A stretch of DNA of 64,000 nucleotides from Candidatus Gottesmanbacteria bacterium (GTDB taxonomy: Bacteria; Patescibacteriota; Microgenomatia; UBA10105; UBA927). Location of the stretch: positions 8,719 to 72,718 of the forward strand of contig JAUXTO010000025.1 in assembly GCA_030679255.1 (NCBI GenBank), given 5' to 3'. Below, piece after piece: positions 1 through 64,000 of the stretch. Numbering within the stretch: the first letter of the stretch is position 1; each line of letters begins with the position of its first letter. The position numbers were made by a program, and so were the translations under genes. The notes below the pieces were generated by a model. The model searched no databases, was not told the DNA's origin, and saw nothing but the letters and a program-made list of their open reading frames with translations.

Positions 1-502
1 CAAAGGACGCAGCAAGGGCATCTTTAATCGGAATAAAATCTCGCCGGACCGCGCCTTGGGAAATAGCAAAAATTTCCTGCTCGGCTTTATCCAATATTTC
101 CCGGGCGCTTCCTTCATCTTTAAATGCCATCGTCGTCACGCGGGCGGCTGTTTCGATAAGCCGGCGTTTGGTAAAATGCTCCACGATGATACGAGCGTAC
201 TGCTCGGCATGGGCGCTTGTGGGGACGGTGTTGAGAAGTTCGCTCACATAAGTCGCCCCCCCAACGGCCTTGAGATTACCGGAGGTTTTAAGCGCCGCAG
301 TGAGCGTGACGACGTCTATGGGATCATGCGCTTCAAAAAGCGTCACCATTGCCGCAAAGATCATCCCGTGCTGATCATTATAAAAGTGTGCCGGGCGTAA
401 AAACTCAGCGACGTCGATCATGGCGTCTTTATCGATGAGCACAGCGCCCAGCACCGACTGTTCGGCGACAGAATCATGAGGAGGAACTTTGGGATCTTGC
501 AT
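1..502 (-). CDS. dnaB: Replicative DNA helicase DnaB, N-terminal part. Partial: the gene continues past the left edge of the window.
   Basis: An open frame on the minus strand has its ATG at 502 and runs off the window. The translation MQDPKVPPHDSVAEQSVLGAVLIDKDAMIDVAEFLRPAHFYNDQHGMIFAAM... is a typical DnaB N-terminal domain. The supplied ORF track misses it because there is no stop codon in the window. Confidence 0.85.
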   Translation of the reverse strand, partial: MQDPKVPPHDSVAEQSVLGAVLIDKDAMIDVAEFLRPAHFYNDQHGMIFAAMVTLFEAHDPIDVVTLTAALKTSGNLKAVGGATYVSELLNTVPTSAHAEQYARIIVEHFTKRRLIETAARVTTMAFKDEGSAREILDKAEQEIFAISQGAVRRDFIPIKDALAASF

Positions 503-507
503 AACTA

Positions 508-636
508 ATTTACAAATCTGCAAATGGCAAATCTGCAAATAAATGAGGAAATGTACAATGAATGATTAAATCATTTTCACAATTTACTCATTACGTCTTC
601 ATTTATTTGTAGATTCGCAGATTTGTATATTTGCAG
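508..636. promoter_or_regulatory. Iteron-like array of TTGCAGATTT-type motifs in inverted arrangement, in the dnaB upstream region
   Basis: aaatctgcaaat occurs twice on the left and ttgtagattc / gcagattt / ttgcagattt on the right. Five copies in total. Confidence 0.4.
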
Positions 637-639
637 ATT

Positions 640-1284
640 TCACTGGAGCACAACGACCTGCATCTCTTCCGGGAGTTTGTCGCGGGTGACAGAAAATTTG
701 GGCTGGGGAGAAACTTCTGTCTTACCCATCTCTTTAAGAAATGCGTCAACGCCGGAAAGCTCTGCAAACATTTTTTGATCTAAGCCAGGACGGTTATAAT
801 GCATGGGGATGACGATCGTGGGTTCGATCTCTCCAACGATTTTGGCGGCCACCGAAGCGTCAATCGTGTACACGCCCCCCACCGGGACGAGCAGGATATC
901 TACGCCATCCAGGCTATCCACATCTGCTGCCGTAAGTTCGTGGCCCAAGTCACCCAAATGGACGACGGACAATCCGTCTATTTCTATGCGATAGATGGTG
1001 TTTTTTCCCCTTTTCGCTCCCTTTTGATCATCGTGATAGACCCCGAGTCCCACCACGCCGACTCCTTTGATCTCATACTCGCCGGGGCCGGTGACAATAA
1101 ATGGATTACCTTCTACTAAACGCAATGCATTGTGGTCTTCATGTTGATGCGAAACGGTGACGATATCAGCCTCAACATGCTTCGGAAACGTGAGTCCGAT
1201 GTTGCTGCCATACGGATCCGTGACCACCGTCGCAGCTTTTCCGCGGAGCTTAAATGATGAATGTCCAAGATATGTTATGTCCAT
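640..1284 (-). CDS. Metal-dependent hydrolase of the MBL fold (UPF0173/YtkL-like)
   Basis: 214 aa, with HxHxDH-like SHQHEDH and a beta-lactamase-fold pattern (DPYG...HLGDLGH). Confidence 0.7.
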   Translation of the reverse strand: MDITYLGHSSFKLRGKAATVVTDPYGSNIGLTFPKHVEADIVTVSHQHEDHNALRLVEGNPFIVTGPGEYEIKGVGVVGLGVYHDDQKGAKRGKNTIYRIEIDGLSVVHLGDLGHELTAADVDSLDGVDILLVPVGGVYTIDASVAAKIVGEIEPTIVIPMHYNRPGLDQKMFAELSGVDAFLKEMGKTEVSPQPKFSVTRDKLPEEMQVVVLQ

Positions 1285-1315
1285 GCTTGCAATTTATACC
1301 ACTTTCTCCTATCCT

Positions 1316-1789
1316 ATGACAACTGCCGCTTTTACTTCAATGAATAAAGACGCAATGCTCGCGACCACGATTGGCCTCATACTCGGACTCACGATTGCCG
1401 GGGTTTTCATTTTTGGACCGGGGATTGCCCGGGCTATACCAAAGTTCTCGCTCCCATCGTTCTCGTTGCCAAAACCCTCGACAAAAACATCTCCCCAGCC
1501 CACAAGTACTCCGAAAGAATTTTCGGTTACCATAACCGCGCCGCTTGCTGATGCGGTAGAGCCTAAAAAGGATGTGGTAGTTTCAGGGCTTACCATTACT
1601 GGCGCCACCGTGGTCATTCAGGGACCTATCGACGAGGATGTCGTCCTGGCTGGAGAGGGCGGCGCCTATGCAGGACGGGTCACCGCTCTAGAAGGCAAAA
1701 ATGATATCACCGTGACGGCCTATGCCCAAAACGGAACCAAACAAGCACAGAGCTCAGTCACTATTTTTTATACCGAAGAAAATTTTTAA
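1316..1789 (+). CDS. Hypothetical membrane-anchored or secreted protein
   Basis: The ORF at 1157 overlaps the upstream gene, so the likely start is MTTAAF at 1316. It has an N-terminal TM helix followed by an S/T/P-rich linker and a beta-rich domain. Confidence 0.45.
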   Translation: MTTAAFTSMNKDAMLATTIGLILGLTIAGVFIFGPGIARAIPKFSLPSFSLPKPSTKTSPQPTSTPKEFSVTITAPLADAVEPKKDVVVSGLTITGATVVIQGPIDEDVVLAGEGGAYAGRVTALEGKNDITVTAYAQNGTKQAQSSVTIFYTEENF

Positions 1790-1790
1790 T

Positions 1791-2588
1791 ATGAAAAAAG
1801 TATCTCTCTATCTATTCACCATTTCCATGATGTCTCTTCTATTTCCATCGCCGGTGGCGTTGGCTGCACTAGCCACTCCGTCAGCCGCGCCAAAGGTCAG
1901 TACAGCAAGCGCGACCACAAAAAAAATTGAAGACCTCAAGGATCGATTGGCGACCAAGGTTGCCGAGCTTCGACAGACTTCCCGCCGTGCAATCGTGGGC
2001 ACGGTCAAATCTACATCGATCACGAGCTTTGTTGTAGAAACAAAAACGAAAGACATTAAAATCGAGCTTATGGATGAAATCAAAGTAATACAATATCTTA
2101 AAGGCAAACGAACGATTCTTACTGGTGAAGATATAGCCAAAGGTGATCTCGTCGCGGTCTTTGGGGAACACGATGCCACGCTGGACCTACTCAAAGCCAC
2201 CATCGTCGTGATTCAATCCCGAAGTCCCGAGCGTATTTCGGGCACAGTCAGTGCACGCGACGACACGGAGTTTACGCTGACCATTACCACACCACAAGGA
2301 CAAACGATGATGATAGATATCGAAAAAGCAACGAAAACACTCGCCTGGAATCGGGAGAAGAAAGAAATTATCAAATCCGGATTTTCTAAAATCACCGTCG
2401 GGGCTACTGTCCACATCGTAGGATTCCCCGTTCCCAAAAAAGAAAATCGGATGAGCGCCGACCGGATTCTTGACCTTGGCAATCTTGCCTCCCCCGCGGA
2501 TCTTGCGATTCCGTCTACACCGACCCCTACGGAAAAACAAGCATCTCCTTCGGCCGCAGCCACCAAGAAACCTACTCCAACCCCGTAA
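1791..2588 (+). CDS. Hypothetical secreted protein (signal peptide, P/T-rich C-terminus)
   Basis: Start chosen at MKKVSLYLFTISMMSLLFPSPVALA (signal-peptide-like). The C-terminus is PSTPTPTEKQASPSAAATKKPTPTP. Confidence 0.5.
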   Translation: MKKVSLYLFTISMMSLLFPSPVALAALATPSAAPKVSTASATTKKIEDLKDRLATKVAELRQTSRRAIVGTVKSTSITSFVVETKTKDIKIELMDEIKVIQYLKGKRTILTGEDIAKGDLVAVFGEHDATLDLLKATIVVIQSRSPERISGTVSARDDTEFTLTITTPQGQTMMIDIEKATKTLAWNREKKEIIKSGFSKITVGATVHIVGFPVPKKENRMSADRILDLGNLASPADLAIPSTPTPTEKQASPSAAATKKPTPTP

Positions 2589-2697
2589 AGGCCTGGCCTT
2601 AGCCTTGTTTATCCTGAGCTTGTCGCAGGAGAAGGCCTGGCCTTGAGACTGTTACGATTTGACCGTTCTATTCTCGGTATGCTATCGTATTACCATA

Positions 2698-3054
2698 ATG
2701 AAACAATCGAGCGATACTTCCTACCCCACCCCCGCGATGAAAGAACTTTTCCACGCAATACTTCGGATCAAAACTCCCGATGAAGCATCAAACTTTTTCC
2801 GCGACCTTCTCACCATTGCCGAACTCAAAGAATTTACCAACCGCTGGCAGGTCGTGAAACTTCTGTATGAAGGCATGACGTATGAAGCAATTGCCAAACG
2901 CCTGATGATTTCTACGGCGACCGTCACCCGAGTCACCCACTGGCTCCACCATGGAATGGATGGGTACAAAGCCGTGGCAAACCGGGCGTTTCTAAAAGGA
3001 AAATTAAAAGTCGTTGATCGTCATCCTCGGGCCCGAGGATCCAGTTCAATTTAG
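2698..3054 (+). CDS. TrpR-like protein of the YerC/YecD family
   Basis: DLLTIAELKEFTNRWQVVKLLYEGMTYEAIAKRLMISTATVTRV matches the YerC/YecD TrpR-related family. Confidence 0.65.
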   Translation: MKQSSDTSYPTPAMKELFHAILRIKTPDEASNFFRDLLTIAELKEFTNRWQVVKLLYEGMTYEAIAKRLMISTATVTRVTHWLHHGMDGYKAVANRAFLKGKLKVVDRHPRARGSSSI

Positions 3055-3644
3055 AAATTTGACACCATCTGTTTTCTAATAGGTTCATACTTCGTTTTCA
3101 CCTCTCCATCAACAGTAATCTTTGAAAATTGAGCAGGCAGAGGTTTTGCTGTATGCATACTCGGTCCATCTTGAAGATGAAAATGAATATGCGGCTCACT
3201 CGTGTTGCCGGTATTTCCGCACAATCCCAACAGATTGCCTTGTATCACGTGATCCCCAACCTTTACCTGAATAGAGTTATATTTGAAATGACATAGCACG
3301 CTGAATTCGCCGTTTTGGTGATCGATGATGACGGTATTGCCCACGCCCACCGCCCGATCGCGCTCGCCGGGCAGGACATCTATCGCGCCATTTATTACCT
3401 GAATAATAACGCCGTCGCCCGGAGCAATGACCTCCTCACTGTACACGTCATATTCTTCAAGTTTTTCTCCAGCTCCCGTATGCCCTCTTCTGAAATCATA
3501 CGCATATATCTGGTTCTTCGGCCCATCCCCACTCGCAAATTTTACATGATTATTCGTCTCTCCCGTTCGCCCACCATTACTCACCATCCACGTCCCCAAA
3601 AATGGAAGTACAAGTTTCGTTTTTGTTTGATAATCCATACCCAT
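3051..3644 (-). CDS. M23 family metallopeptidase (LytM domain)
   Basis: GNTVIIDHQNGEFSVLCHFKYNSIQVKVGDHVIQGNLLGLCGNTGNTSEPHIHFHL is the peptidase M23 signature (HxxxD...HxH). Confidence 0.85.
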   Translation of the reverse strand: MGMDYQTKTKLVLPFLGTWMVSNGGRTGETNNHVKFASGDGPKNQIYAYDFRRGHTGAGEKLEEYDVYSEEVIAPGDGVIIQVINGAIDVLPGERDRAVGVGNTVIIDHQNGEFSVLCHFKYNSIQVKVGDHVIQGNLLGLCGNTGNTSEPHIHFHLQDGPSMHTAKPLPAQFSKITVDGEVKTKYEPIRKQMVSNF

Positions 3645-4014
3645 AGTATACTTGGTACCGGTACGTAAATTTTTTCCGCATCACTAATCGCGGCCAAATA
3701 TCTCTCTTGACATCATCATGGTAACATGTTAACATGCTATTATTCAATTAATTAATCATTCTACACTTCTCTGTAGGAGTGTAGAAATTTGTCTATGAAA
3801 CTTTTCAATCAATCAAATCAATTTTCTTACAACCAAGCCGCTTCCGACGCGGCTTCTTCCGCTCGCTCCCCCCGCCATCATACCTACTCCTAATCATCCC
3901 CCGCGCGTCGCGGAGTTCTGAAGTTTTTTTCCAATTTTCATTTATCATTCGTAGATTTACAGATTCGTAGATTCATCATTTCTTCATAACTCCCCCACTC
4001 GCAGGAACACTATT

Positions 4015-4086
4015 GGTGGCTGTAGCTCAAAAGTAGAGCATCCCGTTGTGGGCGGGAGTGAGCGGGAGCGTTACCCGTCAGTCACC
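4015..4086 (+). tRNA. tRNA-His-like element (anticodon GUG, with G-1), non-canonical D- and T-loops. Either a genuine tRNA-His or a tRNA mimic in the his-operon leader.
   Basis: Hand fold: G-1 then acceptor GGUGGCUG/CAGUCACC (one G-U pair), D-stem GCUC/GAGC, anticodon arm UCCCG-UUGUGGG-CGGGA with GUG at positions 34-36, T-stem GCGGG/CCCGU. The 5' half is near-identical to E. coli tRNA-His (GUGGCUAUAGCUCAG...). The D-loop lacks GG and the T-loop is AGCGUUA instead of TPsiC. It ends 14 nt before the hisG SD (taaggagg). Confidence 0.45.
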
Positions 4087-4100
4087 CTAAGGAGGAATTT

Positions 4101-4979
4101 ATGACAGCAATAAACAACAAAAATCTAAAATTAGCGATGCAAAAAGAGGGGCGGCTGACCGAAGAAACGCTTGAATTTTTGCGTAAATCCGGCCTGGAAT
4201 TTGAAAGCTACAACCAAAGGCTTTTCTCGACATGCAGAAATTTTCCATTAGAGATCCTCTACGTGCGAGATGATGACATACCAGACTATGTAGCCTCCGG
4301 AACGGTTGATCTGGGGATCCTCGGACAAAATATACTCTCTGAGGAGAGACCGAAGGTAAAAAAACTCCTCAATTTACGTTTTGGGTTTTGTACGCTTTTT
4401 ATTGCGGTCCCAAAGGAATCACAGATCAATAATCTCTCCGATCTCAATGGCAAAACCATCGCGACAACCTACCCTAACTCTACCCAAAATTTTCTTCTAA
4501 AGAATAAAGTTGAAGCAAAAATAGTAACAATAAGCGGATCTGTGGAAATCACCCCTGCCCTTGGCGTAGCCGATGCCATATCCGACCTTCTCTCTACCGG
4601 AAGCACCCTGGCTCTGAATGATTTGCGGCCACTGACTAAAGTCTACGACTCCGAAGCCATACTCATCGCAAATGAAGAAAGTGTCGCATCCAAAAATAAA
4701 ATGATGCTCCTTAATAATCTTCTGACGAGATTTAAAGGAGTACTCTCAGCAAAAAATTACAAATATATACTGATGAGCGCTCCCGAAGAAAAACTCACGA
4801 AAATTAAAAAAATGCTGCCATCTCTTATTTTCCCCACGCTCGCAACGATTTCAAAAAATGGTTTTACGACGCTTCAAACCGTTATAAAAGAAGATGTACT
4901 TTGGGACATAACAGGCAAACTCAAAGCCGCAGGTATATCGCAAATCTTCGTATTGCCGATAGAAAAAATTATTTCGTAA
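4101..4979 (+). CDS. hisG: ATP phosphoribosyltransferase, long form
   Basis: 292 aa with HisG motifs (LAMQKEGRL, DIPDYVASGTVDLGILGQN) and the C-terminal regulatory domain. A strong SD sits upstream. Confidence 0.9.
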   Translation: MTAINNKNLKLAMQKEGRLTEETLEFLRKSGLEFESYNQRLFSTCRNFPLEILYVRDDDIPDYVASGTVDLGILGQNILSEERPKVKKLLNLRFGFCTLFIAVPKESQINNLSDLNGKTIATTYPNSTQNFLLKNKVEAKIVTISGSVEITPALGVADAISDLLSTGSTLALNDLRPLTKVYDSEAILIANEESVASKNKMMLLNNLLTRFKGVLSAKNYKYILMSAPEEKLTKIKKMLPSLIFPTLATISKNGFTTLQTVIKEDVLWDITGKLKAAGISQIFVLPIEKIIS

Positions 4980-4982
4980 AAT

Positions 4983-6280
4983 ATATGAACATCTACTCAC
5001 TCAGCGCCATACCGAACACTGTATATGACCGTGTCATGAAGCGATCATATGGATCCAGAGCGGACATACTCCCTCGCGTTCAACAAATTTTTGAAGATGT
5101 AAGAAAATACAAAGACCGTGCACTTTTCCAAGAATATGAAAAGCGATTCGGCTTAACTCCTTCATTTTCTTTAAAAATATCACGCAAGGAAATAAAAAGT
5201 GCGTATAAGAGGGTTGACTCGTCTCTGGTTCAAGCGCTCCAACAGATGATAAAAAATATTACCAAAGTAACTACGGCTCAGATGAAGTCAAAAACTGAGA
5301 CTGCAGTATCTACGGAAAAAGGGGTCAGAGCATGGCGGGAATGGAGAGCAATAGAAAAGGTTGGCCTCTATATTCCCGGCGGAAAAGCTGTGTATCCATC
5401 TTCAGTGCTCATGAGTGGGATACCTGCGATGGTTGCCGGATGCAAAGAAGTCATTCTCTGCTCCCCTCCTTCGGATAAAGGAAAAATTCCAGCGATTATC
5501 CTCGTCGCGGCAGATATGATCGGTATTTCAAATATTTACTCCGTAGGCGGCGCTTACGCGATTGCGGCGCTGACGATTGGCACAGAAAGCATACCAAAAG
5601 TCGACAAAATTATTGGTGCGGGAAATGCGCTTGTCACGACCGCTAAAATACTAGCACTTGAAACCACAAGTATCGATATGCCGGCAGGACCGTCTGAGGT
5701 ATTCATCATCGCAGACGAATCCGCAAATCCTTCCTACATCGCTTCGGATCTTCTGGCAGACGGCGAACACGGAGATGACTCGGCGTGCGTCCTCGTCACA
5801 ACATCATCTGATGTCGCCAAGAGCACGATACTTGAAATAGAAAAACAATTAATACACTTGCCTACTGCATCTCGTGTTCGCGAATCGCTAAGAAAGTACG
5901 GACTCGTTGCCGTTGTCAATTCTCTAGAGCAAGCAATCATTTTTGCAAATGACTACGCACCGGAGCACTTGGAAATTATGACAAAAAATCCAGTCGCGGT
6001 ATCTAAAAAAATTAATAATGCTGGCTCTGTTTTTATCGGAAACTATACATCCAAATCGGCAGGAGACTATGCTACCGGTGCGAATCACATATTGCCGACC
6101 GGTGGCATGGCAAAATCATATCCTCCTCTAGGTGTAGACGCGTTTGGGAAATGGATGCAGATCCAAGAATGCACAAAACAGGGCTTAAAAAATATTCAAA
6201 AAACAATTGAAGCCATCGCGACAGTGGAACAATTGCCAGCACACAAAAATTCTACATCAATACGATTTCAAAGTATATGA
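4983..6280 (+). CDS. hisD: Histidinol dehydrogenase
   Basis: HisD family motifs (GGKAVYPSSVLMSGIPAMVAGC, NHILPTGG). Start chosen at MNIYSLS just after the hisG stop. Confidence 0.9.
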
Positions 6281-7839
6281 ATAATCTAGTATTACAAAGA
6301 ATACGAAATATGAAACCATACGCGCTTCCAATCTCTGAGAGGCGTGCGTATCGTGGAATGCTGTTAGACTTTAACGAGCGCACAGTATCGACTTCTCCTA
6401 TCATCAAAAAAGCTATATTAAACCTATTGAAATCAGACACATTGCAGCTATACCCAGAATACGGTGGACTTGAGGTAAAGTTAGCGAAATATGCAGGCGT
6501 CGATTCAGATCAGATATTAATTACAAACGGATCTGACCAAGGGATTGATCTTGTATTTCGTACATTTACAGAAACCGGAGACACTGTCATCATTCCAACT
6601 CCCAGTTTTGCAATGTTCTCTCAGTCTGCTTGTATATCAGGAAATAAAATTCTCCGTCCTATGTATGCTAAGAAGAATTTGTCGTTTCCTCTCGATGACG
6701 TACTGTCAATGATAAATGGATCCATAAAACTCATTGTCCTCTGTAACCCAAATAACCCTACCGGCACAGCAGTGTCAATTGATGGTATTGAGCAAATTGC
6801 GCAGAGGGCACCTAATGCAATAATTCTTGTCGACGAAGCATATTTTGAATTTTCAGCACTTACAGCTGTTACGCTCATTGAGAAATACCCAAACATTATC
6901 GTAATACGAACACTTTCAAAAGCCTTTGGCCTCTCGTCACTGCGTATCGGCTATATTGTTGCATCAAAAAATTACATTAATGAGTTTTCTAAAATTCGAG
7001 GACCGTTTGATGTAAATATGATCGCATACACAGCTTCACTGGCAGCACTTGAGGACCTAAAAGACATGCAAAGGTATGTGAATGAAGTAATGAAAAAATC
7101 CAAGCCGATGATTGAAAAATTTTTCTTTGAAAACGATATAAGATTTTATGCATCTGCTGCTAACTTTATTCTTTATAAACCAATTCAAGAACAGGAAGAA
7201 AAAATATTAAGAGACAACGGCATCTTAGTACGTGCACAAGATAAAACTAATATAGAAAATACCCTTCGTTTAACTATAGGAACTATTGAACAGATGAAAC
7301 AATTCATAAAAGTTTACCGAAATAAGATATTGAAAAAATCGAAATCAATAAAATACGCGTTTATAGATCGCGACGGAACATTAATTTTTGAGCCTCAAGA
7401 TACATTTCAGATTGACAGCATAGAGAAGTTAAAAATTTTAGACGGAGTAATCCCTTCACTCAATAAACTCAGTAAGAAAGGGTACGAACTTATTATGGTA
7501 TCAAATCAGGATGGCTTAGGAACGTCGGCTTTTCCACTTGCAAATTTTGAAGTGCCTCAAAACAAAATGCTAGAAATTTTTGAGAAAAATGGTATTACAT
7601 TTACCAAAATATATATCTGTCCACACATGCCATCGGAAAGCTGTATGTGCAGGAAACCAAAAATCGGACTTGTAAAAAAATTTCTAAAAGTGAACCAGAT
7701 AGACAAGAATAACTCCTTTGTCTGTGGAGATCGAGAGACTGACAGACGCTTTGCAAAAAATATCGGAATCAAATATGTCTCTATGAAAACGAATGGAAAT
7801 TTTCAAACAGCTCTATCACAAGGAGGTATAATTGTATGA
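6277..7839 (+). CDS. hisC: Histidinol-phosphate aminotransferase fused to a C-terminal HAD-type histidinol-phosphatase domain
   Basis: The first ~350 aa are class-II aminotransferase (NPNNPTG, SKAFGLSSLRIGY). The C-terminal ~165 aa is a HAD phosphatase (FIDRDGTL, GmhB/HisB-N-like). The start is ATGA-overlapped with the hisD stop. Confidence 0.8.
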   Translation: MNNLVLQRIRNMKPYALPISERRAYRGMLLDFNERTVSTSPIIKKAILNLLKSDTLQLYPEYGGLEVKLAKYAGVDSDQILITNGSDQGIDLVFRTFTETGDTVIIPTPSFAMFSQSACISGNKILRPMYAKKNLSFPLDDVLSMINGSIKLIVLCNPNNPTGTAVSIDGIEQIAQRAPNAIILVDEAYFEFSALTAVTLIEKYPNIIVIRTLSKAFGLSSLRIGYIVASKNYINEFSKIRGPFDVNMIAYTASLAALEDLKDMQRYVNEVMKKSKPMIEKFFFENDIRFYASAANFILYKPIQEQEEKILRDNGILVRAQDKTNIENTLRLTIGTIEQMKQFIKVYRNKILKKSKSIKYAFIDRDGTLIFEPQDTFQIDSIEKLKILDGVIPSLNKLSKKGYELIMVSNQDGLGTSAFPLANFEVPQNKMLEIFEKNGITFTKIYICPHMPSESCMCRKPKIGLVKKFLKVNQIDKNNSFVCGDRETDRRFAKNIGIKYVSMKTNGNFQTALSQGGIIV

Positions 7840-8426
7840 ACCGAAAAGCAATAATAAGCAGGAAAACAAACGAAACTGACATTTCAGTAGACCTGAACAT
7901 TGACGGAACAGGAAAAAGAACTATAGATATACCGATAGGATTTCTAACGCACATGTTGGATCTATTGTCCAAACACGGCATGTTTGATCTTTCCATAAAA
8001 GCTCGCGGAGATACAAATATAGACGAGCACCACACGGTCGAAGACATTGGCATTGTCTTGGGCGAGGCGTTCGCAAAAGCTCTTGGGGATAAAAAGGGCA
8101 TCAGTCGATATGGCTTTTTTATACTCCCGATGGATGAAGCAGTGGCGACGGTGGCTGTCGATTTTGCGGGACGATATGCGTTTACGCTCGACTGTCCATT
8201 TTCCCGAGAAAAGGTTGGTGATTTACCAACAGAGCTCGTCTATGATTTCTGGGATGCATTTGCCCAAAACGCAAAGGTAAATTTATTTATCAAAGTCGAA
8301 AACGGCCGGAACGATCACCACAAAATTGAAGGGGTATTTAAAGCAACTGCCCGGGCAATACGTATGGCGTGCGGATGGGACGAGCGGGCAATCAATCAAT
8401 TACCATCAACAAAAGGAACGTTATGA
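7836..8426 (+). CDS. hisB: Imidazoleglycerol-phosphate dehydratase
   Basis: IGPD motifs (IDEHHTVEDIGIVLGEA, GRNDHHKIEGVFKA). Confidence 0.9.
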   Translation: MNRKAIISRKTNETDISVDLNIDGTGKRTIDIPIGFLTHMLDLLSKHGMFDLSIKARGDTNIDEHHTVEDIGIVLGEAFAKALGDKKGISRYGFFILPMDEAVATVAVDFAGRYAFTLDCPFSREKVGDLPTELVYDFWDAFAQNAKVNLFIKVENGRNDHHKIEGVFKATARAIRMACGWDERAINQLPSTKGTL

Positions 8427-9037
8427 TAACCATCATTGATTATGGATTGGGAAATATCGGAAGCGTGGCAAACACGCTTACGCGACTTGGCCAAACGTAC
8501 CAAATAAGCGCTGACCCAGCAGAGATCAGATCTGCTGATGTGCTGTTATTGCCGGGTGTCGGCGCGGCGGGGGTTGGCATGAAAAATTTACGGGATCGAG
8601 GGCTCGACGTTGCTATTCGACGTGCAATACAAAACGGAAAACCATTTCTTGGAATTTGCCTCGGTATGCAATTGTTGTTTGACTATAGCGAAGAAGCCGA
8701 TACTCCATGTCTGGGAATACTCAAGGGATCGGTGAAAAAATTTCAGCGCGAACGGAAGGTGCCCCAAATCGGATGGAATCTAGTAATTCCGGTCAAGACA
8801 AATCCGAATGCTGTGCGATTGTTTGCCGGCATTCCGGAAAGAAACGCGTTTTATTTTGTAAACAGTTATTACCCAATTCCGGCTGATACGTCAGTCGTTG
8901 CGGCGACAACCGAATATGGCGAGCAGTTTGCAAGTGTCGTTGCGATAAAAAATATCGTTGCGACACAATTCCACCCGGAAAAAAGCGGCGAAACAGGACT
9001 CAGATTGTTACAAAATTTTATAAAGGAGTATGTATGA
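8423..9037 (+). CDS. hisH: Imidazole glycerol phosphate synthase, glutamine amidotransferase subunit
   Basis: [15 protein letters not shown]..., GICLGMQ and a catalytic H near the C-terminus. The start overlaps the hisB stop. Confidence 0.9.
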
Positions 9038-9798
9038 CAACCAAACGCATTATTCCATGTCTGGATATGACGCAAGGAAAAGTGGTGAAAGGGATTCAAT
9101 TCGTGGATTTCCGGGATGCCGGAGATCCGGTCGTGCTTGCCAAAAAATACAGTGAAACAGGAGCGGATGAATTAGTATTTTTGGATATCACGGCCACGGT
9201 TGAAAATCGGCCAATTCTTTTGGATGTTGTGGAGAGAACGGCAAAAAATGTAACTATCCCTTTTTCCGTAGGCGGCGGTATCAGAACTATCGAAGATATG
9301 CGTCAAATATTACTAGCCGGAGCGGATAAGGTATCGGTAAACACTGGAGCGGTAAATAACCCTGCGCTCATTACGAAATGTGCCAACGCATTTGGCAATC
9401 AGTGTGTAGTACTGTCTTTAGATGCAAAACAGATGGCACCAGGACAGTGGAATGCTTTTATTAACGGTGGCATGAAGGATTCTGGTAAATCAGCGATTGA
9501 TTGGGCAAAAGAAGCCACGCGGTTAGGTGCGGGCGAAATTCTTCTGACGAGTATCGATCAAGACGGTACAAAAAAAGGATTTAATATAGGTCTTACAAGA
9601 GAAGTTTCTCGGAACGTATCCGTACCGGTGATAGCTTCAGGAGGAGCCGGGAAAAAAGAGGATTTTTTAGATGTGTTTGTAAAGGGTGAAGCGGACGCTG
9701 CTCTTGCCGCATCATTGTTTCACTTTAGCGAATTGACAATCAAGGAGCTTAAACAATATCTCAAAGAACAAAATGTCATAATACGGGAGGCTTTATGA
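9034..9798 (+). CDS. hisF: Imidazole glycerol phosphate synthase, cyclase subunit
   Basis: [17 protein letters not shown] and ASGGAG match HisF. No hisA lies between hisH and hisF. Confidence 0.9.
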
Positions 9799-10115
9799 AG
9801 AATGTAACGATAGATTTTAGTAAAAGAAATGGATTGGTACCCGCTATTATTCAGGATTTTCAAAGCGGAGTTGTTTACATGCTCGGATATATGAATAAAG
9901 AAGCGTTCGAAAAAACAAAGGAAACCAGTTGGGTATATTTTTGGAGCAGAAGCAGAGAATGTTTATGGATGAAGGGAGAAGAATCAGGAAATAAACTAAG
10001 AGTAAAAGAGATTCTTATTGATTGTGATAACGATACAATTTTAGTAAAGATCAAATTGGATGGAAAAAACGCGTGTCACACAGGCAATATAACATGTTTT
10101 AATACGAAATTGTGA
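9795..10115 (+). CDS. hisI: Phosphoribosyl-AMP cyclohydrolase
   Basis: 106 aa with GLVPAIIQD and CHTG motifs. Confidence 0.85.
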
Positions 10116-10122
10116 GGAATAT

Positions 10123-10422
10123 ATGACATTAGAAGAACTATATAAAATTATCAAAGATCGTAAAAAGAACATGCCAGCAGGTTCTTATGTCGCTTCTCTT
10201 TTTCGGGGCGATGGAGATCGCATTGCTCAAAAGGTGGGAGAAGAAGCAATGGAAGTGCTGATTGCGGCGAAGAACGAGAGTAAATTACGCCAAGTCGAAG
10301 AGTTTACCGATCTTTTCTTTCACGCGCTGATTCTCATGGCACAACTCAATATATCGCTTATCGATATTTCTCGTGAGTTATCCAGACGAAATAAATCAAA
10401 AACAAAACGCGTGATACAATAG
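10123..10422 (+). CDS. hisE: Phosphoribosyl-ATP pyrophosphatase
   Basis: 99 aa, MazG-like (EEAMEVLIAAKNE...FFHALILM). Confidence 0.85.
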   Translation: MTLEELYKIIKDRKKNMPAGSYVASLFRGDGDRIAQKVGEEAMEVLIAAKNESKLRQVEEFTDLFFHALILMAQLNISLIDISRELSRRNKSKTKRVIQ

Positions 10423-10427
10423 CCCAT

Positions 10428-11627
10428 ATGGACCTACTAAAAAATATAGACGCCCTTCTCATTACTAACCCGACGAATATCCGGTATCTCACTGGATTCG
10501 TCGGTGCGGCGCCGGAGGAGAGGGAAGCATACTGCTTGCTTACCAACTCTCAAACGTATCTCTTCATTAATGCGCTTTATACTGAATACGCAAATACACT
10601 TGTTTCACCATCTAAGCAAGGCAGTAATAATCCAATAATCCAATTCTCAAATAATCCAATAAAAATAGTCAAAATTTCCCGCGGGGAACCTTTTGCAAAA
10701 AAACTTGGTGATGTTCTGAAAAGGTCTCACCTTGCCAAACCGCAAGGTGAGACCTTAAAAGGAATTCGCCTCGGATTTGAAGAGAGCAACTTGACCGTCG
10801 CAGAATTCGAAAAATTAAAAAAAGAATTGCCCGGCATCACCCTTGTCCCAACACAAAACAGAATTGAAGAACTCCGGATGATCAAGCGCGATGATGAAAT
10901 CGAAAACATCCGACAGGCTGCAAAGATTACGGATCAGTGTTTTACCTATCTTACCACCATACTAAAACCTCGTGTTACTGAACTTGAAATCGCCTGGAAA
11001 ATCGAGTCCTTCATTCGCTCCCGCGGCGCGGGTCTTGCCTTCTCCCCCATCGTCGCGTTTGGCTCAAACACCTCGCAACCGCACTATTCACCAAAATCTA
11101 GCCTTAAAAGGTCTCACCTTTTAAGGCTAAAAAATCAAGATATTGTGCTACTGGATTTCGGCGCGAAGATTAACGGCTACTGCAGCGACATGACCCGCAT
11201 GGTGTTTATTGGCAAACCCGAGGCTGAATGGGTGAACGCTTACGAAACGGTTTCGAGAGCGCAAACCATGGCTCTCGAGTATCTAGCCTCAAGGCCTGGC
11301 CTTGAGGCTACGGGTGATAAAGTCGATCAGATCGCACGGGATATCATTGAAAATGCAGGGTTCCCTACCTATCCCCACTCTCTGGGTCACGGGGTGGGAT
11401 TGGATATTCATGAAGCACCACGATTGAGAACCAATCCTTCAATAAATTCAGAACAACCAGTTACATCCCGCGCTTCGCAAAGACTCATGCCCGGCATGGT
11501 CGTCACGGTTGAGCCAGGAATATATATCGAAGGACAGTATGGCGTACGCCTCGAGGATTTGATACTCTTGAAAGAAGACGGGATTGAATTACTATCAAAA
11601 TCAAATAAACATATCACTATACTTTAG
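10428..11627 (+). CDS. M24 family Xaa-Pro aminopeptidase carrying three in-frame palindromic-element insertions
   Basis: M24 motifs (DFGAKINGYCSDMTR, HSLGHGVGLDIHE, VEPGIY). Palindromic elements are embedded at 10717-10762, 11098-11130 and 11283-11310; one of them encodes KSSLKRSHLLRLKNQ. Confidence 0.8.
   Translation: MDLLKNIDALLITNPTNIRYLTGFVGAAPEEREAYCLLTNSQTYLFINALYTEYANTLVSPSKQGSNNPIIQFSNNPIKIVKISRGEPFAKKLGDVLKRSHLAKPQGETLKGIRLGFEESNLTVAEFEKLKKELPGITLVPTQNRIEELRMIKRDDEIENIRQAAKITDQCFTYLTTILKPRVTELEIAWKIESFIRSRGAGLAFSPIVAFGSNTSQPHYSPKSSLKRSHLLRLKNQDIVLLDFGAKINGYCSDMTRMVFIGKPEAEWVNAYETVSRAQTMALEYLASRPGLEATGDKVDQIARDIIENAGFPTYPHSLGHGVGLDIHEAPRLRTNPSINSEQPVTSRASQRLMPGMVVTVEPGIYIEGQYGVRLEDLILLKEDGIELLSKSNKHITIL
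10717..10762. repeat. REP-like family 1 derivative (extended palindrome around ggtctcacc / ggtgagacc)
   Basis: tgaaaaggtctcaccttg-ccaaaccg-caaggtgagaccttaaaagg. It lies inside pepP and is in frame. Confidence 0.7.
11098..11130. repeat. REP-like family 1 element
   Basis: ctagccttaaaagg-tctca-ccttttaaggctaa. In frame in pepP (SLKRSHLLRL). Confidence 0.8.
11283..11310. repeat. Family 1b palindrome (same outer arms, centre aaggcctggcctt)
   Basis: ctagcctcaaggcc-t-ggccttgaggcta. The same 13-bp core appears twice at 2587-2644. Confidence 0.7.
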
Positions 11628-11658
11628 ACTTTAAAATTAAAACGTTAAACTTTTTTCT

Positions 11659-12087
11659 ATGAATTGGCTCGGACTCTTACTCATCTCTATTACCGGTTAT
11701 GGCGTAAGCAATACGCTTGTCCGCTACTATTCTACCCGCATTTCTCCGCTTGCAGGGGCTATCCTTCTTTCGGCCGGCGCATTGGCAACCGCATTGGTTG
11801 TATTATTTATACAAACAATCACTGGCGGAAAAATCCCGACACTTGGAAAAGATACGGTCATCACCGGACTCTTATCCGGAATGTTTTTTACCGGAGCAGT
11901 ACTTCTGTTTAACACGACTCTTTCCAGAAGTGTACCGCTTTCCATCGCCGTCCCCATCCTCGTCGGTGGTATTGGCGTTGCGGGTGTCATCTCCGGAGTT
12001 GCCGTATTTCATGAATCATTGTCCGTCATGAAATTCATCGGCGTGAGCGTCATACTCGTGGGCACCGTCTTGCTTGCCAAAGGATAA
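11659..12087 (+). CDS. Small 4-TM transporter (SMR/EamA-like, DMT superfamily)
   Basis: 142 aa and highly hydrophobic, with four predicted TM helices. Confidence 0.5.
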   Translation: MNWLGLLLISITGYGVSNTLVRYYSTRISPLAGAILLSAGALATALVVLFIQTITGGKIPTLGKDTVITGLLSGMFFTGAVLLFNTTLSRSVPLSIAVPILVGGIGVAGVISGVAVFHESLSVMKFIGVSVILVGTVLLAKG

Positions 12088-12092
12088 CACCT

Positions 12093-13298
12093 ATGATCAC
12101 ACCACAAACACTCAAAGGATTTCGCGATTTCTTGCCGGCTGACGCGCTCAAGCGGCAATACGCCATCAACATCATTCGGCGTACATTCGAGTCTTTTGGA
12201 TTTGAGCCTCTGGAAACTCCCGCTCTTGAATACTTGGAAACATTTGCCGGCAATATCGGTGAGGATGAAAAATTATTTTTCAAATTTAAAGACCAGGGCG
12301 ACCGGGATGTGGCGCTTCGGTACGATCAAACGGTCCCGACCTGCCGTGTCATCGCCCAATATCCGGATAAAATATCCCTCCCTTTTAAACGCTATCAGAT
12401 CCAGACAGTTTGGCGGGCCGAAAAACCCCAGCGGGGACGCTTCCGTGAATTTTTGCAGTGCGACGCAGACATCTTCGGCGTTGACCACCGCGCGGCGGAC
12501 GGCGAAACGATTGCCCTCACGATCCAAATATTTAAAAATTTAGGGTTTAAAAATCCGACCGCCATCATCAATGACCGCGCGCTCTACCAAGGTGTCCCGT
12601 ATAAAGCAATTGTCGCGATAGATAAGCTTGCCAAAATCGGAGAAGACGGCGTTGTTGCCGAACTCATAAAAAAGGAATATACGGAAAAAGACGCAAGAAC
12701 ACTTTTAGATACCGTCAAAAACAGCAAACCCAACGACGCTCTCAAAACGATATTCGCGTTTCTTGATGCGTATGGCATGAAAGAACAGTATCGCTTTGAG
12801 CCCACGCTTGCCCGGTCGTTTAATTACTCGACCGGCACCATCTGGGAAATTGTCGATCCCGCCTTCACCGCCGGTTCCATGGCCGGATGCGAACGCTTTG
12901 ACAGTCTCGTCGGAAAATTCAGTAACCGAAACGTACCCGCTGTCGGGTTTGCCGTTGGATTTGACCGGACGATGGTCGCCATGGAAGAACTCGGGTTATT
13001 CCCCGCCGTCACGACGACCACCGCCGTCCTCGTTACAATTTTTTCGGAAAACTCGCTTGCCGCATCACAATCCATGACACAAACACTCCGCGGGGCCGGG
13101 ATTAACACGGATCTCTATCCGGATCCGAACACGAAACTCGAAAAACAACTCAAGTACGCCGATCGAAAAGGCATCCCGTATGTTGTAATTCAAGGGCCGG
13201 AGGAAGTCTCACGGGGCGTTGTAAAATTAAAAGACATGAAAGCCAAGACGCAAGTAGAAATGACGGTTGAAAAAATTATTCAAAAACTTAAATCTTAA
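12093..13298 (+). CDS. hisS: Histidyl-tRNA synthetase
   Basis: Class II motifs (GFRDFLP, RYDQTVP, RGRFREFLQCDADIFG) plus a C-terminal anticodon-binding domain. The anticodon-binding domain means it is not HisZ. Confidence 0.85.
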   Translation: MITPQTLKGFRDFLPADALKRQYAINIIRRTFESFGFEPLETPALEYLETFAGNIGEDEKLFFKFKDQGDRDVALRYDQTVPTCRVIAQYPDKISLPFKRYQIQTVWRAEKPQRGRFREFLQCDADIFGVDHRAADGETIALTIQIFKNLGFKNPTAIINDRALYQGVPYKAIVAIDKLAKIGEDGVVAELIKKEYTEKDARTLLDTVKNSKPNDALKTIFAFLDAYGMKEQYRFEPTLARSFNYSTGTIWEIVDPAFTAGSMAGCERFDSLVGKFSNRNVPAVGFAVGFDRTMVAMEELGLFPAVTTTTAVLVTIFSENSLAASQSMTQTLRGAGINTDLYPDPNTKLEKQLKYADRKGIPYVVIQGPEEVSRGVVKLKDMKAKTQVEMTVEKIIQKLKS

Positions 13299-13355
13299 TT
13301 TCATAAGGCCACCCCTTGCAAACGACAAGGGAGTGGCCTTGTAAGACTCCTGCCC

Positions 13356-14285
13356 ATGAATCATCGATACACCGCTTATTTTCTCCTTTTGATAGTCTCC
13401 ATCATCTGGGGCGTCGCCGGACCGGTCATCAAATTTACCCTCTCGTCATTCCCACCGATTATTTTCCTTACCTACCGTTTCGCATTAGCATCTGCTCTGG
13501 GTGCTACCCTTTGGGCGATCCGGCCGCCGCAGTTTCGACTTAAAGCCAATACGGTTCCCCATATTATTGCCCACAGCGTCCTTGCCGTCCCATTGGGCCT
13601 CGGCCTCCTTTTCTTTGGATTTGATAAAACATCCTCGCTCACCGGATCCGTCATATCCGCAACCGGTCCGATTATGGTGGCAATTGCAGGGATGTTACTC
13701 CTCAAAGAACACATCACGAAGCCGGAGCGTATAGGAATATTCTTGGCGCTCCTTGGCACGCTCATTATTACGGTAGGTCCGATGGTGGGAGGTAATGGGC
13801 ATGCGTTGATTTCAATAGAAGGCAATCTGCTCATCATCGTCTCGCTTGCCGCCGACGCGATCGCCACGGTGATCGCCAAAGTCTCGCTTCGGGACCGCGT
13901 ACCCGCGATAGTACTCACCAACATTTCTTTTATGATCGGATTTGTCTGCTTCCTCCCATTTCTCCTCTATACCTACTCAATACAAGAAATCGTGACGACC
14001 ATTGCAAGTGCCCCGCTTTCGGCTCACATCGGAGTCCTCTACATGGCGTTTATCTCGGGGACGCTCGCCTATACACTCCAGAAGCTTGCAATGAAAAGTA
14101 TTGAGGTTGGTGAAGTCGCCGTCTTTAACTACCTCTTCCCCATTTGGGCCGCGCCCCTTGCCCTCTGGTGGCTGGGAGAAAAAATCACCCTCCCCTTTGT
14201 GATTGGCGCCGCAGTGATCGCGACAGGAGTCGTCATTGCGGAGTATAAAAGAAGACAAAAACGGAGACAGAAAAGAAGAAAATAA
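13356..14285 (+). CDS. EamA/DMT family transporter
   Basis: 309 aa with 10 TM helices and an EamA repeat architecture. The C-terminal tail is RRQKRRQKRRK. Confidence 0.7.
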   Translation: MNHRYTAYFLLLIVSIIWGVAGPVIKFTLSSFPPIIFLTYRFALASALGATLWAIRPPQFRLKANTVPHIIAHSVLAVPLGLGLLFFGFDKTSSLTGSVISATGPIMVAIAGMLLLKEHITKPERIGIFLALLGTLIITVGPMVGGNGHALISIEGNLLIIVSLAADAIATVIAKVSLRDRVPAIVLTNISFMIGFVCFLPFLLYTYSIQEIVTTIASAPLSAHIGVLYMAFISGTLAYTLQKLAMKSIEVGEVAVFNYLFPIWAAPLALWWLGEKITLPFVIGAAVIATGVVIAEYKRRQKRRQKRRK

Positions 14286-14300
14286 CCACAGGTGTCGTAT

Positions 14301-14669
14301 CTACGCCACATCGGAGGTGATAATTTCATTCGTAAAATATTTTTGCTCGCATACATGCCAGGTTTGCAGCGTGCCCCCACGACCATTTCTATACTTTTTT
14401 GCTGTATTTTTACGATGTTCCATCCAATCCCTATCTAATACGTTACGATCATTTATTTTCAAAGTCGAACTTTTCCAACCACATGGATCATCGCTTCCAG
14501 TAGGTGCTATGCAAACAATCTGCATGTGCGTAGCAAGGTCGAATTGAGCGTCTGGTAATGCTATGAGTTTAGAAACGTCACTTGGTGTTACTACTACAGC
14601 TTCTTTCATAGATTTCCCGATCCAATGGGGCAAGAGCATGATCATACTCTCTCCCTGCCCAAAATACAA
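14301..14669 (-). CDS. Hypothetical protein
   Basis: 122-aa ORF of non-low-complexity sequence (DDPCGWKSSTLKINDRNVLDRDW). No recognisable family, and the start is uncertain. Confidence 0.35.
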   Translation of the reverse strand: MYFGQGESMIMLLPHWIGKSMKEAVVVTPSDVSKLIALPDAQFDLATHMQIVCIAPTGSDDPCGWKSSTLKINDRNVLDRDWMEHRKNTAKKYRNGRGGTLQTWHVCEQKYFTNEIITSDVA

Positions 14670-14690
14670 ATTGTATGCTATAATTCTTCC

Positions 14691-15002
14691 ATGAAGTCAG
14701 ACATACACCCCAAATGGTACCCAACAGCCGTCGTCTCGTGCCAGTGTGGCAATACGTTTACCGTCGGGGCGTCCAAGCCCGAGATCAAAACCGATATCTG
14801 TGCCAAATGTCATCCGTTCTTCACCGGCGAGATGAAATTCGTCGATGCCTTGGGCAGGGTCGAACGCTTCCAGAATAAACAAAAAGTCGGAGCCGCTATG
14901 GCCAATGCTGTCGCGGATAAAAAGAAAAAGAAAAAAGACCACGAAGAAGCCGCCCGAAACGCCCCGAAATCCCTCAAAGAAATGTTGATGGGACTCAAAT
15001 AG
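14691..15002 (+). CDS. rpmE: Ribosomal protein L31 with a K-rich C-terminal extension
   Basis: MKSDIHPKWYPTAVVSCQCGNTF...CAKCHPFFTG is the L31 signature. The tail is ~35 aa longer than usual. Confidence 0.85.
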   Translation: MKSDIHPKWYPTAVVSCQCGNTFTVGASKPEIKTDICAKCHPFFTGEMKFVDALGRVERFQNKQKVGAAMANAVADKKKKKKDHEEAARNAPKSLKEMLMGLK

Positions 15003-15148
15003 CAATCCAATTAAATTCCAAGCATCAAGTACCAAGCATCAAACAAACGAATACAAATACCAATATACAAACAATTCTCGTTATTACCGTTTATTTTCAT
15101 TTGATGCTTTGATATTGTTTGGTACTTGAATATTGGAATTTGGTGCTT
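15003..15148. repeat. Family 3 long imperfect hairpin element (accaagcatcaa ... ttgatattgtttg ... ggtgctta)
   Basis: Inverted arms of about 45 nt share ccaagcatcaa / ttgatgctt and aattccaa / ttggaatt. It lies between rpmE and prfA. Confidence 0.7.
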
Positions 15149-15862
15149 ATGAATAATGATATCACGATTCTCGAACTCCGTCCCGGACCGGGTGGTGATG
15201 AAGCCAAGATATGGGCCGGCGATCTCATGCGCATGTACACGCGCTACGGGACTATCATGGGCTGGAAAGTAGAGAGCCTTGATGATTTAGTTATCCGCAT
15301 ACGGGGAACAGGCGTATTTACTAAACTCCAATATGAGGCCGGCACCCACCGCGTCCAACGAATCCCGTCTACAGAGCGCCATGGCCGGATCCATACCTCT
15401 ACGGCAACCGTTGCCGTCCTTCCCGAAATTCCGGAAAATGAAGTCACCATCCGCAACGACGACCTCGAGTGGGATTTTTTCCGCTCAGGGGGCAAAGGAG
15501 GACAAAACGTCAATAAGGTGAGTTCGGCCGTCCGACTTCGGCATAAACCCTCAGGCATCGTCGTGGCCTGCCAAACCGAGCGGGACCAATTTCAAAACCG
15601 CAGCGTAGCCCTCTCGATGCTGCGGGCCAAACTCTGGGAACGGGAACTCCTTGCCCGAGAGCAGACGATGACGGAGCAACGAAGTGTGATTGGTCGCGGC
15701 ATGCGCGCGGAAAAAATCCGCACCTATAATTATCCTCAAAACCGCGTCACCGACCACCGCATAAACAAATCCTGGCACAATCTGGAAGATGTTATGAGTG
15801 GAAAAATGCAAAAGATTTCCGAAGTGCTCTCTACTCTCCTTGATTCCCCAACGTCACCGTAA
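15149..15862 (+). CDS. prfA: Class-I peptide chain release factor (RF1-like, PST and GGQ motifs) lacking N-terminal domain 1
   Basis: It aligns to E. coli RF1 from about residue 105 onward. RIPSTERHGRIHTSTATVAVLPE carries the PxT-type motif and SGGKGGQNVNKV the GGQ. No N-terminal domain-1 coding sequence lies upstream. The 5' end abuts the hairpin element at 15003-15148. Confidence 0.75.
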   Translation: MNNDITILELRPGPGGDEAKIWAGDLMRMYTRYGTIMGWKVESLDDLVIRIRGTGVFTKLQYEAGTHRVQRIPSTERHGRIHTSTATVAVLPEIPENEVTIRNDDLEWDFFRSGGKGGQNVNKVSSAVRLRHKPSGIVVACQTERDQFQNRSVALSMLRAKLWERELLAREQTMTEQRSVIGRGMRAEKIRTYNYPQNRVTDHRINKSWHNLEDVMSGKMQKISEVLSTLLDSPTSP

Positions 15863-17033
15863 TATCTTTTTCCTTCTCATCACGCCAGACAGTAAGCTTG
15901 ACGGAATCACCGACTTTTTTCTTACTAATCGATTTTGCCAAATCATTTTTATCATCAAGTTTTGTGCCATCAATTTTGGTTATGACATCTTCTGCTTTGA
16001 GTCCCGCTTTATCAGCCGGCCCTCCCTTTACCACTTCCTGCACATACGCTCCCTCGGGAATTTCGTTAAGGATCGCCGTTTGCCGAGGAATCATACGGTA
16101 CTGCACGCCAAGAAATGGGCGGTTAAACTGACCCGTCGCGTTAAAATTGGCAAGCGCTTCTTTGACCACGTTGATGGGTAGGGCAAATCCGATATTTTGT
16201 CCCTGCGCTGACACCGCCGTATTGACCCCCACCACCTGGCCCGCAGAATTAAGGAGTGGTCCGCCGGAATTACCGGGATTGATCGCCGCGTCCGTCTGGA
16301 TGACGTTATCGAGGCGTTCTGCCGATCCCTCAAAGGGACTGCCTGCGTCTATCCCCCGCCCCACGCCGGAAATGACACCGGTCGTCACGGTATGACGAAA
16401 CTCGCCCAAGGCAGTGCCAATTGCAATCGCCATTTGACCAACTTTTATTTTATCCGAATCCCCCAATTCCACAGTCGGCAGCTCTCGCCCTGATCCGTCA
16501 GCTGACGGAGAAGGGTCAATTTTTAGAATTGCCAAGTCATTACTCGGATCGCGGTAAATCTTCTTAATTTCATAGGTTTTGTCATCTTTCGTGATTACGC
16601 GGTACGTCGCGTCGGTCATCTCGACCACGTGTTTATTGGTGACGATAAGGCCATCGCTCCCCACAATGAAACCTGATCCAATATCCTGCTCAAATTTTTG
16701 GGTTTTACCGGGCCGCCGCTGAAACGGACTAAAGGGATCAAAAGGATTAAACTCGAGGATATCACCGATCCGCCTGTTTTGCGTGATGCCGATTGTGACA
16801 ACGGCAGGAGAGACTTTATCCACGACATCAATGACCACCGATTCCTCCGTCACGACTTTGACTTTTTCATCTTCTGGCAGTGTGATCGTTTTGGAAGTTG
16901 AAAATTGTGGCAGTTTGATGGAAAGATACTTTTCTAAAAACTTCCAGTTGAGGCCAAACTGGCCGGAGCTCACCACGGCACCGCTGATCAACGCCAACGC
17001 TGCTACACTGATAAAAAATTTCTGTAACTTCAT
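15831..17033 (-). CDS. htrA: HtrA/DegP family serine protease (trypsin-like domain plus PDZ)
   Basis: GSGFIVGSDGLIVTNKHVV and TDAAINPGNSGGPLLN, followed by a PDZ domain. An in-frame 16-bp palindrome insertion at 16486-16517 encodes DPSPSADGSG. Confidence 0.9.
   Translation of the reverse strand: MKLQKFFISVAALALISGAVVSSGQFGLNWKFLEKYLSIKLPQFSTSKTITLPEDEKVKVVTEESVVIDVVDKVSPAVVTIGITQNRRIGDILEFNPFDPFSPFQRRPGKTQKFEQDIGSGFIVGSDGLIVTNKHVVEMTDATYRVITKDDKTYEIKKIYRDPSNDLAILKIDPSPSADGSGRELPTVELGDSDKIKVGQMAIAIGTALGEFRHTVTTGVISGVGRGIDAGSPFEGSAERLDNVIQTDAAINPGNSGGPLLNSAGQVVGVNTAVSAQGQNIGFALPINVVKEALANFNATGQFNRPFLGVQYRMIPRQTAILNEIPEGAYVQEVVKGGPADKAGLKAEDVITKIDGTKLDDKNDLAKSISKKKVGDSVKLTVWRDEKEKDITVTLGNQGE
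16486..16517. repeat. Family 4 palindromic insertion (tccgtcagctgacgga), copy in htrA
   Basis: cgccctgatccgtcagctgacggagaagggtc encodes DPSPSADGSG. Confidence 0.75.
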
Positions 17034-17046
17034 ACGTTCCTCCTGA

Positions 17047-18330
17047 TTATTTTAATAACACTTCCACCGCTTTTGCAAGCTGCGCATCCGTAGTCGCCGT
17101 ATACGCATCATCAAGTTTTACCTCTATATCCGGCTTGACCCCCACTTTGGCGATCGTTTCCCCTTTGGGAAGAAGCCACTTGCCCGTCGTGATATGAAGT
17201 CCCGCCCCGCCACGCAGTTCCTGTGGTGTCTGGACGGATCCTTTGCCGAATGTGGTTTCCCCGACGATCGTCGCGCGTTTATAGTCCCGGAGTGCCCCTG
17301 CGACGATTTCAGCGGCCGACGCGCTGCCGCGGTTAACGAGGACGACGAGCGGAATATCCAAGAGCTTTCCTTTCTTGTCTACCGGATAATCCTGTTTCGT
17401 TCCGTCACTATTTTTTTGTGAGACGACTACTCCGCTTTTGATAAATTCGCTCGCGATAAATACTGAGCCGTCCAGGTACCCACCCGGATTATTCCGGAGA
17501 TCAAAGATGAGCCCGGCGAGCGGACCATTTGTGCGTTGTTTGTCCAATATCTCCGCCACCGTTTTATCCCAATCTTCATTACTATGGTCCCCAAACCGGG
17601 AAAGACGGATATACGCAACCATTTTGGATGCATCAAGTTTGGCGGCATCAGCAGTACCGGATATTTCTGTGATCTCACGTACCTTTTTCACCCAACTCTC
17701 GACCGATGGCACGAGAATGGTTTGGCGCGTGATCGTCATATCAACGGGTTTCTGGCTGTTGTCATGGAGAATATTCAGTTTGACCGATGTCCCGCCTACC
17801 CCGCGGATTTTCGTCACCGCCTGCGGTACCGTCCAGCCCACCGTGTCCACATCATCGACTTTCAAAATATAATCGCCGGGTTTGATACCAGCCCGCTCTG
17901 CGGGTGTACCTTTGAGTGGGGCGATCACAATAATCCGGCTATCTTTCATCCCCAATTGGGCCCCGATTCCTTCAAACTCACCAGCGAGATCCTCCTTCAC
18001 ATCTTTATTTTCTTTCGGGGGAAGGAATACCGTGTATGGGTCACCTGCGGAGGCGACCATGCCGGAGATTGCTCCCCATACCATCTTTTGGGTATCCAAT
18101 CCAGCGGCATCGATGTAGTAACGGAACATCCGCTGCCATACGTCCCAAAAAAGGGAAAAGTCGACCGGGGTCGTGTCTTTGGCAGATTCCTGGTTGATGA
18201 CGATCCGTTTATCCCCGGTGACAGAAACACCTGCTTTCCGCTGCCCTAAATTGTATCCGATGCCACCCGCGAGGATGAGAAACGCGAAGAGTATGACGTA
18301 TTTACGGATGGAGGAAAATGGCAGGGTCAT
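17047..18330 (-). CDS. ctpA: Carboxy-terminal processing protease (S41)
   Basis: S41 motifs (NPGGYLDGSV, TFGKGSVQ) and a PDZ domain. Start placed at MTLPFSS, because the ORF's first M lies inside a hairpin element. Confidence 0.8.
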   Translation of the reverse strand: MTLPFSSIRKYVILFAFLILAGGIGYNLGQRKAGVSVTGDKRIVINQESAKDTTPVDFSLFWDVWQRMFRYYIDAAGLDTQKMVWGAISGMVASAGDPYTVFLPPKENKDVKEDLAGEFEGIGAQLGMKDSRIIVIAPLKGTPAERAGIKPGDYILKVDDVDTVGWTVPQAVTKIRGVGGTSVKLNILHDNSQKPVDMTITRQTILVPSVESWVKKVREITEISGTADAAKLDASKMVAYIRLSRFGDHSNEDWDKTVAEILDKQRTNGPLAGLIFDLRNNPGGYLDGSVFIASEFIKSGVVVSQKNSDGTKQDYPVDKKGKLLDIPLVVLVNRGSASAAEIVAGALRDYKRATIVGETTFGKGSVQTPQELRGGAGLHITTGKWLLPKGETIAKVGVKPDIEVKLDDAYTATTDAQLAKAVEVLLK

Positions 18331-18331
18331 A

Positions 18332-18433
18332 AAAAATAAACGAATAATGGAATAATCTACTATACGAATAATAGAATAAAATTGCAATTCCTCATTATTC
18401 GCTTATTTCTTATTCGTTTATTCGCTTATTCAG
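18332..18433. repeat. AT-rich hairpin element (aaacgaataatggaataat ... attattcgtttattcgcttattc)
   Basis: Inverted repeat arms in the ctpA-rpsR intergenic region. Confidence 0.55.
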
Positions 18434-18434
18434 T

Positions 18435-18680
18435 TCAGGCTCTCACGACATAAGGCAAGAGCGCCATAAACCGTGCACGTTTCACTTCGCGGGTCACTGC
18501 CCGCTGATGGGTACTGCAAATACCCGTTCGCGCTCGGCCCAAAAGTTTACCGCGCTCGCTTGCAAACCGGCCAATCGCCGCAACATCTTTATAATCCGGC
18601 ACGGTTTTATTTTTACAAAAACCACAGTTGGTCGGTACCGGGCGTTCTTTTATCTGAAATCGGTTACTTCGTTTCATCAT
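18435..18680 (-). CDS. rpsR: Ribosomal protein S18
   Basis: CGFCKNKTVPDYKDV...RFMALLPY is the S18 signature. Confidence 0.85.
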   Translation of the reverse strand: MMKRSNRFQIKERPVPTNCGFCKNKTVPDYKDVAAIGRFASERGKLLGRARTGICSTHQRAVTREVKRARFMALLPYVVRA

Positions 18681-18791
18681 ATAGTTGCGATACCAATCTA
18701 CGAATGCATACTAATGCAACGAATAAAATCTCACGCTCTTCTTTATTCGTATCATTGGCATCAATTCGTTGATTCGCATCGGATCTGTTCG

Positions 18792-19340
18792 TTAAAACGG
18801 TATATCATCCGGATTGACTTCTTCTTTCCCCTCCGGTGGTTTCACGGTTTTCGTATCATCCGGTGCCTGCTTGACGCTAGGCTGAGCAACACTTTGTGTG
18901 GTTCCAGATGGCGGTGGTGTCGATATTCCGGCCGCACTCCCCGCATGACTACTGCCGCTTTCTGATCCTGTATCTGCGCTACTCACTTCTTCTCCCGCCG
19001 GACGGCGAGAGTCCAAGAGTATCATATCCTCGATAACCACCTCTGTCGTCGTCCGCTGACTGCCGTCTTGCCCGGTCCAGGCGGCCGTCCGCAGTCTGCC
19101 TTCCACATAAATCTTCCGGCCTTTGGTGAGAAGCTGGCTACAAAGCTCAGCAAGCTTGTTCCAGGCGACCACGCGGTGAAACTCAACTTCTTCCTTTTTT
19201 TCTCCTGCCTCCGTCGTCCAATACCGGTTGGTAGCCAGACCAATGGTGCAGACTGCCGCGCCGCTTGGCGTATACCGGAGTTCCGGATCACGCGTCAAAT
19301 TTCCGATAAGTTCAACCTTGTTTAAGCTTCGTGATGCCAT
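18792..19340 (-). CDS. ssb: Single-stranded DNA-binding protein
   Basis: OB-fold N-terminus (VELIGNLTRDPELRYTPSG) and an acidic C-terminal tail ending DDIPF. Confidence 0.9.
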   Translation of the reverse strand: MASRSLNKVELIGNLTRDPELRYTPSGAAVCTIGLATNRYWTTEAGEKKEEVEFHRVVAWNKLAELCSQLLTKGRKIYVEGRLRTAAWTGQDGSQRTTTEVVIEDMILLDSRRPAGEEVSSADTGSESGSSHAGSAAGISTPPPSGTTQSVAQPSVKQAPDDTKTVKPPEGKEEVNPDDIPF

Positions 19341-19341
19341 G

Positions 19342-19617
19342 TTATTTCACCGTCAACATAAATCGCAAATAATCCGTACCCATACGTGCCTCTTTTTCCA
19401 AATCCGCAGTTTTGAGTGTGCCTTCAATCGTGGCCAATACATAGATCCCCTCATTCATCTTTTTGATGGGAAAGGCAAGCGTTCGCTTTCCCCATACGGA
19501 AACGGCCGACACAACCCCACCGGCTTTCACCAAGAGTTTATTGATTAACTCCACTGCTTTCTTTTCCGTGACGTCCAAGTCCGGCCGGATAATGAGCATA
19601 AGTTCGTAGGTTTTCAT
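19342..19617 (-). CDS. rpsF: Ribosomal protein S6
   Basis: MKTYELMLIIRPDL... in the conserved rpsF-ssb-rpsR arrangement. Confidence 0.85.
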   Translation of the reverse strand: MKTYELMLIIRPDLDVTEKKAVELINKLLVKAGGVVSAVSVWGKRTLAFPIKKMNEGIYVLATIEGTLKTADLEKEARMGTDYLRFMLTVK

Positions 19618-19651
19618 GATCCGCCCATGATATCACGGCTAAATATAAATC

Positions 19652-20815
19652 TCAATTGCCAACTTTAAACTCCACCACATCCCCATCTTGCATCACATAT
19701 TCTTTTCCTTCACTGCGCACTTTTCCTGCCTCTCTCGCCCCTTTCCAACCTTTAAGCGCCACAAGGTCCGTATACGCGACGACATCGGCCTTGATAAACT
19801 TCTTTTCAAAATCCGTATGGATGACGCCGGCCGCCTGAGGAGCCTTCATCCCACGGGTAATCGTCCACGCGCGTGCCTCGATAGGTCCACAAGTTAAAAA
19901 AGAGATGAGACCAAGCATTTCGTATGCTTTGGCGATCAACCGGTCTAAGCCGGACGCTTCCAAACCCAATTCTTTGAGATACGCCTTTTGCTCATCTTCA
20001 GAGAGACTGGCCAACTCCGTCTCTACCTTGGCACTGATGCCTAGTATGTCATTCCGGCCATCCATGTCATTCCGGGCTTGACCCGGAATCCAGTCTTTTT
20101 TTTCGCTGGATCCCGGCCCGCTTCGACGTAGCGAGGCGAGCGCGGAGGCCGGGACGACAGAATCCGTTGTCAATTGTTGTTCGCTGACATTCGCCACGTA
20201 AAGAACGGGCTTCATAGTCAAAAGCTGCAAATCCCGAACGGCTTTCTGTTCTTCCGGTGGGAATTCGAGTGATGATGCTGGTTTACCGTTATTTAAGATC
20301 TGAAAAAGCCGTTCTAATAGTTCTGGTGGCAGTGCGCTACCATCCTTTTGCCGTTTCCCATTATCTTTTTGCCGTACTATCGTTTGCAAATCAGCCAATA
20401 TGAGTTCGGTCTCAATAATCCCGCGGTCCCGCTCAGGGTTGACGTCCCCGGCTACGTGGACGACGGAAGGATCATCAAAATAACGGATGACGTTGACGAC
20501 CAAGTCAACCTCACGGATATGAGAGAGAAATTTGTTCCCCAACCCTTCACCTTCTGAAGCACCTTTGACGAGTCCGGCAATATCCACAAATTGTACGGTC
20601 GCGTGGGTGAGCGGTGGCTTCACATGCTCTTCTCTCTCCACGAGCGTTGCTAGTGTTTCTAACCTTTTGTCCGGCACGGGAACCACACCGATATTTGGTT
20701 CTATCGTGGTAAACGGGTAATTTGCCGCCTCCGCGACCTGCTTTTTGAGGAGCGCATTAAACAGCGTACTTTTTCCAGCATTAGGAAGACCAACGATCCC
20801 TACTTTTAAATTCAT
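19652..20815 (-). CDS. ychF: Ribosome-binding ATPase YchF carrying an in-frame multi-hairpin element insertion
   Basis: [22 protein letters not shown]... with a TGS-like C-terminus. The insertion at 20048-20157 encodes ...SSEKKDWIPGQARNDMDG.... Confidence 0.85.
   Translation of the reverse strand: MNLKVGIVGLPNAGKSTLFNALLKKQVAEAANYPFTTIEPNIGVVPVPDKRLETLATLVEREEHVKPPLTHATVQFVDIAGLVKGASEGEGLGNKFLSHIREVDLVVNVIRYFDDPSVVHVAGDVNPERDRGIIETELILADLQTIVRQKDNGKRQKDGSALPPELLERLFQILNNGKPASSLEFPPEEQKAVRDLQLLTMKPVLYVANVSEQQLTTDSVVPASALASLRRSGPGSSEKKDWIPGQARNDMDGRNDILGISAKVETELASLSEDEQKAYLKELGLEASGLDRLIAKAYEMLGLISFLTCGPIEARAWTITRGMKAPQAAGVIHTDFEKKFIKADVVAYTDLVALKGWKGAREAGKVRSEGKEYVMQDGDVVEFKVGN
20048..20157. 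repeat. Family 2 multi-hairpin element (TIR gtcatYcc...gggaYgac), in frame in ychF
   Basis: gtcattccgggcttgacccggaatccag...ggatcccggcc...ggccgggacgac. It carries a partial internal duplication. Confidence 0.75.
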
Positions 20816-20896
20816 GTCAAAATTGTATCAGGAAACAGACTAATGGCATAGACTGATGTTGACATTGATCGAATTCTCAGTGTTTAATAGTAGCTA

Positions 20897-21568
20897 ATGC
20901 CTATAAATACGTTAGCTGACTATATTCGTAACGCAAAAAATCAAGGCTTGTCAGATGAAACGATTCTTAAAAACCTTAAATCTGCAGGGTGGAATGATGC
21001 ACAAATTTCCGAAATTTATATACCCTTAACTGCTCATCTTTCACCTCCATCCCCACCGACAGCTTCTACGCAAACGGCGTACAAAACTTCAAGCAACTGG
21101 GATGCATTTGAACACATCCTTCTATTTATCAGCCTGTATGTACTTTATACGTCTCTGGCACTCACTTTACACTTTTTTGTAGATAAATACGTAGTAACCA
21201 ACATAAACAGTACAAACTATGCTTCCATGATACAAAATTTCTATGGTCTATCACTTCTTCGGGGATATTTAGCTGCTCTAATTGTCTCATCTCCTTTATT
21301 TTCATTTTTTTTCCTAAAAGTTACGAAACGGACTCTTGCCCATCCTGAAATACGTAACCTTCCAGCAAGAAAATTCCTGATCTATCTAACTCTCGTCATT
21401 ACTTTTATTGTGTTACTGATAAATGTTATCTCGATTATATTTAATTTCCTTAATGGAAATGTGACGTTTAATTTCGTTTTACACTTTTTTACCACGATAC
21501 TTTTAAGTGCCACTATATTTACCTACTACCTCAATGAAATTAAAGAAGACAGAAAAACTTATGTTTAA
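20897..21568 (+). CDS. Hypothetical membrane protein
   Basis: A soluble N-terminal part followed by 4-5 predicted TM helices. No family recognised. Confidence 0.45.
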   Translation: MPINTLADYIRNAKNQGLSDETILKNLKSAGWNDAQISEIYIPLTAHLSPPSPPTASTQTAYKTSSNWDAFEHILLFISLYVLYTSLALTLHFFVDKYVVTNINSTNYASMIQNFYGLSLLRGYLAALIVSSPLFSFFFLKVTKRTLAHPEIRNLPARKFLIYLTLVITFIVLLINVISIIFNFLNGNVTFNFVLHFFTTILLSATIFTYYLNEIKEDRKTYV

Positions 21569-22595
21569 ACACTATATTGCTATTACGGTCCTCAACATTG
21601 TCGTCTTCTGTAGTATTGTTGCTGGATTTATTATCGGTGGGTCACCCACTGAACTCAAAGACATAGGATACGATACGACCCGAATAAATGCATTTACCCA
21701 AATTTTCTATGCTATAGAAAATTACTATAGAAGCAACAAGGCTATTCCAGAAACCCTAACTTTGTTGAATATCCAAGCTTCGATGCTCAAAGATCCCCAA
21801 ACTAGCAAACTTTATGTCTACACAAAACAAAATAATAGCAAGTACGACTTATGTACCATCTTCTCTACAGATTCTGAAAAAATGAAACAAAAATATACGA
21901 GCACTGCTATGCCTCTATTTGATTATCAGGCTGGAGCCACAGACAATACGCATAAAAAAGGGTATGACTGTATTTCCTATGACATGTCGAAAATAACGTC
22001 AAATATCCCTACACAACAACTACAACAGGATTCGAGGCAACTTGAAAATCAAGCGCTATTTGCTCTCAAAGACGCAACATTTGACGCGACCCCTAGAGAT
22101 GCAATAAATAGGGAAAATGGGTATACCACTTCCGGAAATATAAAACTATTGATCACGACCAAACTATCGAATATCTATGAAATCAAAGATAATTCCAAAG
22201 AGTACCTTGTGGCACTACAAACTACTATCATGTCTGACGGAAATTATGAAGAATTCAAAACAAGATGTTGGAATAAATCCAATAGTAATATATTCGGTTG
22301 TCACTATAATATACAGGACATAGACTTTGTATCCTCTACAGGAAAAAGCCTTCGAAAAAATCGTGAAGGTTCTGCTGACTATACCGTATCAAAAAATTAT
22401 GGAAACCTGTCGACCTATGGAGATTTCTCGAATAACAACAAAGATCTTTTTGGGGGAAGTCTTCTATTTTACGCACCGAAACAAGATTTTACAGATGATG
22501 GAAAACCTGTAAAATTCTATATTAAAAATTTTAACAAGGGCTGGGATACCATTTCTCAACCAAATGATATAGAGATATCCATTCTCATTAAATAA
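21561..22595 (+). CDS. Hypothetical N-terminally membrane-anchored protein
   Basis: Start chosen at MFKHYIAITVLNIVVFCSIVAGFIIGG (a TM anchor), followed by a large extracytoplasmic N/S/T-rich domain. Confidence 0.45.
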   Translation: MFKHYIAITVLNIVVFCSIVAGFIIGGSPTELKDIGYDTTRINAFTQIFYAIENYYRSNKAIPETLTLLNIQASMLKDPQTSKLYVYTKQNNSKYDLCTIFSTDSEKMKQKYTSTAMPLFDYQAGATDNTHKKGYDCISYDMSKITSNIPTQQLQQDSRQLENQALFALKDATFDATPRDAINRENGYTTSGNIKLLITTKLSNIYEIKDNSKEYLVALQTTIMSDGNYEEFKTRCWNKSNSNIFGCHYNIQDIDFVSSTGKSLRKNREGSADYTVSKNYGNLSTYGDFSNNNKDLFGGSLLFYAPKQDFTDDGKPVKFYIKNFNKGWDTISQPNDIEISILIK

Positions 22596-22680
22596 ACAAA
22601 TTCCCCAATAGAAGAATGAAAAATAGAAAACGGAAAAATCTAAAAGACGGAGATTTTCTATTATAATGCTACTACAAGGA

Positions 22681-22830
22681 TTCATCCGTCATTGGTACCC
22701 ACTCCTATATTTGGCACAATGGTCGTGAACAGGTAATTAGCCGCCTCGGCGACCTGCTTCTTGAGCAGCGCATTAAACAGTGTACTCTTTCCTGCGTTTG
22801 GTAGCCCGACGATCCCTATGCGTAAGTTCA
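22681..22830 (-). pseudogene. Duplicated 5' fragment of ychF (about 41 conserved codons followed by a stop)
   Basis: The minus-strand translation [43 protein letters not shown]... matches the intact ychF N-terminus at 20815. The DNA is diverged (roughly 75% identity by eye). Confidence 0.7.
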
Positions 22831-22907
22831 TATCGCGTGTATGTCGCGTGTATTGACTATCTTTTAAATTTTTGCTACTATGTTGTTATCACGATGACTG
22901 GACTAGC

Positions 22908-23441
22908 CTAAGGTTTCGACCGACCGCGAATGCCAGTCTTTTTTTGCTCTAAAGAACCTCGTAACAAATCTATACGCACGATATATTGCTTTTGGTTAAA
23001 TCTGCGAAGCAAACTTGAAAAATGATTTGAGGGTACAAGCACCTTTAATAATTTTCCTTTACTGTCCAAATGTTCTATTAAACAATGAAAATCCCCATCA
23101 CCGCTTATAATTATCGCTTGGTGATAATTTTTGTATTGAATCATCGTATGAAGCACCAGTTCCGCATCCACGTTTCCCTTGATAATCACTTTATCCATAA
23201 CGTGACGATACAATATAGGTTTGAAAATTAGAATATATCCACATTCTTGCAAATACGCGTATAAAGCCTCATTTCCATCTAGATGACCAATAAATAAATA
23301 CGCCTTGGTGATGGCGTATTTGTTACGTAAATATTGACGAAATTTACGCCAATCCAGTTTCCAGCCCTGGGAACGAATCCCTAAATTCAAATTTTGACTA
23401 TCAATGAACGCGTAGTTCGCTACCATTTTCACATTTTTCAT
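22908..23441 (-). CDS. NYN/LabA-like domain protein (PIN-like nuclease fold)
   Basis: AFIDSQNL...GNVDAELVLH...IISGDGDFHCLIEHL matches the NYN (DUF88) pattern. Confidence 0.65.
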   Translation of the reverse strand: MKNVKMVANYAFIDSQNLNLGIRSQGWKLDWRKFRQYLRNKYAITKAYLFIGHLDGNEALYAYLQECGYILIFKPILYRHVMDKVIIKGNVDAELVLHTMIQYKNYHQAIIISGDGDFHCLIEHLDSKGKLLKVLVPSNHFSSLLRRFNQKQYIVRIDLLRGSLEQKKTGIRGRSKP

Positions 23442-23467
23442 TTGATGTCATTATCCCACAAAAAACC

Positions 23468-24322
23468 TCACCGGGCCAGCCTATTGACGCTTGCCCAGTC
23501 TTTATGTCCGCTTCCATGAGACAGTGCGTCCGAGTAGATCTTCAGCACGTCATCAAGGAACGGGACATCCAACTCTGCTGCATATTGCTTGACGTAGGTC
23601 AGATCTTTGACAATCCACTCGATAGAAAACGAAATCGGATCAGCATCGTTGAAATATCGGTCCCGCGCGATTTTAGTTATCACTCCACCCGGACGCTCAA
23701 CGAGCGCTTCTGAAACTTTTTCCAGATCCATATGATGCGCTTTTGCCATCTTCATCGCAGCTCCGAACCCGACGATGTGCAAGGCTTGCATGAAATTCAA
23801 TATCAGCTTGTACCGCATGCCGCGACCAGCCTGCCCGAAGTAAAAAACTTTTTTTGCTATCGCATCAAAAACCGGCTGCAATCCTTTTATGACGGTTGGA
23901 TCACCTCCACAAAGCAAGGTTAACGTCCCGGTTTCCGCACCTATACGACCGCCGGTGAGTGGGATGTCACAGAATTGAAACCCTTGTTGTGCACACAGGG
24001 CAATGAGCTCATCGATCCATTGGACGGATAGTGTCGCGCTGGCAATGAGAATTTTCTTGGCCTCGGCTCCGGCGAGTATGCCGTCCGGGGACTTCCATAC
24101 GGCGCGTGAAGATTCGTCATTGGCCGTCACTTCAAAAATGACATCGGCGCTTGAGGCGACCTCTTTCGGGCTTGCCATCAGTGTGGCTCCCTGTGCGACC
24201 AACTCATCTGCGACTGAAGGAGTTCTATTCCACACGTAAACAGGAAATCCGTGTTTAAGGAAATTGATTGCCATCCCCCGACCCATGATCCCCAACCCAA
24301 CAACGCCAATCTTGAGACTCAT
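23468..24322 (-). CDS. NAD(P)-dependent oxidoreductase of the 3-hydroxyisobutyrate dehydrogenase family
   Basis: An N-terminal Rossmann motif (IGVVGLGIMGRGMA) and a HIBADH-family C-terminal domain. Confidence 0.8.
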   Translation of the reverse strand: MSLKIGVVGLGIMGRGMAINFLKHGFPVYVWNRTPSVADELVAQGATLMASPKEVASSADVIFEVTANDESSRAVWKSPDGILAGAEAKKILIASATLSVQWIDELIALCAQQGFQFCDIPLTGGRIGAETGTLTLLCGGDPTVIKGLQPVFDAIAKKVFYFGQAGRGMRYKLILNFMQALHIVGFGAAMKMAKAHHMDLEKVSEALVERPGGVITKIARDRYFNDADPISFSIEWIVKDLTYVKQYAAELDVPFLDDVLKIYSDALSHGSGHKDWASVNRLAR

Positions 24323-24458
24323 GGGGAAATTGTATCACGGGAAACTATAGTTAGAACATCCTTCATTGTAGTGTTCACCACACCCCGGGGCATGTGATAG
24401 TATTCCATGTCTGTCTAAGAATCTTGACTTATCAATCCTATAGTAGGATAATCCCACA

Positions 24459-25016
24459 ATGAATTATGAAGGACCTATTATTCGAAAATTGGCGTTGGAA
24501 TTGCATAATAACGTTGATTGGAGTACACACCCCTGTCATTTAGGCAACGGAGATTGTTGTGAGGAAAATGTACCAACAGGCGCTTACGATAGACATGTAA
24601 TTTATAATGCAATAAGAACAGGTAACATATCCCAGGTAGTTGTCGCTCAAGCTAAAGAAAGAGCTGCTCAAAATGAGGAATCATGCGGATTTTTTAATCT
24701 AGATACAAGATCTTGTGATGTCTATAATTTTAGACCAGCAAATTGCATTATTGCTGGCACAGGAGGATTTGTTAACGAAAAGTCTCATAATGCAATTGAG
24801 TCGGTATTTAAATACCGCCATACAGGCGAAGACGATGGAGTTGCAATAATGCATATGGGAACATCAATGTGTAGAGGCTGTCACAACAAACTAGCCAAAC
24901 AAGGAAAACGCATACGTGTTGCAATTATTGAAGCGTATTGCACTGTAATTGATGACTATCGTAATAATTCTGCAGAAATTATGAAAATAAATGATTTTAT
25001 TACTGAAATTAAATGA
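24459..25016 (+). CDS. Cys-rich protein, YkgJ/UPF0153-like putative Zn/Fe-chelating domain
   Basis: CHLGNGDCCEE...CGFFNLDTRSCDVYNFRPANC...CRGCHNK. Confidence 0.4.
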   Translation: MNYEGPIIRKLALELHNNVDWSTHPCHLGNGDCCEENVPTGAYDRHVIYNAIRTGNISQVVVAQAKERAAQNEESCGFFNLDTRSCDVYNFRPANCIIAGTGGFVNEKSHNAIESVFKYRHTGEDDGVAIMHMGTSMCRGCHNKLAKQGKRIRVAIIEAYCTVIDDYRNNSAEIMKINDFITEIK

Positions 25017-25167
25017 ATACCACCCATGCAGACGCCTACTTCACCAATGATGTCCCCCCACACCCCGAGGTATGTAATCCTCTGTAAACATACACTCGCA
25101 ATCTATCAATTTATCGGCAGAACGACAAAATAAAAGCAAAAAAAAGAGCTGTGATATAATCACAATC

Positions 25168-25488
25168 ATGATCAAAATTCCCAAATCAAATGCCATCGTG
25201 CATGGTCGTAAAGGACTCAAGGCGAGTTATTATCAACTGCCCGACGTGTTAAACGGTATGACTCTAGCCACCGCAACATTTACCAGTGAACATGGACAAA
25301 GTACGATCGGCGACCGGCCAAGAATCTATTATGTTGTAAAAGGAAAAGGGAAATTTATCATTAACGGCGAGACGGTTCTCGCGGCATCCGGCGATGTAAT
25401 CATCATCCCGCCGAAAGCTACCTACAATCTCTGGCCGATAGGGAAAAAAATCGAAATTTTCCTCATCTCCGAACTATTATCATTATGA
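25168..25488 (+). CDS. Cupin domain protein
   Basis: 106 aa with a small cupin beta-barrel pattern (GDVIIIPPKATYNLW). Confidence 0.55.
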   Translation: MIKIPKSNAIVHGRKGLKASYYQLPDVLNGMTLATATFTSEHGQSTIGDRPRIYYVVKGKGKFIINGETVLAASGDVIIIPPKATYNLWPIGKKIEIFLISELLSL

Positions 25489-26004
25489 ACGTCATCCTTC
25501 GGATGGTCACCTCCCTCAACGGCATCATTGCCAGAATCCATAATGAGGAAGATTTCATTTCCCATGATAGTTGGCTCGTATGGCTTGAAAGCGCCCGGGC
25601 AAACGGCTGTGTCATTTACGGGAGAAAAAACCTATGAAATTATCAAAACGTGGGGGCAGGAGTATTTAGACGATCTCAAGGGTATAAAGGTCATCATTGT
25701 TTCTACGAATAATAAATTCGAGGTCGGAGAGGGTTTTACGCTCGCGCAGTCACCTCAAGACGCGTTGGCGCAAGCGCGACACTTTGGCGTCAAATGCGTG
25801 ACGTTAACCGGCGGCTCTCACATAAACAGTTCTTTCGCGAAGCTCGGCCTCATTGATGAAGTCATTCTCAATGTAGAGCCCGTCATCATCGGCGAAGGAA
25901 TCCCGCTCTTTGCGCCAACTTTTTTTGATCTGAAATTAGAATTATTATCGATGACTCAGTCAAAAGGAAAAACAATCCAACTCCACTACAAAGTGGTGAA
26001 ATAA
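25485..26004 (+). pseudogene. RibD-C-terminal/DHFR-like reductase interrupted by a +1 frameshift in an A6 run
   Basis: Frame A from 25485 gives MNVILRMVTSLNGIIARI...VIYGRKNL followed by a stop. Frame B from about 25600 continues ...GEKTYEIIKTWGQ... to 26004. The two frames join at gggagaAAAAAAcc (25624-25629). Removing one A gives the canonical GRKTYE. Confidence 0.6.
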
Positions 26005-26010
26005 GAAGAT

Positions 26011-26271
26011 TTAATAAATATTTCCCCGGTAATCTATTTTCCGTACCCAAATCTCTTTTTGTTTTTCTAACACTTCAAATAGGGCGCGGACACTCCCGGA
26101 TCGTAAGCGATAAAACCCAGGTGTGCCGACGATCTTTTTAATATCAAGATTCTTGGAAAAGGGAACCGTCAATTGTTGTAATCTACGAAGGATGTTTTTT
26201 GTATCGTAAGAAGCCAAACGGGCGAGATTCTTCTCCGCCTGCTTCGTGAACAATACATTGTATGCATTCAT
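26011..26271 (-). CDS. RelE/ParE family toxin
   Basis: 86 aa with C-terminal ...GFYRLRSGSVRALFEV...IWVRKIDYRGNIY. It follows the antitoxin gene with no gap. Confidence 0.7.
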   Translation of the reverse strand: MNAYNVLFTKQAEKNLARLASYDTKNILRRLQQLTVPFSKNLDIKKIVGTPGFYRLRSGSVRALFEVLEKQKEIWVRKIDYRGNIY

Positions 26272-26538
26272 TTATTGATACTTTTTTACAATATTTCGTA
26301 ATGGAATCCCAACACCGCGGTCCTCTTCTGCCAATTCAGCAGCATCCTGTTCGTCCGTACGGTCTTCTGCCAGTTCACGAAGCCTCGCAAATTCACGCAA
26401 TGACAACATGACAGCCCGTGGGTCGGAATGTTGAAAAAGATACACAAATCCGAGTGAGTCCACGTCAGATAAAACCTTAAGAGGATCTTCCCGAAGATCG
26501 GTAATATTTTTGGTGTTTTGACGGGTTGGTAATAACAT
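26272..26538 (-). CDS. Phd/YefM-type antitoxin
   Basis: 88 aa with ITDLREDPLKVLSDV...RAVMLSLREFARLRE and an acidic tail. Confidence 0.65.
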   Translation of the reverse strand: MLLPTRQNTKNITDLREDPLKVLSDVDSLGFVYLFQHSDPRAVMLSLREFARLRELAEDRTDEQDAAELAEEDRGVGIPLRNIVKKYQ

Positions 26539-26569
26539 AAGGTTATTATGTATAAAAACCTAAGGTTTG

Positions 26570-27229
26570 TCAAGAGGCATCCAGTAGCGAAATAACATCC
26601 TTCATTTTTTCCGCAGTGATATCCGCTCCCCTCTGCTCATACCCCACCGGCAAATGCTGCCGGTAGCCGATGGTAAATAATTCAGCGGCTTTGGCAGAGA
26701 CAATTCCAGGATTGGAATCTTCAAGCGCGACGCTTTGTTTGGAATCGGCATGAAGAATTTTCAATAAATGGAGATATCCATCCGGTGCGGGTTTAGGTCG
26801 CAGTTCCTTATGAGCATTGAGGGATAACACCATAGTGAGGTTCTTCCGCCATGACAAACGACACAACACCTGCTCAATCCAATGCATCGGAGAGGAAGAA
26901 AGCAGGACGATTTGCCAGTCATGCGTTACGAGGTAGTCAACAAGCATGTCAACTCCTTCACTAATGCTACAGCGGTTATAGACGCGCATCGCCGCTTCAT
27001 CAGACTTCTTGTTATATTGATCGTGGGTTATCTTTGATCCCAAGGACTTGGCCTTTTGATAAATGTCTTCAATAGATACCCCGACCATGTCCCCGATCGC
27101 CAACGCAATGTCTTTCCCAAATAGCTTCACATAAAAATCCGCCTCGTCCTCAATCCATGATTTTTCGCTCGCGACAAGGACCCCGTCCATATCAAAGACA
27201 AATAATCGTTTTTTGGTCACACAATGCAT
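26570..27229 (-). CDS. HAD-IA family hydrolase (beta-phosphoglucomutase-like)
   Basis: FVFDMDGVLV is HAD motif I; the other HAD motifs are downstream. Confidence 0.7.
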   Translation of the reverse strand: MHCVTKKRLFVFDMDGVLVASEKSWIEDEADFYVKLFGKDIALAIGDMVGVSIEDIYQKAKSLGSKITHDQYNKKSDEAAMRVYNRCSISEGVDMLVDYLVTHDWQIVLLSSSPMHWIEQVLCRLSWRKNLTMVLSLNAHKELRPKPAPDGYLHLLKILHADSKQSVALEDSNPGIVSAKAAELFTIGYRQHLPVGYEQRGADITAEKMKDVISLLDAS

Positions 27230-27294
27230 TGTATCACGCGCGATGAACACACCGTATTGACATATAATTATATGTATAGTAATATGTTCATCAT

Positions 27295-27576
27295 ATGAAT
27301 ACCATTCCCGTCATCGCAACGGTAGCCGATCTCCAACGTCGATACCGGCCGCTTGTCGATGAATTGAAAGAAACCGGTGAACCCTTGGTCATAGTAAACC
27401 ACGGCGAGCCAGATATAGTCATCTTAGACCCGACTGTCTACAACGCGCAGGTTCACCGACTAAAGGAAATTGAAGAGGCCTATCTCCTCGTCACTCGCGA
27501 CAGAGCACTCGAGGAATACAAAAAAGGGAAGACGATAAAACTTGGCAAGAGTCAAAAGCTCATCGACCTACTGTGA
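27295..27576 (+). CDS. Phd/YefM-type antitoxin
   Basis: 93 aa with PLVIVNHGEPDIVILDPTVYNAQV. A toxin gene follows 4 bp downstream. Confidence 0.65.
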   Translation: MNTIPVIATVADLQRRYRPLVDELKETGEPLVIVNHGEPDIVILDPTVYNAQVHRLKEIEEAYLLVTRDRALEEYKKGKTIKLGKSQKLIDLL

Positions 27577-27579
27577 GAT

Positions 27580-27840
27580 ATGGATGTTGAACTATCGTCT
27601 AACTTTCTCAAACGCGCACGCCGATTGTCCGCGAAAGAAAAAGGAAAGCTCTCCGAATCTACTGAGTGGTTCCGGCGCGATCCTCATGATCCCCGACTCA
27701 AAACCCACGCGCTCACTGGTAAACTCAAAGGAATCTACTCCTTCTCCGTGACCTATGGGAAACGGGTAACGTATATGCGGGTAGACGAGCATACTGCCCT
27801 CTTCACCGACGTCGGATCGCATGAGGATGTATATCGATAA
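27580..27840 (+). CDS. RelE/ParE-superfamily toxin
   Basis: 86 aa with LKTHALTGKLKGIYSFSVTYGKRVTYMRVDEHTALFTDVGSHEDVY, the pattern of the RelE/YoeB-type C-terminus. Confidence 0.6.
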   Translation: MDVELSSNFLKRARRLSAKEKGKLSESTEWFRRDPHDPRLKTHALTGKLKGIYSFSVTYGKRVTYMRVDEHTALFTDVGSHEDVYR

Positions 27841-27885
27841 ACCCCAAAAAAAATTCACTTGACAGAAAATCGTCCTCGTGGAACA

Positions 27886-28311
27886 ATGGAGACAATGAAA
27901 AAGAAACCGGTAAATAATAGTTTTTTCATTTTTTTTGGCAGTGTCGCGTTCATCGTGACAGCGGTCGTCGCAACGGCAATCCTCAACCGCACGAGCACTA
28001 CTACAACCTCCCAGGATGTCCGTGCCCGGGCAAGTGTCACATCGCTCATGCGTCTGACGGCAATTGTCGAGTCTATCGATGAATCAAAAAGTTTGGTCAT
28101 CGTCAATGGATTACAGTTTATGGGAAGTACACCCGAGGGGCTGCAGAGCGTCGCAAGAAATACGGGAGGCCTTTGGACCGTAACGATTTCGGCAGGTGTC
28201 AATCTTGGTACACTTCGCCCCGGGTCCCGCGTAGAACTTCAAGTTAACCCGTCGTCGTTTAATATAGCACAGAAAAGTTTAACAGCTGCCGCCATTACTG
28301 TTTCGCGCTGA
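27886..28311 (+). CDS. Hypothetical membrane-anchored protein
   Basis: METMKKKPVNNSFFIFFGSVAFIVTAVVATAIL (TM) followed by a T-rich linker. The antisense ORF is less plausible. Confidence 0.45.
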   Translation: METMKKKPVNNSFFIFFGSVAFIVTAVVATAILNRTSTTTTSQDVRARASVTSLMRLTAIVESIDESKSLVIVNGLQFMGSTPEGLQSVARNTGGLWTVTISAGVNLGTLRPGSRVELQVNPSSFNIAQKSLTAAAITVSR

Positions 28312-29740
28312 TCCGTACTCCTTCCGGTGTATCTTCGATCATGTAGCCTTTCTCTTTAATTATTTTTCTCACCGCATCGGCATCTCCAAACTTTTTCTCC
28401 CGACGATATTCTTCACGCTGATCCGATAGATTTTGAATTTCTTCCGGAATTTTTTCCTGAGTCCTACGTCCTACATCCTGAGTCAATCTCAGTCCCAACG
28501 CTTCGTCAAAATCCAAAAGCAGATCATACTTATCGGTACTAGGAATATTGGACTTCGCGACTTCCCACGCGACGGCCAACGCTTGGGGCATATTAAGATC
28601 GTTCCCGAGCGCCTGATCAAACTTCTGTCGAAAACCATCCACCTTTTCCAATTTTTCATTTGATAATGTATTTCGATTGGAAATTGGAAATTGGAAATTG
28701 GACATTGCGGCGCGAAGCTCTCCTAATGCGTTCTGCGCGCCGGATAGCGCTTCCCACGTAAAATTCATAGGTTTTTTATAATGCGCAGTGAAATAAAAGT
28801 ATCGAAGTGCCAACGGATCAAATCCTTTGGCGATTACATCGTCAACCGATACGATGTTTGCCAAGGATTTACTCATTTTCGTGCCATCAATCATCAGGTG
28901 TCCGTGATGGATCCAGAACCGCACAAATTGTTTACCCGTCGCCCCTTCACTTTGTGCAATTTCATTGGGGTGATGGACGGCCATGTGTTCCGTGCCGCCG
29001 GTATGGATGTCGATTGTATCCCCCAGATACTTCATCGCCATCGCCGAACACTCAATATGCCACCCCGGGAATCCATCGCCTTTACCCTGACGTCCCGGAA
29101 TGGGAAACGGGCTCTCCCAGTGCATGACGTGATCCGCAAACCGGCCAACGCGTTTGAACCAAAGCACAAAATCCGCGGGATGCTTCTTTGCTTCGCCGGT
29201 GTTAATATCATCGCGTACCGCTACATTTTTCTCCTCAAGTTTTTGGCCAAATAATGAGCCGTATCCGGGAAACTTCGTCACGTCAAAGTACACCGCTTCC
29301 GGCGTATCGTAGGCGATGCCCTTTGCCAATAGTTTTTCGATGAGAGCAATCTGTTCAGGCACATGCTCAGTTGCCTTACATATTACGGTGGGGCGAAGAA
29401 TGCCCAGCTTATCCATCGAATCGTAAAAATTTTTGGTAAAAAACTCCGCTACCTCCCACACGGTCTTCCCTGTTTTCTTCGCTCCCTTTTCCAGCTTGTC
29501 CTCTCCCTCATCCGCGTCGCTTACCAAATGCCCTACATCCGTCACGTTTTGGACGTGGGTCACGTCATACCCGAACCGCGTGAGCACGCGACGTAGAATA
29601 TCATCACCCACATACTTTCTCCCGTGCCCGATATGAGTATAATCATAGACCGTCTGACCGCACGTATAGAACCCTACCTTTGGAGGGTGGAGAGGAACAA
29701 ATTCTTCAAGCTTTTTCGTAAGCGAGTTATAAAGTTTCAT
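28295..29740 (-). CDS. cysS: Cysteinyl-tRNA synthetase
   Basis: HIGH ([10 protein letters not shown]) and KMSKS motifs. A 7-bp tandem repeat x4 at 28676-28707 encodes [10 protein letters not shown]. Confidence 0.9.
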
Positions 29741-29800
29741 AATTATATTCTTGCTCCATTCTATCACGGAACGAACGAATCACCATCAACAATTGATGCA

Positions 29801-30067
29801 CTAATTTTTGTCACTCGTATCTGTCAGGTCAAGATTGTCTCCAAGCAACACTTCATCACGAAATACCCATGCGTGATAATGACAAAGAACCTCTTTCGCT
29901 GCTTCCTCACTGACTTCTCCCGTCTCATCAAGAATGTCCATATCATGCACATCTTTCACATGTCGCACGGCATTATTCCAACGATACAAAACTATCGGAG
30001 ATGGATTCACCAAATCACCATAAGCCTCAAGTATTTGAGCTGCCATGAGCTCTTTGTGTTTCGACAT
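29801..30067 (-). CDS. Hypothetical small protein
   Basis: Start chosen at MSKHKELMAAQ, which has a perfect GGAGG 7 nt upstream. 88 aa. Confidence 0.45.
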   Translation of the reverse strand: MSKHKELMAAQILEAYGDLVNPSPIVLYRWNNAVRHVKDVHDMDILDETGEVSEEAAKEVLCHYHAWVFRDEVLLGDNLDLTDTSDKN

Positions 30068-30087
30068 AGTTCCTCCCGCCCGTTCCA

Positions 30088-30115
30088 CAAAAAAACCCGC
30101 CGATTGGCGGGTTCG
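30088..30115 (-). terminator. Rho-independent terminator on the minus strand, downstream of the PaaX-like gene
   Basis: Read on the minus strand: cccgccaatcggcggg followed by ttttttt. Confidence 0.6.
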
Positions 30116-30262
30116 TCTTGTGATCCTAAGGAAATTATCCCATGAAGCACACAACACAAACTCCCAATCGGGAGGCCGTTGTGCAACAACAAGATACAAC
30201 GTGTTTCATATGATGACATGCATCCTACCATGACTGACAAGATAAAAACAAGAATCAAAAAA

Positions 30263-31090
30263 TCATGCTAATTTCCCTCCGGTCGGGAGTAGATTAGCAA
30301 CGTTTTGAAAATATGGCTTCACGCGGACGTACGCGATGTCTCCTTTCCATGCAGGCGGTAAAATGGCAAATGGAAGCTGCGGGTCATCTTTGAGGATAGA
30401 AAGAAACTGAACCACTGCCCAATGATCCACGCCATCATCGGTTTCATCAAGCCATGTTTTATATCGATCGTTGAGCGCTTCAAGGTTATAAACTCGGGAA
30501 ATCAGAGCATGGACGTCTTCTTCTCCCACCGCTCCATCTTTACCCACGTCAGAAACGATGATGGTGCCCGAAAGTCCCCGCTTTTGAACAAATGTACGGA
30601 TGAGATCAATCGGATTGTACGGTGTAATCCATACGGAATCCTGAAGCCTGCCACAACCAATGCGCTTGATGTACTCCCGCAACATATACCGATCATCAGC
30701 GCGCACCTCCGGAATATCGTAGGTGATCAGATGTAACCGTCCATCCCACACCCGGACCGCATCATACCGGGGAATTACTGAAGCTAAGCGCGCTTTTCCT
30801 GCCTCTGTAATCTTCGGCCAAGATTTGCGGCCGGTAGTCTTGGAAAGATACCCGTACCGCCGGGCGGTTATTATGGCATTTTTTATCACGTCGTAATTGA
30901 CCTCCTGCAAAAATCGATCGGCTGCTGTTATCGCGCGCCATGATTTACCATATGTACCAAACGGCATACTCAATTCCCCAAAGTACGCCATGACCCAGAG
31001 CGTCATATCCACGGCATGAGAAAATACACCCTCGGTGAGCGCTAAAGCCGCACGACTAACCACCCTAGAAATTCTTTTTTTCTTTTCCAT
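30263..31090 (-). CDS. PaaX-like transcriptional regulator domain protein
   Basis: GRLHLITYDIPE...GCGRLQDSVWITP resembles the PaaX C-terminal domain. The gene is flanked by two copies of a roughly 32-bp hairpin repeat. Confidence 0.5.
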   Translation of the reverse strand: MEKKKRISRVVSRAALALTEGVFSHAVDMTLWVMAYFGELSMPFGTYGKSWRAITAADRFLQEVNYDVIKNAIITARRYGYLSKTTGRKSWPKITEAGKARLASVIPRYDAVRVWDGRLHLITYDIPEVRADDRYMLREYIKRIGCGRLQDSVWITPYNPIDLIRTFVQKRGLSGTIIVSDVGKDGAVGEEDVHALISRVYNLEALNDRYKTWLDETDDGVDHWAVVQFLSILKDDPQLPFAILPPAWKGDIAYVRVKPYFQNVANLLPTGGKLA

Positions 31091-31409
31091 ACTCCCAACC
31101 TACGACTTTTTATAAATCTTGTCAATTTTCCTCCGGTCGAGAGTAAATTAGCATGATTTATAAAAGAACTACTACAGGCTTGACAAACTCTCTCTCTCTC
31201 TGTAAAATCCTCACTATAGGTCATACAAGCCCCGCTCTTTGCTGCGGATTTTTTGTTGATCTACCAGTCTTATTTGCACTTTGACAGGTTGCGGAAAGTT
31301 GAGCTCTTTTCAAAGGGCGAAATCCTGAGCTGAACCGAAGGAACGCTCCTCTTCTTTCCATTGGATAGCGTTTTTGGCATGCATTACTCGTGCCTGATAC
31401 GCTATCGCA

Positions 31410-31808
31410 ATGGAGATAGAAAAAATAAAAGTAAGCTTAAAAAAGGAGATTGCAATGAAACCAGGAACACAAGAAGCAACGGAATACGCACGAATCTACA
31501 ATATCGAACCACAAAAGGAAGAAGAGGCGGATGCTGACTTTCGCGGTCGCGTCTCAGGCGTTCTACGAGATCGAAATTTGATCATCGAAGCGCACGAAGC
31601 GTTCAACAATGAACGCTTTGACCAAAGCGACGATGTCATGACCGGCATCATGGGCGCAATGGCGCAAAAGTTGCAGAACGCTGACTACGGATCCGAAGGC
31701 GAACGGCAAGTCGATGATGACTTTGCCGCGGGCATCGTTGTCCAAGCGCCAAAAAAGGATGCCAGCATGGCACTCCTTTCGCTCATGCTCTTTGGAGACA
31801 AACGATAA
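31410..31808 (+). CDS. Hypothetical acidic protein
   Basis: 132-aa ORF with AGGAG before an internal MKPG start. No family recognised. Confidence 0.4.
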   Translation: MEIEKIKVSLKKEIAMKPGTQEATEYARIYNIEPQKEEEADADFRGRVSGVLRDRNLIIEAHEAFNNERFDQSDDVMTGIMGAMAQKLQNADYGSEGERQVDDDFAAGIVVQAPKKDASMALLSLMLFGDKR

Positions 31809-31917
31809 CAATTTTCCGCACCACCGTGCAAAACCCCCGACGAATTTCATTTGACTGACGCATATTTTGTGTCGACAACAGTCAAGTGACGTTCCCGGGG
31901 GTTTTTATTTATCCCCA

Positions 31918-32142
31918 TTACAACAGCTTCTGCAGGTCTTTTGGCATAAGATTAATATCAGTCAGAATGGATCGAAGTAATCCTCTGCCAATGTCACGGC
32001 CTGAGTGAAACGGTACGACCGTTGTCCGGCCGTCTGCATGCTTAAAAAAGAAATGGCTTCCTTCTTGGCGAATATTTATAAACCCTACGCGCTTCAATAT
32101 TTTTATCAGTTTTCGGGCCGTAAGCGTCGGCAATTGGGTCAT
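31918..32142 (-). CDS. hicA: HicA family toxin
   Basis: LIKILKRVGFINIRQEGSHFFFKHADGRTTVVPFHSGRDIGRGLLRSIL is the HicA signature. Confidence 0.8.
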   Translation of the reverse strand: MTQLPTLTARKLIKILKRVGFINIRQEGSHFFFKHADGRTTVVPFHSGRDIGRGLLRSILTDINLMPKDLQKLL

Positions 32143-32435
32143 ATGAATTGCGGTGCGGGGACAAATACATCGCGGATACCCACAAAACCAGATGCGTTCT
32201 TATGGGGAAAATCTATGCTGTCGCGATACTGTTGATCATTTTGTGCAACATCAAGACAGAGGCTAATTGCTTCCTCTATGTGCTCTACTGCTTCTTCGTA
32301 CGTATTTCCTTGACTATGACATCCGGGGATGGCCGGACAATCCGCAACGAACACACCATCTTCATCCTGCGTCATAATAACCTTAAAATTTAAGATATTT
32401 GTCATAGATATATACTCCTCAAGGCATTGTATCAT
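32139..32435 (-). CDS. hicB: HicB family antitoxin (UPF0150)
   Basis: DEDGVFVADCPAIPGCHSQGNTYEEAVEHIEEAI. It overlaps hicA by 4 bp. Confidence 0.8.
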   Translation of the reverse strand: MIQCLEEYISMTNILNFKVIMTQDEDGVFVADCPAIPGCHSQGNTYEEAVEHIEEAISLCLDVAQNDQQYRDSIDFPHKNASGFVGIRDVFVPAPQFI

Positions 32436-32482
32436 GCAACTACTCCGTTGACAAAATAACTATCTGGGCCTACCATGATCAC

Positions 32483-33343
32483 ATGACGACAAATTCATCT
32501 TCAAGCGGTATTTTATCATCTCTTACTTCATCGTTCCGTCTGATTAAAACAATCGCCCTTATCATCTTCGGTCTGTTCATCTTCCGTTCAACGCTCATCT
32601 TTGTCCCTGCCGGACACGTGGGCGTTGTCTACGACAGCGGTCGGGGCGTCCTTCCGCAATCGATGAAGGAAGGCCTCAATTTCGCAATCCCCCTCTGGCA
32701 AAAGATCACACTCTTTGATACCCGGCTCCAGGAATACACCATGTCTGCGTCGCCGGACGAAGGAGCGCTCCGGCGCGATGATTCTCTTGACGCGCCGACC
32801 AGCGACGGACAAACCGTCAAGGTAGACGCGACCGTCCTTTTCAAAGTCAACGGCGAGAAAGCACCGGAGATCCTGAAAACAATCGGTGAAGATTATGTGG
32901 ACAAGATTATCCGTCCCTTTAGCCGGAGCCAAATCCGCATGGTCATCAGCCGCTATACCGCTCCTGCTATTTACTCCGAGAAACGCCAGGAAGCGGAAAC
33001 CACGATGACCAAGGAGCTCGGCGACATGTTGGAAGGGAAATACTTGATTTTGGATAAAGTATTGCTTCGTGCAGTATATTTTTCCCCGGAGTACTCCAAG
33101 GCAATCGAGCAAAAAGTCGTCGCCGGGGAGCGCGTCAAGCAGGCAGAATATGAAGTGAAGGAGGCGACCCAACGGGCCCAGGCAAAGATAGCCGAAGCCA
33201 AAGGACTGGCCGAAGCACAAGCACTCCAAAAAGCATCACTCACTGCGGAATATCTACAACTGGAAGCCATCAAAAAGTGGGATGGGAAACTCCCCCAGGT
33301 GACCGGGGGTTCCTCACCATTCATCAATATTCCTTTGAAGTAA
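32483..33343 (+). CDS. SPFH/band-7 (prohibitin/HflKC-like) membrane protein
   Basis: An N-terminal TM helix, an SPFH core, and a coiled-coil A/Q/E-rich C-terminus. Confidence 0.8.
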   Translation: MTTNSSSSGILSSLTSSFRLIKTIALIIFGLFIFRSTLIFVPAGHVGVVYDSGRGVLPQSMKEGLNFAIPLWQKITLFDTRLQEYTMSASPDEGALRRDDSLDAPTSDGQTVKVDATVLFKVNGEKAPEILKTIGEDYVDKIIRPFSRSQIRMVISRYTAPAIYSEKRQEAETTMTKELGDMLEGKYLILDKVLLRAVYFSPEYSKAIEQKVVAGERVKQAEYEVKEATQRAQAKIAEAKGLAEAQALQKASLTAEYLQLEAIKKWDGKLPQVTGGSSPFINIPLK

Positions 33344-33841
33344 TTAGTCTTGTCGTACGTTTCTTCCGACTTCGGTCGTATTCTTTTTGGCTTTCATGCC
33401 GTACAGGTCCCCGCGCTTACGTTTGGATGAGACGGCGGCAAGTTGTTGCGTGCTTGCTTGTTTCTGCTGCTGTTTAGCAAGTTCTTTCTTTTGTTCGGCT
33501 TCCTGCACTTGCCTCTCCCACACGCCCGGCTCTTTCTGCTTTTGCCCGCCCCCCGCAAGTTGAGCAAGTGCCGCGCGGGCAACTGCTTGCTTAGCTTGTT
33601 GGTCTTTGGCTGCTTTCATCGGGTCAAGCGGTCCTTTTTCCCCGCTCTTTTGGTCTTGTCCAGCGGAGCTGGATCCCGCTCTGCGGGATTGCTGTGGCTT
33701 TTTACCCGATGATACCCCCAAGCTCTCCATTGCTTTCCCCACGACATCCTTGGGGACGGCAACCGCCTCGCGGATAATATTTTTCCCAAGCTCCCCAAGC
33801 TCATCCGTAAATGCCCCGATCATGCTTCCAGGGTTAGGCAT
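33344..33841 (-). CDS. Hypothetical low-complexity (Q/K/A-rich) protein
   Basis: A 165-aa ORF. It may not be a real gene. Confidence 0.35.
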   Translation of the reverse strand: MPNPGSMIGAFTDELGELGKNIIREAVAVPKDVVGKAMESLGVSSGKKPQQSRRAGSSSAGQDQKSGEKGPLDPMKAAKDQQAKQAVARAALAQLAGGGQKQKEPGVWERQVQEAEQKKELAKQQQKQASTQQLAAVSSKRKRGDLYGMKAKKNTTEVGRNVRQD

Positions 33842-33857
33842 AGTATTATTCGTTCAT

Positions 33858-33933
33858 GTCACTCCCGCGAAGGCGGGAGTCCAGAATTTTCTTGAATTGT
33901 TTAACACTGGATCCCCGCGTACGCGGGGATGAC
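33858..33933. repeat. Family 2 multi-hairpin element, intergenic copy in opposite orientation
   Basis: gtcactcccgcgaaggcgggagtccagaattttcttgaat...tggatccccgcgtacgcggggatgac. Confidence 0.75.
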
Positions 33934-33945
33934 AACACTAAATCT

Positions 33946-34248
33946 TCAAAATCCAAGTTGTGCCTTCGCTTCCTCCGTCATACGGTCCATACTCCACGGC
34001 GGCTCAAACGTAAGTTCTACTTCCACACGTTTGACGCCTTTCAATTTCCCAACCTCCTCGCGGATCGGGCCGGCAATCAAGTCAAAGAGCGGGCATCCGA
34101 TGGTCGTGAGCGTCATGAGAATCCGGATCGTGCCCACCTTTTTGTCTATCCCAATCTCATAAATGAGCCCCAGGTCCCAAAGCGACACCCCTATTTCTGG
34201 GTCCGGAATGGTCTTCAAAATTTTTTCTACTTGTTTTTGGGTAATCAT
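33946..34248 (-). CDS. DUF59/MIP18-family Fe-S cluster assembly protein (SufT-like)
   Basis: IPDPEIGVSLWDLGLIYEI...TLTTIGCPLFDLI...PPWS. Confidence 0.8.
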   Translation of the reverse strand: MITQKQVEKILKTIPDPEIGVSLWDLGLIYEIGIDKKVGTIRILMTLTTIGCPLFDLIAGPIREEVGKLKGVKRVEVELTFEPPWSMDRMTEEAKAQLGF

Positions 34249-34257
34249 ACAGAATAA

Positions 34258-34385
34258 GCACCAAGCATCAAATCACAAATTCCAAACAAATTCCAATATC
34301 AAAATTCTAAATTCTAAACGTTTTGAACATTGGTGCTTAAAACCTTGATATTGTTTGTAATTTGGTGCTTGTGATTTGGTGCTTA
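34258..34385. repeat. Family 3 long imperfect hairpin element, second copy
   Basis: gcaccaagcatcaaatcacaa...ttgatattgtttgtaatttggtgcttgtgatttggtgctt. It shares ttgatattgtttg exactly with the 15003 copy. Confidence 0.7.
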
Positions 34386-35036
34386 ATATTCCCTTCTCCC
34401 TTCCAACGCCCGAGACAAGGTAACTTCATCAGCATACTCGATATCCGCCCCGACCGGCAGACCACGGGCAAGCCGGGTAATATTGAGCTTGGCTGGTGGC
34501 TGACCCGCTTCGCCGGAGCTTGAGCGAGGCGAGTAGCTGATGGCTGAAAGCTGTTTTTGTAAATACATCGCCGTTGCTTCCCCTTCCATGTTCGGGTTCG
34601 TCGCAAGAATAATTTCCTTAATTCCTACGTCCTGAGTCCTCAGTCTTTTCAAAAGGTCCGCAATATAAATCTCGTCCGGTCCGATATTATTGAGTGGATC
34701 AAGCGATCCATGGAGGACATGATACAGGCCTTTATACTTTCCTGTTTTTTCAAACGCTAAGACATCCGTGGGCTGTTCAACAACACATATGATAGATGGA
34801 TCCCGCGTCGCATCGCTACAAATGCTACAAGGATCCGACTCCGCGACATTTTTGCATACTGAACACAAAACGGTGTTTAATCGAAGAGTCCGTAAGTTTT
34901 CCCCAAAACTCTCGAGCTCACTTTGCGGGACATGCAAAAGATAAAACGCAAGCCTCGTCGCCGACTTCGGCCCGATACCGGGCAGCTTTTGAAACGATTC
35001 GATGAGACGCGAGAGAGCTTTGGGTAGAAGTGCCAT
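34383..35036 (-). CDS. recR: Recombination protein RecR
   Basis: An HhH N-terminus (LPGIGPKSATRLAFYLL), a C4 zinc finger (CSVC...CSICSD) and a Toprim domain. Confidence 0.9.
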   Translation of the reverse strand: MALLPKALSRLIESFQKLPGIGPKSATRLAFYLLHVPQSELESFGENLRTLRLNTVLCSVCKNVAESDPCSICSDATRDPSIICVVEQPTDVLAFEKTGKYKGLYHVLHGSLDPLNNIGPDEIYIADLLKRLRTQDVGIKEIILATNPNMEGEATAMYLQKQLSAISYSPRSSSGEAGQPPAKLNITRLARGLPVGADIEYADEVTLSRALEGRREY

Positions 35037-35045
35037 ACTGCGATT

Positions 35046-35960
35046 TTACTTGATCATTGAAGCAATAGCATCCGCGATAAGTGGCGCGACAGAAATAAAT
35101 CGAAGCTTGGGAAACAATTTTTCTTTCGGCAATTGGATCGTATCCGATACGATAAGCGTATCAATGGGAGCCGTGGATAGTTTCTCCTTTGCCTCCCCGG
35201 CAAACACCGCATGAGAAGCAAGGACCGTGACGCTTGCGGTTCCGGCCTCTTTGAGAGACTCAGCGCTGTGAGCAATTGTTCCGCCGGTTGAGATGACATC
35301 ATCGATGATGACCGCGTCCATTCCTTTTACATTTCCAATGATTTCAAATGATTCGCTGGTATCATGCCGGTCCAAAAACCGCTTTTTTTCCATGACGACC
35401 ATGGGAACATCGAGCGCATAGGCCAGATTTCTCGCCCGTTTGACCCCGCCCACATCCGGAGATACCACGACCGGGCGGGCGAGCGATAATTTTTTGACTT
35501 CCTCGGTTAATACGTCCATGGCCGTCACATGACTCACAGGAATTTGAAAAAACCCGACGATCGCATCGTTGTGAAGATCAACCGTGATCACCTCTTTGTA
35601 CTTGCTCACCTCGATAAACTTGGCTATCACCCGCGCACTGACCGGTTCTCCAATTCGATGTTGCTTATCCTGACGGGCGTATCCCATATAAGGAATGACG
35701 GCAATCATATTGCGTGGTGCACTCCGCCTGATCGCATCCCCCATAAGGGAAAGCTCCATGACGTGCTCATCCATGGGGTACGAGAGCGATTGAATAACAA
35801 ATACTGTTTTATCCCGGACATCTTCCTGGATCCATGGGCGCAGTTCGCCATCGGCAAACCTGCTTAAATCCACCTTCCCGAGGGTCGTGTGGAGGAGTTT
35901 GGCCACTGCTTGAGCCAGAGGAATATTGCTCGAGCCGGAGAAGAGAAGAAAATCCTTCAT
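35046..35960 (-). CDS. prs: Ribose-phosphate pyrophosphokinase
   Basis: A PRPP-binding loop (VIIDDVISTGGT) and the N-terminal Prs domain. Confidence 0.9.
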   Translation of the reverse strand: MKDFLLFSGSSNIPLAQAVAKLLHTTLGKVDLSRFADGELRPWIQEDVRDKTVFVIQSLSYPMDEHVMELSLMGDAIRRSAPRNMIAVIPYMGYARQDKQHRIGEPVSARVIAKFIEVSKYKEVITVDLHNDAIVGFFQIPVSHVTAMDVLTEEVKKLSLARPVVVSPDVGGVKRARNLAYALDVPMVVMEKKRFLDRHDTSESFEIIGNVKGMDAVIIDDVISTGGTIAHSAESLKEAGTASVTVLASHAVFAGEAKEKLSTAPIDTLIVSDTIQLPKEKLFPKLRFISVAPLIADAIASMIK

Positions 35961-35965
35961 TACAA

Positions 35966-36682
35966 TTATCCTAACAAAGTTAGTACCCGCTCGTCCATGA
36001 GGGAATCCACGACCAGATCGGCGCCTTCCTTAACCAAATCATCATGCCCATGAGTCATTCCAGTTGCGACCCCGATGGTTGTCGCTCCCACATGCTTCCC
36101 GCATCGGATATCGTAAATTGTATCTCCAATGATGACCACGTCGCGCGGCACGAAGGATTGGGCAAAATACTTCGTGGCTTTGGCAACGGCGTGACGGGCG
36201 AGCTCATTCCTGTCGTTTACATCATCAGCAAATGCACCAAAAGAAAAATACTCCCGCATGCCGGCGTGATCGAGCTTAAACCATGCGTTGATTTCAATGT
36301 TTCCCGTGATAAGTCCCAAGGCATGATCGTTCTTCGTATACAGAAGTTGCACGAGCTCAAGCGCTGCAGGATGCGCATGGTACAGTATTTCACCGCTTTC
36401 TACAGACGCTTTTAGCGTGTCATGGAACACCTGTCGGGCTTTGGAAAAGTGAGCATCAAATACTGTGTCATCCGTGACCCCTGCATCGCGGGCAATCGAG
36501 CGCAATACATTCCGATCGACCCCTCCGTTGTAGCGGTGTGTTTCGATTTGAAAATCTACTTCTTTGCCGTATACCTCTTTTATCACCTTGCCGATGCGGT
36601 GTTTCCAGTGTTGGACACTGTTACTCGTCGTCTGGACGAGCGTCCCGTCGATGTCAAAGAGGATAAGTTTGTTCTTCTTCAT
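35966..36682 (-). CDS. HAD family hydrolase
   Basis: LILFDIDGTLV is motif I. Start chosen at MKKNK. Confidence 0.7.
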   Translation of the reverse strand: MKKNKLILFDIDGTLVQTTSNSVQHWKHRIGKVIKEVYGKEVDFQIETHRYNGGVDRNVLRSIARDAGVTDDTVFDAHFSKARQVFHDTLKASVESGEILYHAHPAALELVQLLYTKNDHALGLITGNIEINAWFKLDHAGMREYFSFGAFADDVNDRNELARHAVAKATKYFAQSFVPRDVVIIGDTIYDIRCGKHVGATTIGVATGMTHGHDDLVKEGADLVVDSLMDERVLTLLG

Positions 36683-37896
36683 GGGTGGTACGCGTTGAGT
36701 GCTTTTGTGAGGATATCGATGCATCGGATGATATCGGGGATGGATAACACGTAGGCAATACGGACTTCGTTTTTTCCTTTACCAGGTGTTGCATAAAACC
36801 CCGCAGCGGGAGCCACCATGACGGTTTCGGCCTGTCCTGATCCGTCAGCTGACGGAGAAGGATCTCGAAAATCCGTAAGGAGCCACTGACAAAAATGCTC
36901 GGCATCCTCAACCGGCAGTCCCACGATTGCGTAAAATGCGCCCTCAGGTTTGGGGATGGTGACACCCGGAATATGACGCAATCCTTCGTATAATACGTCC
37001 CGACGTTTTTCATATTCATCATGGACTTCTTGAAAGTACGACACCGGCACCTTCGTGAGTTTAGCAGCCATCAACTGGTCGATGAGCCCCGCCGAAAGCC
37101 TACCTTGCCCGATCCGTAAGACGCCTGCCATAATATCTTGATTGAGCGAGATGAGCGCTCCGATTCGCGCTCCACAGACGCTGTAGCGCTTCGACAGACT
37201 ATCCAGAACTATCGCGTGCTCAGGAATTTCCTGCATAAAGGAAAGAAGGGACACCTGACGGGCGCCATCATAGGTAAATTCCCGATATACTTCATCGGAG
37301 AGAAGAAACAGTCCATGCTTTTTTGCGAGCGCCACGAGTGTTTCTATTTCGCTTTTTGAATACACGGTGCCCGTCGGATTGTTGGGATTGCAATAAAGAA
37401 TAGCTTTCGTCTTTTTCGTAATCTTGCCCTCTATCACCGATTGCGCCGGCAAATGAAATCCGTCAGATAAATTCGTTGGGATTGGTACTAATTGCACACC
37501 ATTGACCGCCGCGTACGTATTGTAGTTGGCATAAAACGGCTCAAAGACGATGATCTCGTCACCCGGATCGGCAACGGCAAAAAGCGCCCAGGAAATTGCC
37601 TCGGATCCTCCGATGGTCACCTGGAGATGTGATGTATCGAGAAATATCGCCCCAAGTCCGTGGTAATAAATTTTTAATGATTCTAAAAGACTCGGCTCTC
37701 CCTGGGACTGACTATACCCCACGGGATTACGGTCCCAATCCCGTAGAACCTGGAGCATCACCTCCGGCGTTTTGATGTCCGGGTCGCCAATATTAAAATG
37801 GTACACCTTCACCCCTGCTTTCTTTGCCGCCGTGGCGTACGGCACGAGTTTACGGATAGGAGAGGCGGGAACGCTCGATAGTCTTTGAGATGTCAT
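36679..37896 (-). CDS. Class I/II (AspAT-like) PLP-dependent aminotransferase with an in-frame palindrome insertion
   Basis: NPNNPTG and SLSKRYSVCGARIG motifs. The insertion at 36831-36866 encodes DPSPSADGSG, the same peptide as in htrA. Confidence 0.8.
   Translation of the reverse strand: MTSQRLSSVPASPIRKLVPYATAAKKAGVKVYHFNIGDPDIKTPEVMLQVLRDWDRNPVGYSQSQGEPSLLESLKIYYHGLGAIFLDTSHLQVTIGGSEAISWALFAVADPGDEIIVFEPFYANYNTYAAVNGVQLVPIPTNLSDGFHLPAQSVIEGKITKKTKAILYCNPNNPTGTVYSKSEIETLVALAKKHGLFLLSDEVYREFTYDGARQVSLLSFMQEIPEHAIVLDSLSKRYSVCGARIGALISLNQDIMAGVLRIGQGRLSAGLIDQLMAAKLTKVPVSYFQEVHDEYEKRRDVLYEGLRHIPGVTIPKPEGAFYAIVGLPVEDAEHFCQWLLTDFRDPSPSADGSGQAETVMVAPAAGFYATPGKGKNEVRIAYVLSIPDIIRCIDILTKALNAYHP
36831..36866. 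repeat. Family 4 palindromic insertion, copy in the aminotransferase gene
   Basis: cctgtcctgatccgtcagctgacggagaaggatctc encodes the same DPSPSADGSG peptide. Confidence 0.75.
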
Positions 37897-38198
37897 AGAT
37901 AGGAATACTAGTGTAGTCGATTCCGGCGATTTTTTCACGCGCTATGTTATACTCGATTTTCATATGTCCCCTGAAATTTCGTGTAAAGATTGTATTCACT
38001 TTGATCGTAGGGACTCGGATACAAATTTTGTTTCCCCTGATGGTCGAAAAGGATTTTGCAGAATAAACAACGGATTATTATTAGGAGAAAGGGATGAAGA
38101 TAGTATTTGTCCTCCTCATCAACAGCTGTATTTTATTTCTGTAAAATCAATATTTTCAAACACGACGCCAGAATAAATGCGGTAATGTTTAATGGCAA

Positions 38199-39071
38199 CT
38201 ATAACTTCAGGCTTTTGAGGTAGTCGCGGAAGTCGCCATTCAAGTCTTTGTGCTGGAGGGCAAATTCGACGACAGTTTTAAGGTATTCAAGCTTGTTGCC
38301 AGTATCAAAATACTTACCATCTTTTATCTCGCAGGCGTATACCGGACGAGTTTTCATAAGCTGACGGATCGCATCGGTAAGCCAGATCTCATCACTTTTA
38401 CCCGGCTTGAGAGACTCGAGGAGCGGAAATATATCCGGAGTCAGCACATAACATCCATGGGCGGCTAGATTACTGGGAGCTTCCTCCGAGGTCGGTTTTT
38501 CGATAAGGCGCTTAATCTGCCAAATATTCTTTTCGATATTATTTGCGTCTACTATACCATAGCGAGACACGTCTCCCTTCGGTACCCGCACGGCAGAGAT
38601 CACCGGATCACCGTATTTTTCAAACACGTCTATACACTGACGCGTACGAGGTGGCGTGCTATAGATGAACTCGTCTCCCCAGATAGCCACAAACGGCTCG
38701 TTGCCGATTACTGGTTTGGCGCAGAGTACCGGCGTCCCGTTACCGTACGGTCCTTTTTGACGAACATAGATAAAGTTAGCAAGCGATGAGGTACGTTTGA
38801 CTTCTTCCAAAAGCTTTTCTTTCTTTTGCTGTTCGAGCATTTTGATGAGTTCAAAAGGATAGTCAAAGTGATCCTCGATGGATCGTTTGTGCCAACCCGT
38901 CACGATGACGATGTCCGTAATCCCGCTTGCAACTAATTCCTCAACCACATACTGGATGACGGGCTTATCGACGATCGGCAACATTTCCTTAGGCATGGCC
39001 TTCGTCTGCGGAAGAAAACGGGTACCAAACCCAGCGGCGGGTATGACTGCTTTATGAATTTTTGTAGACAT
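38199..39071 (-). CDS. galU: UTP-glucose-1-phosphate uridylyltransferase
   Basis: AVIPAAGFGTRFLPQTKAMPKEMLPIVDKP is the GalU signature. Confidence 0.9.
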   Translation of the reverse strand: MSTKIHKAVIPAAGFGTRFLPQTKAMPKEMLPIVDKPVIQYVVEELVASGITDIVIVTGWHKRSIEDHFDYPFELIKMLEQQKKEKLLEEVKRTSSLANFIYVRQKGPYGNGTPVLCAKPVIGNEPFVAIWGDEFIYSTPPRTRQCIDVFEKYGDPVISAVRVPKGDVSRYGIVDANNIEKNIWQIKRLIEKPTSEEAPSNLAAHGCYVLTPDIFPLLESLKPGKSDEIWLTDAIRQLMKTRPVYACEIKDGKYFDTGNKLEYLKTVVEFALQHKDLNGDFRDYLKSLKL

Positions 39072-39137
39072 AAATACTTAATTACCGTGCTTTCTATTCT
39101 ATCCGTGCTGTATTCTGTTTGTCAATTTGGTAGTATG

Positions 39138-40901
39138 GAAAGAGTCATGAAACGCATTCTTTCTCTAGCGATACTCGTAGGATTTCTTCTCTTTATTCCC
39201 AAGGCAGCCCTCCACGCCGAAGTTACCGGCCCGCCGGATATCACCACACGGGTTTCGCTGCCCAACTCCATAGATTTTGCCGAAATTGGAGAAAGAAACG
39301 GTGTCTCCTTTCTCTCCGGAATAAAACCTTTTTTTAATCCTACAATCGTCGGAGAAGTAGGATTTGAAGGAAGTTCGCAAAATAAACCCCAAGGCGACGT
39401 TCCGGTTGTATTTTCCTGGCTGGGTCCGCAGTTGAAACTAACCTATCCATTCCTGACCCCAGAGGCCATAGCCACGCGCATACAGCCGATCAATACGGAT
39501 TATACCTACACAACCACCTCAACCTTATGTCTTGCTTCAGATAATGATAATAAACAGGCATTTCCACTCAAGGAACGGATTGTCATGCCGGCGGAGGGAC
39601 TCTCTCAAACCATGGAAGCAGGCGTTATGCTCTCGGGGCTGCTTGCCCCGCAAGTTACCGTGACAAAAGATACCTATGAACACCTCAATGAACTCTTTCC
39701 AAATGTATTAGGATCTATCCTAAAAAATCCAGCCTGCGATCAACCGCCGCCTACTCGTGCTGTAGCCAAAGAGCGTGTTGGTGCTTCGTCTCCGGAAGAG
39801 TATACAGTTCCACCCGATAAACTTCCCGTATATTTATTTAACAAATGGATTTCATCTCTGCCGAAAATCGGCGCGCTATGCTCCGAAACTAACTGCAATC
39901 TCACGGCAAATCCCATGTTTGACCTTCTGCTCAAGACGAAGATACCCTACATCGGAGAGATTTCAAAAAATCTGATGAATGACCCGCTCGATCCGAATAG
40001 TAAGCAGGTCGGCGCTTTGGCAACATTTGTATCAGATAGGTTTTCTATTCAAAACCGGCATGGTGCAGTGACCAATCAAATTATCGAACAAACCATCAAA
40101 TCAAGCAGTGAACCGTTGAAAACTCCCATAAACTATGCACTTGCCAAAACCGCTCAAGATTATTATCAATTTACTAATTGCTCGGTCTACCCCGACTCGC
40201 TTCAGTCCACGAAACTCGACTACAGCTGTAACTTTTCTGAAAATGATGCGACTTCTGATAGGTCGCTTGCTGGTTGGTATACAGATAGTAAACCGCTTGA
40301 TTCAAACTTCTCCTCAAATGTCTTTCAACAATCTACGCAAGACGAGATCAGGCTAGCAACCGATCGCAAAATCCCCGCCTGCGTCTTGGAAGCCGTCAAA
40401 TATATCGAAACTGGTACGCAAACAGATTTTTCCGGCGCCTGCCCAGTGAACGAATGTAGTGCCGCCGGCCCCTATCAAGTCACGACGGGAGCGGCTCCCG
40501 CAAGTGGTGGCGGATGGGATACAAAATGCACTCAATGTCCAGGTCCGGATTGGAGTAAAGGTATCAAAGATTGCCCGGATGGATGGCCAGGAGATTGGCC
40601 AAAAAATCAGAGCAATCCTTCACCATGTAGCGATACAAAGGCTGCCGCGCGGCGCGCCGTTGAGATGCTCCAGGAAAAAGCGGTAATACGATGCGAAGTA
40701 CTAAATGAACAACCGACGAGAGAAGCCATCATTACTGCCGCCGGGAGTTATTATGGAAGTAATGAGCGAGTTGCCCGCCTCGGAGGCTGTTCATACGGAG
40801 AATTTGTCTACAAGCATTGCGATGGCTCGTATGTCTGCGGTACGAAAAATGTAGATCTTGGAGTAAAATACGAACAGTGTCAGGCAAAAAAGAAACTCTG
40901 A
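39138..40901 (+). CDS. Large hypothetical secreted protein with a Cys-rich C-terminal region
   Basis: Signal peptide MKRILSLAILVGFLLFIPKAALHA and a 588-aa body. No family recognised. Confidence 0.5.
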   Translation, partial: ERVMKRILSLAILVGFLLFIPKAALHAEVTGPPDITTRVSLPNSIDFAEIGERNGVSFLSGIKPFFNPTIVGEVGFEGSSQNKPQGDVPVVFSWLGPQLKLTYPFLTPEAIATRIQPINTDYTYTTTSTLCLASDNDNKQAFPLKERIVMPAEGLSQTMEAGVMLSGLLAPQVTVTKDTYEHLNELFPNVLGSILKNPACDQPPPTRAVAKERVGASSPEEYTVPPDKLPVYLFNKWISSLPKIGALCSETNCNLTANPMFDLLLKTKIPYIGEISKNLMNDPLDPNSKQVGALATFVSDRFSIQNRHGAVTNQIIEQTIKSSSEPLKTPINYALAKTAQDYYQFTNCSVYPDSLQSTKLDYSCNFSENDATSDRSLAGWYTDSKPLDSNFSSNVFQQSTQDEIRLATDRKIPACVLEAVKYIETGTQTDFSGACPVNECSAAGPYQVTTGAAPASGGGWDTKCTQCPGPDWSKGIKDCPDGWPGDWPKNQSNPSPCSDTKAAARRAVEMLQEKAVIRCEVLNEQPTREAIITAAGSYYGSNERVARLGGCSYGEFVYKHCDGSYVCGTKNVDLGVKYEQCQAKKKL

Positions 40902-40940
40902 CTTTACAACACCAAAGTATTTTGATAGGATTATCCCAGT

Positions 40941-40959
40941 AACCCCGGGAGGGGTTTTT
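40941..40959 (+). terminator. Rho-independent terminator
   Basis: aaccccgggaggggttttt is a GC hairpin followed by a T-run, just after the stop at 40901. Confidence 0.7.
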
Positions 40960-41092
40960 GATTAGTTAGTTAACGAATGAATTCCGATTCGCGAGTTTAC
41001 TAACTATCAATCCCGTACCAGCGCTCTTAGCGGGCGCGTCGGCTGTAAGCCTCCGATACGAAGGAAGCTTGGTACTGGGATATATAATTACT

Positions 41093-41311
41093 ATGCAAAC
41101 ACCTGCCAAACCGGGCCTTCCGACGATTGCCAACCCAGTACAATTTGTGCGGGAAGTGATCACGGAACTTAAGAAAGTTACCTGGCCGACGCGCTCCGAA
41201 GTCGTCAAGCTGACGGCCGTCGTCATTGCCCTTTCGTTCATCGTCGGTGCATTCATCGGCACACTGGATGTGACATTTTTGAAAATCGAAACGCTGTTAC
41301 TGAAAAGATAA
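41093..41311 (+). CDS. secE: Preprotein translocase subunit SecE
   Basis: FVREVITELKKVTWPTRSEVVKLTAVVIALSFIVGAFIGTLD. It lies immediately upstream of nusG. Confidence 0.85.
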   Translation: MQTPAKPGLPTIANPVQFVREVITELKKVTWPTRSEVVKLTAVVIALSFIVGAFIGTLDVTFLKIETLLLKR

Positions 41312-41313
41312 GT

Positions 41314-41904
41314 ATGGATACTCAACCAACCGCATCTCTGTCAGAAGTCTTAGCCACACCGGCGCCAATCGTGCCACCGGCCAATTCCAAATGGTACGTG
41401 GTCCACACCTACTCGGGGCACGAAAATAAAGTCGCAACAAATCTCCGGCAGCGCATCGAAACGATGAAGCTTGAGGCCAAAATCTTTGACATCATCGTCC
41501 CGACTCGAAACACCGTTGTTGTGCGCCACGGCAAAAAAGAAGACATCAAAGAAAAAATCTTTCCCGGATACATCATCGTCCGGATGGTCCTCGATGACGA
41601 ATCCTGGCTAGCCGTACGGACGACCCAAGGAGTGACGGCATTCGTCGGAGCCGGTAATAAACCGACGGCCATCTCGGAGAAAGAAGTTGAGACAATCAAG
41701 AAATTTATGGCGCTTGAAGCGCCCAAGTACAAAGCGGCATTTAGCGTCGGCGAAGCCGTCAAAATCATCGACGGCCCCTTCGCTGATTTCCTGGGATCGA
41801 TTGACACGATAGATGAGGCCAAAGGAAAAGTGAAAGTCCTCGTCTCCATCTTCGGCCGCGAGACCCCGGTCGAACTCGACTTCCTGCAGGTAGCTAAGCT
41901 CTAA
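41314..41904 (+). CDS. nusG: Transcription termination/antitermination factor NusG
   Basis: WYVVHTYSGHENKV (NGN domain) and a C-terminal KOW domain (GEAVKIIDGPFADFLGSI). Confidence 0.9.
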   Translation: MDTQPTASLSEVLATPAPIVPPANSKWYVVHTYSGHENKVATNLRQRIETMKLEAKIFDIIVPTRNTVVVRHGKKEDIKEKIFPGYIIVRMVLDDESWLAVRTTQGVTAFVGAGNKPTAISEKEVETIKKFMALEAPKYKAAFSVGEAVKIIDGPFADFLGSIDTIDEAKGKVKVLVSIFGRETPVELDFLQVAKL

Positions 41905-42338
41905 TGTTTATGCCTCTAGAACACCCCAAATATCCAGACTGGAATAGACTAGGCGTTCCCCCCGAACCAATGCCAAAGCATGATTATGAATTTTTTGACG
42001 GAAGTTTTTTTCAATTGCCCACCCATGACCCTAATTTTGAAGCTGACCATCGACAATGGGTTGAAAATCTTTCCCCAAAACATCGAGCGATATATGATGA
42101 ATATCTGCTAAACGTGAGGAATTGGGTAGAACAGGGTGAAAATGAATTACGAGCAATGCAAGATGCGGAATATGAAGCGTCCGGACTTGAAGCTGGAGTG
42201 AACACACCCCACGAGTTACAAGTAGCACGCAATCAAGCTATACTTTTTAAAACGTTAGACCAAATACGAACTGAAGCAAATGGACGTGAGGCTAATGCGC
42301 AATTAGAGGACTTTTTTCGTCACCGATCAGAGAGCTAG
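41904..42338 (+). CDS. Hypothetical protein
   Basis: A 144-aa ORF between nusG and rplK. No family recognised. Confidence 0.4.
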   Translation: MFMPLEHPKYPDWNRLGVPPEPMPKHDYEFFDGSFFQLPTHDPNFEADHRQWVENLSPKHRAIYDEYLLNVRNWVEQGENELRAMQDAEYEASGLEAGVNTPHELQVARNQAILFKTLDQIRTEANGREANAQLEDFFRHRSES

Positions 42339-42433
42339 CGTGTCCCCTGCCCGGATTGCAGGGGGAAATTTGATGATTCTCACAATCCTAATACCGTTAA
42401 CAACTTACAGTATATATCCGCTATAATACTAGT

Positions 42434-42658
42434 ATGTCTGAAAATGATGGACCAGAAGTGGTTATGGTTGAGGAAACAGATGCAGGATTAACAACTGATG
42501 CGATTAAGGCAATGAAAGATACAGGAAAAGTTGAATTTTATGCAGACGCAAGCGCAAAGCTTACCGGAAGAAAACAGGCTCAACTCCATACAAGAATGCC
42601 TTGGCTGAATCGTTTATTTAGTCGAGTAAAATTAAGACCTCCAGATGAAAATAGCTAG
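42434..42658 (+). CDS. Hypothetical small protein
   Basis: 74-aa ORF. Confidence 0.35.
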   Translation: MSENDGPEVVMVEETDAGLTTDAIKAMKDTGKVEFYADASAKLTGRKQAQLHTRMPWLNRLFSRVKLRPPDENS

Positions 42659-42963
42659 CCACCAATTTCCCGCCGGCGAGGACAATTTGCGCAAGGTTTC
42701 ATTTCACATGCCTCTTCCCATGCTTCGTCTGCAGTCGCTTTAATTTTTGCTGCTGCTTCACCTGTTTCTATAGCATTATTATGATCAATTGAATCAACAT
42801 TTTCTTCCCAAGTCTGATCAGCGAGTTCATTGAGTGTTTCTGCCCACCCTAAAGTGTTAGTTATGGCGCAACTCCCATTTACCGTAAATAAACAATGTGG
42901 TTCATTCGTCCCTCCAGCTTGCGTTGAAGACGCTTGATCGTTCATATACAGAAAGTATATCAT
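42655..42963 (-). CDS. Hypothetical protein
   Basis: 102-aa ORF, acidic, with C-terminal Cys residues. Confidence 0.35.
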   Translation of the reverse strand: MIYFLYMNDQASSTQAGGTNEPHCLFTVNGSCAITNTLGWAETLNELADQTWEENVDSIDHNNAIETGEAAAKIKATADEAWEEACEMKPCANCPRRREIGG

Positions 42964-43146
42964 AATTTCTATGTATTTCCTATAGGTCTATTGCATTAAT
43001 TTTCTGTCTCGTGCTATACTTCCACTACCACAAAAATGTGGGAGAGACCGGGAGAGGTTTCGGACAATCAGTATCATAAACTTCACTGATATTCTTCGTT
43101 TCCTCTTCCTAATAATTAAGTAGCTAACTAACCAATAACTATTTAT

Positions 43147-43572
43147 ATGGCAGTTAAAAAGATAAAAACAACGATCACGCTCCAGCTCAAAGCCGGAGAG
43201 GCAACGGCTGCCCCGCCCGTGGGGCCGGCTCTCGGACAGCATGGACTCCCGATCATGGAGTTTGTGAAGGCGTATAACGAAAAGACGGCCAAACTCAAAG
43301 GCGACATCATCCCGGCCGTCATCACGGTGTACGTCGACCGCACGTTCTCTTTCATCACCAAGCTCCCGCCGGTTTCGGCGATGATCAAAAAAATGCTTAA
43401 ACTCGATAAAGGCGGCGGCAAAGCAGGCCGGGAAGTGGCCGGTAAACTCACAAAAGAACAGCTCACTCAAATCGCCACCGATAAACTCGCTGATCTTAAC
43501 ACCGACTCTGTCGAAGCGGCCGAAAAGGTCGTCGCAGGAACGGCGAGGAGTATGGGAATACAAATCGAATAA
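43147..43572 (+). CDS. rplK: Ribosomal protein L11
   Basis: MAVKKIKTTITLQLKAGEATAAPPVGPALGQHG. Confidence 0.95.
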   Translation: MAVKKIKTTITLQLKAGEATAAPPVGPALGQHGLPIMEFVKAYNEKTAKLKGDIIPAVITVYVDRTFSFITKLPPVSAMIKKMLKLDKGGGKAGREVAGKLTKEQLTQIATDKLADLNTDSVEAAEKVVAGTARSMGIQIE

Positions 43573-43639
43573 AGTCTTCAGTCGTCAGTCTTCAGTCATC
43601 AGATAATCTGATAGCTGATAGCTGATAGCTGATAGCTGA
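43573..43639. repeat. Tandem and palindromic repeats in the rplK-rplA spacer
   Basis: agtcttcagtc appears twice, tcagataatctga is a palindrome, and gatagct appears four times. Possible L1 leader structure. Confidence 0.6.
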
Positions 43640-43643
43640 AAAC

Positions 43644-44510
43644 ATGGGAAAAATCAGAGTCGCCACACTGGGCGATGAATCAGAAAAGGAACAAAAACGC
43701 AGGGCCGATGCCCGGCGCCAGACCAAAAAAAGCAAGAAAGCTAAGGTCGAAGGCGTCGGCATGAAGGGCGGCGAGCGCGTGGCGGTCGTCGAAGGCGGAG
43801 ACATCAACCCGGAGTTTAAAAGGCTTGTGGCAGAAGTGGAAGCAGGATCCGCCTCCGCCGACGCTACGGCGGGCGAAGCAAAGAAAAAAAAGGAAAGGAA
43901 AGCGAAAGTCCGTTCTAAACGCTACAAGGAAGTGGCAGGGATGGTCGATAAAACCAAACTCTATCCGCTGACCGACGCCGTGGCCCTCGTCAAAAAAACG
44001 AGCGTCACGAAATTTGACGGCACCGTGGAACTCCATATCAATCTCAATCCCATGAGCTTGGGCGATGCCAAAGGCGACTACCGGGGATCAGCAAGTCTCC
44101 CTCACGGCACGGGCAAAGAAGTAAAGGTGGCGATCGCCGACGATGCGCTCCTTACGAAAATCGAAGCCGGAACCATAGACTTTGACGTCCTGGTCTCCCA
44201 CCCCTCTATGATGGCCAAACTTGCTAAATACGCCCGCGTATTAGGTCCCAAAGGCCTCATGCCCAATCCAAAAAACGGCACCGTATCGCCGGATCCGGAA
44301 AAACGAGCTAAAGAACTCGCCCACGGACAAGTTAATTTCAAAGCCGAACCAGGGATCCCGATCATCCACATGGGGATCGGCAAGGTGAGCTTTGAAGATA
44401 CGAAGCTGATCGAAAATATTCAGGCTATCCTTACGGCAATCGGAACCCATAAAATATCCCGCGTGACCATCGCCTCCACCATGGGGCCGGGCGTCAAGTT
44501 GCAACTGTAA
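43644..44510 (+). CDS. rplA: Ribosomal protein L1 with an ~90-aa K/E/A-rich N-terminal extension
   Basis: The canonical L1 begins around KLYPLTDAVALVKK, followed by GKEVKVAIADDALLTKIEAG. Upstream lies a charged extension. Confidence 0.9.
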   Translation: MGKIRVATLGDESEKEQKRRADARRQTKKSKKAKVEGVGMKGGERVAVVEGGDINPEFKRLVAEVEAGSASADATAGEAKKKKERKAKVRSKRYKEVAGMVDKTKLYPLTDAVALVKKTSVTKFDGTVELHINLNPMSLGDAKGDYRGSASLPHGTGKEVKVAIADDALLTKIEAGTIDFDVLVSHPSMMAKLAKYARVLGPKGLMPNPKNGTVSPDPEKRAKELAHGQVNFKAEPGIPIIHMGIGKVSFEDTKLIENIQAILTAIGTHKISRVTIASTMGPGVKLQL

Positions 44511-44534
44511 GCCATTCTCCCGTACTATAGACCA

Positions 44535-46103
44535 ATGGTCCCTCTTTTCGTCTCTTTGTGGAATAAGATGCTCTACGCGACACTCCTATTCCGGTTAAGA
44601 CTTCTCAACGTCCACGACAGTACTATCCCGATAGATGAACCCGGCGTCATCGTTATACAAATTGATGGATTGGGCCATGACGTCCTGGTTCAGACCATGA
44701 AACGTGGAGCCGCCCCGTTTCTCCGATCACTCATACGTCGAAATAGATATACATTCGGCTCATACTTCTGCGGTGTCCCGTCTATTACGACTGCTGTAGA
44801 AGCCGAACTCATCTTTGGAAAAAGTGACCAAATCCCCGCCTATAGTTGGTTTCACCGCAAACTCGGTAGATTTATCCGGGGAGACACGGCAGGTCAAGCC
44901 AAACTCCTGGAAGAAACAATGTTTGCCGGGGTCACCCATCCGCTTATCAAAAACGGATCAGGGATCGCGAGCGCCTATTCGGGACGCGCAACGATGACGA
45001 ATATCTCCCCGCAGTCACAGGCCGAAAAAAGCCAACTCCATCGCTACGTACGCCTCCGGATGCTCCTCGTTCCGCTTCTCAATCCGTTCCGCTTTTGGCG
45101 TATGATTCTCGTTCTTGCCGGTTCCGTCATAGTTATGATAGTCCAAGCAATAAAAAATAAATCAAAAACGCTCTTTTGGGATGAATTTTGGACCCTCGTT
45201 ATCCGGTTATTCCTCTGTGATTTAGCGGTGGCTATCGCCGTTAATGATCTTTGGCGCAAAACACCGGCACTGTTTATCAATCTTTCGCTTGTGGATAAAG
45301 TGAGCCATACGCATGGTATACGCAATCGTATTGTCTCCCAGTCTATCCGCCTCATCGACCTCTACTGCAAAAAGCTCTACGACAGCGCGCGGGTGGCCAA
45401 ACGCAAGTATCAATACATTGTCCTCTCCGACCACGGACAATCCCCCGGGATTCCATTTGAAACCATCACAGGGGAAACACTTCCTCAGCTTGTCAATCGC
45501 GGGATAGGTGATGACGGCCCCAAAACCCTCCTCACCTATGGCAATGAGGATACACTCGCTCAAAATAAAACATCTGATACGATCTTTGCTCTGCCCTCAA
45601 GTAGTATCGCGCATCTCTATTTTTCCCGTTGGTTACCCGACCAAGCTACCCGAGAAACGATCGAAAAATACTTTCCCAATCTCATCCCCACGCTTATGAC
45701 TCACCCCGGCATCGGATGGATCATGGTGAAAAATAATGACGGGACGACCACTCTTCTCGCACAAAACAATGCGTCCGCGACATTTCAAAAAGGAGCCATT
45801 TCTTCCGTACACGGTAAACCGATAAATCTTCCGGATGCAAAATTACTTCTCTCAGCGCTCGCACGGCTTTCGACGTGCGACAATAACGGTGACCTCGTCC
45901 TTTTTGGGGGGAAATACGGCAATGCGTGGGCCTCCTTTGAACCCTACATTGGCACGCACGGCAGTTTTACCGGAGAGATGGTCAAACCTTTTCTGTTGAC
46001 CAATGACCCCAAATTGAGTACACTCCTCACAAACGGCGCCTCGTACCGCGATTTGTTTAAAAGGATTCGGGAGATGAGAGGAAAAAAATCAGATATTGCG
46101 TAA
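44535..46103 (+). CDS. AlkP-superfamily membrane protein (type I phosphodiesterase/nucleotide pyrophosphatase-like) inserted between rplA and rplJ
   Basis: VIQIDGLGHDVL and VLSDHGQS metal-ligand motifs, plus internal TM helices. Confidence 0.5.
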   Translation: MVPLFVSLWNKMLYATLLFRLRLLNVHDSTIPIDEPGVIVIQIDGLGHDVLVQTMKRGAAPFLRSLIRRNRYTFGSYFCGVPSITTAVEAELIFGKSDQIPAYSWFHRKLGRFIRGDTAGQAKLLEETMFAGVTHPLIKNGSGIASAYSGRATMTNISPQSQAEKSQLHRYVRLRMLLVPLLNPFRFWRMILVLAGSVIVMIVQAIKNKSKTLFWDEFWTLVIRLFLCDLAVAIAVNDLWRKTPALFINLSLVDKVSHTHGIRNRIVSQSIRLIDLYCKKLYDSARVAKRKYQYIVLSDHGQSPGIPFETITGETLPQLVNRGIGDDGPKTLLTYGNEDTLAQNKTSDTIFALPSSSIAHLYFSRWLPDQATRETIEKYFPNLIPTLMTHPGIGWIMVKNNDGTTTLLAQNNASATFQKGAISSVHGKPINLPDAKLLLSALARLSTCDNNGDLVLFGGKYGNAWASFEPYIGTHGSFTGEMVKPFLLTNDPKLSTLLTNGASYRDLFKRIREMRGKKSDIA

Positions 46104-46211
46104 AAGTTAGTATCTCTGCTATACTTGTCATTATCCTAAAGACCGTAGGTGGAGCCAAGCGACATCCCGAGCGAACGCGAAGGACCTCCATAAATCCTAC
46201 CGAGGGAACAT

Positions 46212-46724
46212 ATGGCTACACAAAAGAAAATCGATACCGTTACTCTCCTCAACGATAAAATCTCCCGTGCTAAATCCATGGTATTCGTCGACTACCGCGG
46301 CCTCAAGCATAAACAGATGGAGGAACTCCGACGGACGCTCAAAAAGCACCAAGGAGAGCTCACGGTTGCCAAAAACCGGCTCCTCCTGCGAAGCCTCTCG
46401 GATAAAGCCGAGTCACTCAAATCCGTCCTCTCCGATACCACCGCGACCCTATTCGCTTACGCAGACGAAGTTGCCCCGCTCAAAGAACTCCTGAAATTCC
46501 TTAAAGTAGCAGGGTTCGGAAAAACGAAGGGTGGACTTCTTGGCAATGCAGTGCTTACCGACGCAGAAGTGACGAGGCTTGCGGTACTCCCCACGCGGGA
46601 CGTCCTATTAGGAAGATTGGTCGGGCAACTTAATGCACCGATTCAGGGCCTCCACTATGCGTTATCTTGGAATATCAACAAGTTCGTGTGGGCGCTCAAT
46701 GCGATTCAATCTAAAAAGAACTGA
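46212..46724 (+). CDS. rplJ: Ribosomal protein L10
   Basis: Typical L10 N-terminus (KAMVFVDYRGLK...). Confidence 0.9.
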   Translation: MATQKKIDTVTLLNDKISRAKSMVFVDYRGLKHKQMEELRRTLKKHQGELTVAKNRLLLRSLSDKAESLKSVLSDTTATLFAYADEVAPLKELLKFLKVAGFGKTKGGLLGNAVLTDAEVTRLAVLPTRDVLLGRLVGQLNAPIQGLHYALSWNINKFVWALNAIQSKKN

Positions 46725-46741
46725 AAGTGAGGTGAGTTATT

Positions 46742-47131
46742 ATGGCAAAACTAACAAAAGATGAAATTATGAAGGCGGTAGAAGAGATGACCGTTTTGGA
46801 ACTTTCCGATTTGGTCAAAGCTTTGGAAGAAAAATTCGGCGTATCCGCAGCCCCAGTGGCAGTCGCAGGCGCGGCAGCACCGGCATCAGCTGACGCAGGT
46901 GAACCAAAAGAGGAACAGACGGTCTTTAATGTTATGCTTTCAGAAATGGGCGCCAACAAAATCGGCGTCATTAAAGCAGTCCGTGAACTCGTCCCGACGC
47001 TCGGACTTCAGGAAGCCAAGACTCTCGTTGAGTCAGCTCCAAAAGAAGTATTAACGGGTGTCAATAAAGCGACGGCAGAAGAAGCCAAGAAAAAACTGGA
47101 GACAGCCGGTGCTAAGGTAGAACTCAAATAA
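46742..47131 (+). CDS. rplL: Ribosomal protein L7/L12
   Basis: Ala-rich hinge and C-terminal domain ([13 protein letters not shown]...LKEAKDLVE-like). Confidence 0.95.
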
Positions 47132-47329
47132 CAGATAGCGCAAGAAGAAGTGCCGTGGCAGTTTTCGAGTCATCGAGAAAATACTGCCGCGTGCATCCCG
47201 TATGAGCGCTCTTTCACGGCGAGGACGTAGACCTCGCGAGAAAGTAAGCTTCATACGGGGCCAAGAAGAAACTGGAAACGGCAGATGCGAAAGTTGAATT
47301 AAAATAATCAGTTATTTATTTTCTCTATA

Positions 47330-47368
47330 AAAAATCCCGATGACTATCGGGATTTTTTATTATCTAGC
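47330..47368 (+). terminator. Rho-independent (bidirectional) terminator
   Basis: aaaaatcccgat-gact-atcgggatttttt is a perfect 12-bp stem flanked by A/T runs. Confidence 0.7.
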
Positions 47369-47989
47369 CATCCTGGGGCATCTGAGGGGTCCTAGTGAAA
47401 ACGACGAAACCTGGCGCTCTAGGATAGGCAGTGCTAATAAGAATTTTACTCATGAGAGCAAAAGCCAGGCTTTTGGAAGATCAAAGCCTGGCTTTGAAGG
47501 ATCGATAGCGCTCTCCGGCCTCTTCTGCCAACCTACTGTCTATTGACTCATACTCTAGGCTGATCGAGTTTGATACACTCTGGCACGTACGGGAATGACG
47601 CGGAAGTTAGGTAATGACGTATAACGAACAAACTCTCCATTGCAAGTTGGGACGAATTCTCATAGTGAACATATTTACTGTTCATAAATCGCTAGCTTCA
47701 AATTTTCCGGGTATTTTCCGTCTCCAATACACATTTCTGTTTTCTAAACTACTAAAGGACGTTTATCGTAACGCAAAATCTTCCACAAACACTGAAAGGA
47801 TAGTACGGGTAGACAAATTCCCTACCCTTCCATAAATGATAAAATATTCGGCTTTTTCGCACACGTCGCAAAAATAATTCCCGAATGAACAAGTTATCCA
47901 CATTGCATCTCTTTGATCCCTCTTGACTTTGTTTGACCCCAGGTGTACTGTTACGACTGATATCGATACTGTCCAGAAAGTGAACTCCT

Positions 47990-48190
47990 ATGTCTCTCGG
48001 TGATGAATGGCCAGAACTATTAACCGTCCGTGAAGTCGCAAAAATACTGCGCGTCTCGCCTCTTACCATCAAACGATGGGGTAAACGCGGGAAGCTCCCA
48101 GCAATCCGCATTAACTCTCGCGGGGACCGGAGATACAAAAAGGAAGCCGTGATGTGGCTTTTGGGTATGCAACAAAAGGGCGCGTTATAG
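47990..48190 (+). CDS. Excisionase/MerR-family HTH DNA-binding protein
   Basis: LLTVREVAKILRVSPLTIKRWGKRGKLPAIRI matches the HTH_17 pattern. Confidence 0.6.
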   Translation: MSLGDEWPELLTVREVAKILRVSPLTIKRWGKRGKLPAIRINSRGDRRYKKEAVMWLLGMQQKGAL

Positions 48191-49093
48191 CGCTACATGC
48201 TTTAGTATTTCTGAGGCAGAAACCGGATCCACGACATTCACATTAAGCCCCGTCCCCAACTCAAACCCTGCGCGGTGGATGAAACGCGGGATGATGCGGA
48301 TATACCAATTTACTCCGTGATACATATAAAAATTATAGCCAAAGGGCATCTCTGCATGATGGATAACTGACGCAGGATCATCATATACGGCCCGCACCCG
48401 ACGGAGCGCCTTCTGAAGTACCTCTGCTAAATCCGGGACCTCCTCATCCGTCAGATCCCCAAACTTAGTGCCTACGCCTTTGGGAGCAATCCAGACTTCG
48501 TAGGGCCACTGAGAAAAATCAGGACAGTAGGTACGGTAATACGTATTCTCTTCGACCACATTGGCCAACGGCTCACGGGAAAGGGTATCAAGATTTATCT
48601 GGCGCGGGACAACGACAAGTTGGCTATGCGGATGATTGAGGCTTGCTCCCGCGTGGAGACCGTGATTGCAAAATATCATCACCTGCCCGGTATCCTGATG
48701 CGTCCGGTAGCGCTGCCTGTAGGTCTCCATCACGCGTACAACCTGATCAAGAGGAAGATCTTCTAAATCTTTTTGATCATCCGTACTATGGATGATCACT
48801 TCATGGATATCGGTGATCGGATAGAGGTTGGGTACCACGCGCACGAGCCATCCCGGACCGTCTTTGACGCCTTCCCCAATCCGGAAGACTTCCGGAGGAG
48901 TAACGCTTTCATTACCCGGACAGAATGGACAGACATGGGTTTTAACCGGAGTGGCATCATCGGGCTTGCCCGCCGACCTGTCCACCGAAGCCTCGGCGGA
49001 GGAGGAAGCTTCAGCGAAGGTGGGGCGTTTAGTCCGGCTTGGCGCAATCACTACCCACCGCTGCGTTTTGACATCAGGAACGTATTTGGCCAT
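48185..49093 (-). CDS. galT: Galactose-1-phosphate uridylyltransferase (HIT family)
   Basis: CPFCPGNE and HPHSQ motifs. Confidence 0.8.
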   Translation of the reverse strand: MAKYVPDVKTQRWVVIAPSRTKRPTFAEASSSAEASVDRSAGKPDDATPVKTHVCPFCPGNESVTPPEVFRIGEGVKDGPGWLVRVVPNLYPITDIHEVIIHSTDDQKDLEDLPLDQVVRVMETYRQRYRTHQDTGQVMIFCNHGLHAGASLNHPHSQLVVVPRQINLDTLSREPLANVVEENTYYRTYCPDFSQWPYEVWIAPKGVGTKFGDLTDEEVPDLAEVLQKALRRVRAVYDDPASVIHHAEMPFGYNFYMYHGVNWYIRIIPRFIHRAGFELGTGLNVNVVDPVSASEILKHVAL

Positions 49094-49118
49094 ATACTCA
49101 CAATACTACCAATATCCA

Positions 49119-50270
49119 TTATGAAAGGAATTGTGTGACAATTGCAAGTACTTCTTGTTTTTGTACTTCTGTAACCACCACTTCCACGATTCCCTCCTCG
49201 GGCCCGCCTGCAACGCTATGCGTACCCGTCTGCAGCGATGCAGCAGCTTCGGGCAGGGCATTGCGGGCAGGCTGACCATAATAAAGAATACTTCCCAATG
49301 GAGCGTATTGGATGACCGGTAGGACTAAGAGGTCTTCTTCGCCGTTCACGATGATGGCGTGATGCGTATCTCCTGGTCTTACTTTTCTGGCAAGCGCTGC
49401 TTGTATTGCCACCACGGCATCACGACTAATAAACCCCGGTCCACTATGCAAAAATTTAGCCTTAAAAGGTGAGACCTTTTGAGGCTGAAGTCTGTTTACT
49501 ATTTCCGGGAATGGTTTCCGGCCTACTTGGCCATCAATGACGGCCAAGCACGGCATGACGCCGAGATCCAACACGGTCTTCGTCGATAAATCCCCGACCG
49601 TTATGACGAAATCGTGTTCGTGTGACCGTATCGAGACGTCTATCGCTTTTCCACGGAGAATCTTCCCCATCGGCTTGCCGAGCGCGGCGCGCAGCCTCTC
49701 CGGCATGATGAGTCTCCCGTCCCCGTCAATCTCTCCCTTTCGCAGCCGTGTCGAAGAAATCGGCTTTCCATCCTCGGCCGGTACGATCGGCACTTCGATG
49801 AGCGCGAGCGGTGACAGGGCCAGGCCCTGTCTGAGACCATTGATACGCTCTCCGGTCGAACGGTTCTCATATGTGACAATGAGCGCAGTGAGATCCCTCA
49901 TGCTCGCCGCAGGTTCGTGAGGATCAGAGATCGGGATAATGGTCGTCCGATTGAAATATCGTCGCTTGTGCAACCATGCTATGAGATAGCATTTCCTTTC
50001 TTTATATGTGCTTATTTTTTTTTGAATTTGCACATTGGGATTTGTTTGGTCATTGGGATTTGGAAATTGGGATTTATACTTTACAACAAACTCGTCTGTT
50101 GTCAGCCCGATAGTCACCCGCTCGCCTACCCGAAATGCCTCAGATAGAATTGATCGGTGCCCCGCGTGGAGCCCGTCAAACGTCCCGGCGACGAAAATGT
50201 GGTGATATAAATAATCTTTTAGAAGTTTATTATTAAGGATAGTCACAGAGGAATAATACAATATGATCAC
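49119..50270 (-). CDS. Fusion: archaeal-type phosphopantetheine adenylyltransferase-like (HxGH) N-domain plus a DUF359/dephospho-CoA kinase-like C-domain
   Basis: The N-domain has FVAGTFDGLHAGHRSIL...IGLTTDEFV. The C-domain has VITVGDLSTKTVLDLGVMPCLAVIDGQVGRKPF. It hosts a 10-bp repeat block at 50032-50075 and a REP-like element at 49447-49478. Confidence 0.5.
   Translation of the reverse strand: MIILYYSSVTILNNKLLKDYLYHHIFVAGTFDGLHAGHRSILSEAFRVGERVTIGLTTDEFVVKYKSQFPNPNDQTNPNVQIQKKISTYKERKCYLIAWLHKRRYFNRTTIIPISDPHEPAASMRDLTALIVTYENRSTGERINGLRQGLALSPLALIEVPIVPAEDGKPISSTRLRKGEIDGDGRLIMPERLRAALGKPMGKILRGKAIDVSIRSHEHDFVITVGDLSTKTVLDLGVMPCLAVIDGQVGRKPFPEIVNRLQPQKVSPFKAKFLHSGPGFISRDAVVAIQAALARKVRPGDTHHAIIVNGEEDLLVLPVIQYAPLGSILYYGQPARNALPEAAASLQTGTHSVAGGPEEGIVEVVVTEVQKQEVLAIVTQFLS
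49447..49478. repeat. REP-like family 1 element
   Basis: ttagccttaaaaggtgagaccttttgaggct. In frame in the PPAT/DPCK-like gene (QPQKVSPFKA). Confidence 0.8.
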
Positions 50271-50307
50271 GGGAACAACAATTCTGCATTAAATTATCTG
50301 TCGCTGT

Positions 50308-50610
50308 TTATTTTTGACTGAATTCAAATAAAGATACTTGCGCAGCCCTTTGAGGAAATGCTTTTGGGTTTTTTAAGTAATCAAGATAATGATCTGGATA
50401 ATTATGCAATGCATAAAGAACCATGTGAACTCCATGAAGACGCTCTAAATCCTCTAGTTGAAGTTGGGTAATTTCAATTCCAAATTCTTTACAAAAATGT
50501 CCAGCATCTGTGGCAACGGCTTTATCTATTTCTTCCTGAATAACATGTACATCTCGAGGGCGTGGAATTCCCTGTTCTACACGTTCATTCAAATCTACTG
50601 CTTGTGGCAT
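50308..50610 (-). CDS. Hypothetical protein
   Basis: 100-aa ORF. Confidence 0.35.
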   Translation of the reverse strand: MPQAVDLNERVEQGIPRPRDVHVIQEEIDKAVATDAGHFCKEFGIEITQLQLEDLERLHGVHMVLYALHNYPDHYLDYLKNPKAFPQRAAQVSLFEFSQK

Positions 50611-50676
50611 AGCACTCCCCTTTCATCGACAAAGTCCACCAAAAAAGAGTCTATTTTTATGTGTTATACTCTCTCT

Positions 50677-51396
50677 ATGACACAAAGTCTACAGGAGATT
50701 GCTGCTCACCTTGATCTTGCCAACCACCACGCCGGCGCCACAGCGGAGGATGTGAAGGAAGTCTGTGCAAACGTCATCAAATACGGCTTCAACGGCGCAT
50801 TCGTGAATCCCTGTTATATCAGCCTTGCGAAAGCAGAACTTGGTGACCGCGCCAAAGTCGGAACGGCATTTTCTTTTCCACTCGGACAGGATACATTGGA
50901 TATGAAATTATTTGCCACTCGCGAGGCGATCAAACTTGGAGCCGATGAACTGGATATTGTACCCAATAATGGGCTACTCCTCACCGAAAGTGGCTTTGGA
51001 CAGTACCGTGATGAACTCCGTGTGATTGTCGAGGCGGCCCATGAGGCCAGGGCGGATATCGTCGTAAAATTTATTATCGAAACAGGACTCTTCCTTGAGG
51101 GTGACGTGTCCGCATCAATAGATGAAAAGGATCGGGGAGAATTTCTCATTAAACGGTCTGCTGAAGCAATACTTGCCAGTGGCGCAAACTTCGTAAAAAT
51201 CTGCTCGGGGATGGGCAAACGCGGCGCGAGCCTCAATGACGTACGTCTCGTGAAGGAGGCTATCGGGACGGCCCCCATTAAAATCAAAGTCGCCGGCGGG
51301 ATTGATACCATTACAGAAGTTCGCGGATTCCTAGATGCCGGTGCCCAGAGAATCGGGACTTCAAAAGCCGTGGAGATCGTGGAGCAAATAGTCTAA
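50677..51396 (+). CDS. deoC: Deoxyribose-phosphate aldolase
   Basis: Start chosen at MTQSLQEIAAHLD. DeoC pattern (FVNPCYISLAKAEL...GADELDIVPN...KVAGGI). Confidence 0.8.
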   Translation: MTQSLQEIAAHLDLANHHAGATAEDVKEVCANVIKYGFNGAFVNPCYISLAKAELGDRAKVGTAFSFPLGQDTLDMKLFATREAIKLGADELDIVPNNGLLLTESGFGQYRDELRVIVEAAHEARADIVVKFIIETGLFLEGDVSASIDEKDRGEFLIKRSAEAILASGANFVKICSGMGKRGASLNDVRLVKEAIGTAPIKIKVAGGIDTITEVRGFLDAGAQRIGTSKAVEIVEQIV

Positions 51397-51397
51397 G

Positions 51398-52039
51398 TTA
51401 TTTCCCCTGCAATGCCTCTATCGTTGCGTCTATACTTCCCGGATCTTTAAGAAGCATATCTGCAGAAATGACGATCCTTGAGACCCCGACGTCGACGAGG
51501 AGCGAAGCATTACGTTCATCGATATTTCCCTCCGCTACGATGGGCAAATCCGGATAATGATGCCGGATGGACTTCATCTTTTCCATGGATTCGGGCAGAA
51601 ATGGCGCATCGGCGACCCCAGCCTCGACCGTCATGACAACGACCAGATCGACGGTCTCCAAAAATGGCTCAATCGCGTCAATTTCGCTCGCTCCATCCAG
51701 AGCCAATCCCACCTCGACGCTTTCTATCTGGGCATCTTCCATGAATTGCCGGGGATCGGCCGCTTCGACCTGGGCGATGATGCGCTTAAATCCTGCGTCA
51801 ACTAAGGGTTTGAGGTACTTGACGGGATTATCGACCATCAAGTGGGCTTCAAATGATATGGTAGGGTGGGACACAATGACCGCTTTTAACTTCTCGATAT
51901 CCATGATGGTGGCATCCGGCACCATCGTACCGTCAGAGAGATCAATTTGGATCCAGGGAGCGTGAGGTGCTAATTGATTTGCCTGACTGGCAAGGACGCC
52001 TTCATCATTGGTAAATATCGCGGGAGTGACAACAATCAT
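51398..52039 (-). CDS. rpe: Ribulose-phosphate 3-epimerase family protein
   Basis: IQIDLSDGTMVPD...HLMVDNP is the RPE TIM-barrel pattern. Confidence 0.7.
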   Translation of the reverse strand: MIVVTPAIFTNDEGVLASQANQLAPHAPWIQIDLSDGTMVPDATIMDIEKLKAVIVSHPTISFEAHLMVDNPVKYLKPLVDAGFKRIIAQVEAADPRQFMEDAQIESVEVGLALDGASEIDAIEPFLETVDLVVVMTVEAGVADAPFLPESMEKMKSIRHHYPDLPIVAEGNIDERNASLLVDVGVSRIVISADMLLKDPGSIDATIEALQGK

Positions 52040-52092
52040 GTTCTCTACGATACGGGTTTTCTGCTCGCCAGGTCAAGAGGGAAAATCCAGAC

Positions 52093-52473
52093 TTAGCGGA
52101 ACGTTTGGAGAGATTCGGAGAGTTTGGCGTATTTATCATCGATCCCACGAAATGTTTCATCGTCCATACTTCCCCGCCCCCAGGCAACCGCCAGGTGGGT
52201 ACGAGTTTTAGCCACTTGCCCCACCGCTTGCATCATGAGATCACGGCCTACGCGCCGGTCTGCCCGCGTCAGGCTGTCGGCAATCGTCGCCGCGACATTT
52301 TGTGCGGATGAAAGCAATCCTTCAATCACGTCGTTATCATGAGATTGGCCCTCTTCGGAACTATCAAGCATCTCATGTATATCCATGAGTGCCACGTAGG
52401 ATTCCTGCCAAAGTTTATGTTCGTGAAAGTTGATCATAAAACGATTATAATCGTTCTCACGCATGAAATCCAT
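52093..52473 (-). CDS. Four-helix-bundle protein (23S rRNA intervening-sequence protein-like)
   Basis: Start chosen at MDFMRENDYNRFMINFHEHKLWQESYVALMDIHEML. The N-terminal ~66 aa of the longer ORF look non-coding. Confidence 0.45.
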   Translation of the reverse strand: MDFMRENDYNRFMINFHEHKLWQESYVALMDIHEMLDSSEEGQSHDNDVIEGLLSSAQNVAATIADSLTRADRRVGRDLMMQAVGQVAKTRTHLAVAWGRGSMDDETFRGIDDKYAKLSESLQTFR

Positions 52474-53635
52474 CCCCTTTTGGAATCCCCTGCCCGAGTA
52501 CGAGAAAATTGCGACCGAAGTGCATACGGCAATCGCCCGCGTCCTCTCCTCGGGCACGCTCATCCTGGGGCCGGAAGTCGCAGCGTTTGAAACATCCTTT
52601 GCGCAATACATTGGCTGCCGGTATGGTATTGGGGTGGGTAATGGGACGGATGCCATCATTCTCGCCCTCAAAGCGCTCGGAGTGGGTCAGGATGACGAAG
52701 TGATTACCGCCGCCAATACAGCTATCCCCACCGTCGCGGCAATCATGGCGGTTGGTGCAGTACCCAAGCTCGTTGACGTACTCCCTGATTCCCTGCTTAT
52801 GGATCCCGCCAAACTTCAAGGCGCCATTACAAAGCGTACCCGCGCAATAATCCCCGTCCATCTCTACGGACAATCGTGCGATATGGACACGATTATGAAG
52901 ATCGCAACATCCAAAAAGGTATTCGTCATCGAAGACTGCGCGCAGGCGACGGGGGCCGAGTATAAGTCAAAAGTCTCCGCCAAAGGCGGACCAGCCTATG
53001 GCCGGAAAAGTCGAAAGTCAAAAGTTGGTTCGATGGGGAGTATCGCAACATTTTCGTTTTATCCGACCAAAATCATCGGCTGCTACGGCGATGGGGGGAT
53101 GATTACGACCAATAATCCCGCTCTTGCCAAGCGGGTACGAAGTTTACGCATGTATGGCACCGAGGGAACGTACAACGCTATAATCGAAGGAGGAATTAAT
53201 TCACGACTCGATGAACTCCAGGCTGCCATCCTATCTGTCAAATTGAAAAACATCAAACGCTGGATCAAGGAGCGGCAACGTCTCGCCCATCGCTACAATC
53301 AGGGTCTCAAGAGTACACCACTTATTCTTCCGTCTCAGCCTCAAAAGGTCTCACCTTTTGAGGCTAATTCCCATGTTTTTCACCTCTATATCATCCGACA
53401 CACGAAACGCATAGAAATTCAAAAATATTTAAGAATGCACGGTATCGGCACGGCTATCCACTACCCGGTCCCCATCCACCTTATGCCCGCGTACAGCAAA
53501 TTAGGATACGAAAAAGGAGATTTTCCCGTCGCCGAAGGGGCGTGTCATTCTGTGCTTTCGCTTCCGCTCTATCCGGGGCTGACTGACGACGATCAGGATC
53601 GTATCATCAATGCGCTTCGCGCGTACTTCAAATAA
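52463..53635 (+). CDS. DegT/DnrJ/EryC1/StrS family sugar aminotransferase with an in-frame REP-like insertion
   Basis: IPFWNP...GNGTDAI...SFYPTKIIGCYGDGGMITT. The element at 53336-53367 encodes SQPQKVSPFEAN. Confidence 0.85.
   Translation: MKSIPFWNPLPEYEKIATEVHTAIARVLSSGTLILGPEVAAFETSFAQYIGCRYGIGVGNGTDAIILALKALGVGQDDEVITAANTAIPTVAAIMAVGAVPKLVDVLPDSLLMDPAKLQGAITKRTRAIIPVHLYGQSCDMDTIMKIATSKKVFVIEDCAQATGAEYKSKVSAKGGPAYGRKSRKSKVGSMGSIATFSFYPTKIIGCYGDGGMITTNNPALAKRVRSLRMYGTEGTYNAIIEGGINSRLDELQAAILSVKLKNIKRWIKERQRLAHRYNQGLKSTPLILPSQPQKVSPFEANSHVFHLYIIRHTKRIEIQKYLRMHGIGTAIHYPVPIHLMPAYSKLGYEKGDFPVAEGACHSVLSLPLYPGLTDDDQDRIINALRAYFK
53336..53367. repeat. REP-like family 1 element
   Basis: cagcctcaaaaggtctcaccttttgaggctaa is a perfect palindrome. 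In frame in the DegT gene. Confidence 0.8.
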
Positions 53636-55069
53636 TCATGACGATCCTTTGACAAGATCTTGATATAACGCCAAATACTCTTTCGCACTCCTCTTCCACG
53701 AAAAATCCTGCCGCATCGCCGTCTTGACCATGCTATGCCAGGTCGTCTTGTCATTCCATGCCGCCATTGCCCGTTCCATCCCCACAATGAGCGCCGATGC
53801 CGTGTATTCTGTAAAGACAAATCCCGTGACACCATCATGGACGGAATCAGCAAGCCCTCCTGTTTTGCGGACAAGAGGAATAGTCCCGTAGCGCATCGCA
53901 ATCATCTGCGTCAACCCGCATGGTTCAAATTTGCTGGGAATAAGCATGATGTCTGCCCCGGCGTAAATGCGTTTGGCAAGCCGCTCATCAAAGGTATGAG
54001 TAAATGAAATAGTATGGTGTTTGCGAGCGAGTTGGATAAATTCCTGGATCAATGATTTTTGTCCCGTACCCAGGAGTGCGAGCTGGTACTGGCCATCTGG
54101 GATAGCAGCAATGGCTTTGGCCACTAAATCCAACCCCTTCTGACGGCCTTCAAACCGTCCGACGAACCCAAACAAAGGCACATCCAATTCGGGCAGGTGT
54201 AATGAATGCTGTAATGATTTTTTGATTTCAGCTTTGGCAGCGATCACCGTGGTTGCGCTATACGTCCGGGGCAGTTCTTTGTCCGTCCGCGGATCCCACG
54301 CATCACTGTCTATGCCGTTGAGGATGCCACGAATACGGTCTCCCCTCCGGGTAAACACATCCACCGTACTTTTTCCGTGCTTCCCTGCCATAATTTCTTT
54401 AGCGTAGGTCGGAGACACGGTCGTCACGCGGTCGACATACTCCATCCCTTCTTCCATAAGCCGAATTGCGGGGCCCAAAGGTGTCTGAAATATATGCAAC
54501 ATGGACTGCGGAATTCCAAGCTTTAACGCGATTGAGACCCCGCTTTCTCCGGTATAGAGAAGATTATGAATCGTCAGGATCGTTTTGGCCTGCTTCGATT
54601 GGATCGTCTCCTCATGCCGGTGGTGTCCGACTTTCGTGTGTTCGCCGACCAAGAGCGGAATGAGCGCCGTATGCCAATCCTGACAATGAACGATATCGTA
54701 GGGCCCGCCCATCGTATCCTGGGAATACAAATAGAGTTGCGTGACGGCTTTGGAAAAAAAGGCAAACCGCTCGACGATCTTCTCGCCGTCATATTGGTTG
54801 AGGATCGGATGCCGGAAAAGATACACCGGTACTTTTGTCCCCGGAAGGGTGGTGCGAAAAATAAACACGAGTTCGCGCCGGCGGTCATAATCAAGGGCGA
54901 GTTGGCCCACACAAATGACATTCTTTGTAGACATGGACTCATAAAACGGCATCGCGATGGCAATCGCGACCCCAAGCCGCGCAAGGGCCGCAGGGAGCGA
55001 ATAGCTCACGTCAGCCAGTCCCCCGCGTTTATAAAGTTTTGTGACTTCACTCGTGACAAAAAGAACTTT
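53636..55069 (-). CDS. glgA: Glycogen/starch synthase-like GT5 glycosyltransferase
   Basis: MKVLFVTSEVTKLYKRGGLADVSYSLPAALARLG. The ORF track's first M is a GTG inside the REP element; the true start is probably the ATG at 55069. Confidence 0.75.
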   Translation of the reverse strand, partial: KVLFVTSEVTKLYKRGGLADVSYSLPAALARLGVAIAIAMPFYESMSTKNVICVGQLALDYDRRRELVFIFRTTLPGTKVPVYLFRHPILNQYDGEKIVERFAFFSKAVTQLYLYSQDTMGGPYDIVHCQDWHTALIPLLVGEHTKVGHHRHEETIQSKQAKTILTIHNLLYTGESGVSIALKLGIPQSMLHIFQTPLGPAIRLMEEGMEYVDRVTTVSPTYAKEIMAGKHGKSTVDVFTRRGDRIRGILNGIDSDAWDPRTDKELPRTYSATTVIAAKAEIKKSLQHSLHLPELDVPLFGFVGRFEGRQKGLDLVAKAIAAIPDGQYQLALLGTGQKSLIQEFIQLARKHHTISFTHTFDERLAKRIYAGADIMLIPSKFEPCGLTQMIAMRYGTIPLVRKTGGLADSVHDGVTGFVFTEYTASALIVGMERAMAAWNDKTTWHSMVKTAMRQDFSWKRSAKEYLALYQDLVKGSS

Positions 55070-55105
55070 CATAAATCTAGCCTTAAAAGGTCTCACCTTT
55101 TGAGG

Positions 55106-55843
55106 CTAATCTTCATCAATTTCTGCTTTTGCAATATACCGAATACTTTCAACTTCAAAATCATAATCCTGTATCTCGACAAACTCTTTATATGACTGTA
55201 ATCCCGTTTTCGCTTTAGAGAAATAAGAAAGAATTGTCTTTGGCTTCACCCACTCTTGATGAATCTCTCCCAGGTAATTGGGATACGATGACGGTTGTAA
55301 CCGCAATATTTGAGATCGCTTTTTTGGATCTAGCCTTAAAAGGTGAGACCTTTTGAGGCTAAACGGATTACGGTGGATATATCGGGATACATGAAGAAGC
55401 TGCGCGTCATTAGTAATCAAGACTGCCTTATACGTTCCTTGAAAGACAGACCCTACTCGCTTGTGCCGGCTGTTTTCATACATCGTAAACCGAGTCATCA
55501 CAGATTGTACAAATTCACTCATGTCTGACTCCCCTTTTTGCTGGAGAAGAAAATGGAAATGATTGGGCATCAGGCAATAGGCCAAAAGATCAATCTTACC
55601 AGTAAAATTCTTTAGTCGAAGCTCTCGTGCTGCTACCCCACGTTCTTTATAGGAAAGGGATTCCTCTGACGCCATCTCCCGAAGTTTTTTTTCATCTTTT
55701 GGACGTAATGCGGTTGCAATATAAGAAAGGAATACTCGATAATCCTGATCATCAATGAATATATCCGCTTTATTCACTCCTCGATTATAGACATGATACA
55801 CCCCATCAGAGACGTACGATTTGATGATATTTTTGGCAGGCAT
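55106..55843 (-). CDS. REP-associated tyrosine transposase (RAYT; IS200/IS605-like HuH Y1 transposase), with a REP copy inserted near the catalytic Tyr
   Basis: YHVYNRGVNKADIF, HuH MPNHFHFLL, and RYIHRNP (the Y motif). SLKRSHLLRL is inserted immediately after NPF, via the element at 55330-55362. Confidence 0.8.
   Translation of the reverse strand: MPAKNIIKSYVSDGVYHVYNRGVNKADIFIDDQDYRVFLSYIATALRPKDEKKLREMASEESLSYKERGVAARELRLKNFTGKIDLLAYCLMPNHFHFLLQQKGESDMSEFVQSVMTRFTMYENSRHKRVGSVFQGTYKAVLITNDAQLLHVSRYIHRNPFSLKRSHLLRLDPKKRSQILRLQPSSYPNYLGEIHQEWVKPKTILSYFSKAKTGLQSYKEFVEIQDYDFEVESIRYIAKAEIDED
55330..55362. repeat. REP-like family 1 element inside the RAYT gene
   Basis: ctagccttaaaaggtgagaccttttgaggctaa. 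Confidence 0.8.
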
Positions 55844-55906
55844 GCCATCAGTATGCGCGAAGTGATAAAAAAATACAATAGCCTTAAAAGGTGAGACCTT
55901 TTGAGG

Positions 55907-57031
55907 CTAAGTCTTCAAAACCTTCTGATAGACTTTTTCGTAACCCTCGACCATTTTCTCTACGGTAAAGTTTTCCTCGACATGCCTCCGGCAAGCGGCG
56001 CGGTCGATTTCTCCGATGCGTTTGACGGCTTCGACCAGCCCCTCTACCCCACGTTTTTTGATGACCCACTTCCCGTCTTTATTGGTAGTATTGGTAGTAT
56101 TTGTCTGATTTGTAGTATTGGTAGTATTATCATTTGGTTCTACGATAAACCCCGTCACTCCGTCCTTGACGATTTCAGAAACTGACCCCCGGTTGTAGGC
56201 GATGACCGGCGTCCCGCACGCCATGGCCTCAATCATCACGAGCCCAAACGGCTCTTCCCAGTGGATGGGGAATAGGAACGCTTTCGCATTACCTAAAAAA
56301 TCATACTTCAACGGACCAATCATTCGATCTAATAGACGAATCATCGCGCCATCAACTTCAGCGTTTATGCGTTTCAGATATGCTTCCTGGCCCTTTTCCT
56401 CAAAACCAACAAGCGTCAGCACGTCTCCAGTTTTTTTTGCCGTCATGATTGCATCAATTGCCCCTTTATTTTCCGAAAAACGTCCCATCCAGGCTACATA
56501 CGATGGTTTCTGTGGATGGAAAACAAATGGAACGTTTAAAGCGTCAATACCGTTGTAAACTACGCTCGAGAAATGGATGTAGGGCAACGCTCGTTTGGCG
56601 CCTTCGGATAATGCTATAAAAAATTCATGAGGAAATCGTTCGAATACTTTCTGTTCCCGCATCGCAAAATTAGCGCCGTGTGTGGTTGAAACGACGGGTG
56701 GACGAACCGCATGGATATAGGGTAATAATACGTGCTCTATATGACTATGTACGATATCAAACTGACCGAGCTCCGGAACTATTTTTTCTGCATACGCATG
56801 CTGAAGCGCAACACTTTCACGATCAAATAGTGATCGACCGGATTCTTTGAGCGATGGGCCACTAAAGCGCAGCAATACACGCGGAAACACTGACTTATCC
56901 GGAGCAAACACCGTAACCGTGTGGCCTCTCGCCTTGAGCCCCAAGGTGACATCCCGCACCACGGCTTTTATACCGATTGCCTTCTCAGAATCAAACGCAG
57001 ACCAATTGGGTAAAATTTGCGCAACGTTCAT
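55907..57031 (-). CDS. GT4 family glycosyltransferase
   Basis: EEPFGLVMIEAMACGTPVIAYNRGSVSEIV. An internal TNTTNQTNTTNTTN stretch comes from ttggtagtat repeats at 56081-56129. Confidence 0.85.
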   Translation of the reverse strand: MNVAQILPNWSAFDSEKAIGIKAVVRDVTLGLKARGHTVTVFAPDKSVFPRVLLRFSGPSLKESGRSLFDRESVALQHAYAEKIVPELGQFDIVHSHIEHVLLPYIHAVRPPVVSTTHGANFAMREQKVFERFPHEFFIALSEGAKRALPYIHFSSVVYNGIDALNVPFVFHPQKPSYVAWMGRFSENKGAIDAIMTAKKTGDVLTLVGFEEKGQEAYLKRINAEVDGAMIRLLDRMIGPLKYDFLGNAKAFLFPIHWEEPFGLVMIEAMACGTPVIAYNRGSVSEIVKDGVTGFIVEPNDNTTNTTNQTNTTNTTNKDGKWVIKKRGVEGLVEAVKRIGEIDRAACRRHVEENFTVEKMVEGYEKVYQKVLKT

Positions 57032-58188
57032 GCTGTAAGTAACTTCTCATATACTGCTTCGTGATCCGTTACCATGCGCGAAATAGTAAAATGTTCTTCA
57101 ACGTGGCGGCGGCATGCCATACGGTCAATCTCTCCGATGCGCTTCACGGCTTCAACCAGTCCTTCAACCCCTGTTTTTTTTATCACCCAACTCCCCTTAT
57201 TCCTCCAAGCTCCCGTTTCATCCGGATCGATGATAAAACCCGTAACACCATCGTTTACTATCTCCGCTGCACTTCCCCTGTTATACGCGATGACCGGTGT
57301 CCCACACGCCATCGCTTCAATCATGACCATTCCAAATGGCTCTTCCCATCGTAGGGGCATGATAAATGCCTTGCCTTTTTTTATAAAATCTGATTTCTCT
57401 TTCCCGGCCAGATATCCTGACAGACATACGGATGTTCCGTCGATATGAGGCGCTATTTTCGTATCATAAAACTCCTGCGACTGATTACCGCGTATTGAAC
57501 TCGTTGCGACATGGAGTGGCAATCCTGCGGCGTGAGCCACCTCTATAGCAATATCCGCGCCCTTATCTTCCATGACCCTGCCGAAGTAGATGAGATGATT
57601 ATCGGGGGTAAGGTCGACGTCATATTCATCCAAAGCCAAACCATGATAAATTGTTGCTATAAAATTCATTGGGATTATACTGTGTCGCTGCGAATCGCTG
57701 ATTGATAGATAGTTGTGATGCAAAAACCGGTGATAACGAAAATACTCAAGGGTCGTTGGCAACTGAGGGAGCGGATCGTGGATGGTGTAAACGGTCGGAA
57801 ATGACGTCAATTCATTAAGGTAATGCGCACCAAAATCATGGTACGAGTGAATGATATCAAGCTTCCCATCTCGCGCATCGTTGTATGCTTTCAAAGTTAA
57901 GTCATACTCAAAGTCCCTTTTAAGAATTTCAAAAGCTGCAAACTTTTGCTCCGCTGCTTCACGGTACCGGAATTGATAATAATACGGGTCATGCGCGACG
58001 AGCTCACTGTCTCCACTGACAAGTTGAGCTTTTGTGACAACTTCAGAAGCAGAATAAAAACGTACCGTATGACCTCTGTCTACTAAAGAATCAGCTAATT
58101 GAATCGCAAGAGGAAGTGGGGCAAATATTCTCCCCTCTCCGTATCTTTTTGTGGCATAAATGGAAGGGAGGAGCATGCCGATTTTCAT
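57028..58188 (-). CDS. GT4 family glycosyltransferase, a tandem paralog
   Basis: EEPFGMVMIEAMACGTPVIAYNRGSAAEIV. The C-terminal ~50 aa are near-identical to the neighbouring GT4. Confidence 0.85.
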   Translation of the reverse strand: MKIGMLLPSIYATKRYGEGRIFAPLPLAIQLADSLVDRGHTVRFYSASEVVTKAQLVSGDSELVAHDPYYYQFRYREAAEQKFAAFEILKRDFEYDLTLKAYNDARDGKLDIIHSYHDFGAHYLNELTSFPTVYTIHDPLPQLPTTLEYFRYHRFLHHNYLSISDSQRHSIIPMNFIATIYHGLALDEYDVDLTPDNHLIYFGRVMEDKGADIAIEVAHAAGLPLHVATSSIRGNQSQEFYDTKIAPHIDGTSVCLSGYLAGKEKSDFIKKGKAFIMPLRWEEPFGMVMIEAMACGTPVIAYNRGSAAEIVNDGVTGFIIDPDETGAWRNKGSWVIKKTGVEGLVEAVKRIGEIDRMACRRHVEEHFTISRMVTDHEAVYEKLLTA

Positions 58189-58193
58189 AATGC

Positions 58194-59153
58194 TTATATT
58201 GTAGCACGAGCAGGAGCGAAATTTTTTTGAAGATATCGCGACAATATTCCGTTTCCCATTTTTGCTTGAGCCCTCTCAAGATCATCTTGAGTTGGTGGTG
58301 TTATACCATCCCAATCAGCAATTGCTTTTTCGGCAACCATCCTGAGATCGGGACCACCTGACCAATGTTCCAGGATGTGACGGGCTTCCTCAAGCTTCAT
58401 CGTCGGGAGCGTTACCGGACCGGTATCGGGAATATAGACATGAAAATAGCTGTAGGTCTCTATTTTTTCGTCATCACGTGCAATATCTGGCCTGTGTAGT
58501 CTTTTTTCTACCTTTCTATTCTCGACAAACCCTCTGCTCGAGATCCTTCCTTTTTCCGCGTCATCTTCACGCAGCTTAAGATTGGCCGCCCAATTGCCGC
58601 TATTATGAATTTCTCCGGTGCCCCCCATAAGTGTTTGCACCCCCAAGGCAATGGCAACTCCTTCTGCAGATTGATGTATATAGGGCTGTTCACTGCCCCT
58701 CACAACGGTTTGCCATTGCCGAGCATAACCCTTTTTTGGACTAACGACAAAATGAAATCCCTTGACATGGGGTTCTTTTTTGATAAGAACAAGATCAAAT
58801 GCATCATTTTCCCACAATTTATAGGCATGTCCGAGCACTTCAAAAACGTCCTTTCCCATTGGTTTATCTCCGTACGAGTCAAACAACGTGAGGTCTCGGG
58901 CATACGATTCCCACTTTGGGAGATACTTTGTGAATAATCGTCTCAGATTAGTAAAGTCGTACTGTGTTTTCTCAGGATGTATGGGTGCAACCATTCGATT
59001 GATCGTATCAACAGGCCGCCGCCATGACGCGGTATTGAGATTCCTGCCATAGATAGACACCTGAGTACCATTTTTTTCTATTCGGGTATTCGCCCACGGC
59101 TCGGTCGTTACCCCGCTTTCTGCAATCGCTTTTGCAACGCCAAGTCCAACCAC
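58194..59153 (-). CDS. Hypothetical protein, possibly a HIT-like nucleotidyltransferase or phosphorylase
   Basis: 319 aa with His-rich motifs (GHAYKLW, FHVYIPDTG). Low-confidence family call. Confidence 0.35.
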   Translation of the reverse strand: MVGLGVAKAIAESGVTTEPWANTRIEKNGTQVSIYGRNLNTASWRRPVDTINRMVAPIHPEKTQYDFTNLRRLFTKYLPKWESYARDLTLFDSYGDKPMGKDVFEVLGHAYKLWENDAFDLVLIKKEPHVKGFHFVVSPKKGYARQWQTVVRGSEQPYIHQSAEGVAIALGVQTLMGGTGEIHNSGNWAANLKLREDDAEKGRISSRGFVENRKVEKRLHRPDIARDDEKIETYSYFHVYIPDTGPVTLPTMKLEEARHILEHWSGGPDLRMVAEKAIADWDGITPPTQDDLERAQAKMGNGILSRYLQKNFAPARATI

Positions 59154-59326
59154 AAAACGTTGAACTATTGCCTTGGGGATGTATCCTGCCCATGAAGTCC
59201 CCTTACGACAACGTGCAGACCTTCTTTGAGTGGAATGTTGGGCGGATTAGGAAAAATTACTTCAGTCGTTTTTCCGACTATCGGATGCACAATACCATGT
59301 TCTATACCATTCATGAATGCAGTTGT

Positions 59327-60496
59327 TTAACTTTTTTTACTGAATTTCTCATAGATATGGACAAACTTCCTCCCGATGATCTCCCACGAAAATTTTTCCT
59401 CTGCAATCCGCCGGGCATTCTCGCCCATTTTCAGGCGCAACGGCTCATTATCGAGTAATTTATTTACTTTCTCCACAATCTCCTCGCTATTTCTCGCGCG
59501 GATAAAGAGTCCGTTGACGCCTTCCTTCACTGCGAGTGGGATTCCGCCTTTGCGCGTCACGACGACCGGCGTGTTACACGCCATCGCTTCTAAAATAACT
59601 AGCCCCAAGGGCTCATCCCAGACGGACGGCGCGACGAAGACATCCGCCCGCGAGTAGTACGGCACGAGCTTTTTGACACCAGCCCCCAAGTGCCCCACCC
59701 AGTGGACGTTGGTCAGACCCAAATTCTGCGCTTTCAGCTTAAGTTTCGGCAGTTCCGGCCCGTCGCCTAGGATGACGACCTCTCCATGGATGCGTTTAGC
59801 CGCCCCGATGAGAAACTCGACCCCTTTATACTTCGTGATCTTGCCGGCAAACACAACCACCGGTTTCCCATGAAGGTTCAGCTCGCGATCGACTTGCGCA
59901 GCACCCGACTCACTATAGACAAATTTATTGATATCCACACCCCCCGGGATCACGCGGCATTTTTCATGAAAGTATCCATGGAACACCCGCAGGAACCAAT
60001 CGCGCGTGTAGCCGCTATTGGGAATGATGCGCGACGTGCGATACATCGAATAGTACGTGGCTCTGCCATACCGCCGGTCTTTCTCGATCGTCGGAAGTTC
60101 CGATCCGTGGATGGTCGTAATGAAGTTGATGCCGTACATATCCTTCACAAACGCTGCCGCCCAGGTGAACGGAAACGCGTGATGGACGTGGATGATGTCC
60201 GGATGAAAGTCTTCGACTGCTGTAATAGTCGCATCAAGAAATGTTTTATATATAAGCGCTACCTCAACGTTCGTCAGCTGCGTATAAAATTTACAATCCG
60301 GCCACTCCGGGTGTCCGGTGAAGGCGACGGGGAACGGAAGTTTCACCGTATAAAGTTTCGCTTTATCTATCGGCCGGTCATCAGGAGCGAGAATGGCGAC
60401 TTTATGCGTCCGCCCTACCACAGAAGCCAAATGCCGGGCATAGGTCCCCGAGCCGCTCCCCCAAAAAGGAAATGTCTGTAAATAAAGTATGCGCAT
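59327..60496 (-). CDS. GT4 family glycosyltransferase
   Basis: LGLVILEAMACNTPVVVTRKGGIPLAVKEGVNG. Confidence 0.85.
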   Translation of the reverse strand: MRILYLQTFPFWGSGSGTYARHLASVVGRTHKVAILAPDDRPIDKAKLYTVKLPFPVAFTGHPEWPDCKFYTQLTNVEVALIYKTFLDATITAVEDFHPDIIHVHHAFPFTWAAAFVKDMYGINFITTIHGSELPTIEKDRRYGRATYYSMYRTSRIIPNSGYTRDWFLRVFHGYFHEKCRVIPGGVDINKFVYSESGAAQVDRELNLHGKPVVVFAGKITKYKGVEFLIGAAKRIHGEVVILGDGPELPKLKLKAQNLGLTNVHWVGHLGAGVKKLVPYYSRADVFVAPSVWDEPLGLVILEAMACNTPVVVTRKGGIPLAVKEGVNGLFIRARNSEEIVEKVNKLLDNEPLRLKMGENARRIAEEKFSWEIIGRKFVHIYEKFSKKS

Positions 60497-60614
60497 TGGT
60501 TATGATTATACACGAGCTCCCACCCCGCGGGCTAGAAGGGATCATACGAACCGAGATTTGCATAATGATGCAAAACCTACTCCGGATTGCTATAATAGCC
60601 CATCTTGTATTTCT

Positions 60615-61256
60615 ATGTGGAATCCCAATTGGTTACGCCCCTCCCCAATTATTGACCATATTAAAAACCAATATCGGACTGGTCTTCGCCCGGATGGGTG
60701 TTTAGGATATCACGGTACAAGCATACAAACACTCCAGAATGTATTAGAGACTGGTGTCGTACCTGGAGTCACTGGAAAAGAAAATCCGACACGTTTCAAC
60801 CGTCCGCATAACGGCGATCTGTATTTCTGGCCATCAGATTACGAAGAATTAGATCAAAATGCTATTGCCCTCGCGGCTTCATACGCTACGGCGATAGCCC
60901 AAAGCCATGCTTTATTACAGCTTCTGAAGCTTGATGCAACACATGATACATACGCCAGAGCAGCACGGAATATATTACGTGATTCTCCTGAATTTCAAAA
61001 TGAATATATGGAAATGTTAGGAGTATCTCTGGACCCATCAGCGCTACAAGAATATATGCGACAGGCAATGCAGTATAAAGGCGTGGTAATAGGAATTAAC
61101 TCATATGCACAACTCAAGTATCATGTCGTTGATGTAGAACCTGACGATGATGGTTGCCGACTGGAAACGAATGGTGAAGGTCTACCGTATCATTTCATCC
61201 ACGGAATTGAGGCAATGGGTCCGATGGAACGGGAATTTCTCGATACACTCGCGTGA
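60615..61256 (+). CDS. Hypothetical protein
   Basis: Start chosen at MWNPNWL. No family recognised. Confidence 0.35.
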   Translation: MWNPNWLRPSPIIDHIKNQYRTGLRPDGCLGYHGTSIQTLQNVLETGVVPGVTGKENPTRFNRPHNGDLYFWPSDYEELDQNAIALAASYATAIAQSHALLQLLKLDATHDTYARAARNILRDSPEFQNEYMEMLGVSLDPSALQEYMRQAMQYKGVVIGINSYAQLKYHVVDVEPDDDGCRLETNGEGLPYHFIHGIEAMGPMEREFLDTLA

Positions 61257-61402
61257 CTCTGTATATCTCCACCTAAATCTCCACCTCCAGTGTGGCAGAA
61301 CCTCGCCAGCTATTATCTCTTCTTGTCTTGTATGTTGCAACCCGCGACCGCATTTTGCAATGGACATATGGAATAACCCCGACCATACTTGACAAAACAT
61401 AA

Positions 61403-61846
61403 TTAAAACTTTTCATATAACACCACGGCATCCCGTTTGACATTTTGCATAAATATACGATATTCAGGAGAAATATCGCCCACGCCATCCGGATCCTTGT
61501 ACACCTCCGGACGAATAAAATGAAACTCACACGGTAAAAATTGGGCATGCTGCCCCTTTTTATACCTAGCACGCCTCATGATTTCAAAAATGGCATCAGT
61601 GAATTCGCCAGGATCATCGGTAACGAACCCAATGTCAGTATCCGAACACTCATACTGAAATATACTGTATTTTGCCTCCCCACGCGCTACAGATCCAAAC
61701 AATACGATCTTGACGACTTTGGGGCATTTATTTCCTACGCCAGCTGCGGCTTCGGTGAGTGTCTCCGTTATCCACTCATAATCATCAGCAGTTAAATCCC
61801 ATTCTGAAATGTTGCCTGATGAATCCCTCCATTCGCTGATTCCCAT
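61403..61846 (-). CDS. Nucleotidyltransferase-domain (Pol-beta/MNT superfamily) protein
   Basis: VVKIVLFGSVARGEA...SDTDIGFV is the NTase motif. Confidence 0.65.
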   Translation of the reverse strand: MGISEWRDSSGNISEWDLTADDYEWITETLTEAAAGVGNKCPKVVKIVLFGSVARGEAKYSIFQYECSDTDIGFVTDDPGEFTDAIFEIMRRARYKKGQHAQFLPCEFHFIRPEVYKDPDGVGDISPEYRIFMQNVKRDAVVLYEKF

Positions 61847-61991
61847 TCGGAAATTATACCCTATAGCATATTAATTTCAAAATAACCCCGTCCATACTTG
61901 ACAAAACGTGGTGTGAGAGAGGCTATCCAGAATATTATCCGATCAACCGAACTCATATGAATCGTGAAACAAATGCTATATACTGTCCGAG

Positions 61992-62426
61992 TTGCGAACT
62001 GAGACTATGGGATTATTCGAATACCTCCATAATATATGGTCATCACCAGGGGACTCGATACGAGATCCCCTTGATATAATAATTCAAAATGCTCAACCAG
62101 ATGAACTTGAGTCTCTTCTCCCACAGTTGTCTGGGAGATCCTGGAAGGAACTACAAAAACGATTCGAATATTTATTTATGAGTACTGAAATAGCGGAACA
62201 CGGACGTATTGCTGACGCTCTAGAATTATGTGAATATACGTTGATGCTACAAATATTAGACGACCCGGATGCGCCGCCACAAGTTCGACGAGAGGCTGAA
62301 AAGTTCGCTCAACAAATAAAAAAATTGAATAAATATTATGCGCTTAAATTACCAGAACCAGATGATGAACGCGCATGTATAGTGGTGAACGGTGAAACCT
62401 TGTTTATCGATGATATATTTTTATAA
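61992..62426 (+). CDS. Hypothetical protein
   Basis: 144-aa ORF. No family recognised. Confidence 0.4.
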   Translation: MRTETMGLFEYLHNIWSSPGDSIRDPLDIIIQNAQPDELESLLPQLSGRSWKELQKRFEYLFMSTEIAEHGRIADALELCEYTLMLQILDDPDAPPQVRREAEKFAQQIKKLNKYYALKLPEPDDERACIVVNGETLFIDDIFL

Positions 62427-62449
62427 CAGTACGTCAAGAAAACAATGAT

Positions 62450-63430
62450 TTAGCTTCGCCAAGTTTGACTTGACGAAGCTAGCTTTTTCCCGAGCACCAG
62501 CCAAAGGAATTGGAGCAACCGTAGTTGTCTCCCAAACCGCCAAGGTTCAATGACCAGCCGCCAGAGCCACTCGAGGCCAAGCGATCGGAAAAAATGCGGT
62601 GCGCGGGGCACTCGTCCGGCAATGATGTCAAAACTGCCGCCGACGGACATGAAAACGATGCTTTTCCTGTCATCCCGGGCTTGACCCGGGATCCATTCTT
62701 TTTTCTCTGGATTCCGGCTCAGAGGCCGGAATGACAAAATATGGGCAAGCTGCTCTATAAAAAATTCCTGCTTCGGTGCCCCCAACCCCACGAAGACGAT
62801 GCATATCCTTGTTTTTCTTATCTTTTCAATAATATCTTTCGTGTATTGGTAGTATTTGAGTATTGTCCCGCTGCTGTTTCCGATATTTATTGGATTACAG
62901 CAGCGTGGATCCCGCTTCGCGGGAGTAGCATTTGACATTGGTAGTATTGGCATTTCCTCCGGCTCCTCCGCCCACCCCACCAACCCCGGATACTTTATTT
63001 TCAGTTGCCCGAGCGCCTCCTGCGCCACTCCATCTCTCCCGCCGATGAGCGCGACCGGCCAACCCTTTGCCGCGGCCATCGCCACCAGATCTTCCATAAA
63101 CTCCACACCGGGGATTCTTTGCAAACCTATGTCCTGAGTCTTATGTCCTACGTCCTTCCCAAGAAAACGCAGCGCGGCGACAAGACCTATCCCGTCCGGG
63201 ATTGCCACATCAGCACCATTAAGGATCTCAGCAAAATGTTTATCGGTTTGCGCGGCGATGATCTGTTCCGGATTCGGTGTGACAATAACGAGGGGTTTCC
63301 GGTTTTTATTGGATAATTGGATAATTGGATAATTGGATAATTCTAAGTACTTCCGTACATGTTCTACTATTTCATCCTTTGGACTCGCCGTCACCGATAT
63401 TCCGAGTATTTTTGTTGATGCCAACTTCAT
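62450..63430 (-). CDS. WecB/TagA/CpsF (GT26) family glycosyltransferase with in-frame repeat insertions
   Basis: LVIVTPNPEQII...DVAIPDGIGLVAALRFLG...GLGAPKQE. The element at 62669-62735 encodes EKKEWIPGQARDD. An 8-bp repeat x4 sits at 63309-63342. Confidence 0.7.
   Translation of the reverse strand: MKLASTKILGISVTASPKDEIVEHVRKYLELSNYPIIQLSNKNRKPLVIVTPNPEQIIAAQTDKHFAEILNGADVAIPDGIGLVAALRFLGKDVGHKTQDIGLQRIPGVEFMEDLVAMAAAKGWPVALIGGRDGVAQEALGQLKIKYPGLVGWAEEPEEMPILPMSNATPAKRDPRCCNPINIGNSSGTILKYYQYTKDIIEKIRKTRICIVFVGLGAPKQEFFIEQLAHILSFRPLSRNPEKKEWIPGQARDDRKSIVFMSVGGSFDIIAGRVPRAPHFFRSLGLEWLWRLVIEPWRFGRQLRLLQFLWLVLGKKLASSSQTWRS
62669..62735. repeat. Family 2 multi-hairpin element, in frame in the WecB/TagA gene
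   Basis: gtcatcccgggcttgacccgggatccattcttttttctctggattccggctcagaggccggaatgac. Confidence 0.8.
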
Positions 63431-63491
63431 AGTAATTGTTCTGTTGGTAGTATTTGTAGTATTTGATTATTTGATGATTGGTAGTATTACT

Positions 63492-64000
63492 TTATCGTTT
63501 ACTGATGCTCCTCTTATAAAGTTCAATATTCTCAAGAGCGACCCCGGTGCCGCGTACGACACAAAGAAGTGCGTCTTCGGCAACATGACAGGGCACCCCC
63601 GTCATTTGAGTAAGAAGTTTATCCATATTGCGCAGTGTAGACGTTCCTCCGGCCATAACGATACCTTTATCGATGATGTCTGCCGCAAGCTCCGGCGGTG
63701 TTTCCTCAAGCGCGGATTTGACGGCCCCAACGATGAGCAGAAGTACCGGCATGATGGCCTCCGTGACCTCGCCGCGTGTGAGCTCAATCATCCGCGGCAT
63801 ACCGGTGTAGAGGTCCCGCCCCCGGACTTCAATGCTATCCTGATTTGTCATCCCAGGCTTGACCTGGGATCCATCTTTCTGGACCCCAGCCTTCGCTGGG
63901 GTGACATCGGGATTGCCCATCGCATCCCCAATCGTCACTTTGATCGTCTCACTCATCCGTTCGCCGATAATCAGATTAAATTTTTTCTTTACAAAACCGG
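63492..64000 (-). CDS. mreB: Rod shape-determining protein MreB, C-terminal part. Partial: the gene continues past the right edge of the window.
   Basis: EVRGRDLYTGMPRMIELT...IVMAGGTSTLRNMDKLLTQMTGVPCHVAEDALLCVVRGTG. The element at 63847-63905 inserts in-frame and encodes VTPAKAGVQKDGSQVKPGMT. Confidence 0.85.
   Translation of the reverse strand, partial: GFVKKKFNLIIGERMSETIKVTIGDAMGNPDVTPAKAGVQKDGSQVKPGMTNQDSIEVRGRDLYTGMPRMIELTRGEVTEAIMPVLLLIVGAVKSALEETPPELAADIIDKGIVMAGGTSTLRNMDKLLTQMTGVPCHVAEDALLCVVRGTGVALENIELYKRSISKR
63847..63905. repeat. Family 2 multi-hairpin element, in frame in mreB
   Basis: gtcatcccaggcttgacctgggatccatctttctggaccccagccttcgctggggtgac. Confidence 0.8.

Follow-up and report, generated by a model that had tools for sequence, protein, structure and literature searches.

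A conserved tRNA-His-like element directly upstream of hisG in histidine operons of CPR bacteria

The window, by which we mean the whole 64,000-nt stretch of DNA analysed here, comes from a Gottesmanbacteria MAG (Microgenomates/CPR). It carries a histidine biosynthesis (his) operon in which a tRNA-shaped element stands immediately before hisG. The features relevant to the argument are as follows.

2659-3054, + strand: TrpR-family regulator gene adjoining the his operon (Pfam Trp_repressor, E=1e-22)
3707-3736, + strand: his promoter-like site, with -35 TTGACA at 3707-3712 and -10 TAACAT at 3730-3735 (promoter scan, 10/12 matches)
3795-3893, + strand: leader peptide ORF, MKLFNQSNQFSYNQAASDAASSARSPRHHTYS followed by a stop codon, with two His codons at 3876-3881 (read from the sequence)
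3856-3930, + strand: possible attenuator terminator, an imperfect long hairpin CUUC...GAAG with inner CCGCG/CGCGG, then U7 at 3924-3930
4015-4086, + strand: tRNA-His-like element, a 72-nt cloverleaf (read from the letters, ARAGORN, Rfam tRNA, MFE fold, homologues in 39 loci)
4015, + strand: G-1 of the element, which pairs with C73 (4086)
4016-4022/4079-4085, + strand: acceptor stem
4025-4039, + strand: D arm, loop AAAAGUA, without GG
4041-4057, + strand: anticodon arm, GUG at 4048-4050 in the 7-nt loop UUGUGGG
4058-4061, + strand: variable region GUGA
4062-4078, + strand: T arm, loop AGCGUUA, without T-Psi-C
4087-4103, + strand: 3' trailer CUA, SD GGAGG (4091-4095) and hisG start codon (4101-4103)
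4101-10422, + strand: his operon, comprising hisG, hisD, a hisC-HAD phosphatase fusion, hisB (IGPD), hisH, one His_biosynth gene, hisI and hisE (Pfam, ORF list)
12093-13298, + strand: hisS, histidyl-tRNA synthetase (Pfam; PDB HisRS matches), about 1.7 kb after hisE

The position of hisS agrees with an earlier, sequence-only reading of this DNA, which had put the gene about 2 kb past the operon. A TrpR-family gene is also adjacent to the operon in L081 and L166, and its product is a candidate repressor that may work at the perfect palindrome CATGTTAACATG (3725-3736), which overlaps the his promoter-like site. TAACATG repeats recur at the his promoters of relatives.

The leader between this promoter-like site and the element is of a kind that is common in the group. 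Leader peptides with HH are encoded upstream of hisG at 63 related loci, and the C-terminus of the window peptide (...SSARSPRHH) is conserved in L083 and similar in L086 (...SPTPHHH). The hairpin that would serve as the window attenuator folds weakly (z=-1.7) and is proposed by analogy with the clear terminators of relatives. The terminator scan made no call at 3856-3930, visual inspection of the leaders of L083, L086 and L039 showed no evident terminator, and an Rfam search of the window his leader gave no match for a leader-peptide attenuator. Other loci have, in place of an HH leader peptide, a T-box attenuator whose specifier is CAC. A T-box in the window, for which the sequence-only reading had advised a model scan, was rejected as the attenuator there given that RF00230 finds nothing at E<=10 within 3700-4200 or at E<=0.01 in the whole window, and an HH leader peptide occupies the place. 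Among relatives, the T-box upstream of the element in L001 scores 48 bits (E=1e-9), which is below the Rfam gathering score of 93, and the T-box motif UGGGACCGCG is found in 35 loci. The specifier lies in a GUCACGA loop in 31 of these 35; two of the 35 matched another site, and the leader of L099 is incomplete. Covariation between T-box specifier and element anticodon was considered and rejected, because the GUCACGA loop is present even in L095, whose element has the anticodon AUG.

Base pairing between the element and its surroundings was rejected as well. A 351-nt fold suggested a long-range helix between 3856-3880, a C-rich segment within the leader peptide, and the 3' half of the element. 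By eye, a complementary leader segment is present in L083 but not in L086, and the complementarity is thus attributed to shared ancestry and composition, with no conserved helix. An anti-SD helix built from the flanks of the element was also discarded: the 5'/3' flank duplexes of 26 loci are no better than shuffles, with z=-0.6 in the window and a clearly negative value only in L104 (z=-2.5).

That the 72 nt at 4015-4086 fold as a tRNA with the His anticodon GUG and a G-1 paired with C73 had been proposed from the letters, and both tRNA predictors bear this out. ARAGORN calls tRNA-His(GTG) at 4016-4087, and the Rfam tRNA model gives the element 41.9 bits (gathering score 29), with an E-value of 1.3e-7 when 500 nt are searched and 1.7e-5 for the whole 64 kb. 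A whole-window Rfam run at the gathering threshold skips the element because of its speed filters. The cloverleaf is also the MFE fold (-32.1 kcal/mol, z=-3.5), which is equalled by 0 of 200 shuffles. The stems of 7/4/5/5 bp and a tRNA-model score above threshold are those of a decoder-type cloverleaf, and the anticodon loop (7 nt, U33, G37) and arm lengths are normal; thus the sequence of the window copy itself presents no bar to decoding. Furthermore, the leader and element are 100% identical over 421 nt in L166, a Logan assembly made independently from this organism, so the element is not an assembly artefact.

The elbow differs from the universal elbow/core set (G18 G19, T54 Psi55 C56, A58 and the R15:Y48 Levitt pair). 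Of the universal elbow nucleotides, the window element keeps only G19 and C56 in the Rfam alignment, and 54:58 is A:U, 18:55 is A:G and 15:48 is A:A. The sequence-only reading was right that the D-loop GG and T-Psi-C are absent, but its statement that the elbow contacts are missing went too far, since G19:C56 is kept and 15:48, 18:55 and 54:58 change together. In the family the 15:48 pair is A:A or G:G, and it covaries from A:A to G:G within a degenerate-elbow class of 13 members, which occurs behind both attenuator types and conserves the D-loop ARAAGYA and the T-loop AGCRUUA. Judged by the coordinated changes at 15:48, 18:55 and 54:58, the elbow is rewired rather than lost. Comparison of L082 with L084 suggests that the T arm and D-loop may have been swapped, possibly by gene conversion. 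At least one near-universal tRNA feature is broken in 22 of 32 distinct elements versus 1 of 11 control tRNAs (Fisher p=0.001). Among ordinary CPR tRNAs, the tRNA-Gln of L081 also has C55, and elbow relaxation may thus be general among CPR.

Homologues were sought with covariance model R1 at hisG loci. The element was found upstream of hisG and co-oriented with it in 39 of 117 CPR hisG loci, so the arrangement is conserved in relatives as the sequence-only reading had envisaged, and R1 found no element among some 45 hisG loci from Chloroflexota or Bacteroidota. Its place is 3' of the His-sensing attenuator and 5' of hisG; of the 39 T-box leaders 20 have it, as do 16 of the 63 leaders with an HH peptide, and in relatives 0-25 nt separate the U-run of the attenuator from the element. 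All four stems covary. Standard pairs fill 98.8% of 660 pair cells, changes on both sides (compensatory) occur in 15 of 22 pairs, the observed covariation values are reached by 0 of 500 shuffles, and pairing falls to 41-55% when the 3' partners are shifted by 1-3 columns. G-1 is present in 37/37 aligned elements and, among the sequences listed, is preceded by U in every element. Position 73 is C in the family (U in L011 and L107), and GUG is kept in all elements except those of L095 and L083 despite widely diverged anticodon stems. On this comparative evidence, the element is a genuine operon component maintained by selection, and its fold is not due to chance.

The sequence-only reading had left three possibilities unranked, namely an unusual functional tRNA, a pseudo-tRNA and a cis-acting mimic. 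Their shared premise, a conserved tRNA-His-derived element of the his operon, is now strongly supported, but a neutral pseudo-tRNA is unlikely because the stems covary and the odd loops are conserved. In its strict form this reading holds that the element is a functionless, decaying tRNA-His duplicate that came to lie upstream of hisG by chance. It would account for L092, in which a clean 49-nt deletion has removed the 3' half, and for the insertions, loop changes and patchy losses seen in relatives. We regard it as very improbable given the fraction of pair cells kept and the many compensatory changes, the covariation of tertiary pairs, the conservation of the unusual loops across hisG lineages of only 66-74% identity, and the finding that within the class the element is conserved more than hisG DNA. 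In a hisG NJ tree, close relatives differ irregularly in whether they have the element, members of the degenerate-elbow class are dispersed, and the canonical element of L082 nests among degenerate copies; this tree is too weak for counting gains and losses.

A second possibility is that the element is a fully functional, perhaps the only, decoding tRNA-His with an odd elbow, whose supply would come under the same regulation as histidine synthesis and, in relatives, as HisRS too. We consider this unlikely, though by no means negligible. The window copy has all the hallmarks of tRNA-His together with a normal anticodon loop, about one family member in three is a fully canonical tRNA (the copy in L009, for example, scores 63.6 bits), and the tertiary covariation suggests an intact L-shape. 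Additionally, tRNA-His, hisS and his genes cluster in the group: the order T-box, tRNA-His, hisG, hisS, hisD is found at six loci, and L027 has a tRNA-His on its own behind hisS. C74 is present in 30/30 distinct sequences, and the trailers CAA, CCA, CUA or CAC resemble those of genuine tRNA genes in the same genomes, including the tRNA-Leu of the window organism. No other tRNA-His was found in the about 70 kb covered of the organism, neither in the window nor in L166, nor a second one within any element-bearing locus, and without another tRNA-His in the genome decoding would have to fall to the element. However, family members, the closest relatives among them, carry variants that should cripple decoding. 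Among the closest relatives, the element of L083 has a 9-nt anticodon loop and that of L086 an insertion of about 35 nt between positions 9 and 10 (D-arm), while in both the acceptor and T arms are kept identical; L095 has the anticodon AUG, yet its upstream T-box specifies CAC. L099 and the truncated L092 also belong here, as does position 33, which is G or C in L022, L076, L131, L142 and L143 and varies among G, C and U in one clade. Furthermore, the elbow of the organism's own tRNA-Leu (Rfam 56.9 bits) is canonical, presence of the element is patchy in the hisG tree, and an essential tRNA would hang on read-through of an attenuator that senses that very tRNA.

The junction with hisG bears on a different possibility. 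The element had been described as ending 14 nt before the hisG ribosome-binding site; in fact the 14 nt separate C73 from the ATG (4101), and the element ends 3-4 nt before the SD, which lies about 3-5 nt 3' of C73. The promoter/terminator scan called nothing between element and hisG, and the tRNA-shaped unit is contiguous with the coding region on the same strand, as expected of a co-transcript. From C73 to the ATG the distance is 2-25 nt in most loci. This closeness of SD or ATG, together with the location of hisS inside or just past the same operon, fits a translational operator that would act in cis without being cut out: HisRS or another tRNA-His-binding protein would block the SD, and uncharged tRNA-His would compete and relieve the block, following the logic of E. 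coli thrS. The conserved HisRS identity set and L-shape, with relaxation at the ribosome-related positions 33, 54, 55 and 18, point the same way, as does the invariant C74, because a CCA anti-determinant could hinder RNase Z. We nonetheless find such an operator distinctly unlikely. In six loci hisG lies 57-180 nt from the element, and in L091, where the ATG overlaps A76, and L090, where it lies 4 nt 3' of C73, the gene lacks an SD, an arrangement that excision fits better than occlusion. The flanks, as described above, pair no better than shuffled controls. For the HisRS operator modelled on thrS that the sequence-only reading had offered, we obtained no specific support: no element was found in front of stand-alone hisS genes among the loci examined, and the trailers are those of ordinary processed tRNA genes.

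The element might instead act in trans after excision, as a non-decoding mimic. It would then add to the uncharged ligands of T-boxes with a CAC specifier, or compete for HisRS or titrate it, and so sharpen the starvation response. The T-boxes of relatives have a CAC specifier and a UGGG bulge that GUG and C73 of the element match, production only upon read-through would give positive feedback, and the pattern of sequence changes suits a non-decoder. A precedent is tRNA-Other of B. cereus, a pseudo-tRNA bearing a Trp anticodon, which influences expression of the trpS1 T-box and reportedly does not work in translation (PMC3399842). Like tRNA-Other, the element lacks some conserved tRNA features and has an anticodon relevant to the cognate sensing system, but tRNA-Other has a gene of its own next to a genomic island, whereas the element is embedded in the leader of the regulated operon itself and its function is putative. 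This trans role is quite improbable, since T-boxes are absent from the his leaders of the window, L083 and L086, Rfam finds none in the whole window, and the AUG of L095 mismatches its own CAC specifier. In a broader form, a dedicated non-decoding tRNA-His mimic could couple the his operon to HisRS and tRNA-His charging, either as a whole-tRNA operator in cis at the hisG ribosome-binding site or as a starvation-induced decoy in trans through which T-box or leader-peptide sensing would be amplified. Such a mimic would form a third regulatory layer, combinable with either attenuator, with an elbow re-engineered at 15:48, 18:55 and 54:58. We hold this broader proposal to be a minority reading, improbable but serious.

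The explanation that we tentatively favor, with somewhat less than even confidence, is that the element is a co-transcribed tRNA-His paralogue in the his leader that would be excised like a tRNA and is probably not the main decoder. The space upstream leaves no place for a separate promoter, and thus the element would be transcribed only when the upstream histidine-sensing attenuator is read through; this attenuator would be the leader peptide with two His codons in the window and a T-box with a CAC specifier in many relatives. The RNA is predicted to adopt a full L-shape with the rewired elbow (G19:C56, A54:U58, A18/G55 and purine 15:purine 48). RNase P would cut at the 5' side, after the U that precedes G-1, and ordinary tRNA-processing enzymes would act at the 3' side, at C73/C74. 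The conserved U before G-1, together with C74 and trailers like those of genuine tRNA genes, points indirectly to such cleavage. Excision would strip off the attenuator RNA and leave hisG with a minimal leader that starts just before the SD. The released RNA would carry the HisRS identity set (G-1:C73, GUG), be recognized by HisRS, and rise in amount in histidine starvation. In the window lineage the element is probably no longer the housekeeping decoder, to judge from an Rfam score below that of the organism's own tRNA-Leu and below the 58-67 bits of tRNAs in L009, from the excess of broken near-universal tRNA features in the family, and from the variants in L083, L086, L095 and L092. Processing as a sole function would not require conservation of GUG and G-1:C73, and would thus leave something histidine-specific unexplained. 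Similarly, the element is more than 50 nt from hisG in six loci, which argues that leader trimming is not the sole possible role.

Several known systems resemble the arrangement in part. tRNAs are co-transcribed with mRNAs, and punctuate them, in the E. coli thrU-tyrU-glyT-thrT-tufB operon and in mitochondrial transcripts. The element shares with tRNA punctuation a tRNA-shaped unit directly 5' of a coding region in one transcript, processing of which would set the mRNA 5' end, and the start codons of L090 and L091 directly adjoin the tRNA end, much like those of mitochondrial transcripts. Unlike in tRNA punctuation, the element is always cognate to the pathway (His), lies behind an amino-acid-sensing attenuator, often departs from the rules for decoders and is optional among close relatives. 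In the E. coli thrS operator, mimics of the tRNA-Thr anticodon arm are bound by ThrRS and control the synthetase gene itself. Both systems have a cognate-tRNA-like structure just 5' of the SD and an operon linked to the cognate synthetase, but thrS has anticodon arms only, whereas the element is a complete cloverleaf with acceptor identity and tRNA-type flanks before the first gene of a biosynthetic operon, and synthetase binding is putative. T-box (RF00230) and his-type leader attenuators belong to the same regulatory region and respond to the same signal, tRNA-His charging; the element itself is neither, lies past the terminator and is found with either type. The histidine-accepting tRNA-like structures of tobamovirus RNAs are 3'-terminal and pseudoknotted and are not cloverleaves. 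They too are tRNA-His mimics within a larger RNA, the viral one being recognized by HisRS, but the element is internal, a true cloverleaf and part of a bacterial 5' leader. Finally, the staphylococcal non-proteinogenic tRNA-Gly of cell-wall synthesis is encoded by stand-alone genes and serves a known non-ribosomal acceptor pathway. Like the element, it keeps synthetase identity with altered T-loop and D-loop signatures, the pattern expected under relaxed ribosomal constraint. We know of no non-ribosomal acceptor pathway for His-tRNA.

In the literature that we covered, which is incomplete, we found no description of a tRNA-His-like module in a his-operon leader. If the favored reading of an excised paralogue is true, a cognate tRNA or tRNA-derived RNA would be controlled by an attenuator that senses its own charging, and this design would recur across a large group of uncultivated bacteria with either T-box or leader-peptide control. 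The family would then also constitute a natural series of tRNA-His, from canonical through elbow-rewired to clearly non-decoding, which would separate the features needed for processing and synthetase recognition from those needed on the ribosome, with apparent tertiary covariation at 15:48, 18:55 and 54:58. Such a series bears on the origin of tRNA mimics from real tRNA genes. For annotation, standard tools will label these loci tRNA-His, and the housekeeping gene in CPR genomes may be miscounted. As for the synthetase, motif 2 of the window HisRS is WRAEKPQRGRFREFLQ, and the enzyme is closest to 6nhi and eukaryote-type HisRS.

The sequence-only reading had proposed a tRNA-His-like element directly upstream of hisG, and several lines of evidence bear this out. 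First, ARAGORN calls the element tRNA-His(GTG), and with the Rfam tRNA model it reaches 41.9 bits, where the gathering score is 29 (E = 1.3e-7 in a local scan and 1.7e-5 across the whole window). Second, the cloverleaf is its minimum-free-energy fold (z = -3.5). Third, Logan offers an independent assembly from this organism, L166 (L-numbers denote related hisG loci), which is identical to the window across 421 nt. The default gathering-threshold Rfam scan of the 64-kb window came back empty, despite the element lying 12.9 bits over the tRNA gathering score, because the fast filters drop such an atypical tRNA; no T-box or other Rfam match besides the element was found anywhere in the window. 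The element and its setting comprise the following features.

3707-3735, upstream of the element: sigma-70-like promoter, overlapping the perfect palindrome CATGTTAACATG
3795-3893, upstream: 32-codon leader ORF ending ...SPRHHTYS, with two His codons
To 3930, upstream: weak hairpin, then U7
Between U7 and the element: AT-rich spacer of 85 nt
4015-4086 (+): the element, a 72-nt cloverleaf
4015 with 4086 (+): G-1:C73 pair
4016-4022/4079-4085 (+): acceptor stem
D arm: loop AAAAGUA
Anticodon arm (+): loop UUGUGGG, with GUG at 4048-4050
Variable region: 4 nt
T arm: loop AGCGUUA
4101-10422, downstream: his operon (hisG, hisD, hisC-HAD phosphatase fusion, hisB, hisH, one His_biosynth gene, hisI, hisE)
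12093-13298, downstream: hisS

The 14 nt previously placed between the element and the hisG ribosome-binding site are in fact the distance to the ATG; the Shine-Dalgarno (SD) sequence GGAGG (4091-4095) is only 3-4 nt away.

By sequence and structure the element qualifies as tRNA-His everywhere but at the universal elbow and core nucleotides, a departure that keeps us from classing it as an ordinary tRNA-His. The GG and TPsiC motifs are altered, as had been noted, but the elbow contacts thought to be missing are not absent: G19 and C56 are kept, and the 54:58 pair is swapped from T:A to A:U. The same pattern, with G at 55 and A at 18, defines a degenerate class of 13 elements (window, L001, L011, L081, L083, L084, L086, L088, L089, L095, L099, L104, L107) with D-loop ARAAGYA and T-loop AGCRUUA, found behind both attenuator types, that is, a T-box or a leader peptide. 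At 15:48, six distinct sequences of this class show A:A, two show G:G and one shows G:A; the pair is G:C, A:U or A:C where the T-loop is canonical. Other members carry a Watson-Crick-like 18:55 combination (G:C in L102, L154 and L127; C:G in L015; A:U in L017), the 18/19 numbering in short D-loops being our own assignment. We read these patterns as selection for the L-shape, with the exact nucleotides free. The anomaly is specific to the element, since the tRNA-Leu of the window's organism has GG and UUCGA (56.9 bits), four tRNAs of L009, a relative with a canonical family member, score 58-67 bits, and control CPR tRNAs are canonical in 10 of 11 cases, the other having C55. At least one near-universal feature is broken in 22 of 32 distinct elements versus 1 of 11 controls (Fisher p = 0.001). 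In two closely related operons of hisG-hisS-hisD order, L082 (97-168) and L084 (104-176), the acceptor, D-stem and anticodon arms are near-identical while the whole T arm and D-loop differ, one element being canonical and the other degenerate; this contrast suggests that two tRNA-His-like copies exchanged a module or underwent gene conversion.

The arrangement is conserved in relatives. The window's HisG protein matches one of a 'Candidatus Gottesmanbacteria' MAG (Microgenomates/CPR) at 100% identity. Among hisG loci sampled from species-representative genomes, JGI metagenomes and exact-protein look-ups, a covariance model built on the first examples finds the element in 39 of 117 CPR loci, always upstream of hisG and co-oriented with it, and in none of approximately 45 Chloroflexota or Bacteroidota loci. 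The his leaders of this CPR group are modular. Thirty-nine contain a T-box, described from L001 (5663-5849) and 35 loci, with stem I cut down to a short hairpin with a covarying stem; its loop GUCACGA carries the His codon CAC in 31 of 35 leaders examined, and its bulge, always UGGG in Microgenomates, matches a C73 discriminator. These Microgenomates T-boxes fall under the Rfam T-box gathering score (48 vs 93 bits), and their terminator is unusually long, with an extra hairpin enclosed. A short HH or HHH leader peptide occurs in 63 loci, as classed approximately by regular expression. The element follows 20 of the 39 T-boxes and 16 of the 63 HH leaders, starting 0-25 nt past the attenuator U-run and usually ending 2-25 nt ahead of the hisG ATG. 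Two further hairpins, also conserved, are seen in this position, after the attenuator terminator and before hisG or the element (L005 ~540-676, L016/L129 ~5865-6000, L076 ~5657-5776); the second, whose stem covaries and whose loop, AUGUAA(A)C, is conserved, is a structured leader module.

A cis-acting HisRS operator beside the SD, as in thrS, is one rival reading. The order T-box, element, hisG, hisS, hisD, seen in six loci, speaks for a link with HisRS. Against an operator, six loci place the element over 50 nt away from hisG, and no element was found upstream of stand-alone hisS genes. We consider this reading distinctly unlikely, and the element is not assignable as an operator either. Separately, a long-range helix between leader and element and anti-SD pairing of the element flanks were both tried and rejected.

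When 37 elements (30 distinct) are aligned on the model, standard pairs fill 98.8% of pair cells, although fitting to the model favours pairing, and 15 of 22 pairs change on both sides. None of 500 shuffles reached the observed pairing and covariation values, and sliding the 3' partners by 1-3 columns lowers pairing to 41-55%. Compensatory changes are nonetheless numerous in all four helices. G-1 is invariant, position 73 is C (U in L011/L107, still pairing with G-1), and GUG is kept in all elements but two, despite extensive anticodon-stem divergence. Members of the degenerate class resemble one another more in the element (identity 0.73-0.88) than in hisG DNA (0.66-0.72). Given the covarying stems, the conserved identity and this excess conservation, a neutral pseudogene seems unlikely, and a functionless relic is to our minds very remote. 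The conserved GUG and G-1:C73 show that something histidine-specific is under selection.

Is the element then a genuine, possibly the sole, decoding tRNA-His with an odd elbow? Taken alone, the window copy could be a decoder, but its relatives speak against this, and we regard the reading as unlikely though deserving serious weight. L083 and L086, the closest relatives, share with the window an M23 peptidase neighbour or the leader architecture, and the leader peptide tail resembles that of the window (...SSARSPRHH in L083). Their acceptor and T arms are identical to those of the window element and their lower halves altered: L083 has a 9-nt anticodon loop, UUUUGUGAA, called Thr-UGU by ARAGORN, and L086 an insertion of approximately 35 nt between positions 9 and 10. 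Elsewhere, L099 combines G8 with a 3-bp D stem, position 33 varies among G, C and U within one clade, and L092 is an L009-type copy minus 49 nt, a clean loss of the T arm, 3' acceptor strand and SD. The anticodon of L095 is AUG while its own T-box still specifies CAC. Covariation between T-box specifier and element anticodon was tried as a lead and rejected. Judging from these copies, genomes with such variants must decode His codons by another gene, and parsimony makes such a gene probable for the window's genome as well; no other tRNA-His lies in the approximately 70 kb available from the window's organism. The lone stand-alone tRNA-His seen is in L027 (2441-2515, minus strand), directly downstream of hisS (2559-3938, minus strand). 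It has a canonical elbow with A73 and U at -1, so that G-1 is not encoded, and resembles the alphaproteobacterial or eukaryote-like identity type, here in a CPR genome.

The flanks bear on how the element is released. U stands directly 5' of G-1 in every element inspected, and all 30 distinct sequences have C74, with CAA (13), CCA (7), CUA (4), CAC (3), CAU (2) and CAG (1) as trailers. Trailers of this kind also follow ordinary tRNA genes of these loci (C74 in 8-9 of 10, CAA most frequent), the tRNA-Leu(CAA) of the window's organism among them, which suggests that the element is handled by the end-processing machinery of real tRNAs. In L091 the hisG ATG overlaps A76 of the encoded CCA, and in L090 it lies 4 nt past C73 without an SD. 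Both junctions are most easily explained by a transcript cut at the tRNA 3' end; since the organism of L091 seems to use few SDs generally, the argument is only moderate. Genuine CPR tRNA genes (L166 4877-4962, minus strand, and tRNAs in L009, L015, L027, L081, L094 and L097) mostly lack an encoded CCA yet have C74 and CAA or CAC trailers, which may be a lineage-specific 3'-processing signature.

The best-supported account, which we favor tentatively, sees the element as a paralogue of tRNA-His lying within the leader. It would be transcribed only upon attenuator read-through and fold like a tRNA; RNase P and the enzymes that mature tRNA 3' ends would then cut it out. Excision would free the attenuator RNA from the transcript and leave hisG with a minimal leader; it would also free an RNA open to recognition by HisRS and more abundant under histidine starvation. 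In the window's lineage the element is probably not the main decoder. The main gap in this account is the conservation of GUG and G-1:C73, for which processing by itself offers no reason.

Among known systems, the element would behave like tRNAs co-transcribed with mRNA, as in the tufB operon and mitochondrial punctuation. It also resembles a range of tRNA mimics and pseudo-tRNAs: the thrS operator, the non-proteinogenic tRNA-Gly of staphylococci and tRNA-Other of B. cereus (PMC3399842). The last would be the model for an element that acts in trans as a mimic and feeds back on sensing by T-box or HisRS, a reading that we hold improbable here. In a literature search of incomplete coverage, no account turned up in which a tRNA-like module or a cognate tRNA separates a His attenuator from hisG.

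The perfect 12-nt palindrome over the his promoter occupies 3725-3736, and similar TAACATG repeats occur at the his promoters of L012, L015, L022, L024-L032, L039, L076, L083 and L086. A TrpR-family regulator gene (2659-3054) adjoins the operon, likewise in L081 and L166; gene and palindrome are possibly a histidine repressor and its operator, which would make a further control layer. The window, L081 and L166 alike have one His_biosynth (HisA/HisF family) gene (9034-9798 in the window) where two are normally needed, and a HAD-type phosphatase domain fused to hisC (6277-7839). A 12-bp hairpin (3759-3786) right after the predicted transcription start is missing in L083, L086 and L039. Finally, the spacer ahead of the element contains a direct repeat, ATTCGTAGATT (3947-3957/3963-3973), of which L039 has a near-identical copy (ATTCGTAGGATT).

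Follow-up and report, generated by a model that had tools for sequence, protein, structure and literature searches.

A hisC::hisN fusion and a hisA-less HisH*/HisF* gene pair in the histidine operon of a Candidatus Gottesmanbacteria genome

Gene content and leader of the his operon

The DNA analyzed here (hereafter the window, 64 kb) lies on a 75-kb contig of a fragmented metagenome-assembled genome (MAG) of Candidatus Gottesmanbacteria (CPR/Patescibacteria), and this CPR origin agrees with the reduced genome that an earlier note on the same DNA had supposed. Eight histidine biosynthesis genes follow one another on the forward strand; the identities and order proposed in that note stood, with each ORF at its place and every product above its NCBIfam equivalog cut-off. 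The first gene, hisG (4101–4979), encodes an ATP phosphoribosyltransferase (TIGR00070, 193 bits, cut-off 75.8) with a C-terminal regulatory domain (TIGR03455, 77 bits, cut-off 40; PF08029, 56.6 bits); it is therefore of the long form, and no HisZ would be needed. It is followed by hisD for histidinol dehydrogenase (4985–6280; TIGR00069, 480 bits, cut-off 244), a hisC::hisN fusion of 520 codons (6277–7839), and hisB (7836–8426). The 196-aa hisB product is an imidazoleglycerol-phosphate dehydratase (IGPD) only, as the note had read it: it scored 262 bits with NF002111 (cut-off 231), matched residues 166–355 alone of the bifunctional HisB model, and has no HAD part. The remaining genes are hisH for the glutaminase subunit (8423–9037; TIGR01855, 224 bits, cut-off 105), hisF for the 254-aa cyclase subunit (9034–9798), hisI for PR-AMP cyclohydrolase (9795–10115; NF000768, 136 bits, cut-off 126), and hisE for PR-ATP pyrophosphohydrolase (10123–10422; TIGR03188, 95 bits, cut-off 42.7). 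ATGA start/stop overlaps, already remarked on for most junctions, occur at five of the seven (D/CN, CN/B, B/H, H/F, and I after F) and translationally couple most genes of the operon, while hisG and hisD are separated by 5 nt and hisI and hisE by 7 nt.

A tRNA-His gene (4015–4087, forward strand; ARAGORN; Rfam tRNA, 41.9 bits) lies 14 nt upstream of hisG, with the Shine-Dalgarno sequence AGGAGG of hisG, read from the sequence at 4090–4095, beginning 3 nt downstream of the 3′ end of the tRNA. The tRNA has the anticodon GUG, an encoded G-1 (position 4015) that pairs with C73 in an 8-bp acceptor stem, and no CCA. It occupies the same position in four related operons (L004, L008, L172, and L173), and across five lineages its cloverleaf retains 22 pairs, 8 of which show compensatory changes. 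The canonical elbow (G18 G19; T54-Psi55-C56) is absent from this tRNA, which has a D-loop of AAAAGUA and a T-loop of AGCGUUA; these unusual loops are identical or nearly so in L008 and L173. A degenerate tRNA mimic was considered and rejected in view of the covariation seen in both the cloverleaf and the G-1:C73 pair.

Farther upstream, an ORF opening at 2659 (TTG), with a likely ATG start at 2698, encodes a HisR-like regulator of the TrpR family (2698–3054, forward strand; PF01371, 80 bits). Its best solved structure is 3G1C (66.7 bits), a TrpR-like protein of E. eligens that has been treated as HisR (PMC9413887), and a gene of this kind adjoins the his operon in L001, L170–L173, and L086–L089. 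On the same strand, the site TTGACA-17-TAACAT (3707–3735), which matches 10 of 12 consensus bases, has a TG before the second hexamer, and overlaps the palindrome CATGTTAACATG, may function as the promoter; L008 has kept both the palindrome and TTGACA. The leader that follows (3743–4014) has a folding z-score of −4.4 and a predicted 12-bp hairpin (3759–3786, forward strand). It also contains a forward-strand mini-ORF of 32 codons (3795–3893) ending in R-H-H-T-Y-S-stop, with its two His codons at 3876–3881; the equivalent ORF of L008 ends in Y-H-H-S-R-stop, and the mini-ORF could have a role in attenuation. No T-box (RF00230) was matched between 3600 and 4200 at E ≤ 10, and the published Firmicutes HisR operator cacTTTAnnnnnnTAAAgtg was absent near the his promoter of the window. 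Four relatives (L004, L009, L172, and L173) carry a T-box(His) with a CAC specifier, a UGGG bulge, and an ultrashort Stem I (47 bits, E = 2.5e−9, below Rfam's 93), and the published HisR box TTTA-N6-TAAA is found at the promoter in L001 and L173. [quoted passage not shown] Some CPR bacteria retain an amino-acid pathway that is regulated and in other respects complete.

The hisC::hisN fusion

The N-terminal part of the 520-aa protein (taken as residues 1–350) is an aminotransferase, matching the hisC model TIGR01141 over residues 7–348 (285 bits, cut-off 276.6), with the PLP lysine Lys215 in SKAFG. The C-terminal part (residues 359–505) scored 206 bits with the hisB_Nterm histidinol-phosphatase model TIGR01261 (cut-off 140). 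GmhB models stayed below their cut-offs (110 bits against 178 and 84 against 150), and this check with domain models bore out the proposal that the HAD domain on HisC is a histidinol-phosphatase of the HisB-N type. The best solved structure for this part is likewise E. coli HisB-N (2FPR, 170 bits, vs. 64 bits for GmhB), with which it shares 54% identity over 142 residues. The HAD motifs DRDGT (364), SNQ (409), CPH (448), CMCRKP (456), and GDRETD (484), with the Cys/His zinc loop CPH..CMCRKPK, are unchanged, as is the PLP lysine, across 11 fusion proteins. The phosphatase part is predicted to be catalytically complete. Because it sits on the C-terminus of HisC, the predicted fusion would carry two successive steps on one polypeptide, step 7 (imidazole-acetol-P to histidinol-P) and step 8 (histidinol-P to histidinol).

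The fusion is widespread, occurring in at least 120 clusters (90% identity) named Gottesman-, Davies-, or Peregrinibacteria or Patescibacteria, making it a common CPR architecture. Three reviews that list the his genes known from fusions (PMC1963479, PMC7284861, and PMC10138114) do not name hisC. The hisC::hisN fusion, which joins consecutive steps, would extend the known set of his fusions by one gene. The protein is annotated solely as "histidinol-phosphate transaminase", so automated pathway reconstructions would miss the phosphatase in CPR genomes (and in this case find no isomerase either) and call them auxotrophs. A 509-aa version, reflecting another start call, is present in a contig of the same organism. 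Among the matches listed in a profile search of genome contigs with the fusion, most were adjacent hisC and hisNB genes of Gammaproteobacteria rather than fusions.

Absence of hisA and the source of the ProFAR isomerase step

The earlier note had reported no hisA in the operon or elsewhere in the window and had named an overlooked ORF as what would overturn this; none was found. A six-frame tblastn search of the 64 kb, for which the queries were HisF, HisA of E. coli, and HisA of three CPR types, matched hisF alone. HisA models (TIGR00007, PRK13585, and TIGR02129) gave only hisF cross-matches over the window ORFs (131 bits against a cut-off of 229 and 152 against 243), and Pfam searches of 20 further mid-sized ORFs revealed no His_biosynth or TrpF domain. 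In the NCBI annotation, HisH and HisF are numbered consecutively (MDP1722485 and MDP1722486). An artefact of assembly or annotation is extremely improbable: nothing was found in its favor, the six-frame search was negative, and the same hisH-ATGA-hisF junction recurs in independent JGI, ENA, NCBI, and Logan assemblies.

Eight independent operons lack hisA (that of the window/L005, L001, L004, L006, L008, L009, L090, and L173), and all eight carry a distinct pair of proteins, HisH* and HisF*. The sister operons L170, L171, and L172 have the same architecture with a normal hisA between hisH and hisF (TIGR00007, 273 bits), and its absence is therefore a derived state. L172 and L173 share 79% identity in HisG, 87% in HisD, 89% in HisCN, and 89% in HisB, but only 54% in HisH and 66% in HisF. 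This near-identity outside H and F indicates that the H-(A)-F segment has been exchanged as a cassette, hisH-hisA-hisF giving way to a two-gene hisH*-hisF*. hisA was lost in this exchange, so either the genome encodes it at another place or HisF does two jobs. Among the matches listed in a metagenome search with a HisF* profile, L090 was the only relative of HisF*, and the others were ordinary HisF.

By family models, HisF* is a bona fide HisF, scoring 355 bits with TIGR00735 in the window and 355–367 bits across the HisF* set (cut-off 294.6), and below every HisA cut-off. Aligned to LUCA-HisF (4EVZ) and 1KA9, it keeps the catalytic D11 and D130, the ammonia-gate residues R5, E46, K99, and E167, and also K19 and D98, and its gene adjoins hisH. 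We rejected an assignment to the WbuZ/HisF2 paralogs of glycosyl amidation, for which HisF* scored 276–288 bits (cut-off 299.7) and 226–237 bits (cut-off 310); the conventional HisF of L171 scores the same on the WbuZ/AglZ models, and the context is a his operon, not a polysaccharide locus.

As the default reading, we give about even chances to an isomerase step supplied in trans, most probably by hisA in the roughly 90% of the genome that lies outside the DNA analyzed. The MAG is fragmented, HisF* looks like a normal HisF with its catalytic residues kept, and hisH-hisF without a nearby hisA is common in other bacteria (38 of 117 conventional-HisF loci), many of the inspected loci being isolated hisH-hisF pairs. 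However, the 120 best HisA-family matches included no orthologous HisA for the 574-kb (L001), 740-kb (L004), and 145-kb (L173) contigs, although the same list held the HisA of 13 other HisCN-bearing contigs, matched in size. Furthermore, it would be odd for a streamlined genome to keep the nine other activities together in a single coupled operon and hisA alone outside it, and a cassette swap would leave its recipient auxotrophic unless a second hisA were already there.

A possible but less probable alternative is that HisF* is bifunctional, with one (beta-alpha)8 active site carrying out the Amadori rearrangement of ProFAR to PRFAR and then the ammonia-dependent cyclisation to IGP and AICAR, so that no hisA would be needed. 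The lack of a HisA ortholog for the three long contigs among those 120 matches fits this reading, as do the genomic associations: hisA is missing from all eight HisF* operons and present in all three inspected close relatives with a conventional HisF, and about ten more operons have HisA on a size-matched contig. In addition, at otherwise conserved HisF positions, 6 of the 19 HisF*-specific substitutions agree with the HisA consensus, vs. 3 of 62 in control HisF clades (Fisher p = 0.004, a post hoc test on 6–7 sequences), with R16K, I129L, and D184N as strict matches. The paralogs HisA and HisF each bind PRFAR and have acid/base Asp residues in common at homologous strand ends (PMC7284861). 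On the other side, the substitutions are conservative, and the PRK13585 scores of HisF* (151–161 bits) are no higher than that of the conventional HisF of L171 (150 bits). We know of no natural HisF with HisA activity, and a literature search on CPR histidine biosynthesis, hisA-less genomes, and HisF with HisA activity found nothing relevant. A precedent of a kind is the actinobacterial PriA, which covers for a lost trpF. It is likewise a tentative proposal that the HisF* lineage of the eight CPR operons is a natural isomerase plus cyclase that permitted repeated replacement of hisH-hisA-hisF by the two-gene cassette. The pair HisA and HisF is the textbook example of enzymes that evolved when an ancestor of broad specificity was duplicated; if the proposal is true, a living lineage with one HisF barrel in place of both enzymes would provide direct evidence for such an ancestral state.

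We consider it improbable that the step is catalyzed by an enzyme, encoded elsewhere, that is not homologous to HisA or has diverged strongly from it (such as some other sugar-phosphate isomerase or TIM barrel) and that HisA searches would not detect. hisA is labile in CPR operons, being classical in L170, eukaryote-type in L010 (TIGR02129, 336 bits), and fused to hisF in L086–L089, and displacement therefore does happen in the group. Yet the flanks of the eight hisA-less operons differ and have no conserved additional gene in common, and the sole other TIM-barrel match in the window is a DeoC-family aldolase (50458–51396). When the eukaryote-type HisA of L010 was used as a query, unrelated organisms filled the matches listed; hisA-hisF fusions were also seen in the CPR loci L012 and L016. 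CPR bacteria are generally auxotrophic, which would suit a gapped pathway, non-functional de novo, in the decaying operon of a host-dependent organism. This reading is slightly more doubtful still, given that the eight genes are all intact, score above their equivalog cut-offs, and show translational coupling, that the his genes share 53–87% identity across eight lineages with invariant catalytic motifs, and that regulatory leaders (T-box, HisR) are maintained. No frameshifts or relaxed selection were seen in the his genes of the HisF*-type operons.

Comparison with known histidine systems

The regulation recalls the T-box(His)/HisR his operons of Gram-positive bacteria (PMC9413887), in that a HisR-like gene lies near the operon of the window and its relatives have T-boxes and HisR boxes; unlike them, the window itself has neither element, and tRNA-His lies inside the regulated unit. 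The eukaryotic HIS7 (HisH-HisF) and the CPR hisA-hisF fusions (L086–L089, L012, and L016) rearrange the same hisBHAF core enzymes, whereas the window has neither fusion but a plain 254-aa HisF and no HisA. PriA, the bifunctional HisA/TrpF of Actinobacteria (PMC4732765), resembles the putative bifunctional HisF* in being a (beta-alpha)8 enzyme that covers for a lost paralog in one active site; however, PriA belongs to the HisA family and performs two Amadori rearrangements, whereas HisF*, a cyclase, would have to add an isomerase step.

Compared with the enterobacterial hisGDC(NB)HAF(IE) operon, the operon of the window shares gene content and order, a long-form hisG, and coupling by overlapping stops and starts, and differs in lacking hisA and a 7-His leader peptide, in its separate hisI and hisE, and in the tRNA-His gene preceding hisG. 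The phosphatase domain is on HisC rather than on IGPD, but the C-N-B order is collinear with enterobacterial hisC-hisNB, the difference being solely where the gene boundary falls. The HAD domain of the window has the same DDDD motifs and Cys/His zinc loop as E. coli HisNB; in contrast, the steps brought together in HisNB (6 and 8) are not consecutive, whereas those of the CPR fusion (7 and 8) are.

Layout of the operon and the absence of hisA

Eight ORFs on a single strand fill positions 4101–10422 of the window, and all eight products scored above the curated equivalog cut-offs of their family models. ATGA overlaps were found at five junctions (D/CN, CN/B, B/H, H/F, and F/I), and the gaps at G/D and I/E were 5 and 7 nt, respectively. 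Because the ORFs, scores, and junctions all agreed, the earlier note was correct in placing a his operon here and in describing overlapping starts and stops across most of its junctions. The proteins (MDP1722482–MDP1722489) are encoded on a 75-kb contig of an NCBI metagenome-assembled genome (MAG) of Candidatus Gottesmanbacteria bacterium. One member of the window HisF cluster (≥90% identity) is labelled Candidatus Wunengus sp. YC60; because that genome is an anammox Planctomycete MAG, the labelled sequence probably belongs to a mis-binned CPR contig. The window also encodes a PRPP synthetase, which supplies the substrate of the pathway (35046–35960, minus strand), two stand-alone HAD hydrolases (26570–27250 and 35966–36724, both minus strand), a DeoC/LacD-family aldolase (50458–51396, plus strand), and an IS200-like transposase (55106–55843, minus strand).

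The earlier note had also reported no hisA in the operon or window, and this held: a six-frame tblastn search of the 64 kb with E. coli HisA, three kinds of CPR HisA, and HisF as queries matched hisF alone, leaving no overlooked hisA ORF, and Pfam found no His_biosynth or TrpF domain in 20 other mid-sized window ORFs. The PGAP protein numbers of the window HisH and HisF are consecutive, and the hisA-less order G-D-CN-B-H-F-I-E recurs in independent assemblies, namely the related loci L001, L004, and L173 (on 574-, 740-, and 145-kb contigs), L005 (from the window's own organism), and L006, L008, and L009 (Daviesbacteria). An assembly or annotation artefact is excluded as the cause of the missing gene. 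L090 also lacks hisA; its hisC is different and unfused, with a separate HAD gene.

The absence of hisA is a derived state, because the sister operons keep the gene and other CPR operons carry different forms of it. The sister operons L170, L171, and L172 share the window's architecture (hisR - hisG(long) - D - CN - B ... I - E), with a 236-aa hisA between hisH and hisF (TIGR00007, 273 bits; cut-off, 229). The more distant CPR operons L086–L089 are arranged as hisR - hisS - hisG(short) - D - CN - B - (H) - hisAF - hisIE, in which hisAF encodes a 491-aa HisA-HisF fusion (TIGR00007, 394 bits; TIGR00735, 434 bits). Fusions of this kind were located in L086/L007 (12090–13595, with no hisH in the locus), L087 (12866–14341), L088 (12706–14187), L089 (12731–14206), L012 (12189–13688), and L016 (12178–13689). 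At 491–504 aa, they occur in Saccharibacteria, Peregrinibacteria, Gracilibacteria, other Patescibacteria, and one Bacillota MAG, and hisA is absent from the lists of fused his genes in reviews (PMC1963479, PMC7284861, PMC10138114). The Buchananbacteria operon L010 carries a eukaryote-type HisA between hisH and hisF (11439–12197; TIGR02129, 336 bits). A true hisS (TIGR00442, 404 bits; the hisZ model below cut-off) lies directly upstream of the short-form hisG in L087 (6716–8029), L086, L088, and L089, within the operon in L172 (7450–8712), and after hisE in L004 (14055–15323) and L170.

The HisH*/HisF* cassette and the isomerase step

When L172, which has hisA, was compared with L173, which lacks it, identity was 79% for HisG, 87% for HisD, 89% for HisCN, and 89% for HisB, but only 54% for HisH and 66% for HisF; between L172 and L171, HisH and HisF shared 74% and 88%. 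The hisA-bearing and hisA-less operon types are interspersed in the HisCN tree. Because of this interspersion and the drop in L172/L173 identity at H and F, the H-(A)-F segment must have been exchanged as a unit. All eight hisA-less operons contain one distinct HisF type, HisF*, with a signature of its own (CLDM[TS]...TATVENR...LSLDAK) and, in most cases, GFN, accompanied by its own HisH*; HisF* thus accompanies the absence of hisA in 8/8 cases. hisA is thus truly missing from the operon, and its absence is tied to this specific cassette, which might make the gene dispensable.

Judged by family models, HisF* is an ordinary HisF: it scored 355–367 bits on TIGR00735, fell below the WbuZ/HisF2 cut-offs, did no better against HisA models than L171's conventional HisF, and retains the catalytic aspartates and ammonia-gate residues. 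At conserved HisF positions, 6 of its 19 specific substitutions take the HisA-typical residue, compared with 3/62 for similarly sized control clades of HisF (Fisher p = 0.004, in a post hoc test on a small sample of conservative changes). R16K, I129L (beside D130), and D184N are strictly HisA-typical. These HisA-leaning substitutions are a lead rather than proof. With a HisA profile built from L170 and L171, we examined the best 120 close HisA clusters, a comparison sensitive to orthologs down to about 55% identity; 13 of the clusters pair with HisCN-bearing contigs of equal size, and none of the 120 matches the 574-, 740-, or 145-kb contigs that carry hisA-less operons. This result calls for caution, because hisH-hisF without a nearby hisA is common in other bacteria (38/117 conventional-HisF loci); many of the inspected conventional-HisF loci are isolated hisH-hisF pairs, and such bacteria presumably keep hisA elsewhere. 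We consider the chances about even that the genomes with hisA-less operons likewise encode hisA at another locus. A bifunctional HisF* is a less probable but serious alternative. It is very unlikely that another isomerase performs the ProFAR step. A broken pathway is similarly improbable, because the genes are intact, coupled, and conserved, and their regulation has been maintained.

The upstream tRNA-His gene and the leader regions

In the window, a tRNA-His gene (4015–4087, plus strand) stops 13 nt short of the hisG ATG, and the hisG Shine-Dalgarno sequence AGGAGG begins 3 nt beyond the tRNA. Five lineages have the gene directly ahead of the hisG Shine-Dalgarno sequence: the window, L004 (7714–7791), L008 (7755–7829), L172 (6469–6541), and L173 (7787–7859). 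Compensatory substitutions at 8 of its 22 pairs support the cloverleaf, G-1:C73 included, and the window, L008, and L173 genes share an unusual elbow, with an identical AGCGUUA T-loop and a D-loop that lacks GG. The window gene scored 41.9 bits, yet was missed by the Rfam full-window gathering scan. The short spacer separating the two genes cannot accommodate a promoter, so tRNA-His and hisG are probably co-transcribed, with subsequent processing of the tRNA.

A T-box(His) leader precedes the tRNA or operon in L004 (7473–7700), L173 (about 7545–7775), L172 (about 6215–6460), and L009 (about 7585–7812). These leaders are divergent and match RF00230 at 47 bits (E 2.5e−9), below the Rfam gathering score of 93. 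They have a CAC specifier in an ultrashort Stem I loop, a UGGG bulge, which fits the tRNA-His discriminator C73, and an overlapping terminator. At three loci, the unit under T-box control starts with the cognate tRNA-His gene. What the window and L008 have instead is a predicted promoter on a palindrome, a structured leader (z = −4.4 for 3743–4014 of the window), and a mini-ORF. Overlapping the predicted window promoter (TTGACA-17-TAACAT) is the perfect palindrome CATGTTAACATG, likewise conserved in L008. Within positions 3707–3893, a 12-bp hairpin and then a 32-codon mini-ORF lie downstream of the promoter, and the mini-ORF has two adjacent His codons near its end (3876–3881). Together, the palindrome, hairpin, and mini-ORF may constitute an operator plus a minimal attenuator. 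A TrpR-family, HisR-like gene lies at 2698–3054 (plus strand); its best PDB match is 3G1C, a protein treated as HisR in PMC9413887. It directly adjoins the his operon in most relatives and is separated from it in the window by a minus-strand M23 peptidase gene (3051–3644). The published HisR box, TTTA-N6-TAAA, lies on the promoter in L001 (7392–7411) and L173 (about 7494–7513) and was not found near the window's promoter.

The hisC::hisN fusion

The 520-aa HisCN protein matched TIGR01141 hisC over residues 7–348 (285 bits; cut-off, 276.6) and TIGR01261, the model for the enteric HisB histidinol-phosphatase domain, over residues 359–505 (206 bits; cut-off, 140), in agreement with the domain assignment in the earlier note. 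The opposing assignment, to GmhB only (the paralogous heptose-bisphosphate phosphatase), was rejected: GmhB models stayed below their cut-offs, and the closest solved structure to the HAD part was E. coli HisB-N (2FPR, 170 bits; GmhB, 64 bits), with 54% identity over 142 residues. By sequence, the C-terminal domain is therefore of the HisB-N phosphatase type. Across 11 diverse homologs there is no variation in the PLP lysine, in any of the four HAD motifs, or in the Cys/His zinc loop.

Full-length relatives form at least 120 clusters (57–100% identity), among which the named ones belong to Gottesman-, Davies-, or Peregrinibacteria or the "Patescibacteria group", and the annotation is histidinol-phosphate transaminase only. 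Apparent matches in Gammaproteobacteria were rejected as adjoining, unfused hisC and hisNB genes. C and N occupy separate, overlapping reading frames in L010, and N is a gene of its own upstream of hisG in L012 (Gracilibacteria). In CPR bacteria, the hisC::hisN fusion is a genuine variant that is both common and under-annotated. L022, a locus in a MAG that bears the label archaeon, has hisC joined to a HAD-IA domain in one gene (9986–11701; TIGR01548-like, 129 bits, below the cut-off of 140), and in L090 the same HAD type is encoded by a gene of its own, placed between hisC and hisB (1832–2599); these loci represent a second, independent hisC-phosphatase linkage. The CPR fusion links the consecutive steps 7 and 8, whereas enteric HisNB links steps 6 and 8. 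Because the C-N-B order is identical in the window and the enteric his operon, this segment differs between them only in where the gene boundary is placed.

Follow-up and report, generated by a model that had tools for sequence, protein, structure and literature searches.

The spacer between rpmE and prfA in the window analysed here, a 64-kb stretch of a contig from Candidatus Gottesmanbacteria (CPR), is occupied from end to end by one long hairpin, copy 1 (Table 1). It begins directly after the rpmE stop codon TAG (15000-15002) and ends directly before the prfA ATG at 15149, where its 3' arm terminates in TTGGTGCTT; that ATG is not preceded by a Shine-Dalgarno motif. Copy 2 fills the spacer from recR to the DUF59/FeS_assembly_P gene, running from the recR stop codon TAA (34383-34385, minus strand), whose three bases are also the last three of the element, to 6 nt short of the DUF59 ATG (34248, minus strand). 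The termini of copy 2 are TAAGCACC...GGTGCTTA. The sequence-only reading had placed copy 1 over the 5' end of a truncated prfA. The element only abuts the gene, ATG 15149 being the start in all 32 homologues, and the whole clade has the short form of this release factor, which is not the product of an interruption by the hairpin.

Table 1. Hairpins of the window and the genes that border copies 1 and 2
Feature	Position	Strand	Remarks
rpmE (ribosomal protein L31)	14691..15002	+	PF01197; upstream of copy 1
Hairpin copy 1	15003..15148	.	whole rpmE-prfA spacer; fold, alignment, covariance model
Copy 1, 5' arm	~15010-15059		G-poor
Copy 1, loop	~15060-15091		
Copy 1, 3' arm	~15092-15144		C-poor
prfA-like class-I release factor without domain 1	15149..15862	+	downstream of copy 1
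DUF59 / FeS_assembly_P gene	33946..34248	-	Pfam; downstream neighbour of copy 2
Hairpin copy 2	~34249..34385	.	recR-to-DUF59 spacer, genes on minus strand
recR	34383..35036	-	Pfam; upstream neighbour of copy 2
Third hairpin	503..640	minus-strand genes	MBL-fold hydrolase gene/dnaB spacer; z -5.9
Fourth hairpin	18331..18434	minus-strand genes	rpsR/S41 peptidase spacer; z -5.35
Fifth hairpin	18681..18791	minus-strand genes	ssb/rpsR spacer; CGAAT words; z -4.4
Short G+C-rich stem-loop	13309-13346		~16 pairs, z -5.4; other kind of element

Copies 1 and 2 are real hairpins and they are homologous. They align over nearly their full length, plus strand to plus strand, with a local score of 42 compared with 14.6 +/- 3.0 for shuffled sequences (z 9.1), and none of 500 arm-wise shuffles reaches that score. 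The exact words ACCAAGCATCAAA, TTGATATTGTTTG and AATTTGGTGCTT are common to both, and the motif aattccaa is visible in each, so that the two related copies with shared words described by the sequence-only reading are indeed present and align end to end. A covariance model whose input was copy 2 and its two homologues from other genomes, and nothing else, recovers copy 1 with 41.6 bits and a rough E-value of 2.5e-5. Because the alignment is plus to plus and the bordering genes lie on opposite strands, the two copies are opposite in orientation relative to transcription. The long imperfect stem that had been predicted for each copy holds up in the folding check: copy 1 folds as a single long hairpin of -37.4 kcal/mol (z -5.5 to -5.8), and copy 2 likewise, at -36.5 kcal/mol on the plus strand (z -5.2) and -47.5 kcal/mol on the minus strand (z -7.2). 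Not one of 200 shuffles folds as well as either copy.

Additional hairpins were sought with a composition-corrected local-fold score over the window and 32 related loci, which was used in place of k-mer chaining and unfiltered local folding, both of which drowned in noise. Five AT-rich hairpins were detected in the window, with a G+C content of 0.22-0.37 compared with roughly 0.47 window-wide, and with fold z-scores between -4.4 and -7.2, and of -4.4 to -5.9 when folded on the sense strand; the proposal that the intergenic spacers hold a family of long imperfect hairpins therefore stands. In all five cases the hairpin occupies the whole stop-to-start spacer between co-directional genes, the foot of the stem lies no more than about 10 nt from the upstream stop and the downstream start, and no Shine-Dalgarno motif precedes the downstream start, whereas hisG, also in the window, is preceded by a strong one. 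The stems comprise 35-60 pairs, one arm being G-poor and the complementary arm C-poor. Short, degenerate words are arrayed along the arms, whose autocorrelation peaks at a lag of 7-8 nt (0.36-0.46 versus 0.33 +/- 0.02 in shuffles). The words themselves vary: the third hairpin has the same build with other words (ACAAATCTGCAAAT, with a period of about 8), and the fourth is composed of CGAATAA words with a period of 8. The fourth hairpin had been noticed earlier as an AT-rich hairpin at 18332-18433 and is real. The hairpin noticed at 13309-13346 exists as well and is a stem-loop of another kind, short and G+C-rich.

Could these structures be terminators or small RNAs, as the sequence-only reading had allowed? 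An intrinsic terminator does not fit stems of this length and AT-rich composition, which have no T-run behind them and lie between closely spaced genes of the same direction, and the terminator scan made no sense-strand call at the hairpins; its sole terminator-like call is a 6-bp antisense stem within the fifth hairpin. Independent small-RNA genes would account for stable structure, and we consider them very improbable, because the hairpins fill stop-to-start spacers within operons, no promoter or terminator frames them, and they are lost or replaced in close relatives. Nor do they correspond to a known small RNA: at gathering thresholds Rfam gives no match and no rRNA for the whole window, and at E<=1 the two copies match only plant miRNA-precursor hairpins, at 19-25 bits compared with gathering scores of 120-211.

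How stable are the hairpins in evolution? We compared 32 loci, retrieved by the prfA protein, from Candidatus Gottesmanbacteria and other Microgenomates genomes. The gene order of the window is conserved in these loci, and the corresponding junctions are empty, or hold a hairpin of other words, or hold similar arms around a gene for a PF05635 protein. The rpmE-prfA spacer ranges across the 32 genomes from -4 nt, a stop/start overlap, to 534 nt. The rpsR-peptidase spacer is 12 nt long in the closest relative (L001) and 6-11 nt in L003, L020, L021 and L025, and the same junction carries hairpins of differing, unrelated words in the window, L002, L007 and L017; the ssb-rpsR junction of L001 is only about 35 nt. 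Conversely, one element is found at different places. The L002 hairpin at its rpsR-peptidase junction (13157-13273) is 89% identical over 117 nt to copy 2, which lies between recR and DUF59 in the window, and a third homologue of copy 2 lies at the rpmE-prfA junction of L017, inverted relative to its genes. Since one site holds different elements and one element is found at different sites, evolution in place cannot by itself account for the hairpins. The third hairpin has an orthologous hairpin at the same site in L007, which shows that some copies persist. Palindromes are gained, lost and replaced rapidly at operon junctions among close relatives.

This turnover bears directly on the view that the hairpins are host regulatory structures evolved in place, which would tune how strongly adjacent genes are expressed relative to one another by ending or attenuating transcription between cistrons, by stabilising the mRNA or by marking where it is processed. 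Strong and specific folds lying exactly between cistrons, several of them in ribosomal-protein operons, would suit such a role, as would the conservation of the third hairpin in L007 and a weak preponderance of G.U (41) over A.C (22) among the sense-strand mismatches of empty hairpins. Against it, the closest relative lacks the hairpins at its short rpsR-peptidase and ssb-rpsR junctions, other relatives have overlapping stop and start codons, copies 1 and 2 are oppositely oriented relative to transcription, the same element is found at unrelated junctions, and the stems lack a T-run. We therefore regard host regulation as a rather unlikely explanation.

In L002, L007, L008, L026 and L029, the rpmE-prfA spacer consists of a G-poor arm, an open reading frame, and a complementary C-poor arm. 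The enclosed ORFs have 116-121 codons (L006 is truncated by its contig end) and match PF05635, the 23S rRNA intervening-sequence protein, with E-values of 2.6e-14 and 3.9e-11, and TIGR02436, four helix bundle protein, with 1.7e-20 and 2.1e-17. A profile made from the enclosed ORFs matches the five-chain PDB entry 2RLD, and PF05635 has been reported to be similar to Avd, a pentameric four-helix bundle that is an accessory protein of diversity-generating retroelements, DGRs (PMC10053308). A sixth PF05635 gene lies in L010 between hisS and an EamA gene, enclosed by complementary arms of CTAATT words. The outer arms of copy 1 align to the L002 arms, with paired changes, TTCCAA/TTGGAA in the window and TCCTAA/TTAGGA in L002. 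This pairing-preserving match indicates that copy 1 is the orthologue of a gene-carrying cassette, minus the gene. The 64-kb window itself contains no PF05635 gene, so that the link between hairpin and gene rests on comparison with other genomes. A possible remnant of the ORF in the copy 1 loop, a 16/19 match inside the L002 ORF, was discarded as too weak, the sequence being AC-rich.

To what extent is the association of PF05635 genes with such arms general? Metagenome contigs were scanned with an alignment of PF05635 proteins, which gave at least 575 relatives, and 80 loci were examined. In 81 loci that had enough flanking sequence, the 130-nt flanks on either side of the gene were assessed for pairing with each other against shuffled flanks. 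The PF05635 flanks pair at z<-3 in 46 of these loci and at z<-2 in 62. Reversal of the downstream flank, as a control, leaves only 2 loci at z<-3 and 5 at z<-2, and among other genes of the same loci the figures are 2 of 93 and 8 of 93. The flanking arms again consist of repeated words; in 73 of 92 arms the period that fits best is exactly 7 nt. PF05635 genes in general lie within heptad-repeat stems. Most of these cassettes sit between protein-coding genes; in 33 of 43 scorable loci the PF05635 gene has both neighbours on its own strand, and the median neighbour distances, 45 and 63 nt, imply that the arms fill the spacers. The covariance model also finds complete gene-less hairpins adjoining PF05635 genes, in L057, L070, L069 and L008, and in L057 there are two near-identical hairpin copies 2.6 kb apart.

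The window hairpins can be connected to this larger set by their words. Among the 9-mers of copy 1, 46% also occur in the arms of 80 independent PF05635 loci, and among those of copy 2, 65%, whereas shuffles give about 14% and at most 27%; the two copies are the top-scoring places of the whole window for shared 9-mers. Loci L115 and L083 contain AAGCACCAAAT and TTAGGATTT words, as in these two hairpins. A scan of viral contigs with CAAGCACCAAATNAC returned at least 119 single matches, essentially all attributable to chance, and only L191 resembles a small hairpin. For the third, fourth and fifth hairpins, 9-mer sharing with the sampled PF05635 arms is not above chance, although similar words are found in single loci, CGAAT words in L110 and CAAATG words in L073. 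On the basis of their architecture and of these similar words, the three further hairpins very probably belong to the same population, and their placement in the class is less secure than that of copies 1 and 2.

The best explanation of these observations is that the cassettes form a diverse population of AT-rich palindromes in Gottesmanbacteria and in many metagenomic contigs, and copies 1 and 2 are probably empty versions of a fast-turnover palindromic insertion that carries a PF05635 gene in related bacteria. In the reading that we favour and consider probable, they are gene-less palindromic cassettes resembling the intervening sequences (IVS) of rRNA, situated in operon junctions, co-transcribed with their neighbours, and probably selfish or tolerated. 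This identity as a gene-less, IVS-like cassette is fairly secure; the mechanism set out below is inferred. The finding is of more interest than a family of generic hairpins would be.

Among known systems, the 23S rRNA IVS of Salmonella, Leptospira, Coxiella and other bacteria comes closest. Intervening sequences of rRNA have been known since 1990, and their origin, their spread and the role of their ORF are unexplained (PMC4990558). The Coxiella 23S IVS is a selfish element with a stem of terminal inverted repeats that RNase III cuts, an S23p ORF in the loop and, adjoining the ORF, tandem heptameric repeats in variable number (PMC4990558). The hairpins described here share much of this plan. 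The element is closed by a long stem of terminal inverted repeats, both in the window hairpins and in the 46 strongly pairing PF05635 loci; the loop is either short or holds a PF05635 (S23p) ORF, as in the five rpmE-prfA cassettes and in L010; and heptameric repeats lie beside the ORF, as in Coxiella (PMC4990558). In the 32-genome comparison the elements occur sporadically among close relatives and at recurring sites, and they are more AT-rich than their host, as are IVS. Intervening sequences are regarded as selfish and are transcribed with the host RNA (PMC4990558). There are also clear differences. Unlike IVS, the window hairpins lie between protein-coding genes and not in rRNA helices, their arms are longer arrays of degenerate 7-8-nt words, excision by RNase III is suggested here by analogy only, and, unlike ORF-bearing IVS, the window copies have no ORF. 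Since every architectural feature compared agrees with IVS except the location in rRNA, we do not count the hairpins as strict members of the IVS family and see them as a variant of the same kind of element.

How might such an insertion be tolerated within an operon? The cassette has two complementary arms of about 40-60 nt, made of degenerate 7-8-nt words, and takes up exactly the space from the stop of one gene to the start of the following co-directional gene; in related genomes the same arms enclose a PF05635/TIGR02436 gene of about 120 codons. This is the IVS plan of ribosomal RNA, set in the junctions of messenger-RNA operons. The element is presumably co-transcribed with its neighbours, because it lies inside tight co-directional pairs, several of them in ribosomal-protein operons. 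In relatives free of the element, these junctions are overlapping or very short and lack a Shine-Dalgarno motif, and so the gene pairs look translationally coupled. Folding of the RNA would bring the upstream stop and the downstream start together at the base of the stem, and this apposition would keep a coupled pair working despite 100-150 inserted bases. Such a rejoining of stop and start by the stem could be the reason why only palindromes survive at such sites. A double-stranded stem of 35-60 bp is also a likely substrate for RNase III, by analogy with the IVS of rRNA. A simple signature search of the sequence examined returned no RNase III gene, a result that is uninformative either way. 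The element would be mainly selfish or neutral and not a dedicated regulator, and we judge it more likely that the empty hairpins originated by loss of the gene than as landing pads.

Selection on the sense-strand RNA was tested through the mismatches in the stems. On the sense strand there is no asymmetry in gene-carrying cassettes (94 G.U versus 90 A.C) and the weak asymmetry noted above in empty hairpins, and compensatory changes are found at 4 of 45 pairs in the alignment of three sequences, copy 2 and its homologues. With no clear G.U asymmetry and so few compensatory pairs, a DNA-level palindrome moved by some enzyme stays a live rival to the IVS-like reading. One form of it is that the hairpins are classical MITE or REP-like DNA elements, moved by a transposase encoded elsewhere, for example an enzyme of the IS200/IS605 or RAYT type acting on single-stranded hairpin DNA, with PF05635 as occasional cargo. 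The presence/absence differences among relatives, the occurrence of the same element at different junctions and the near-identical neighbouring copies in L057 are all of the kind that transposition would produce, and stems without a sense-strand G.U bias fit a palindrome maintained at the level of DNA. Terminal inverted repeats are also present, as the entire element is an imperfect palindrome. Within the 64 kb of this genome there are two related copies, clearly diverged from each other.

Other properties of the hairpins do not agree with transposition of this type. The termini of copy 2, TAAGCACC...GGTGCTTA, could include a TA target duplication, since the element ends TA/AGCACC...GGTGCT/TA (slashes mark the putative boundaries), but matching ends are absent from copy 1, L002 and L017, so that neither termini nor target-site duplication are consistent across copies, and comparison of the empty L001 site with the filled window site discloses no clear target duplication. 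PF05635 is the sole gene found repeatedly inside the arms, its flanks pairing far more often than those of control genes. No autonomous relative encoding a transposase was found, the gene-carrying counterparts encoding PF05635 only, and no transposase was noticed beside any copy on casual inspection. The arm words are wholly different from one element to another, a variation incompatible with a transposase that is specific for sequence. Since the partner gene is PF05635 and not a transposase, and no target-site duplication can be defined, these are not classical MITEs, and we judge movement by a transposase encoded elsewhere to be unlikely. The MITE family was nevertheless the nearest of the options in the sequence-only reading: turnover, swapping between sites and a gene-carrying counterpart are all observed.

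Several families of small palindromic elements invite comparison. The hairpins resemble MITEs and REP/BIME sequences in being small, non-coding, palindromic and multi-copy, in their presence/absence variation and in having a larger, gene-carrying relative, and differ from them in having no known transposase or RAYT partner. REP/BIME elements, which are G+C-rich, 20-40 nt long and conserved in sequence, were set aside on size and composition, the hairpins being AT-rich palindromes of 100-150 bp whose termini are not conserved. The ERIC/IRU elements of enterobacteria and the Correia/NEMIS elements of Neisseria are imperfect palindromes of 100-150 bp in transcribed intergenic regions that fold in mRNA. 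RNase III cleaves Correia elements, and ERIC and Correia elements can both alter mRNA stability. Both families have conserved sequences, and Correia elements have defined terminal repeats and a TA duplication. The window hairpins are likewise palindromes of 100-150 bp, in spacers that are presumably transcribed. Unlike ERIC and Correia elements, their words vary from element to element, they show no evident target duplication, and their gene-carrying counterpart encodes PF05635. A resemblance to DGRs lies in the reported similarity of PF05635 to Avd (PMC10053308), but, unlike in DGRs, no reverse transcriptase and no template/variable repeat pair was noticed on casual inspection beside the cassettes.

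What might the PF05635 protein do within its cassette? One suggestion, which is compatible with the IVS-like reading of the empty hairpins, is that the arms are binding arrays for a pentameric PF05635 protein, possibly encoded elsewhere, and that the empty hairpins are functional docking sites for it and not relics. The 7-nt periodicity of the arms adjoining PF05635 genes, the five chains of 2RLD, the reported similarity to Avd (PMC10053308) and the complete extra hairpins beside PF05635 genes in L057, L069, L070 and L008 would agree with this. However, the words differ widely among cassettes despite conserved proteins, the window has no PF05635 gene, and the binding is purely hypothetical. 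We think it quite improbable that the empty hairpins are docking sites.

A more far-reaching proposal, which we put forward tentatively as a possibility that is more doubtful than not, is that the PF05635 gene and its heptad-repeat arms constitute a self-propagating element, that the empty hairpins are its non-autonomous derivatives, and that the IVS of rRNA are the subset that landed in rRNA. A pentameric PF05635 protein would recognise the repeat arms, as RNA or as single-stranded DNA, and might promote maintenance of the cassette or its copying into stop-to-start junctions. If this were true, a function would have been found for PF05635/TIGR02436, a large orphan family, and bacterial mobile elements would gain a new class that has no recognisable transposase.

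This locus and its relatives indicate that the stem-plus-ORF architecture with PF05635 and heptameric repeats is common at the junctions of ordinary genes, that gene-carrying and gene-less forms share a site, and that elements are swapped between sites. In the searchable literature, which leaves most subscription journals uncovered, there is no description of PF05635 cassettes with heptad-repeat arms outside rRNA, of their gene-less forms, or of such cassettes in CPR genomes. The origin and spread of IVS can now be tested by means of hundreds of cassettes and of the filled and empty sites that sister genomes provide naturally, and a concrete prediction is that the repeat arms are bound by the PF05635 protein of the same cassette and the stems cut by RNase III. 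For the annotation of CPR genomes, the elements would account for many unusual spacers rich in AT and for start codons that were misplaced, such as the TTG at 15119. We suspect that some of the repeat arrays reported by CRISPR-type finders beside "23S rRNA IVP" genes have the same cause.

PF05635 cassettes, in which complementary word-array arms surround a PF05635/TIGR02436 gene (23S rRNA intervening-sequence protein), occur on other contigs together with gene-less hairpins. At L057, on a single metagenomic contig, the PF05635 gene is preceded by an AC-rich arm and directly followed by a complete hairpin without a gene, and another hairpin of nearly identical sequence is found 2.6 kb off; either of the AC arms could serve as pairing partner for the downstream GT arm, which would allow alternative structures. 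At the hisS-EamA junction, the window (13299-13355) has a stem-loop of ~16 pairs that is rich in G+C, and the compared locus L010 (4380-4860) has a full PF05635 cassette.

Two window spacers, 49980-50075 and 63431-63491, whose flanking genes are co-directional on the minus strand, each consist of a single word array that lacks a complementary partner. Read on the sense strand, the arrays run ATCCCAATTTCCAAATCCCAAT... and AATACTACCAA..., respectively, and 46% of the 9-mers of the 49986 region are also found in the arms of PF05635 loci. These single arrays may be half-cassettes. A different cargo-in-palindrome arrangement may be represented by L049 (540-1420), where a 197-codon ORF (681-1274) has a local palindrome on either side, both sharing the core ATAAACGGCCGTTTAT; this ORF was the sole strong outlier among the 93 control genes of the flank-pairing test (z -9.5).

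The window also contains six near-perfect 31-nt palindromes, TAGCCTTAAAAGGTCTCACCTTTTAAGGCTA, which form a family distinct from the AT-rich hairpins of the spacers and are without kinship to them. They occur with two loop variants, GTCTCAC and GTGAGAC, the mutual complementarity of the six copies is 87-97%, and they look REP-like. A further, terminator-like repeat family is made up of TGTCATYCCGGGCTTGACCCGGRATCCA followed by a T-run, with 70-90% identity among copies. Upstream of hisG (3796-4101), a 32-codon ORF is followed in order by a stem with a T-run, a GT-word tract and a tRNA-His call; because Rfam reported no tRNA at its gathering score, the call may be divergent or false.

Coordinates of release factor, repeat and word-tract features (window positions, except for L057)
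Feature	Position	Remarks
32-codon ORF upstream of hisG	first feature within 3796-4101	MKLFNQ...SPRHHTYS
Terminator-like stem with T-run, upstream of hisG	3893-3930	
GT-word tract, upstream of hisG	3940-3975	
tRNA-His	4016-4087	ARAGORN call; ends 14 nt before hisG ATG
In-frame word tracts	10626-10665, 10720-10765	within ORF 10428-11627
31-nt palindromes TAGCCTTAAAAGGTCTCACCTTTTAAGGCTA	11099-11129, 49456-49488, 53335-53367, 55078-55108, 55331-55361, 55879-55909	
prfA-like release factor	15149-15862	237 residues, without domain 1
TGTCATYCCGGGCTTGACCCGGRATCCA + T-run repeats	20065-20104, 62668-62707, 63846-63885	
In-frame word tract	28660-28700	within ORF 28295-29767, minus strand
In-frame word tract	63303-63342	within ORF 62450-63430, minus strand
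L057 features	214-359, 2440-2486, 2870-2995	one metagenomic contig

The prfA-like protein possesses the PST tripeptide and the GGQ motif, and is covered by the Pfam PCRF model only from profile position 102 on. As the same start residue is found in 32/32 Gottesmanbacteria homologues, the short form is common to the clade. Immediately 5' of the true prfA start, the compared loci L017 (~9880-10000) and L031 (~2490-2634) carry a duplicated 5' fragment of the gene, comprising the ATG and ~19 codons and closing in a stop, after which comes a ~70-85-nt insert with the conserved core GGTTGCTTA...GCAACCATCGATGCCGAAG.

Short-period word tracts are also present in frame within long ORFs of the window, for example AATAATCCAAT repeated three times and translated as NNPIIQFSNNPIK; the rpmE-prfA spacer of another compared locus, L025, is a AATAATCCAAT tract over its entire length. 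A copy of the AAAAGGTCTCACC palindrome, translated as LKRSHLAKPQGETLKG, likewise lies in frame in the aminopeptidase-like ORF. These in-frame tracts and the palindrome are reminiscent of the Rickettsia palindromic elements, which are similarly in frame.

Follow-up and report, generated by a model that had tools for sequence, protein, structure and literature searches.

The prfA locus and its upstream region

The window considered here, i.e., the whole 64-kb stretch of Candidatus Gottesmanbacteria DNA that was analyzed, carries a class-I release-factor gene, hereafter prfA(short), immediately downstream of rpmE. Its open reading frame, which runs from an ATG to a TAA, codes for 237 aa, and its 3′ end is overlapped by 32 nt by a convergent HtrA-like gene that belongs to a conserved neighborhood. 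The features that are needed below, with their window coordinates, are as follows.

14691–15002, + strand: rpmE, encoding ribosomal protein L31 (103 aa, TAG stop; PF01197, E 1.3e-25; also seen in a matching Logan contig)
15003–15148, + strand: rpmE–prfA spacer of 146 nt, occupied by one long, imperfect, A/T-rich hairpin of short repeats
15110–15112, + strand: in-frame TGA, 13 codons 5′ of the ATG (read from the sequence and from open-frame analysis)
15149–15862, + strand: prfA(short), a 237-aa class-I RF1 made up of domains 2, 3, and 4 only (family and structure-database matches)
15191–15202, + strand: G15-G16-D17-E18, tip of helix α5 (G15, G16, and E18 invariant in the alignment described below)
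15272–15289, + strand: point in the domain-2 β-hairpin, after GWKVE, at which 10 residues are deleted (gap relative to T. maritima RF1)
15365–15373, + strand: PST, residues 73–75, the PxT "peptide anticodon" of RF1 (read from the sequence)
15497–15505, + strand: GGQ catalytic motif, residues 117–119 (read from the sequence)
15831–17033, − strand: HtrA-like serine protease (Trypsin_2 + PDZ; Pfam, with synteny in loci L001–L005)

The DNA upstream of prfA(short) has no coding capacity for domain 1, as an earlier note on this stretch had maintained. Domain 1 would need about 315 nt, against the 146 nt that separate the start codon from the end of rpmE at 15002, and the TGA at 15110–15112 limits any N-terminal extension to the 10 aa obtainable from a TTG at 15119. 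When four RF1 domain-1 sequences were used as tblastn queries, no match was obtained upstream of prfA(short) or of the gene at any other short-RF1 locus, whichever frame was considered; at E <= 5, across the window and the loci of 37 relatives, only chance matches away from the locus were returned. Positive controls for these searches were detected at E-values of 1e-13 to 1e-63.

The spacer RNA is predicted to fold with a minimum free energy of −39.2 kcal/mol (z = −4.9); none of 200 shuffled sequences gave an equally stable fold. The arms of the hairpin (15013–15038 and 15116–15141) form an inverted repeat that is 85% complementary, with the base of the stem touching the prfA(short) start codon. 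No further copy of the hairpin sequence was found in the 64-kb window or in 166 loci, meaning that it has been seen in this genome only; it matched no Rfam family, and the spacer contains neither a terminator nor a promoter consensus. A mobile or repeated element was considered and rejected, there being no second copy and no Rfam family. Some relatives carry hairpins of unrelated sequence at the same place, built from short repeats and often with a T-run directly before the prfA ATG, and other relatives have no rpmE–prfA spacer at all. The hairpin is thus a fast-evolving, lineage-specific feature of the spacer, possibly acting as a terminator or as a structure that masks translation.

Domain architecture and family assignment

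Profile alignments place prfA(short) in the RF1 family and define the missing part as domain 1. In Pfam, the PCRF domain (PF03462) matches residues 6–88 (E 2.6e-31) over profile positions 102–194 of 194 only, and the RF-1 domain (PF00472) is complete at residues 96–204 (E 8.7e-38). The two NCBIfam prfA models align from profile position 106 of 347 (NF001859; 321.5 bits versus a cut-off of 400) and from position 113 of 361 (TIGR00019; 312.6 bits versus a cut-off of 423.25); prfA(short) falls below both equivalog cut-offs because the first ~105 profile positions are absent. Scores for other families are lower still, and each lies beneath the respective cut-off for membership: 207.6 bits for prfB (TIGR00020; cut-off 370), 71.2 bits for RF-H (TIGR03072; cut-off 166.65), and 53.5 bits for ArfB (NF006718; cut-off 100), the latter matching residues 97–132 only. 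The resulting ranking is RF1 (321 bits) > RF2 (208) > RF-H (71) > ArfB (54).

Alignment to experimentally determined structures in the PDB yields the same boundaries, with prfA(short) covering residues 112–342 of the 360 in E. coli RF1 and residues 86–320 of T. maritima RF1. The N-terminus of the protein is therefore equivalent to E. coli RF1 residue ~106–112, and the protein lacks the canonical four-domain architecture by a domain 1 of about 105 residues. On this point the earlier note, which had placed the start at about E. coli residue 105 and had described the PST motif, the GGQ motif, and the C-terminal domains as retained, proved accurate.

A second difference lies within domain 2, where a 10-residue gap is apparent relative to both full-length RF1 and full-length RF2. 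This deletion is common to Microgenomates RF1 proteins and to the short RF2 proteins of Parcubacteria described below, and is absent from the short RF1 proteins of loci L040/L042 and from full-length release factors. The earlier note made no mention of it.

Decoding residues, catalytic motif, and predicted fold

In an alignment of 97 short and full-length RF1 sequences, the stop-codon-reading residues G15, G16, E18, Q70, P73, T75, H82, and T83 are all invariant, as are G117, G118, and Q119 of the catalytic motif; invariance extends to R186, T192, N194, and R199 of the switch loop and domain 4. We take the helix-α5 tip, G15-G16-D17-E18, to correspond to G116/E119 of T. thermophilus RF1, which read U1 of the stop codon; the structural roles of the other invariant positions were likewise presumed by mapping from T. 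thermophilus and E. coli RF1 complexes.

Among the best 120 database clusters, PxT is present in 106 (PTT in 68, PST in 27, PAT in 5, PQT in 3, PET in 2, and PIT in 1) and SPF in none, with the search pattern unmatched in the remaining 14. The GGQ context of prfA(short), GGKGGQNVNKV, is typical of the lineage, GGQNVN being found in 119 of the same 120 clusters; the canonical context is GAGGQHVNK. An AlphaFold2 (AF2) model of prfA(short) had a pLDDT of 84.3 and in Foldseek superposed on ribosome-bound T. thermophilus RF1 with a TM-score of 0.91 (rmsd 1.9 Å), a better agreement than with the closed, free crystal forms (TM 0.55–0.58).

Conservation, synteny, and selection among relatives

The short form is a lineage-wide property. 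All of the best 120 database clusters (77–100% identity), the names of which include Candidatus Gottesmanbacteria, Woesebacteria, and "Patescibacteria group", are 230–251 aa long, and in 116 of them exactly 12 residues precede the GxGG(D/E)(D/E)A motif. Scanning a single genome for each GTDB species identified 37 loci. In 32 Gottesmanbacteria/Microgenomates genomes (69–94% identity), several of which are single contigs or chromosomes of 1.0–1.2 Mb, a stop codon lies 1–27 codons (usually 1–13) 5′ of the start, and the start context reads MN-x-D/N-I/V-A-I-L/M-E-F/L-R. Altogether, >100 independent assemblies, some of them single contigs of ~1 Mb, encode the short form with this N-terminus. Taxon labels follow the titles of the database records, which for many MAGs are clearly in error; e.g., several "uncultured Gammaproteobacteria" records carry Gottesmanbacteria loci. 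The representatives P0122 and P0125 (477–481 aa), at first sight tandem fusions of two release factors, were set aside as internal assembly duplications.

Gene order points to orthology. The genes rpmE and prfA are adjacent in 40 of 42 loci; in the other two (L011 and L038), the contig has only 99 and 267 nt, respectively, 5′ of the RF1 match. In the short-RF1 genomes, rpmE lies directly 5′ in 30 of 32, i.e., wherever upstream sequence is present, with a spacer of 0–534 nt that is <=33 nt in eight genomes (L008, L009, L010, L016, L018, L021, L028, and L035). The wider neighborhood reads hisS – EamA – unknown – rpmE – prfA – htrA – S41 protease – S18 – ssb – S6, and an identical gene order was found on the 1.23-Mb contig of a 78%-identical relative. 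In the non-CPR outgroup Aminicenantes (L039), a 364-aa prfA begins 7 nt after rpmE and is followed by prmC; prfA(short) thus occupies, just 3′ of rpmE, the same position as this full-length gene.

Codon-level comparison across 31 orthologues gave dN/dS values of 0.055 versus the closest relative, 0.086 at the median, and 0.15 at the maximum. The short prfA gene is thus old, fixed, and under strong purifying selection.

Other release factors in the window and across the CPR

TGA is the stop codon of 23 of the 76 open reading frames in the window, from which it follows that an RF2 activity must exist in this organism. In the 64-kb window, tblastn with the short RF1 and two short RF2 sequences matched prfA(short) alone; across 41 related loci, neither a second release factor nor ftsE/ftsX nor prmC was found within about 10 kb of prfA. 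No translational-GTPase domain of the kind that RF3 carries is present among the ten longest open reading frames of the window; no RtcB-type partner is encoded near prfA(short), and prmC does not adjoin it.

A scan of metagenomes with a degenerate DNA pattern (RF2 motifs plus GGQNVN) matched 120 loci, of which only three encode short RF2 genes, of 232–242 aa. Two homologue searches seeded from these short RF2s yielded about 240 RF2 clusters, from Parcubacteria only; these are mostly 228–255 aa in length (with two outliers, of 278 and 306 aa) and bear SPF or SPY motifs, and their named members include Jorgensen-, Brenner-, Harrison-, and Nomurabacteria, Paceibacterota, and Minisyncoccia. At the loci checked, short RF2 genes are in the order prfB–ftsE–ftsX, as in other bacteria. 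The proteins have the same structural starting point and the same 10-residue domain-2 deletion as the short RF1s.

Further short RF1 clusters were found among 50%-identity representatives, namely P0127 (232 aa), P0140 (242 aa), and the Amesbacteria representative P0123 (256 aa). The 303-aa P0124 retains a domain-1 stump of ~70 residues and already has the domain-2 deletion. Three remoter MAGs (43–48% identity) encode RF1s of 242–244 aa that abut or overlap rpmE and have kept the domain-2 hairpin; two of the three are labelled Saccharibacteria in a collection whose labels are unreliable. Both release-factor genes of Southlakia epibionticum, a cultivated Saccharibacterium, are full-length (RF1, 1068 nt; RF2, 1083 nt) and essential; each is present once, prmC adjoins prfA, and no RF3 or prfC is annotated in the complete gene tables.

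Relationship to known release factors

By best match and by rpmE–prfA synteny, prfA(short) is an orthologue of the canonical RF1 of E. coli, T. thermophilus, and T. maritima (PDB 4V63, 5J30, and 1RQ0). Domains 2–4, the PxT motif, the reading-head residues, GGQ, and the open, ribosome-bound fold (with the TM-score given above) are common to both. Unlike canonical RF1, prfA(short) has neither domain 1 nor the 10-residue portion of the domain-2 hairpin, its catalytic context is GGQNVNKV as opposed to GGQHVNK, and its gene is not adjoined by prmC.

Its closest architectural precedent is artificial, namely the E. coli RF1 and RF2 constructs without the N-terminal domain made by Mora, Zavialov, Ehrenberg and Buckingham in 2003, as summarized in PMC1586002. 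According to that summary, E. coli RF1 without domain 1 kept its codon specificity and its release activity in vitro and functioned in vivo, supporting growth, but could no longer stimulate RF3. As presented there, those truncations are laboratory constructs with a growth cost, whereas the deletion in prfA(short) is natural, fixed, and lineage-conserved. From the same source (PMC1586002) come the statements that prfC is non-essential and absent from small genomes, and that, per a reviewer comment, ribosomes without L11 are inactive with RF1.

Natural homologues without domain 1 differ from prfA(short) in other respects. RF-H (PrfH, the RtcB2 partner) has likewise kept a domain-2-like module and GGQ, but it has a different "anticodon" region and is an accessory factor that acts on damaged ribosomes and is encoded beside an RtcB ligase gene; given its canonical decoding residues, the lack of an RtcB neighbor, and an RF-H score of 71 bits, short of the 167 required, prfA(short) is not an RF-H. 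In the GGQ-domain proteins ArfB (YaeJ), ICT1, and C12orf65, domains 2 and 4, which read the codon, are missing as well, and the empty mRNA channel is occupied by a C-terminal tail, which in ArfB is basic; the presence of domains 2 and 4 sets prfA(short) apart from these. That it is not an RF2 follows from its PST motif, in place of SPF, and from its sub-threshold prfB score. The short RF2 of Parcubacteria shares with it the loss of domain 1, the 10-residue domain-2 deletion, the GGQNVNK context, and a similar length, but is the RF2 paralogue (SPF/SPY) of another CPR class, 36–40% identical to prfA(short). In the open full-text literature we found no description of a natural RF1 or RF2 without domain 1, and hence no source for the earlier note's remark that such factors are known from some reduced genomes, and nothing on RF3/prfC in relation to the CPR.

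Origin of the short form

The earlier note had left two readings side by side, a natural release factor without domain 1 and a recent 5′ truncation. In the second, insertion of the hairpin at 15003–15148 would have removed domain 1 and possibly left a pseudogene, a scenario in line with the way in which this strongly structured element abuts the start codon and with the restriction of its sequence to this genome. That same restriction, together with the identical start in relatives that have 0–30 nt spacers and no hairpin, means that the hairpin did not cause the shortening; relatives with spacers of up to 33 nt, or with unrelated hairpins, likewise have the same N-terminus. Intact domain 1 was found at the orthologous locus in none of the relatives, the best 120 clusters are all short, no remnant of domain 1 is present, and dN/dS (about 0.06–0.15) is that of a constrained gene, such that we give a recent truncation practically no credence. 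Equally negligible, in our estimation, is the prospect that the annotation is at fault and that a longer true protein is made via a non-standard start, a frameshift, or stop read-through. Programmed frameshifting is known in RF2 genes and the TTG at 15119 would add its 10 aa, but the distance to rpmE is less than half of what domain 1 would occupy, several relatives have only 0–30 nt between the two genes or overlapping genes, no upstream frame encodes a domain-1-like sequence, and the N-terminal MN-x-D/N-I/V-A-I is conserved from the ATG onward.

More thought is due to the idea that prfA(short) is a specialized paralogue, i.e., an accessory release or rescue factor akin to RF-H or ArfB, with a full-length RF1 encoded elsewhere in the genome. 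RF-H, ArfB, and ICT1, natural homologues of release factors that likewise have no domain 1, are indeed accessory factors, the score of prfA(short) is under the prfA equivalog cut-offs, and our search for a second factor covered the 64-kb window and ~20 kb around the prfA genes of relatives. Against this, the gene sits at the ancestral rpmE–prfA position, where the outgroup has its full-length prfA; unlike RF-H it has kept every canonical RF1 decoding residue and unlike ArfB it has kept domains 2 and 4; its matches to those two families are far weaker (71 and 54 vs 321 bits) and no RtcB-type partner is near; no second release factor is encoded in the 64-kb window or, at the 41 related loci, within 20 kb; and a cultivated CPR genome makes do with one RF1 and one RF2. 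We therefore regard a paralogue as improbable. A split gene, with domain 1 made as a separate polypeptide that joins the short RF1 in trans, appears to us somewhat less probable again. Domain 1 is a helical module that is flexibly attached (PMC1586002), and a conserved open reading frame of 112–122 aa with unassigned function lies beside rpmE on the opposite strand (14301–14669 in the window). This neighbor, of 114 aa here, has no release-factor-like Pfam match and was rejected as a stand-in for domain 1; the domain-1 queries returned nothing beyond chance matches off the locus in the window and the 37 relatives' loci, and a split domain 1 has no known precedent.

We thus consider it very probable that prfA(short) is the orthologous and functional prfA of the Gottesmanbacteria lineage, from which domain 1 has been permanently lost and in which domains 2–4 remain. 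It is the first of the two readings in the earlier note that is borne out in this way, by the same N-terminus in >100 assemblies, by purifying selection, and by the ancestral position next to rpmE.

Proposed mechanism

Domain 1 is the handle by which RF3 recycles RF1 and RF2. We infer that prfA(short) has release activity with specificity for UAA and UAG, that it works independently of RF3, and that RF3 is absent from this genome. The protein would enter the ribosomal A site and read UAA and UAG by means of the helix-α5 tip (G-G-x-E), Q70, P73-S-T75, H82, and T83; it would then open, allowing GGQ (117–119) to reach the peptidyl-transferase center and bring about peptidyl-tRNA hydrolysis. Without domain 1, neither contact with the L11/L7-L12 stalk nor stimulation by RF3 would be expected, so that departure from the ribosome would be RF3-independent, occurring either spontaneously or with the aid of RRF/EF-G. 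Such a loss would be tolerable, and was probably selected as protein streamlining, in a slowly growing organism whose genome is small and most likely lacks RF3. As RF1 is reported to be inactive on ribosomes without L11, compensating changes may be needed where the domain in contact with L11 is lost.

Possible domain-1 loss across the CPR

The occurrence of short RF1s in Microgenomates and of short RF2s in Parcubacteria raises the broader proposition that domain-1 loss is a fixed and ancient trait of two CPR classes that are among the largest, manifest in Microgenomates RF1, in Parcubacteria RF2, and probably in both factors of both classes, with an identical domain-2 deletion, and following or accompanying the loss of RF3. 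We hold this proposition to be evenly poised between true and false. The P0124 intermediate and the full-length factors of cultivated Saccharibacteria without an annotated RF3 suggest a stepwise path in which loss of RF3 came first; RF3 would have been lost early in the radiation, after which domain 1 would have eroded in the Microgenomates and Parcubacteria lines, either independently or progressively.

To our knowledge, domain 1 is present in essentially all characterized bacterial RF1 and RF2 proteins, and only laboratory truncations in E. coli have so far demonstrated that it is dispensable. A strongly conserved three-domain RF1 that occurs naturally throughout a lineage, paralleled by RF2 in sister lineages, would indicate that codon-specific termination can persist for long evolutionary periods without domain 1, and would offer a test bed for what domain 1, RF3, and contact with the L11 stalk each contribute. 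It is also relevant to a long-standing proposal in which domain 1 was added secondarily to an ancestral release factor (PMC1586002). CPR ribosomes are simplified, with uL1, bL9, and uL30 missing and with shortened rRNA (PMC9297842), and translation termination would now join these features; the ribosome-reduction paper itself does not mention release factors. Should the CPR-wide pattern hold true, a sizeable fraction of bacterial diversity would terminate translation with a minimal three-domain factor, and the contact to the GTPase-associated center would have been remodelled.

Finally, the short forms bear on annotation. NCBI names for such proteins are only "PCRF domain-containing" or "release factor-like". 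Since the genes score under equivalog cut-offs and carry no more specific name than "PCRF domain-containing protein", they may be miscounted in genome annotations and when completeness is checked.

Hairpins and insertions between rpmE and prfA

Among the loci compared, the spacer between rpmE and the short, domain-1-less prfA contains a long A/T-rich hairpin, of which each lineage has its own version; between lineages, the position of the hairpin is conserved and its sequence is unrelated. Their building blocks are short tandem repeats plus the complement of these; in many cases a T-run comes next, ending at the prfA ATG.

Spacer hairpins in the window and in relatives (L-handles denote loci)
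Window 15003-15148
L004 9922-10000
L006 706-779
L014 9946-10000
L017 6579-6657

In five relatives, rpmE and prfA are separated by an inserted gene of ~120 aa from the 23S_rRNA_IVP/four-helix-bundle family (PF05635, E 1.5e-15).

23S_rRNA_IVP-family insertions
L007 9535-10000
L012 9580-10000
L013 2182-2684
L031 5580-6113
L034 9496-10000

Three further spacers each hold a partial duplicate of the first ~20 codons of prfA, after which comes a conserved hairpin (GGTTGCTTA...TTAGCAACC). The arrangement resembles the outcome of an insertion in which the 5' end of the target was duplicated and an intact copy of prfA remained downstream.

Spacers containing a partial prfA 5' duplicate
L022 9742-10000
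L025 10001-10121
L036 2474-2634

GGQ context and domain 2

In the window RF1, the GGQ motif is set in GGKGGQNVNKV (15488-15517), as opposed to the usual GAGGQHVNK. GGQNVN was present in all but one of the 120 nearest database clusters (119/120), as well as in most short RF2s. No prmC, the gene for the GGQ methyltransferase, was detected in the window or, for relatives, in the 10 kb around prfA on either side; in the Aminicenantes outgroup, by contrast, prmC and prfA overlap. Also common to Microgenomates RF1 and Parcubacteria RF2 (the RF2 genes of L095 and L165) is a 10-residue deletion in the domain-2 hairpin (window 15272-15289); it is missing from the short RF1s of two more distant MAGs (L040 and L042). 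The deleted loop may correspond to the E167 region of E. coli RF2, where altered charge changes stop-codon specificity.

Anomalous RF1 sequences

In one Gottesmanbacteria MAG (L037, 10001-11299), the RF1 frame is internally deleted or frameshifted at approximately residues 148-178 and extends to 432 codons; the gene is a pseudogene, or else the contig is misassembled. Two cluster representatives, P0122 (477 aa) and P0125 (481 aa), were considered as double release factors; this was rejected, as each is a full-length RF1 in which ~120-160 residues are duplicated internally, with assembly artefacts being the most likely source of the duplications.

Neighbouring genes and record titles

The EamA transporter gene and rpmE flank a conserved ORF of 112-122 aa (window 14301-14669, minus strand; 9189-9527, minus strand, in the relative L002), for which a Pfam search returned no significant match. 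On the other side, the last 32 nt of prfA (window 15831-15862) are shared with the gene of an HtrA-like protease, which is convergent to it. Further away, window 4901-10115 holds a run of overlapping genes near hisS (12093-13298), among them one for histidinol dehydrogenase (hisD) and one for a fusion of an aminotransferase with a HAD/PNK3P-type phosphatase (hisC-hisB-like); a histidine-biosynthesis cluster is unexpected for a CPR genome. The longest ORF of the window (39054-40901, 615 aa) had no Pfam match at E <= 1e-5.

Eleven GTDB representative MAGs (L006, L012, L015, L018, L020, L021, L023, L027, L029, L034, and L036) are titled "uncultured Gammaproteobacteria bacterium". Their rpmE-prfA loci are of the Gottesmanbacteria type, with a protein identity of 72-94%; these titles are evidently wrong.
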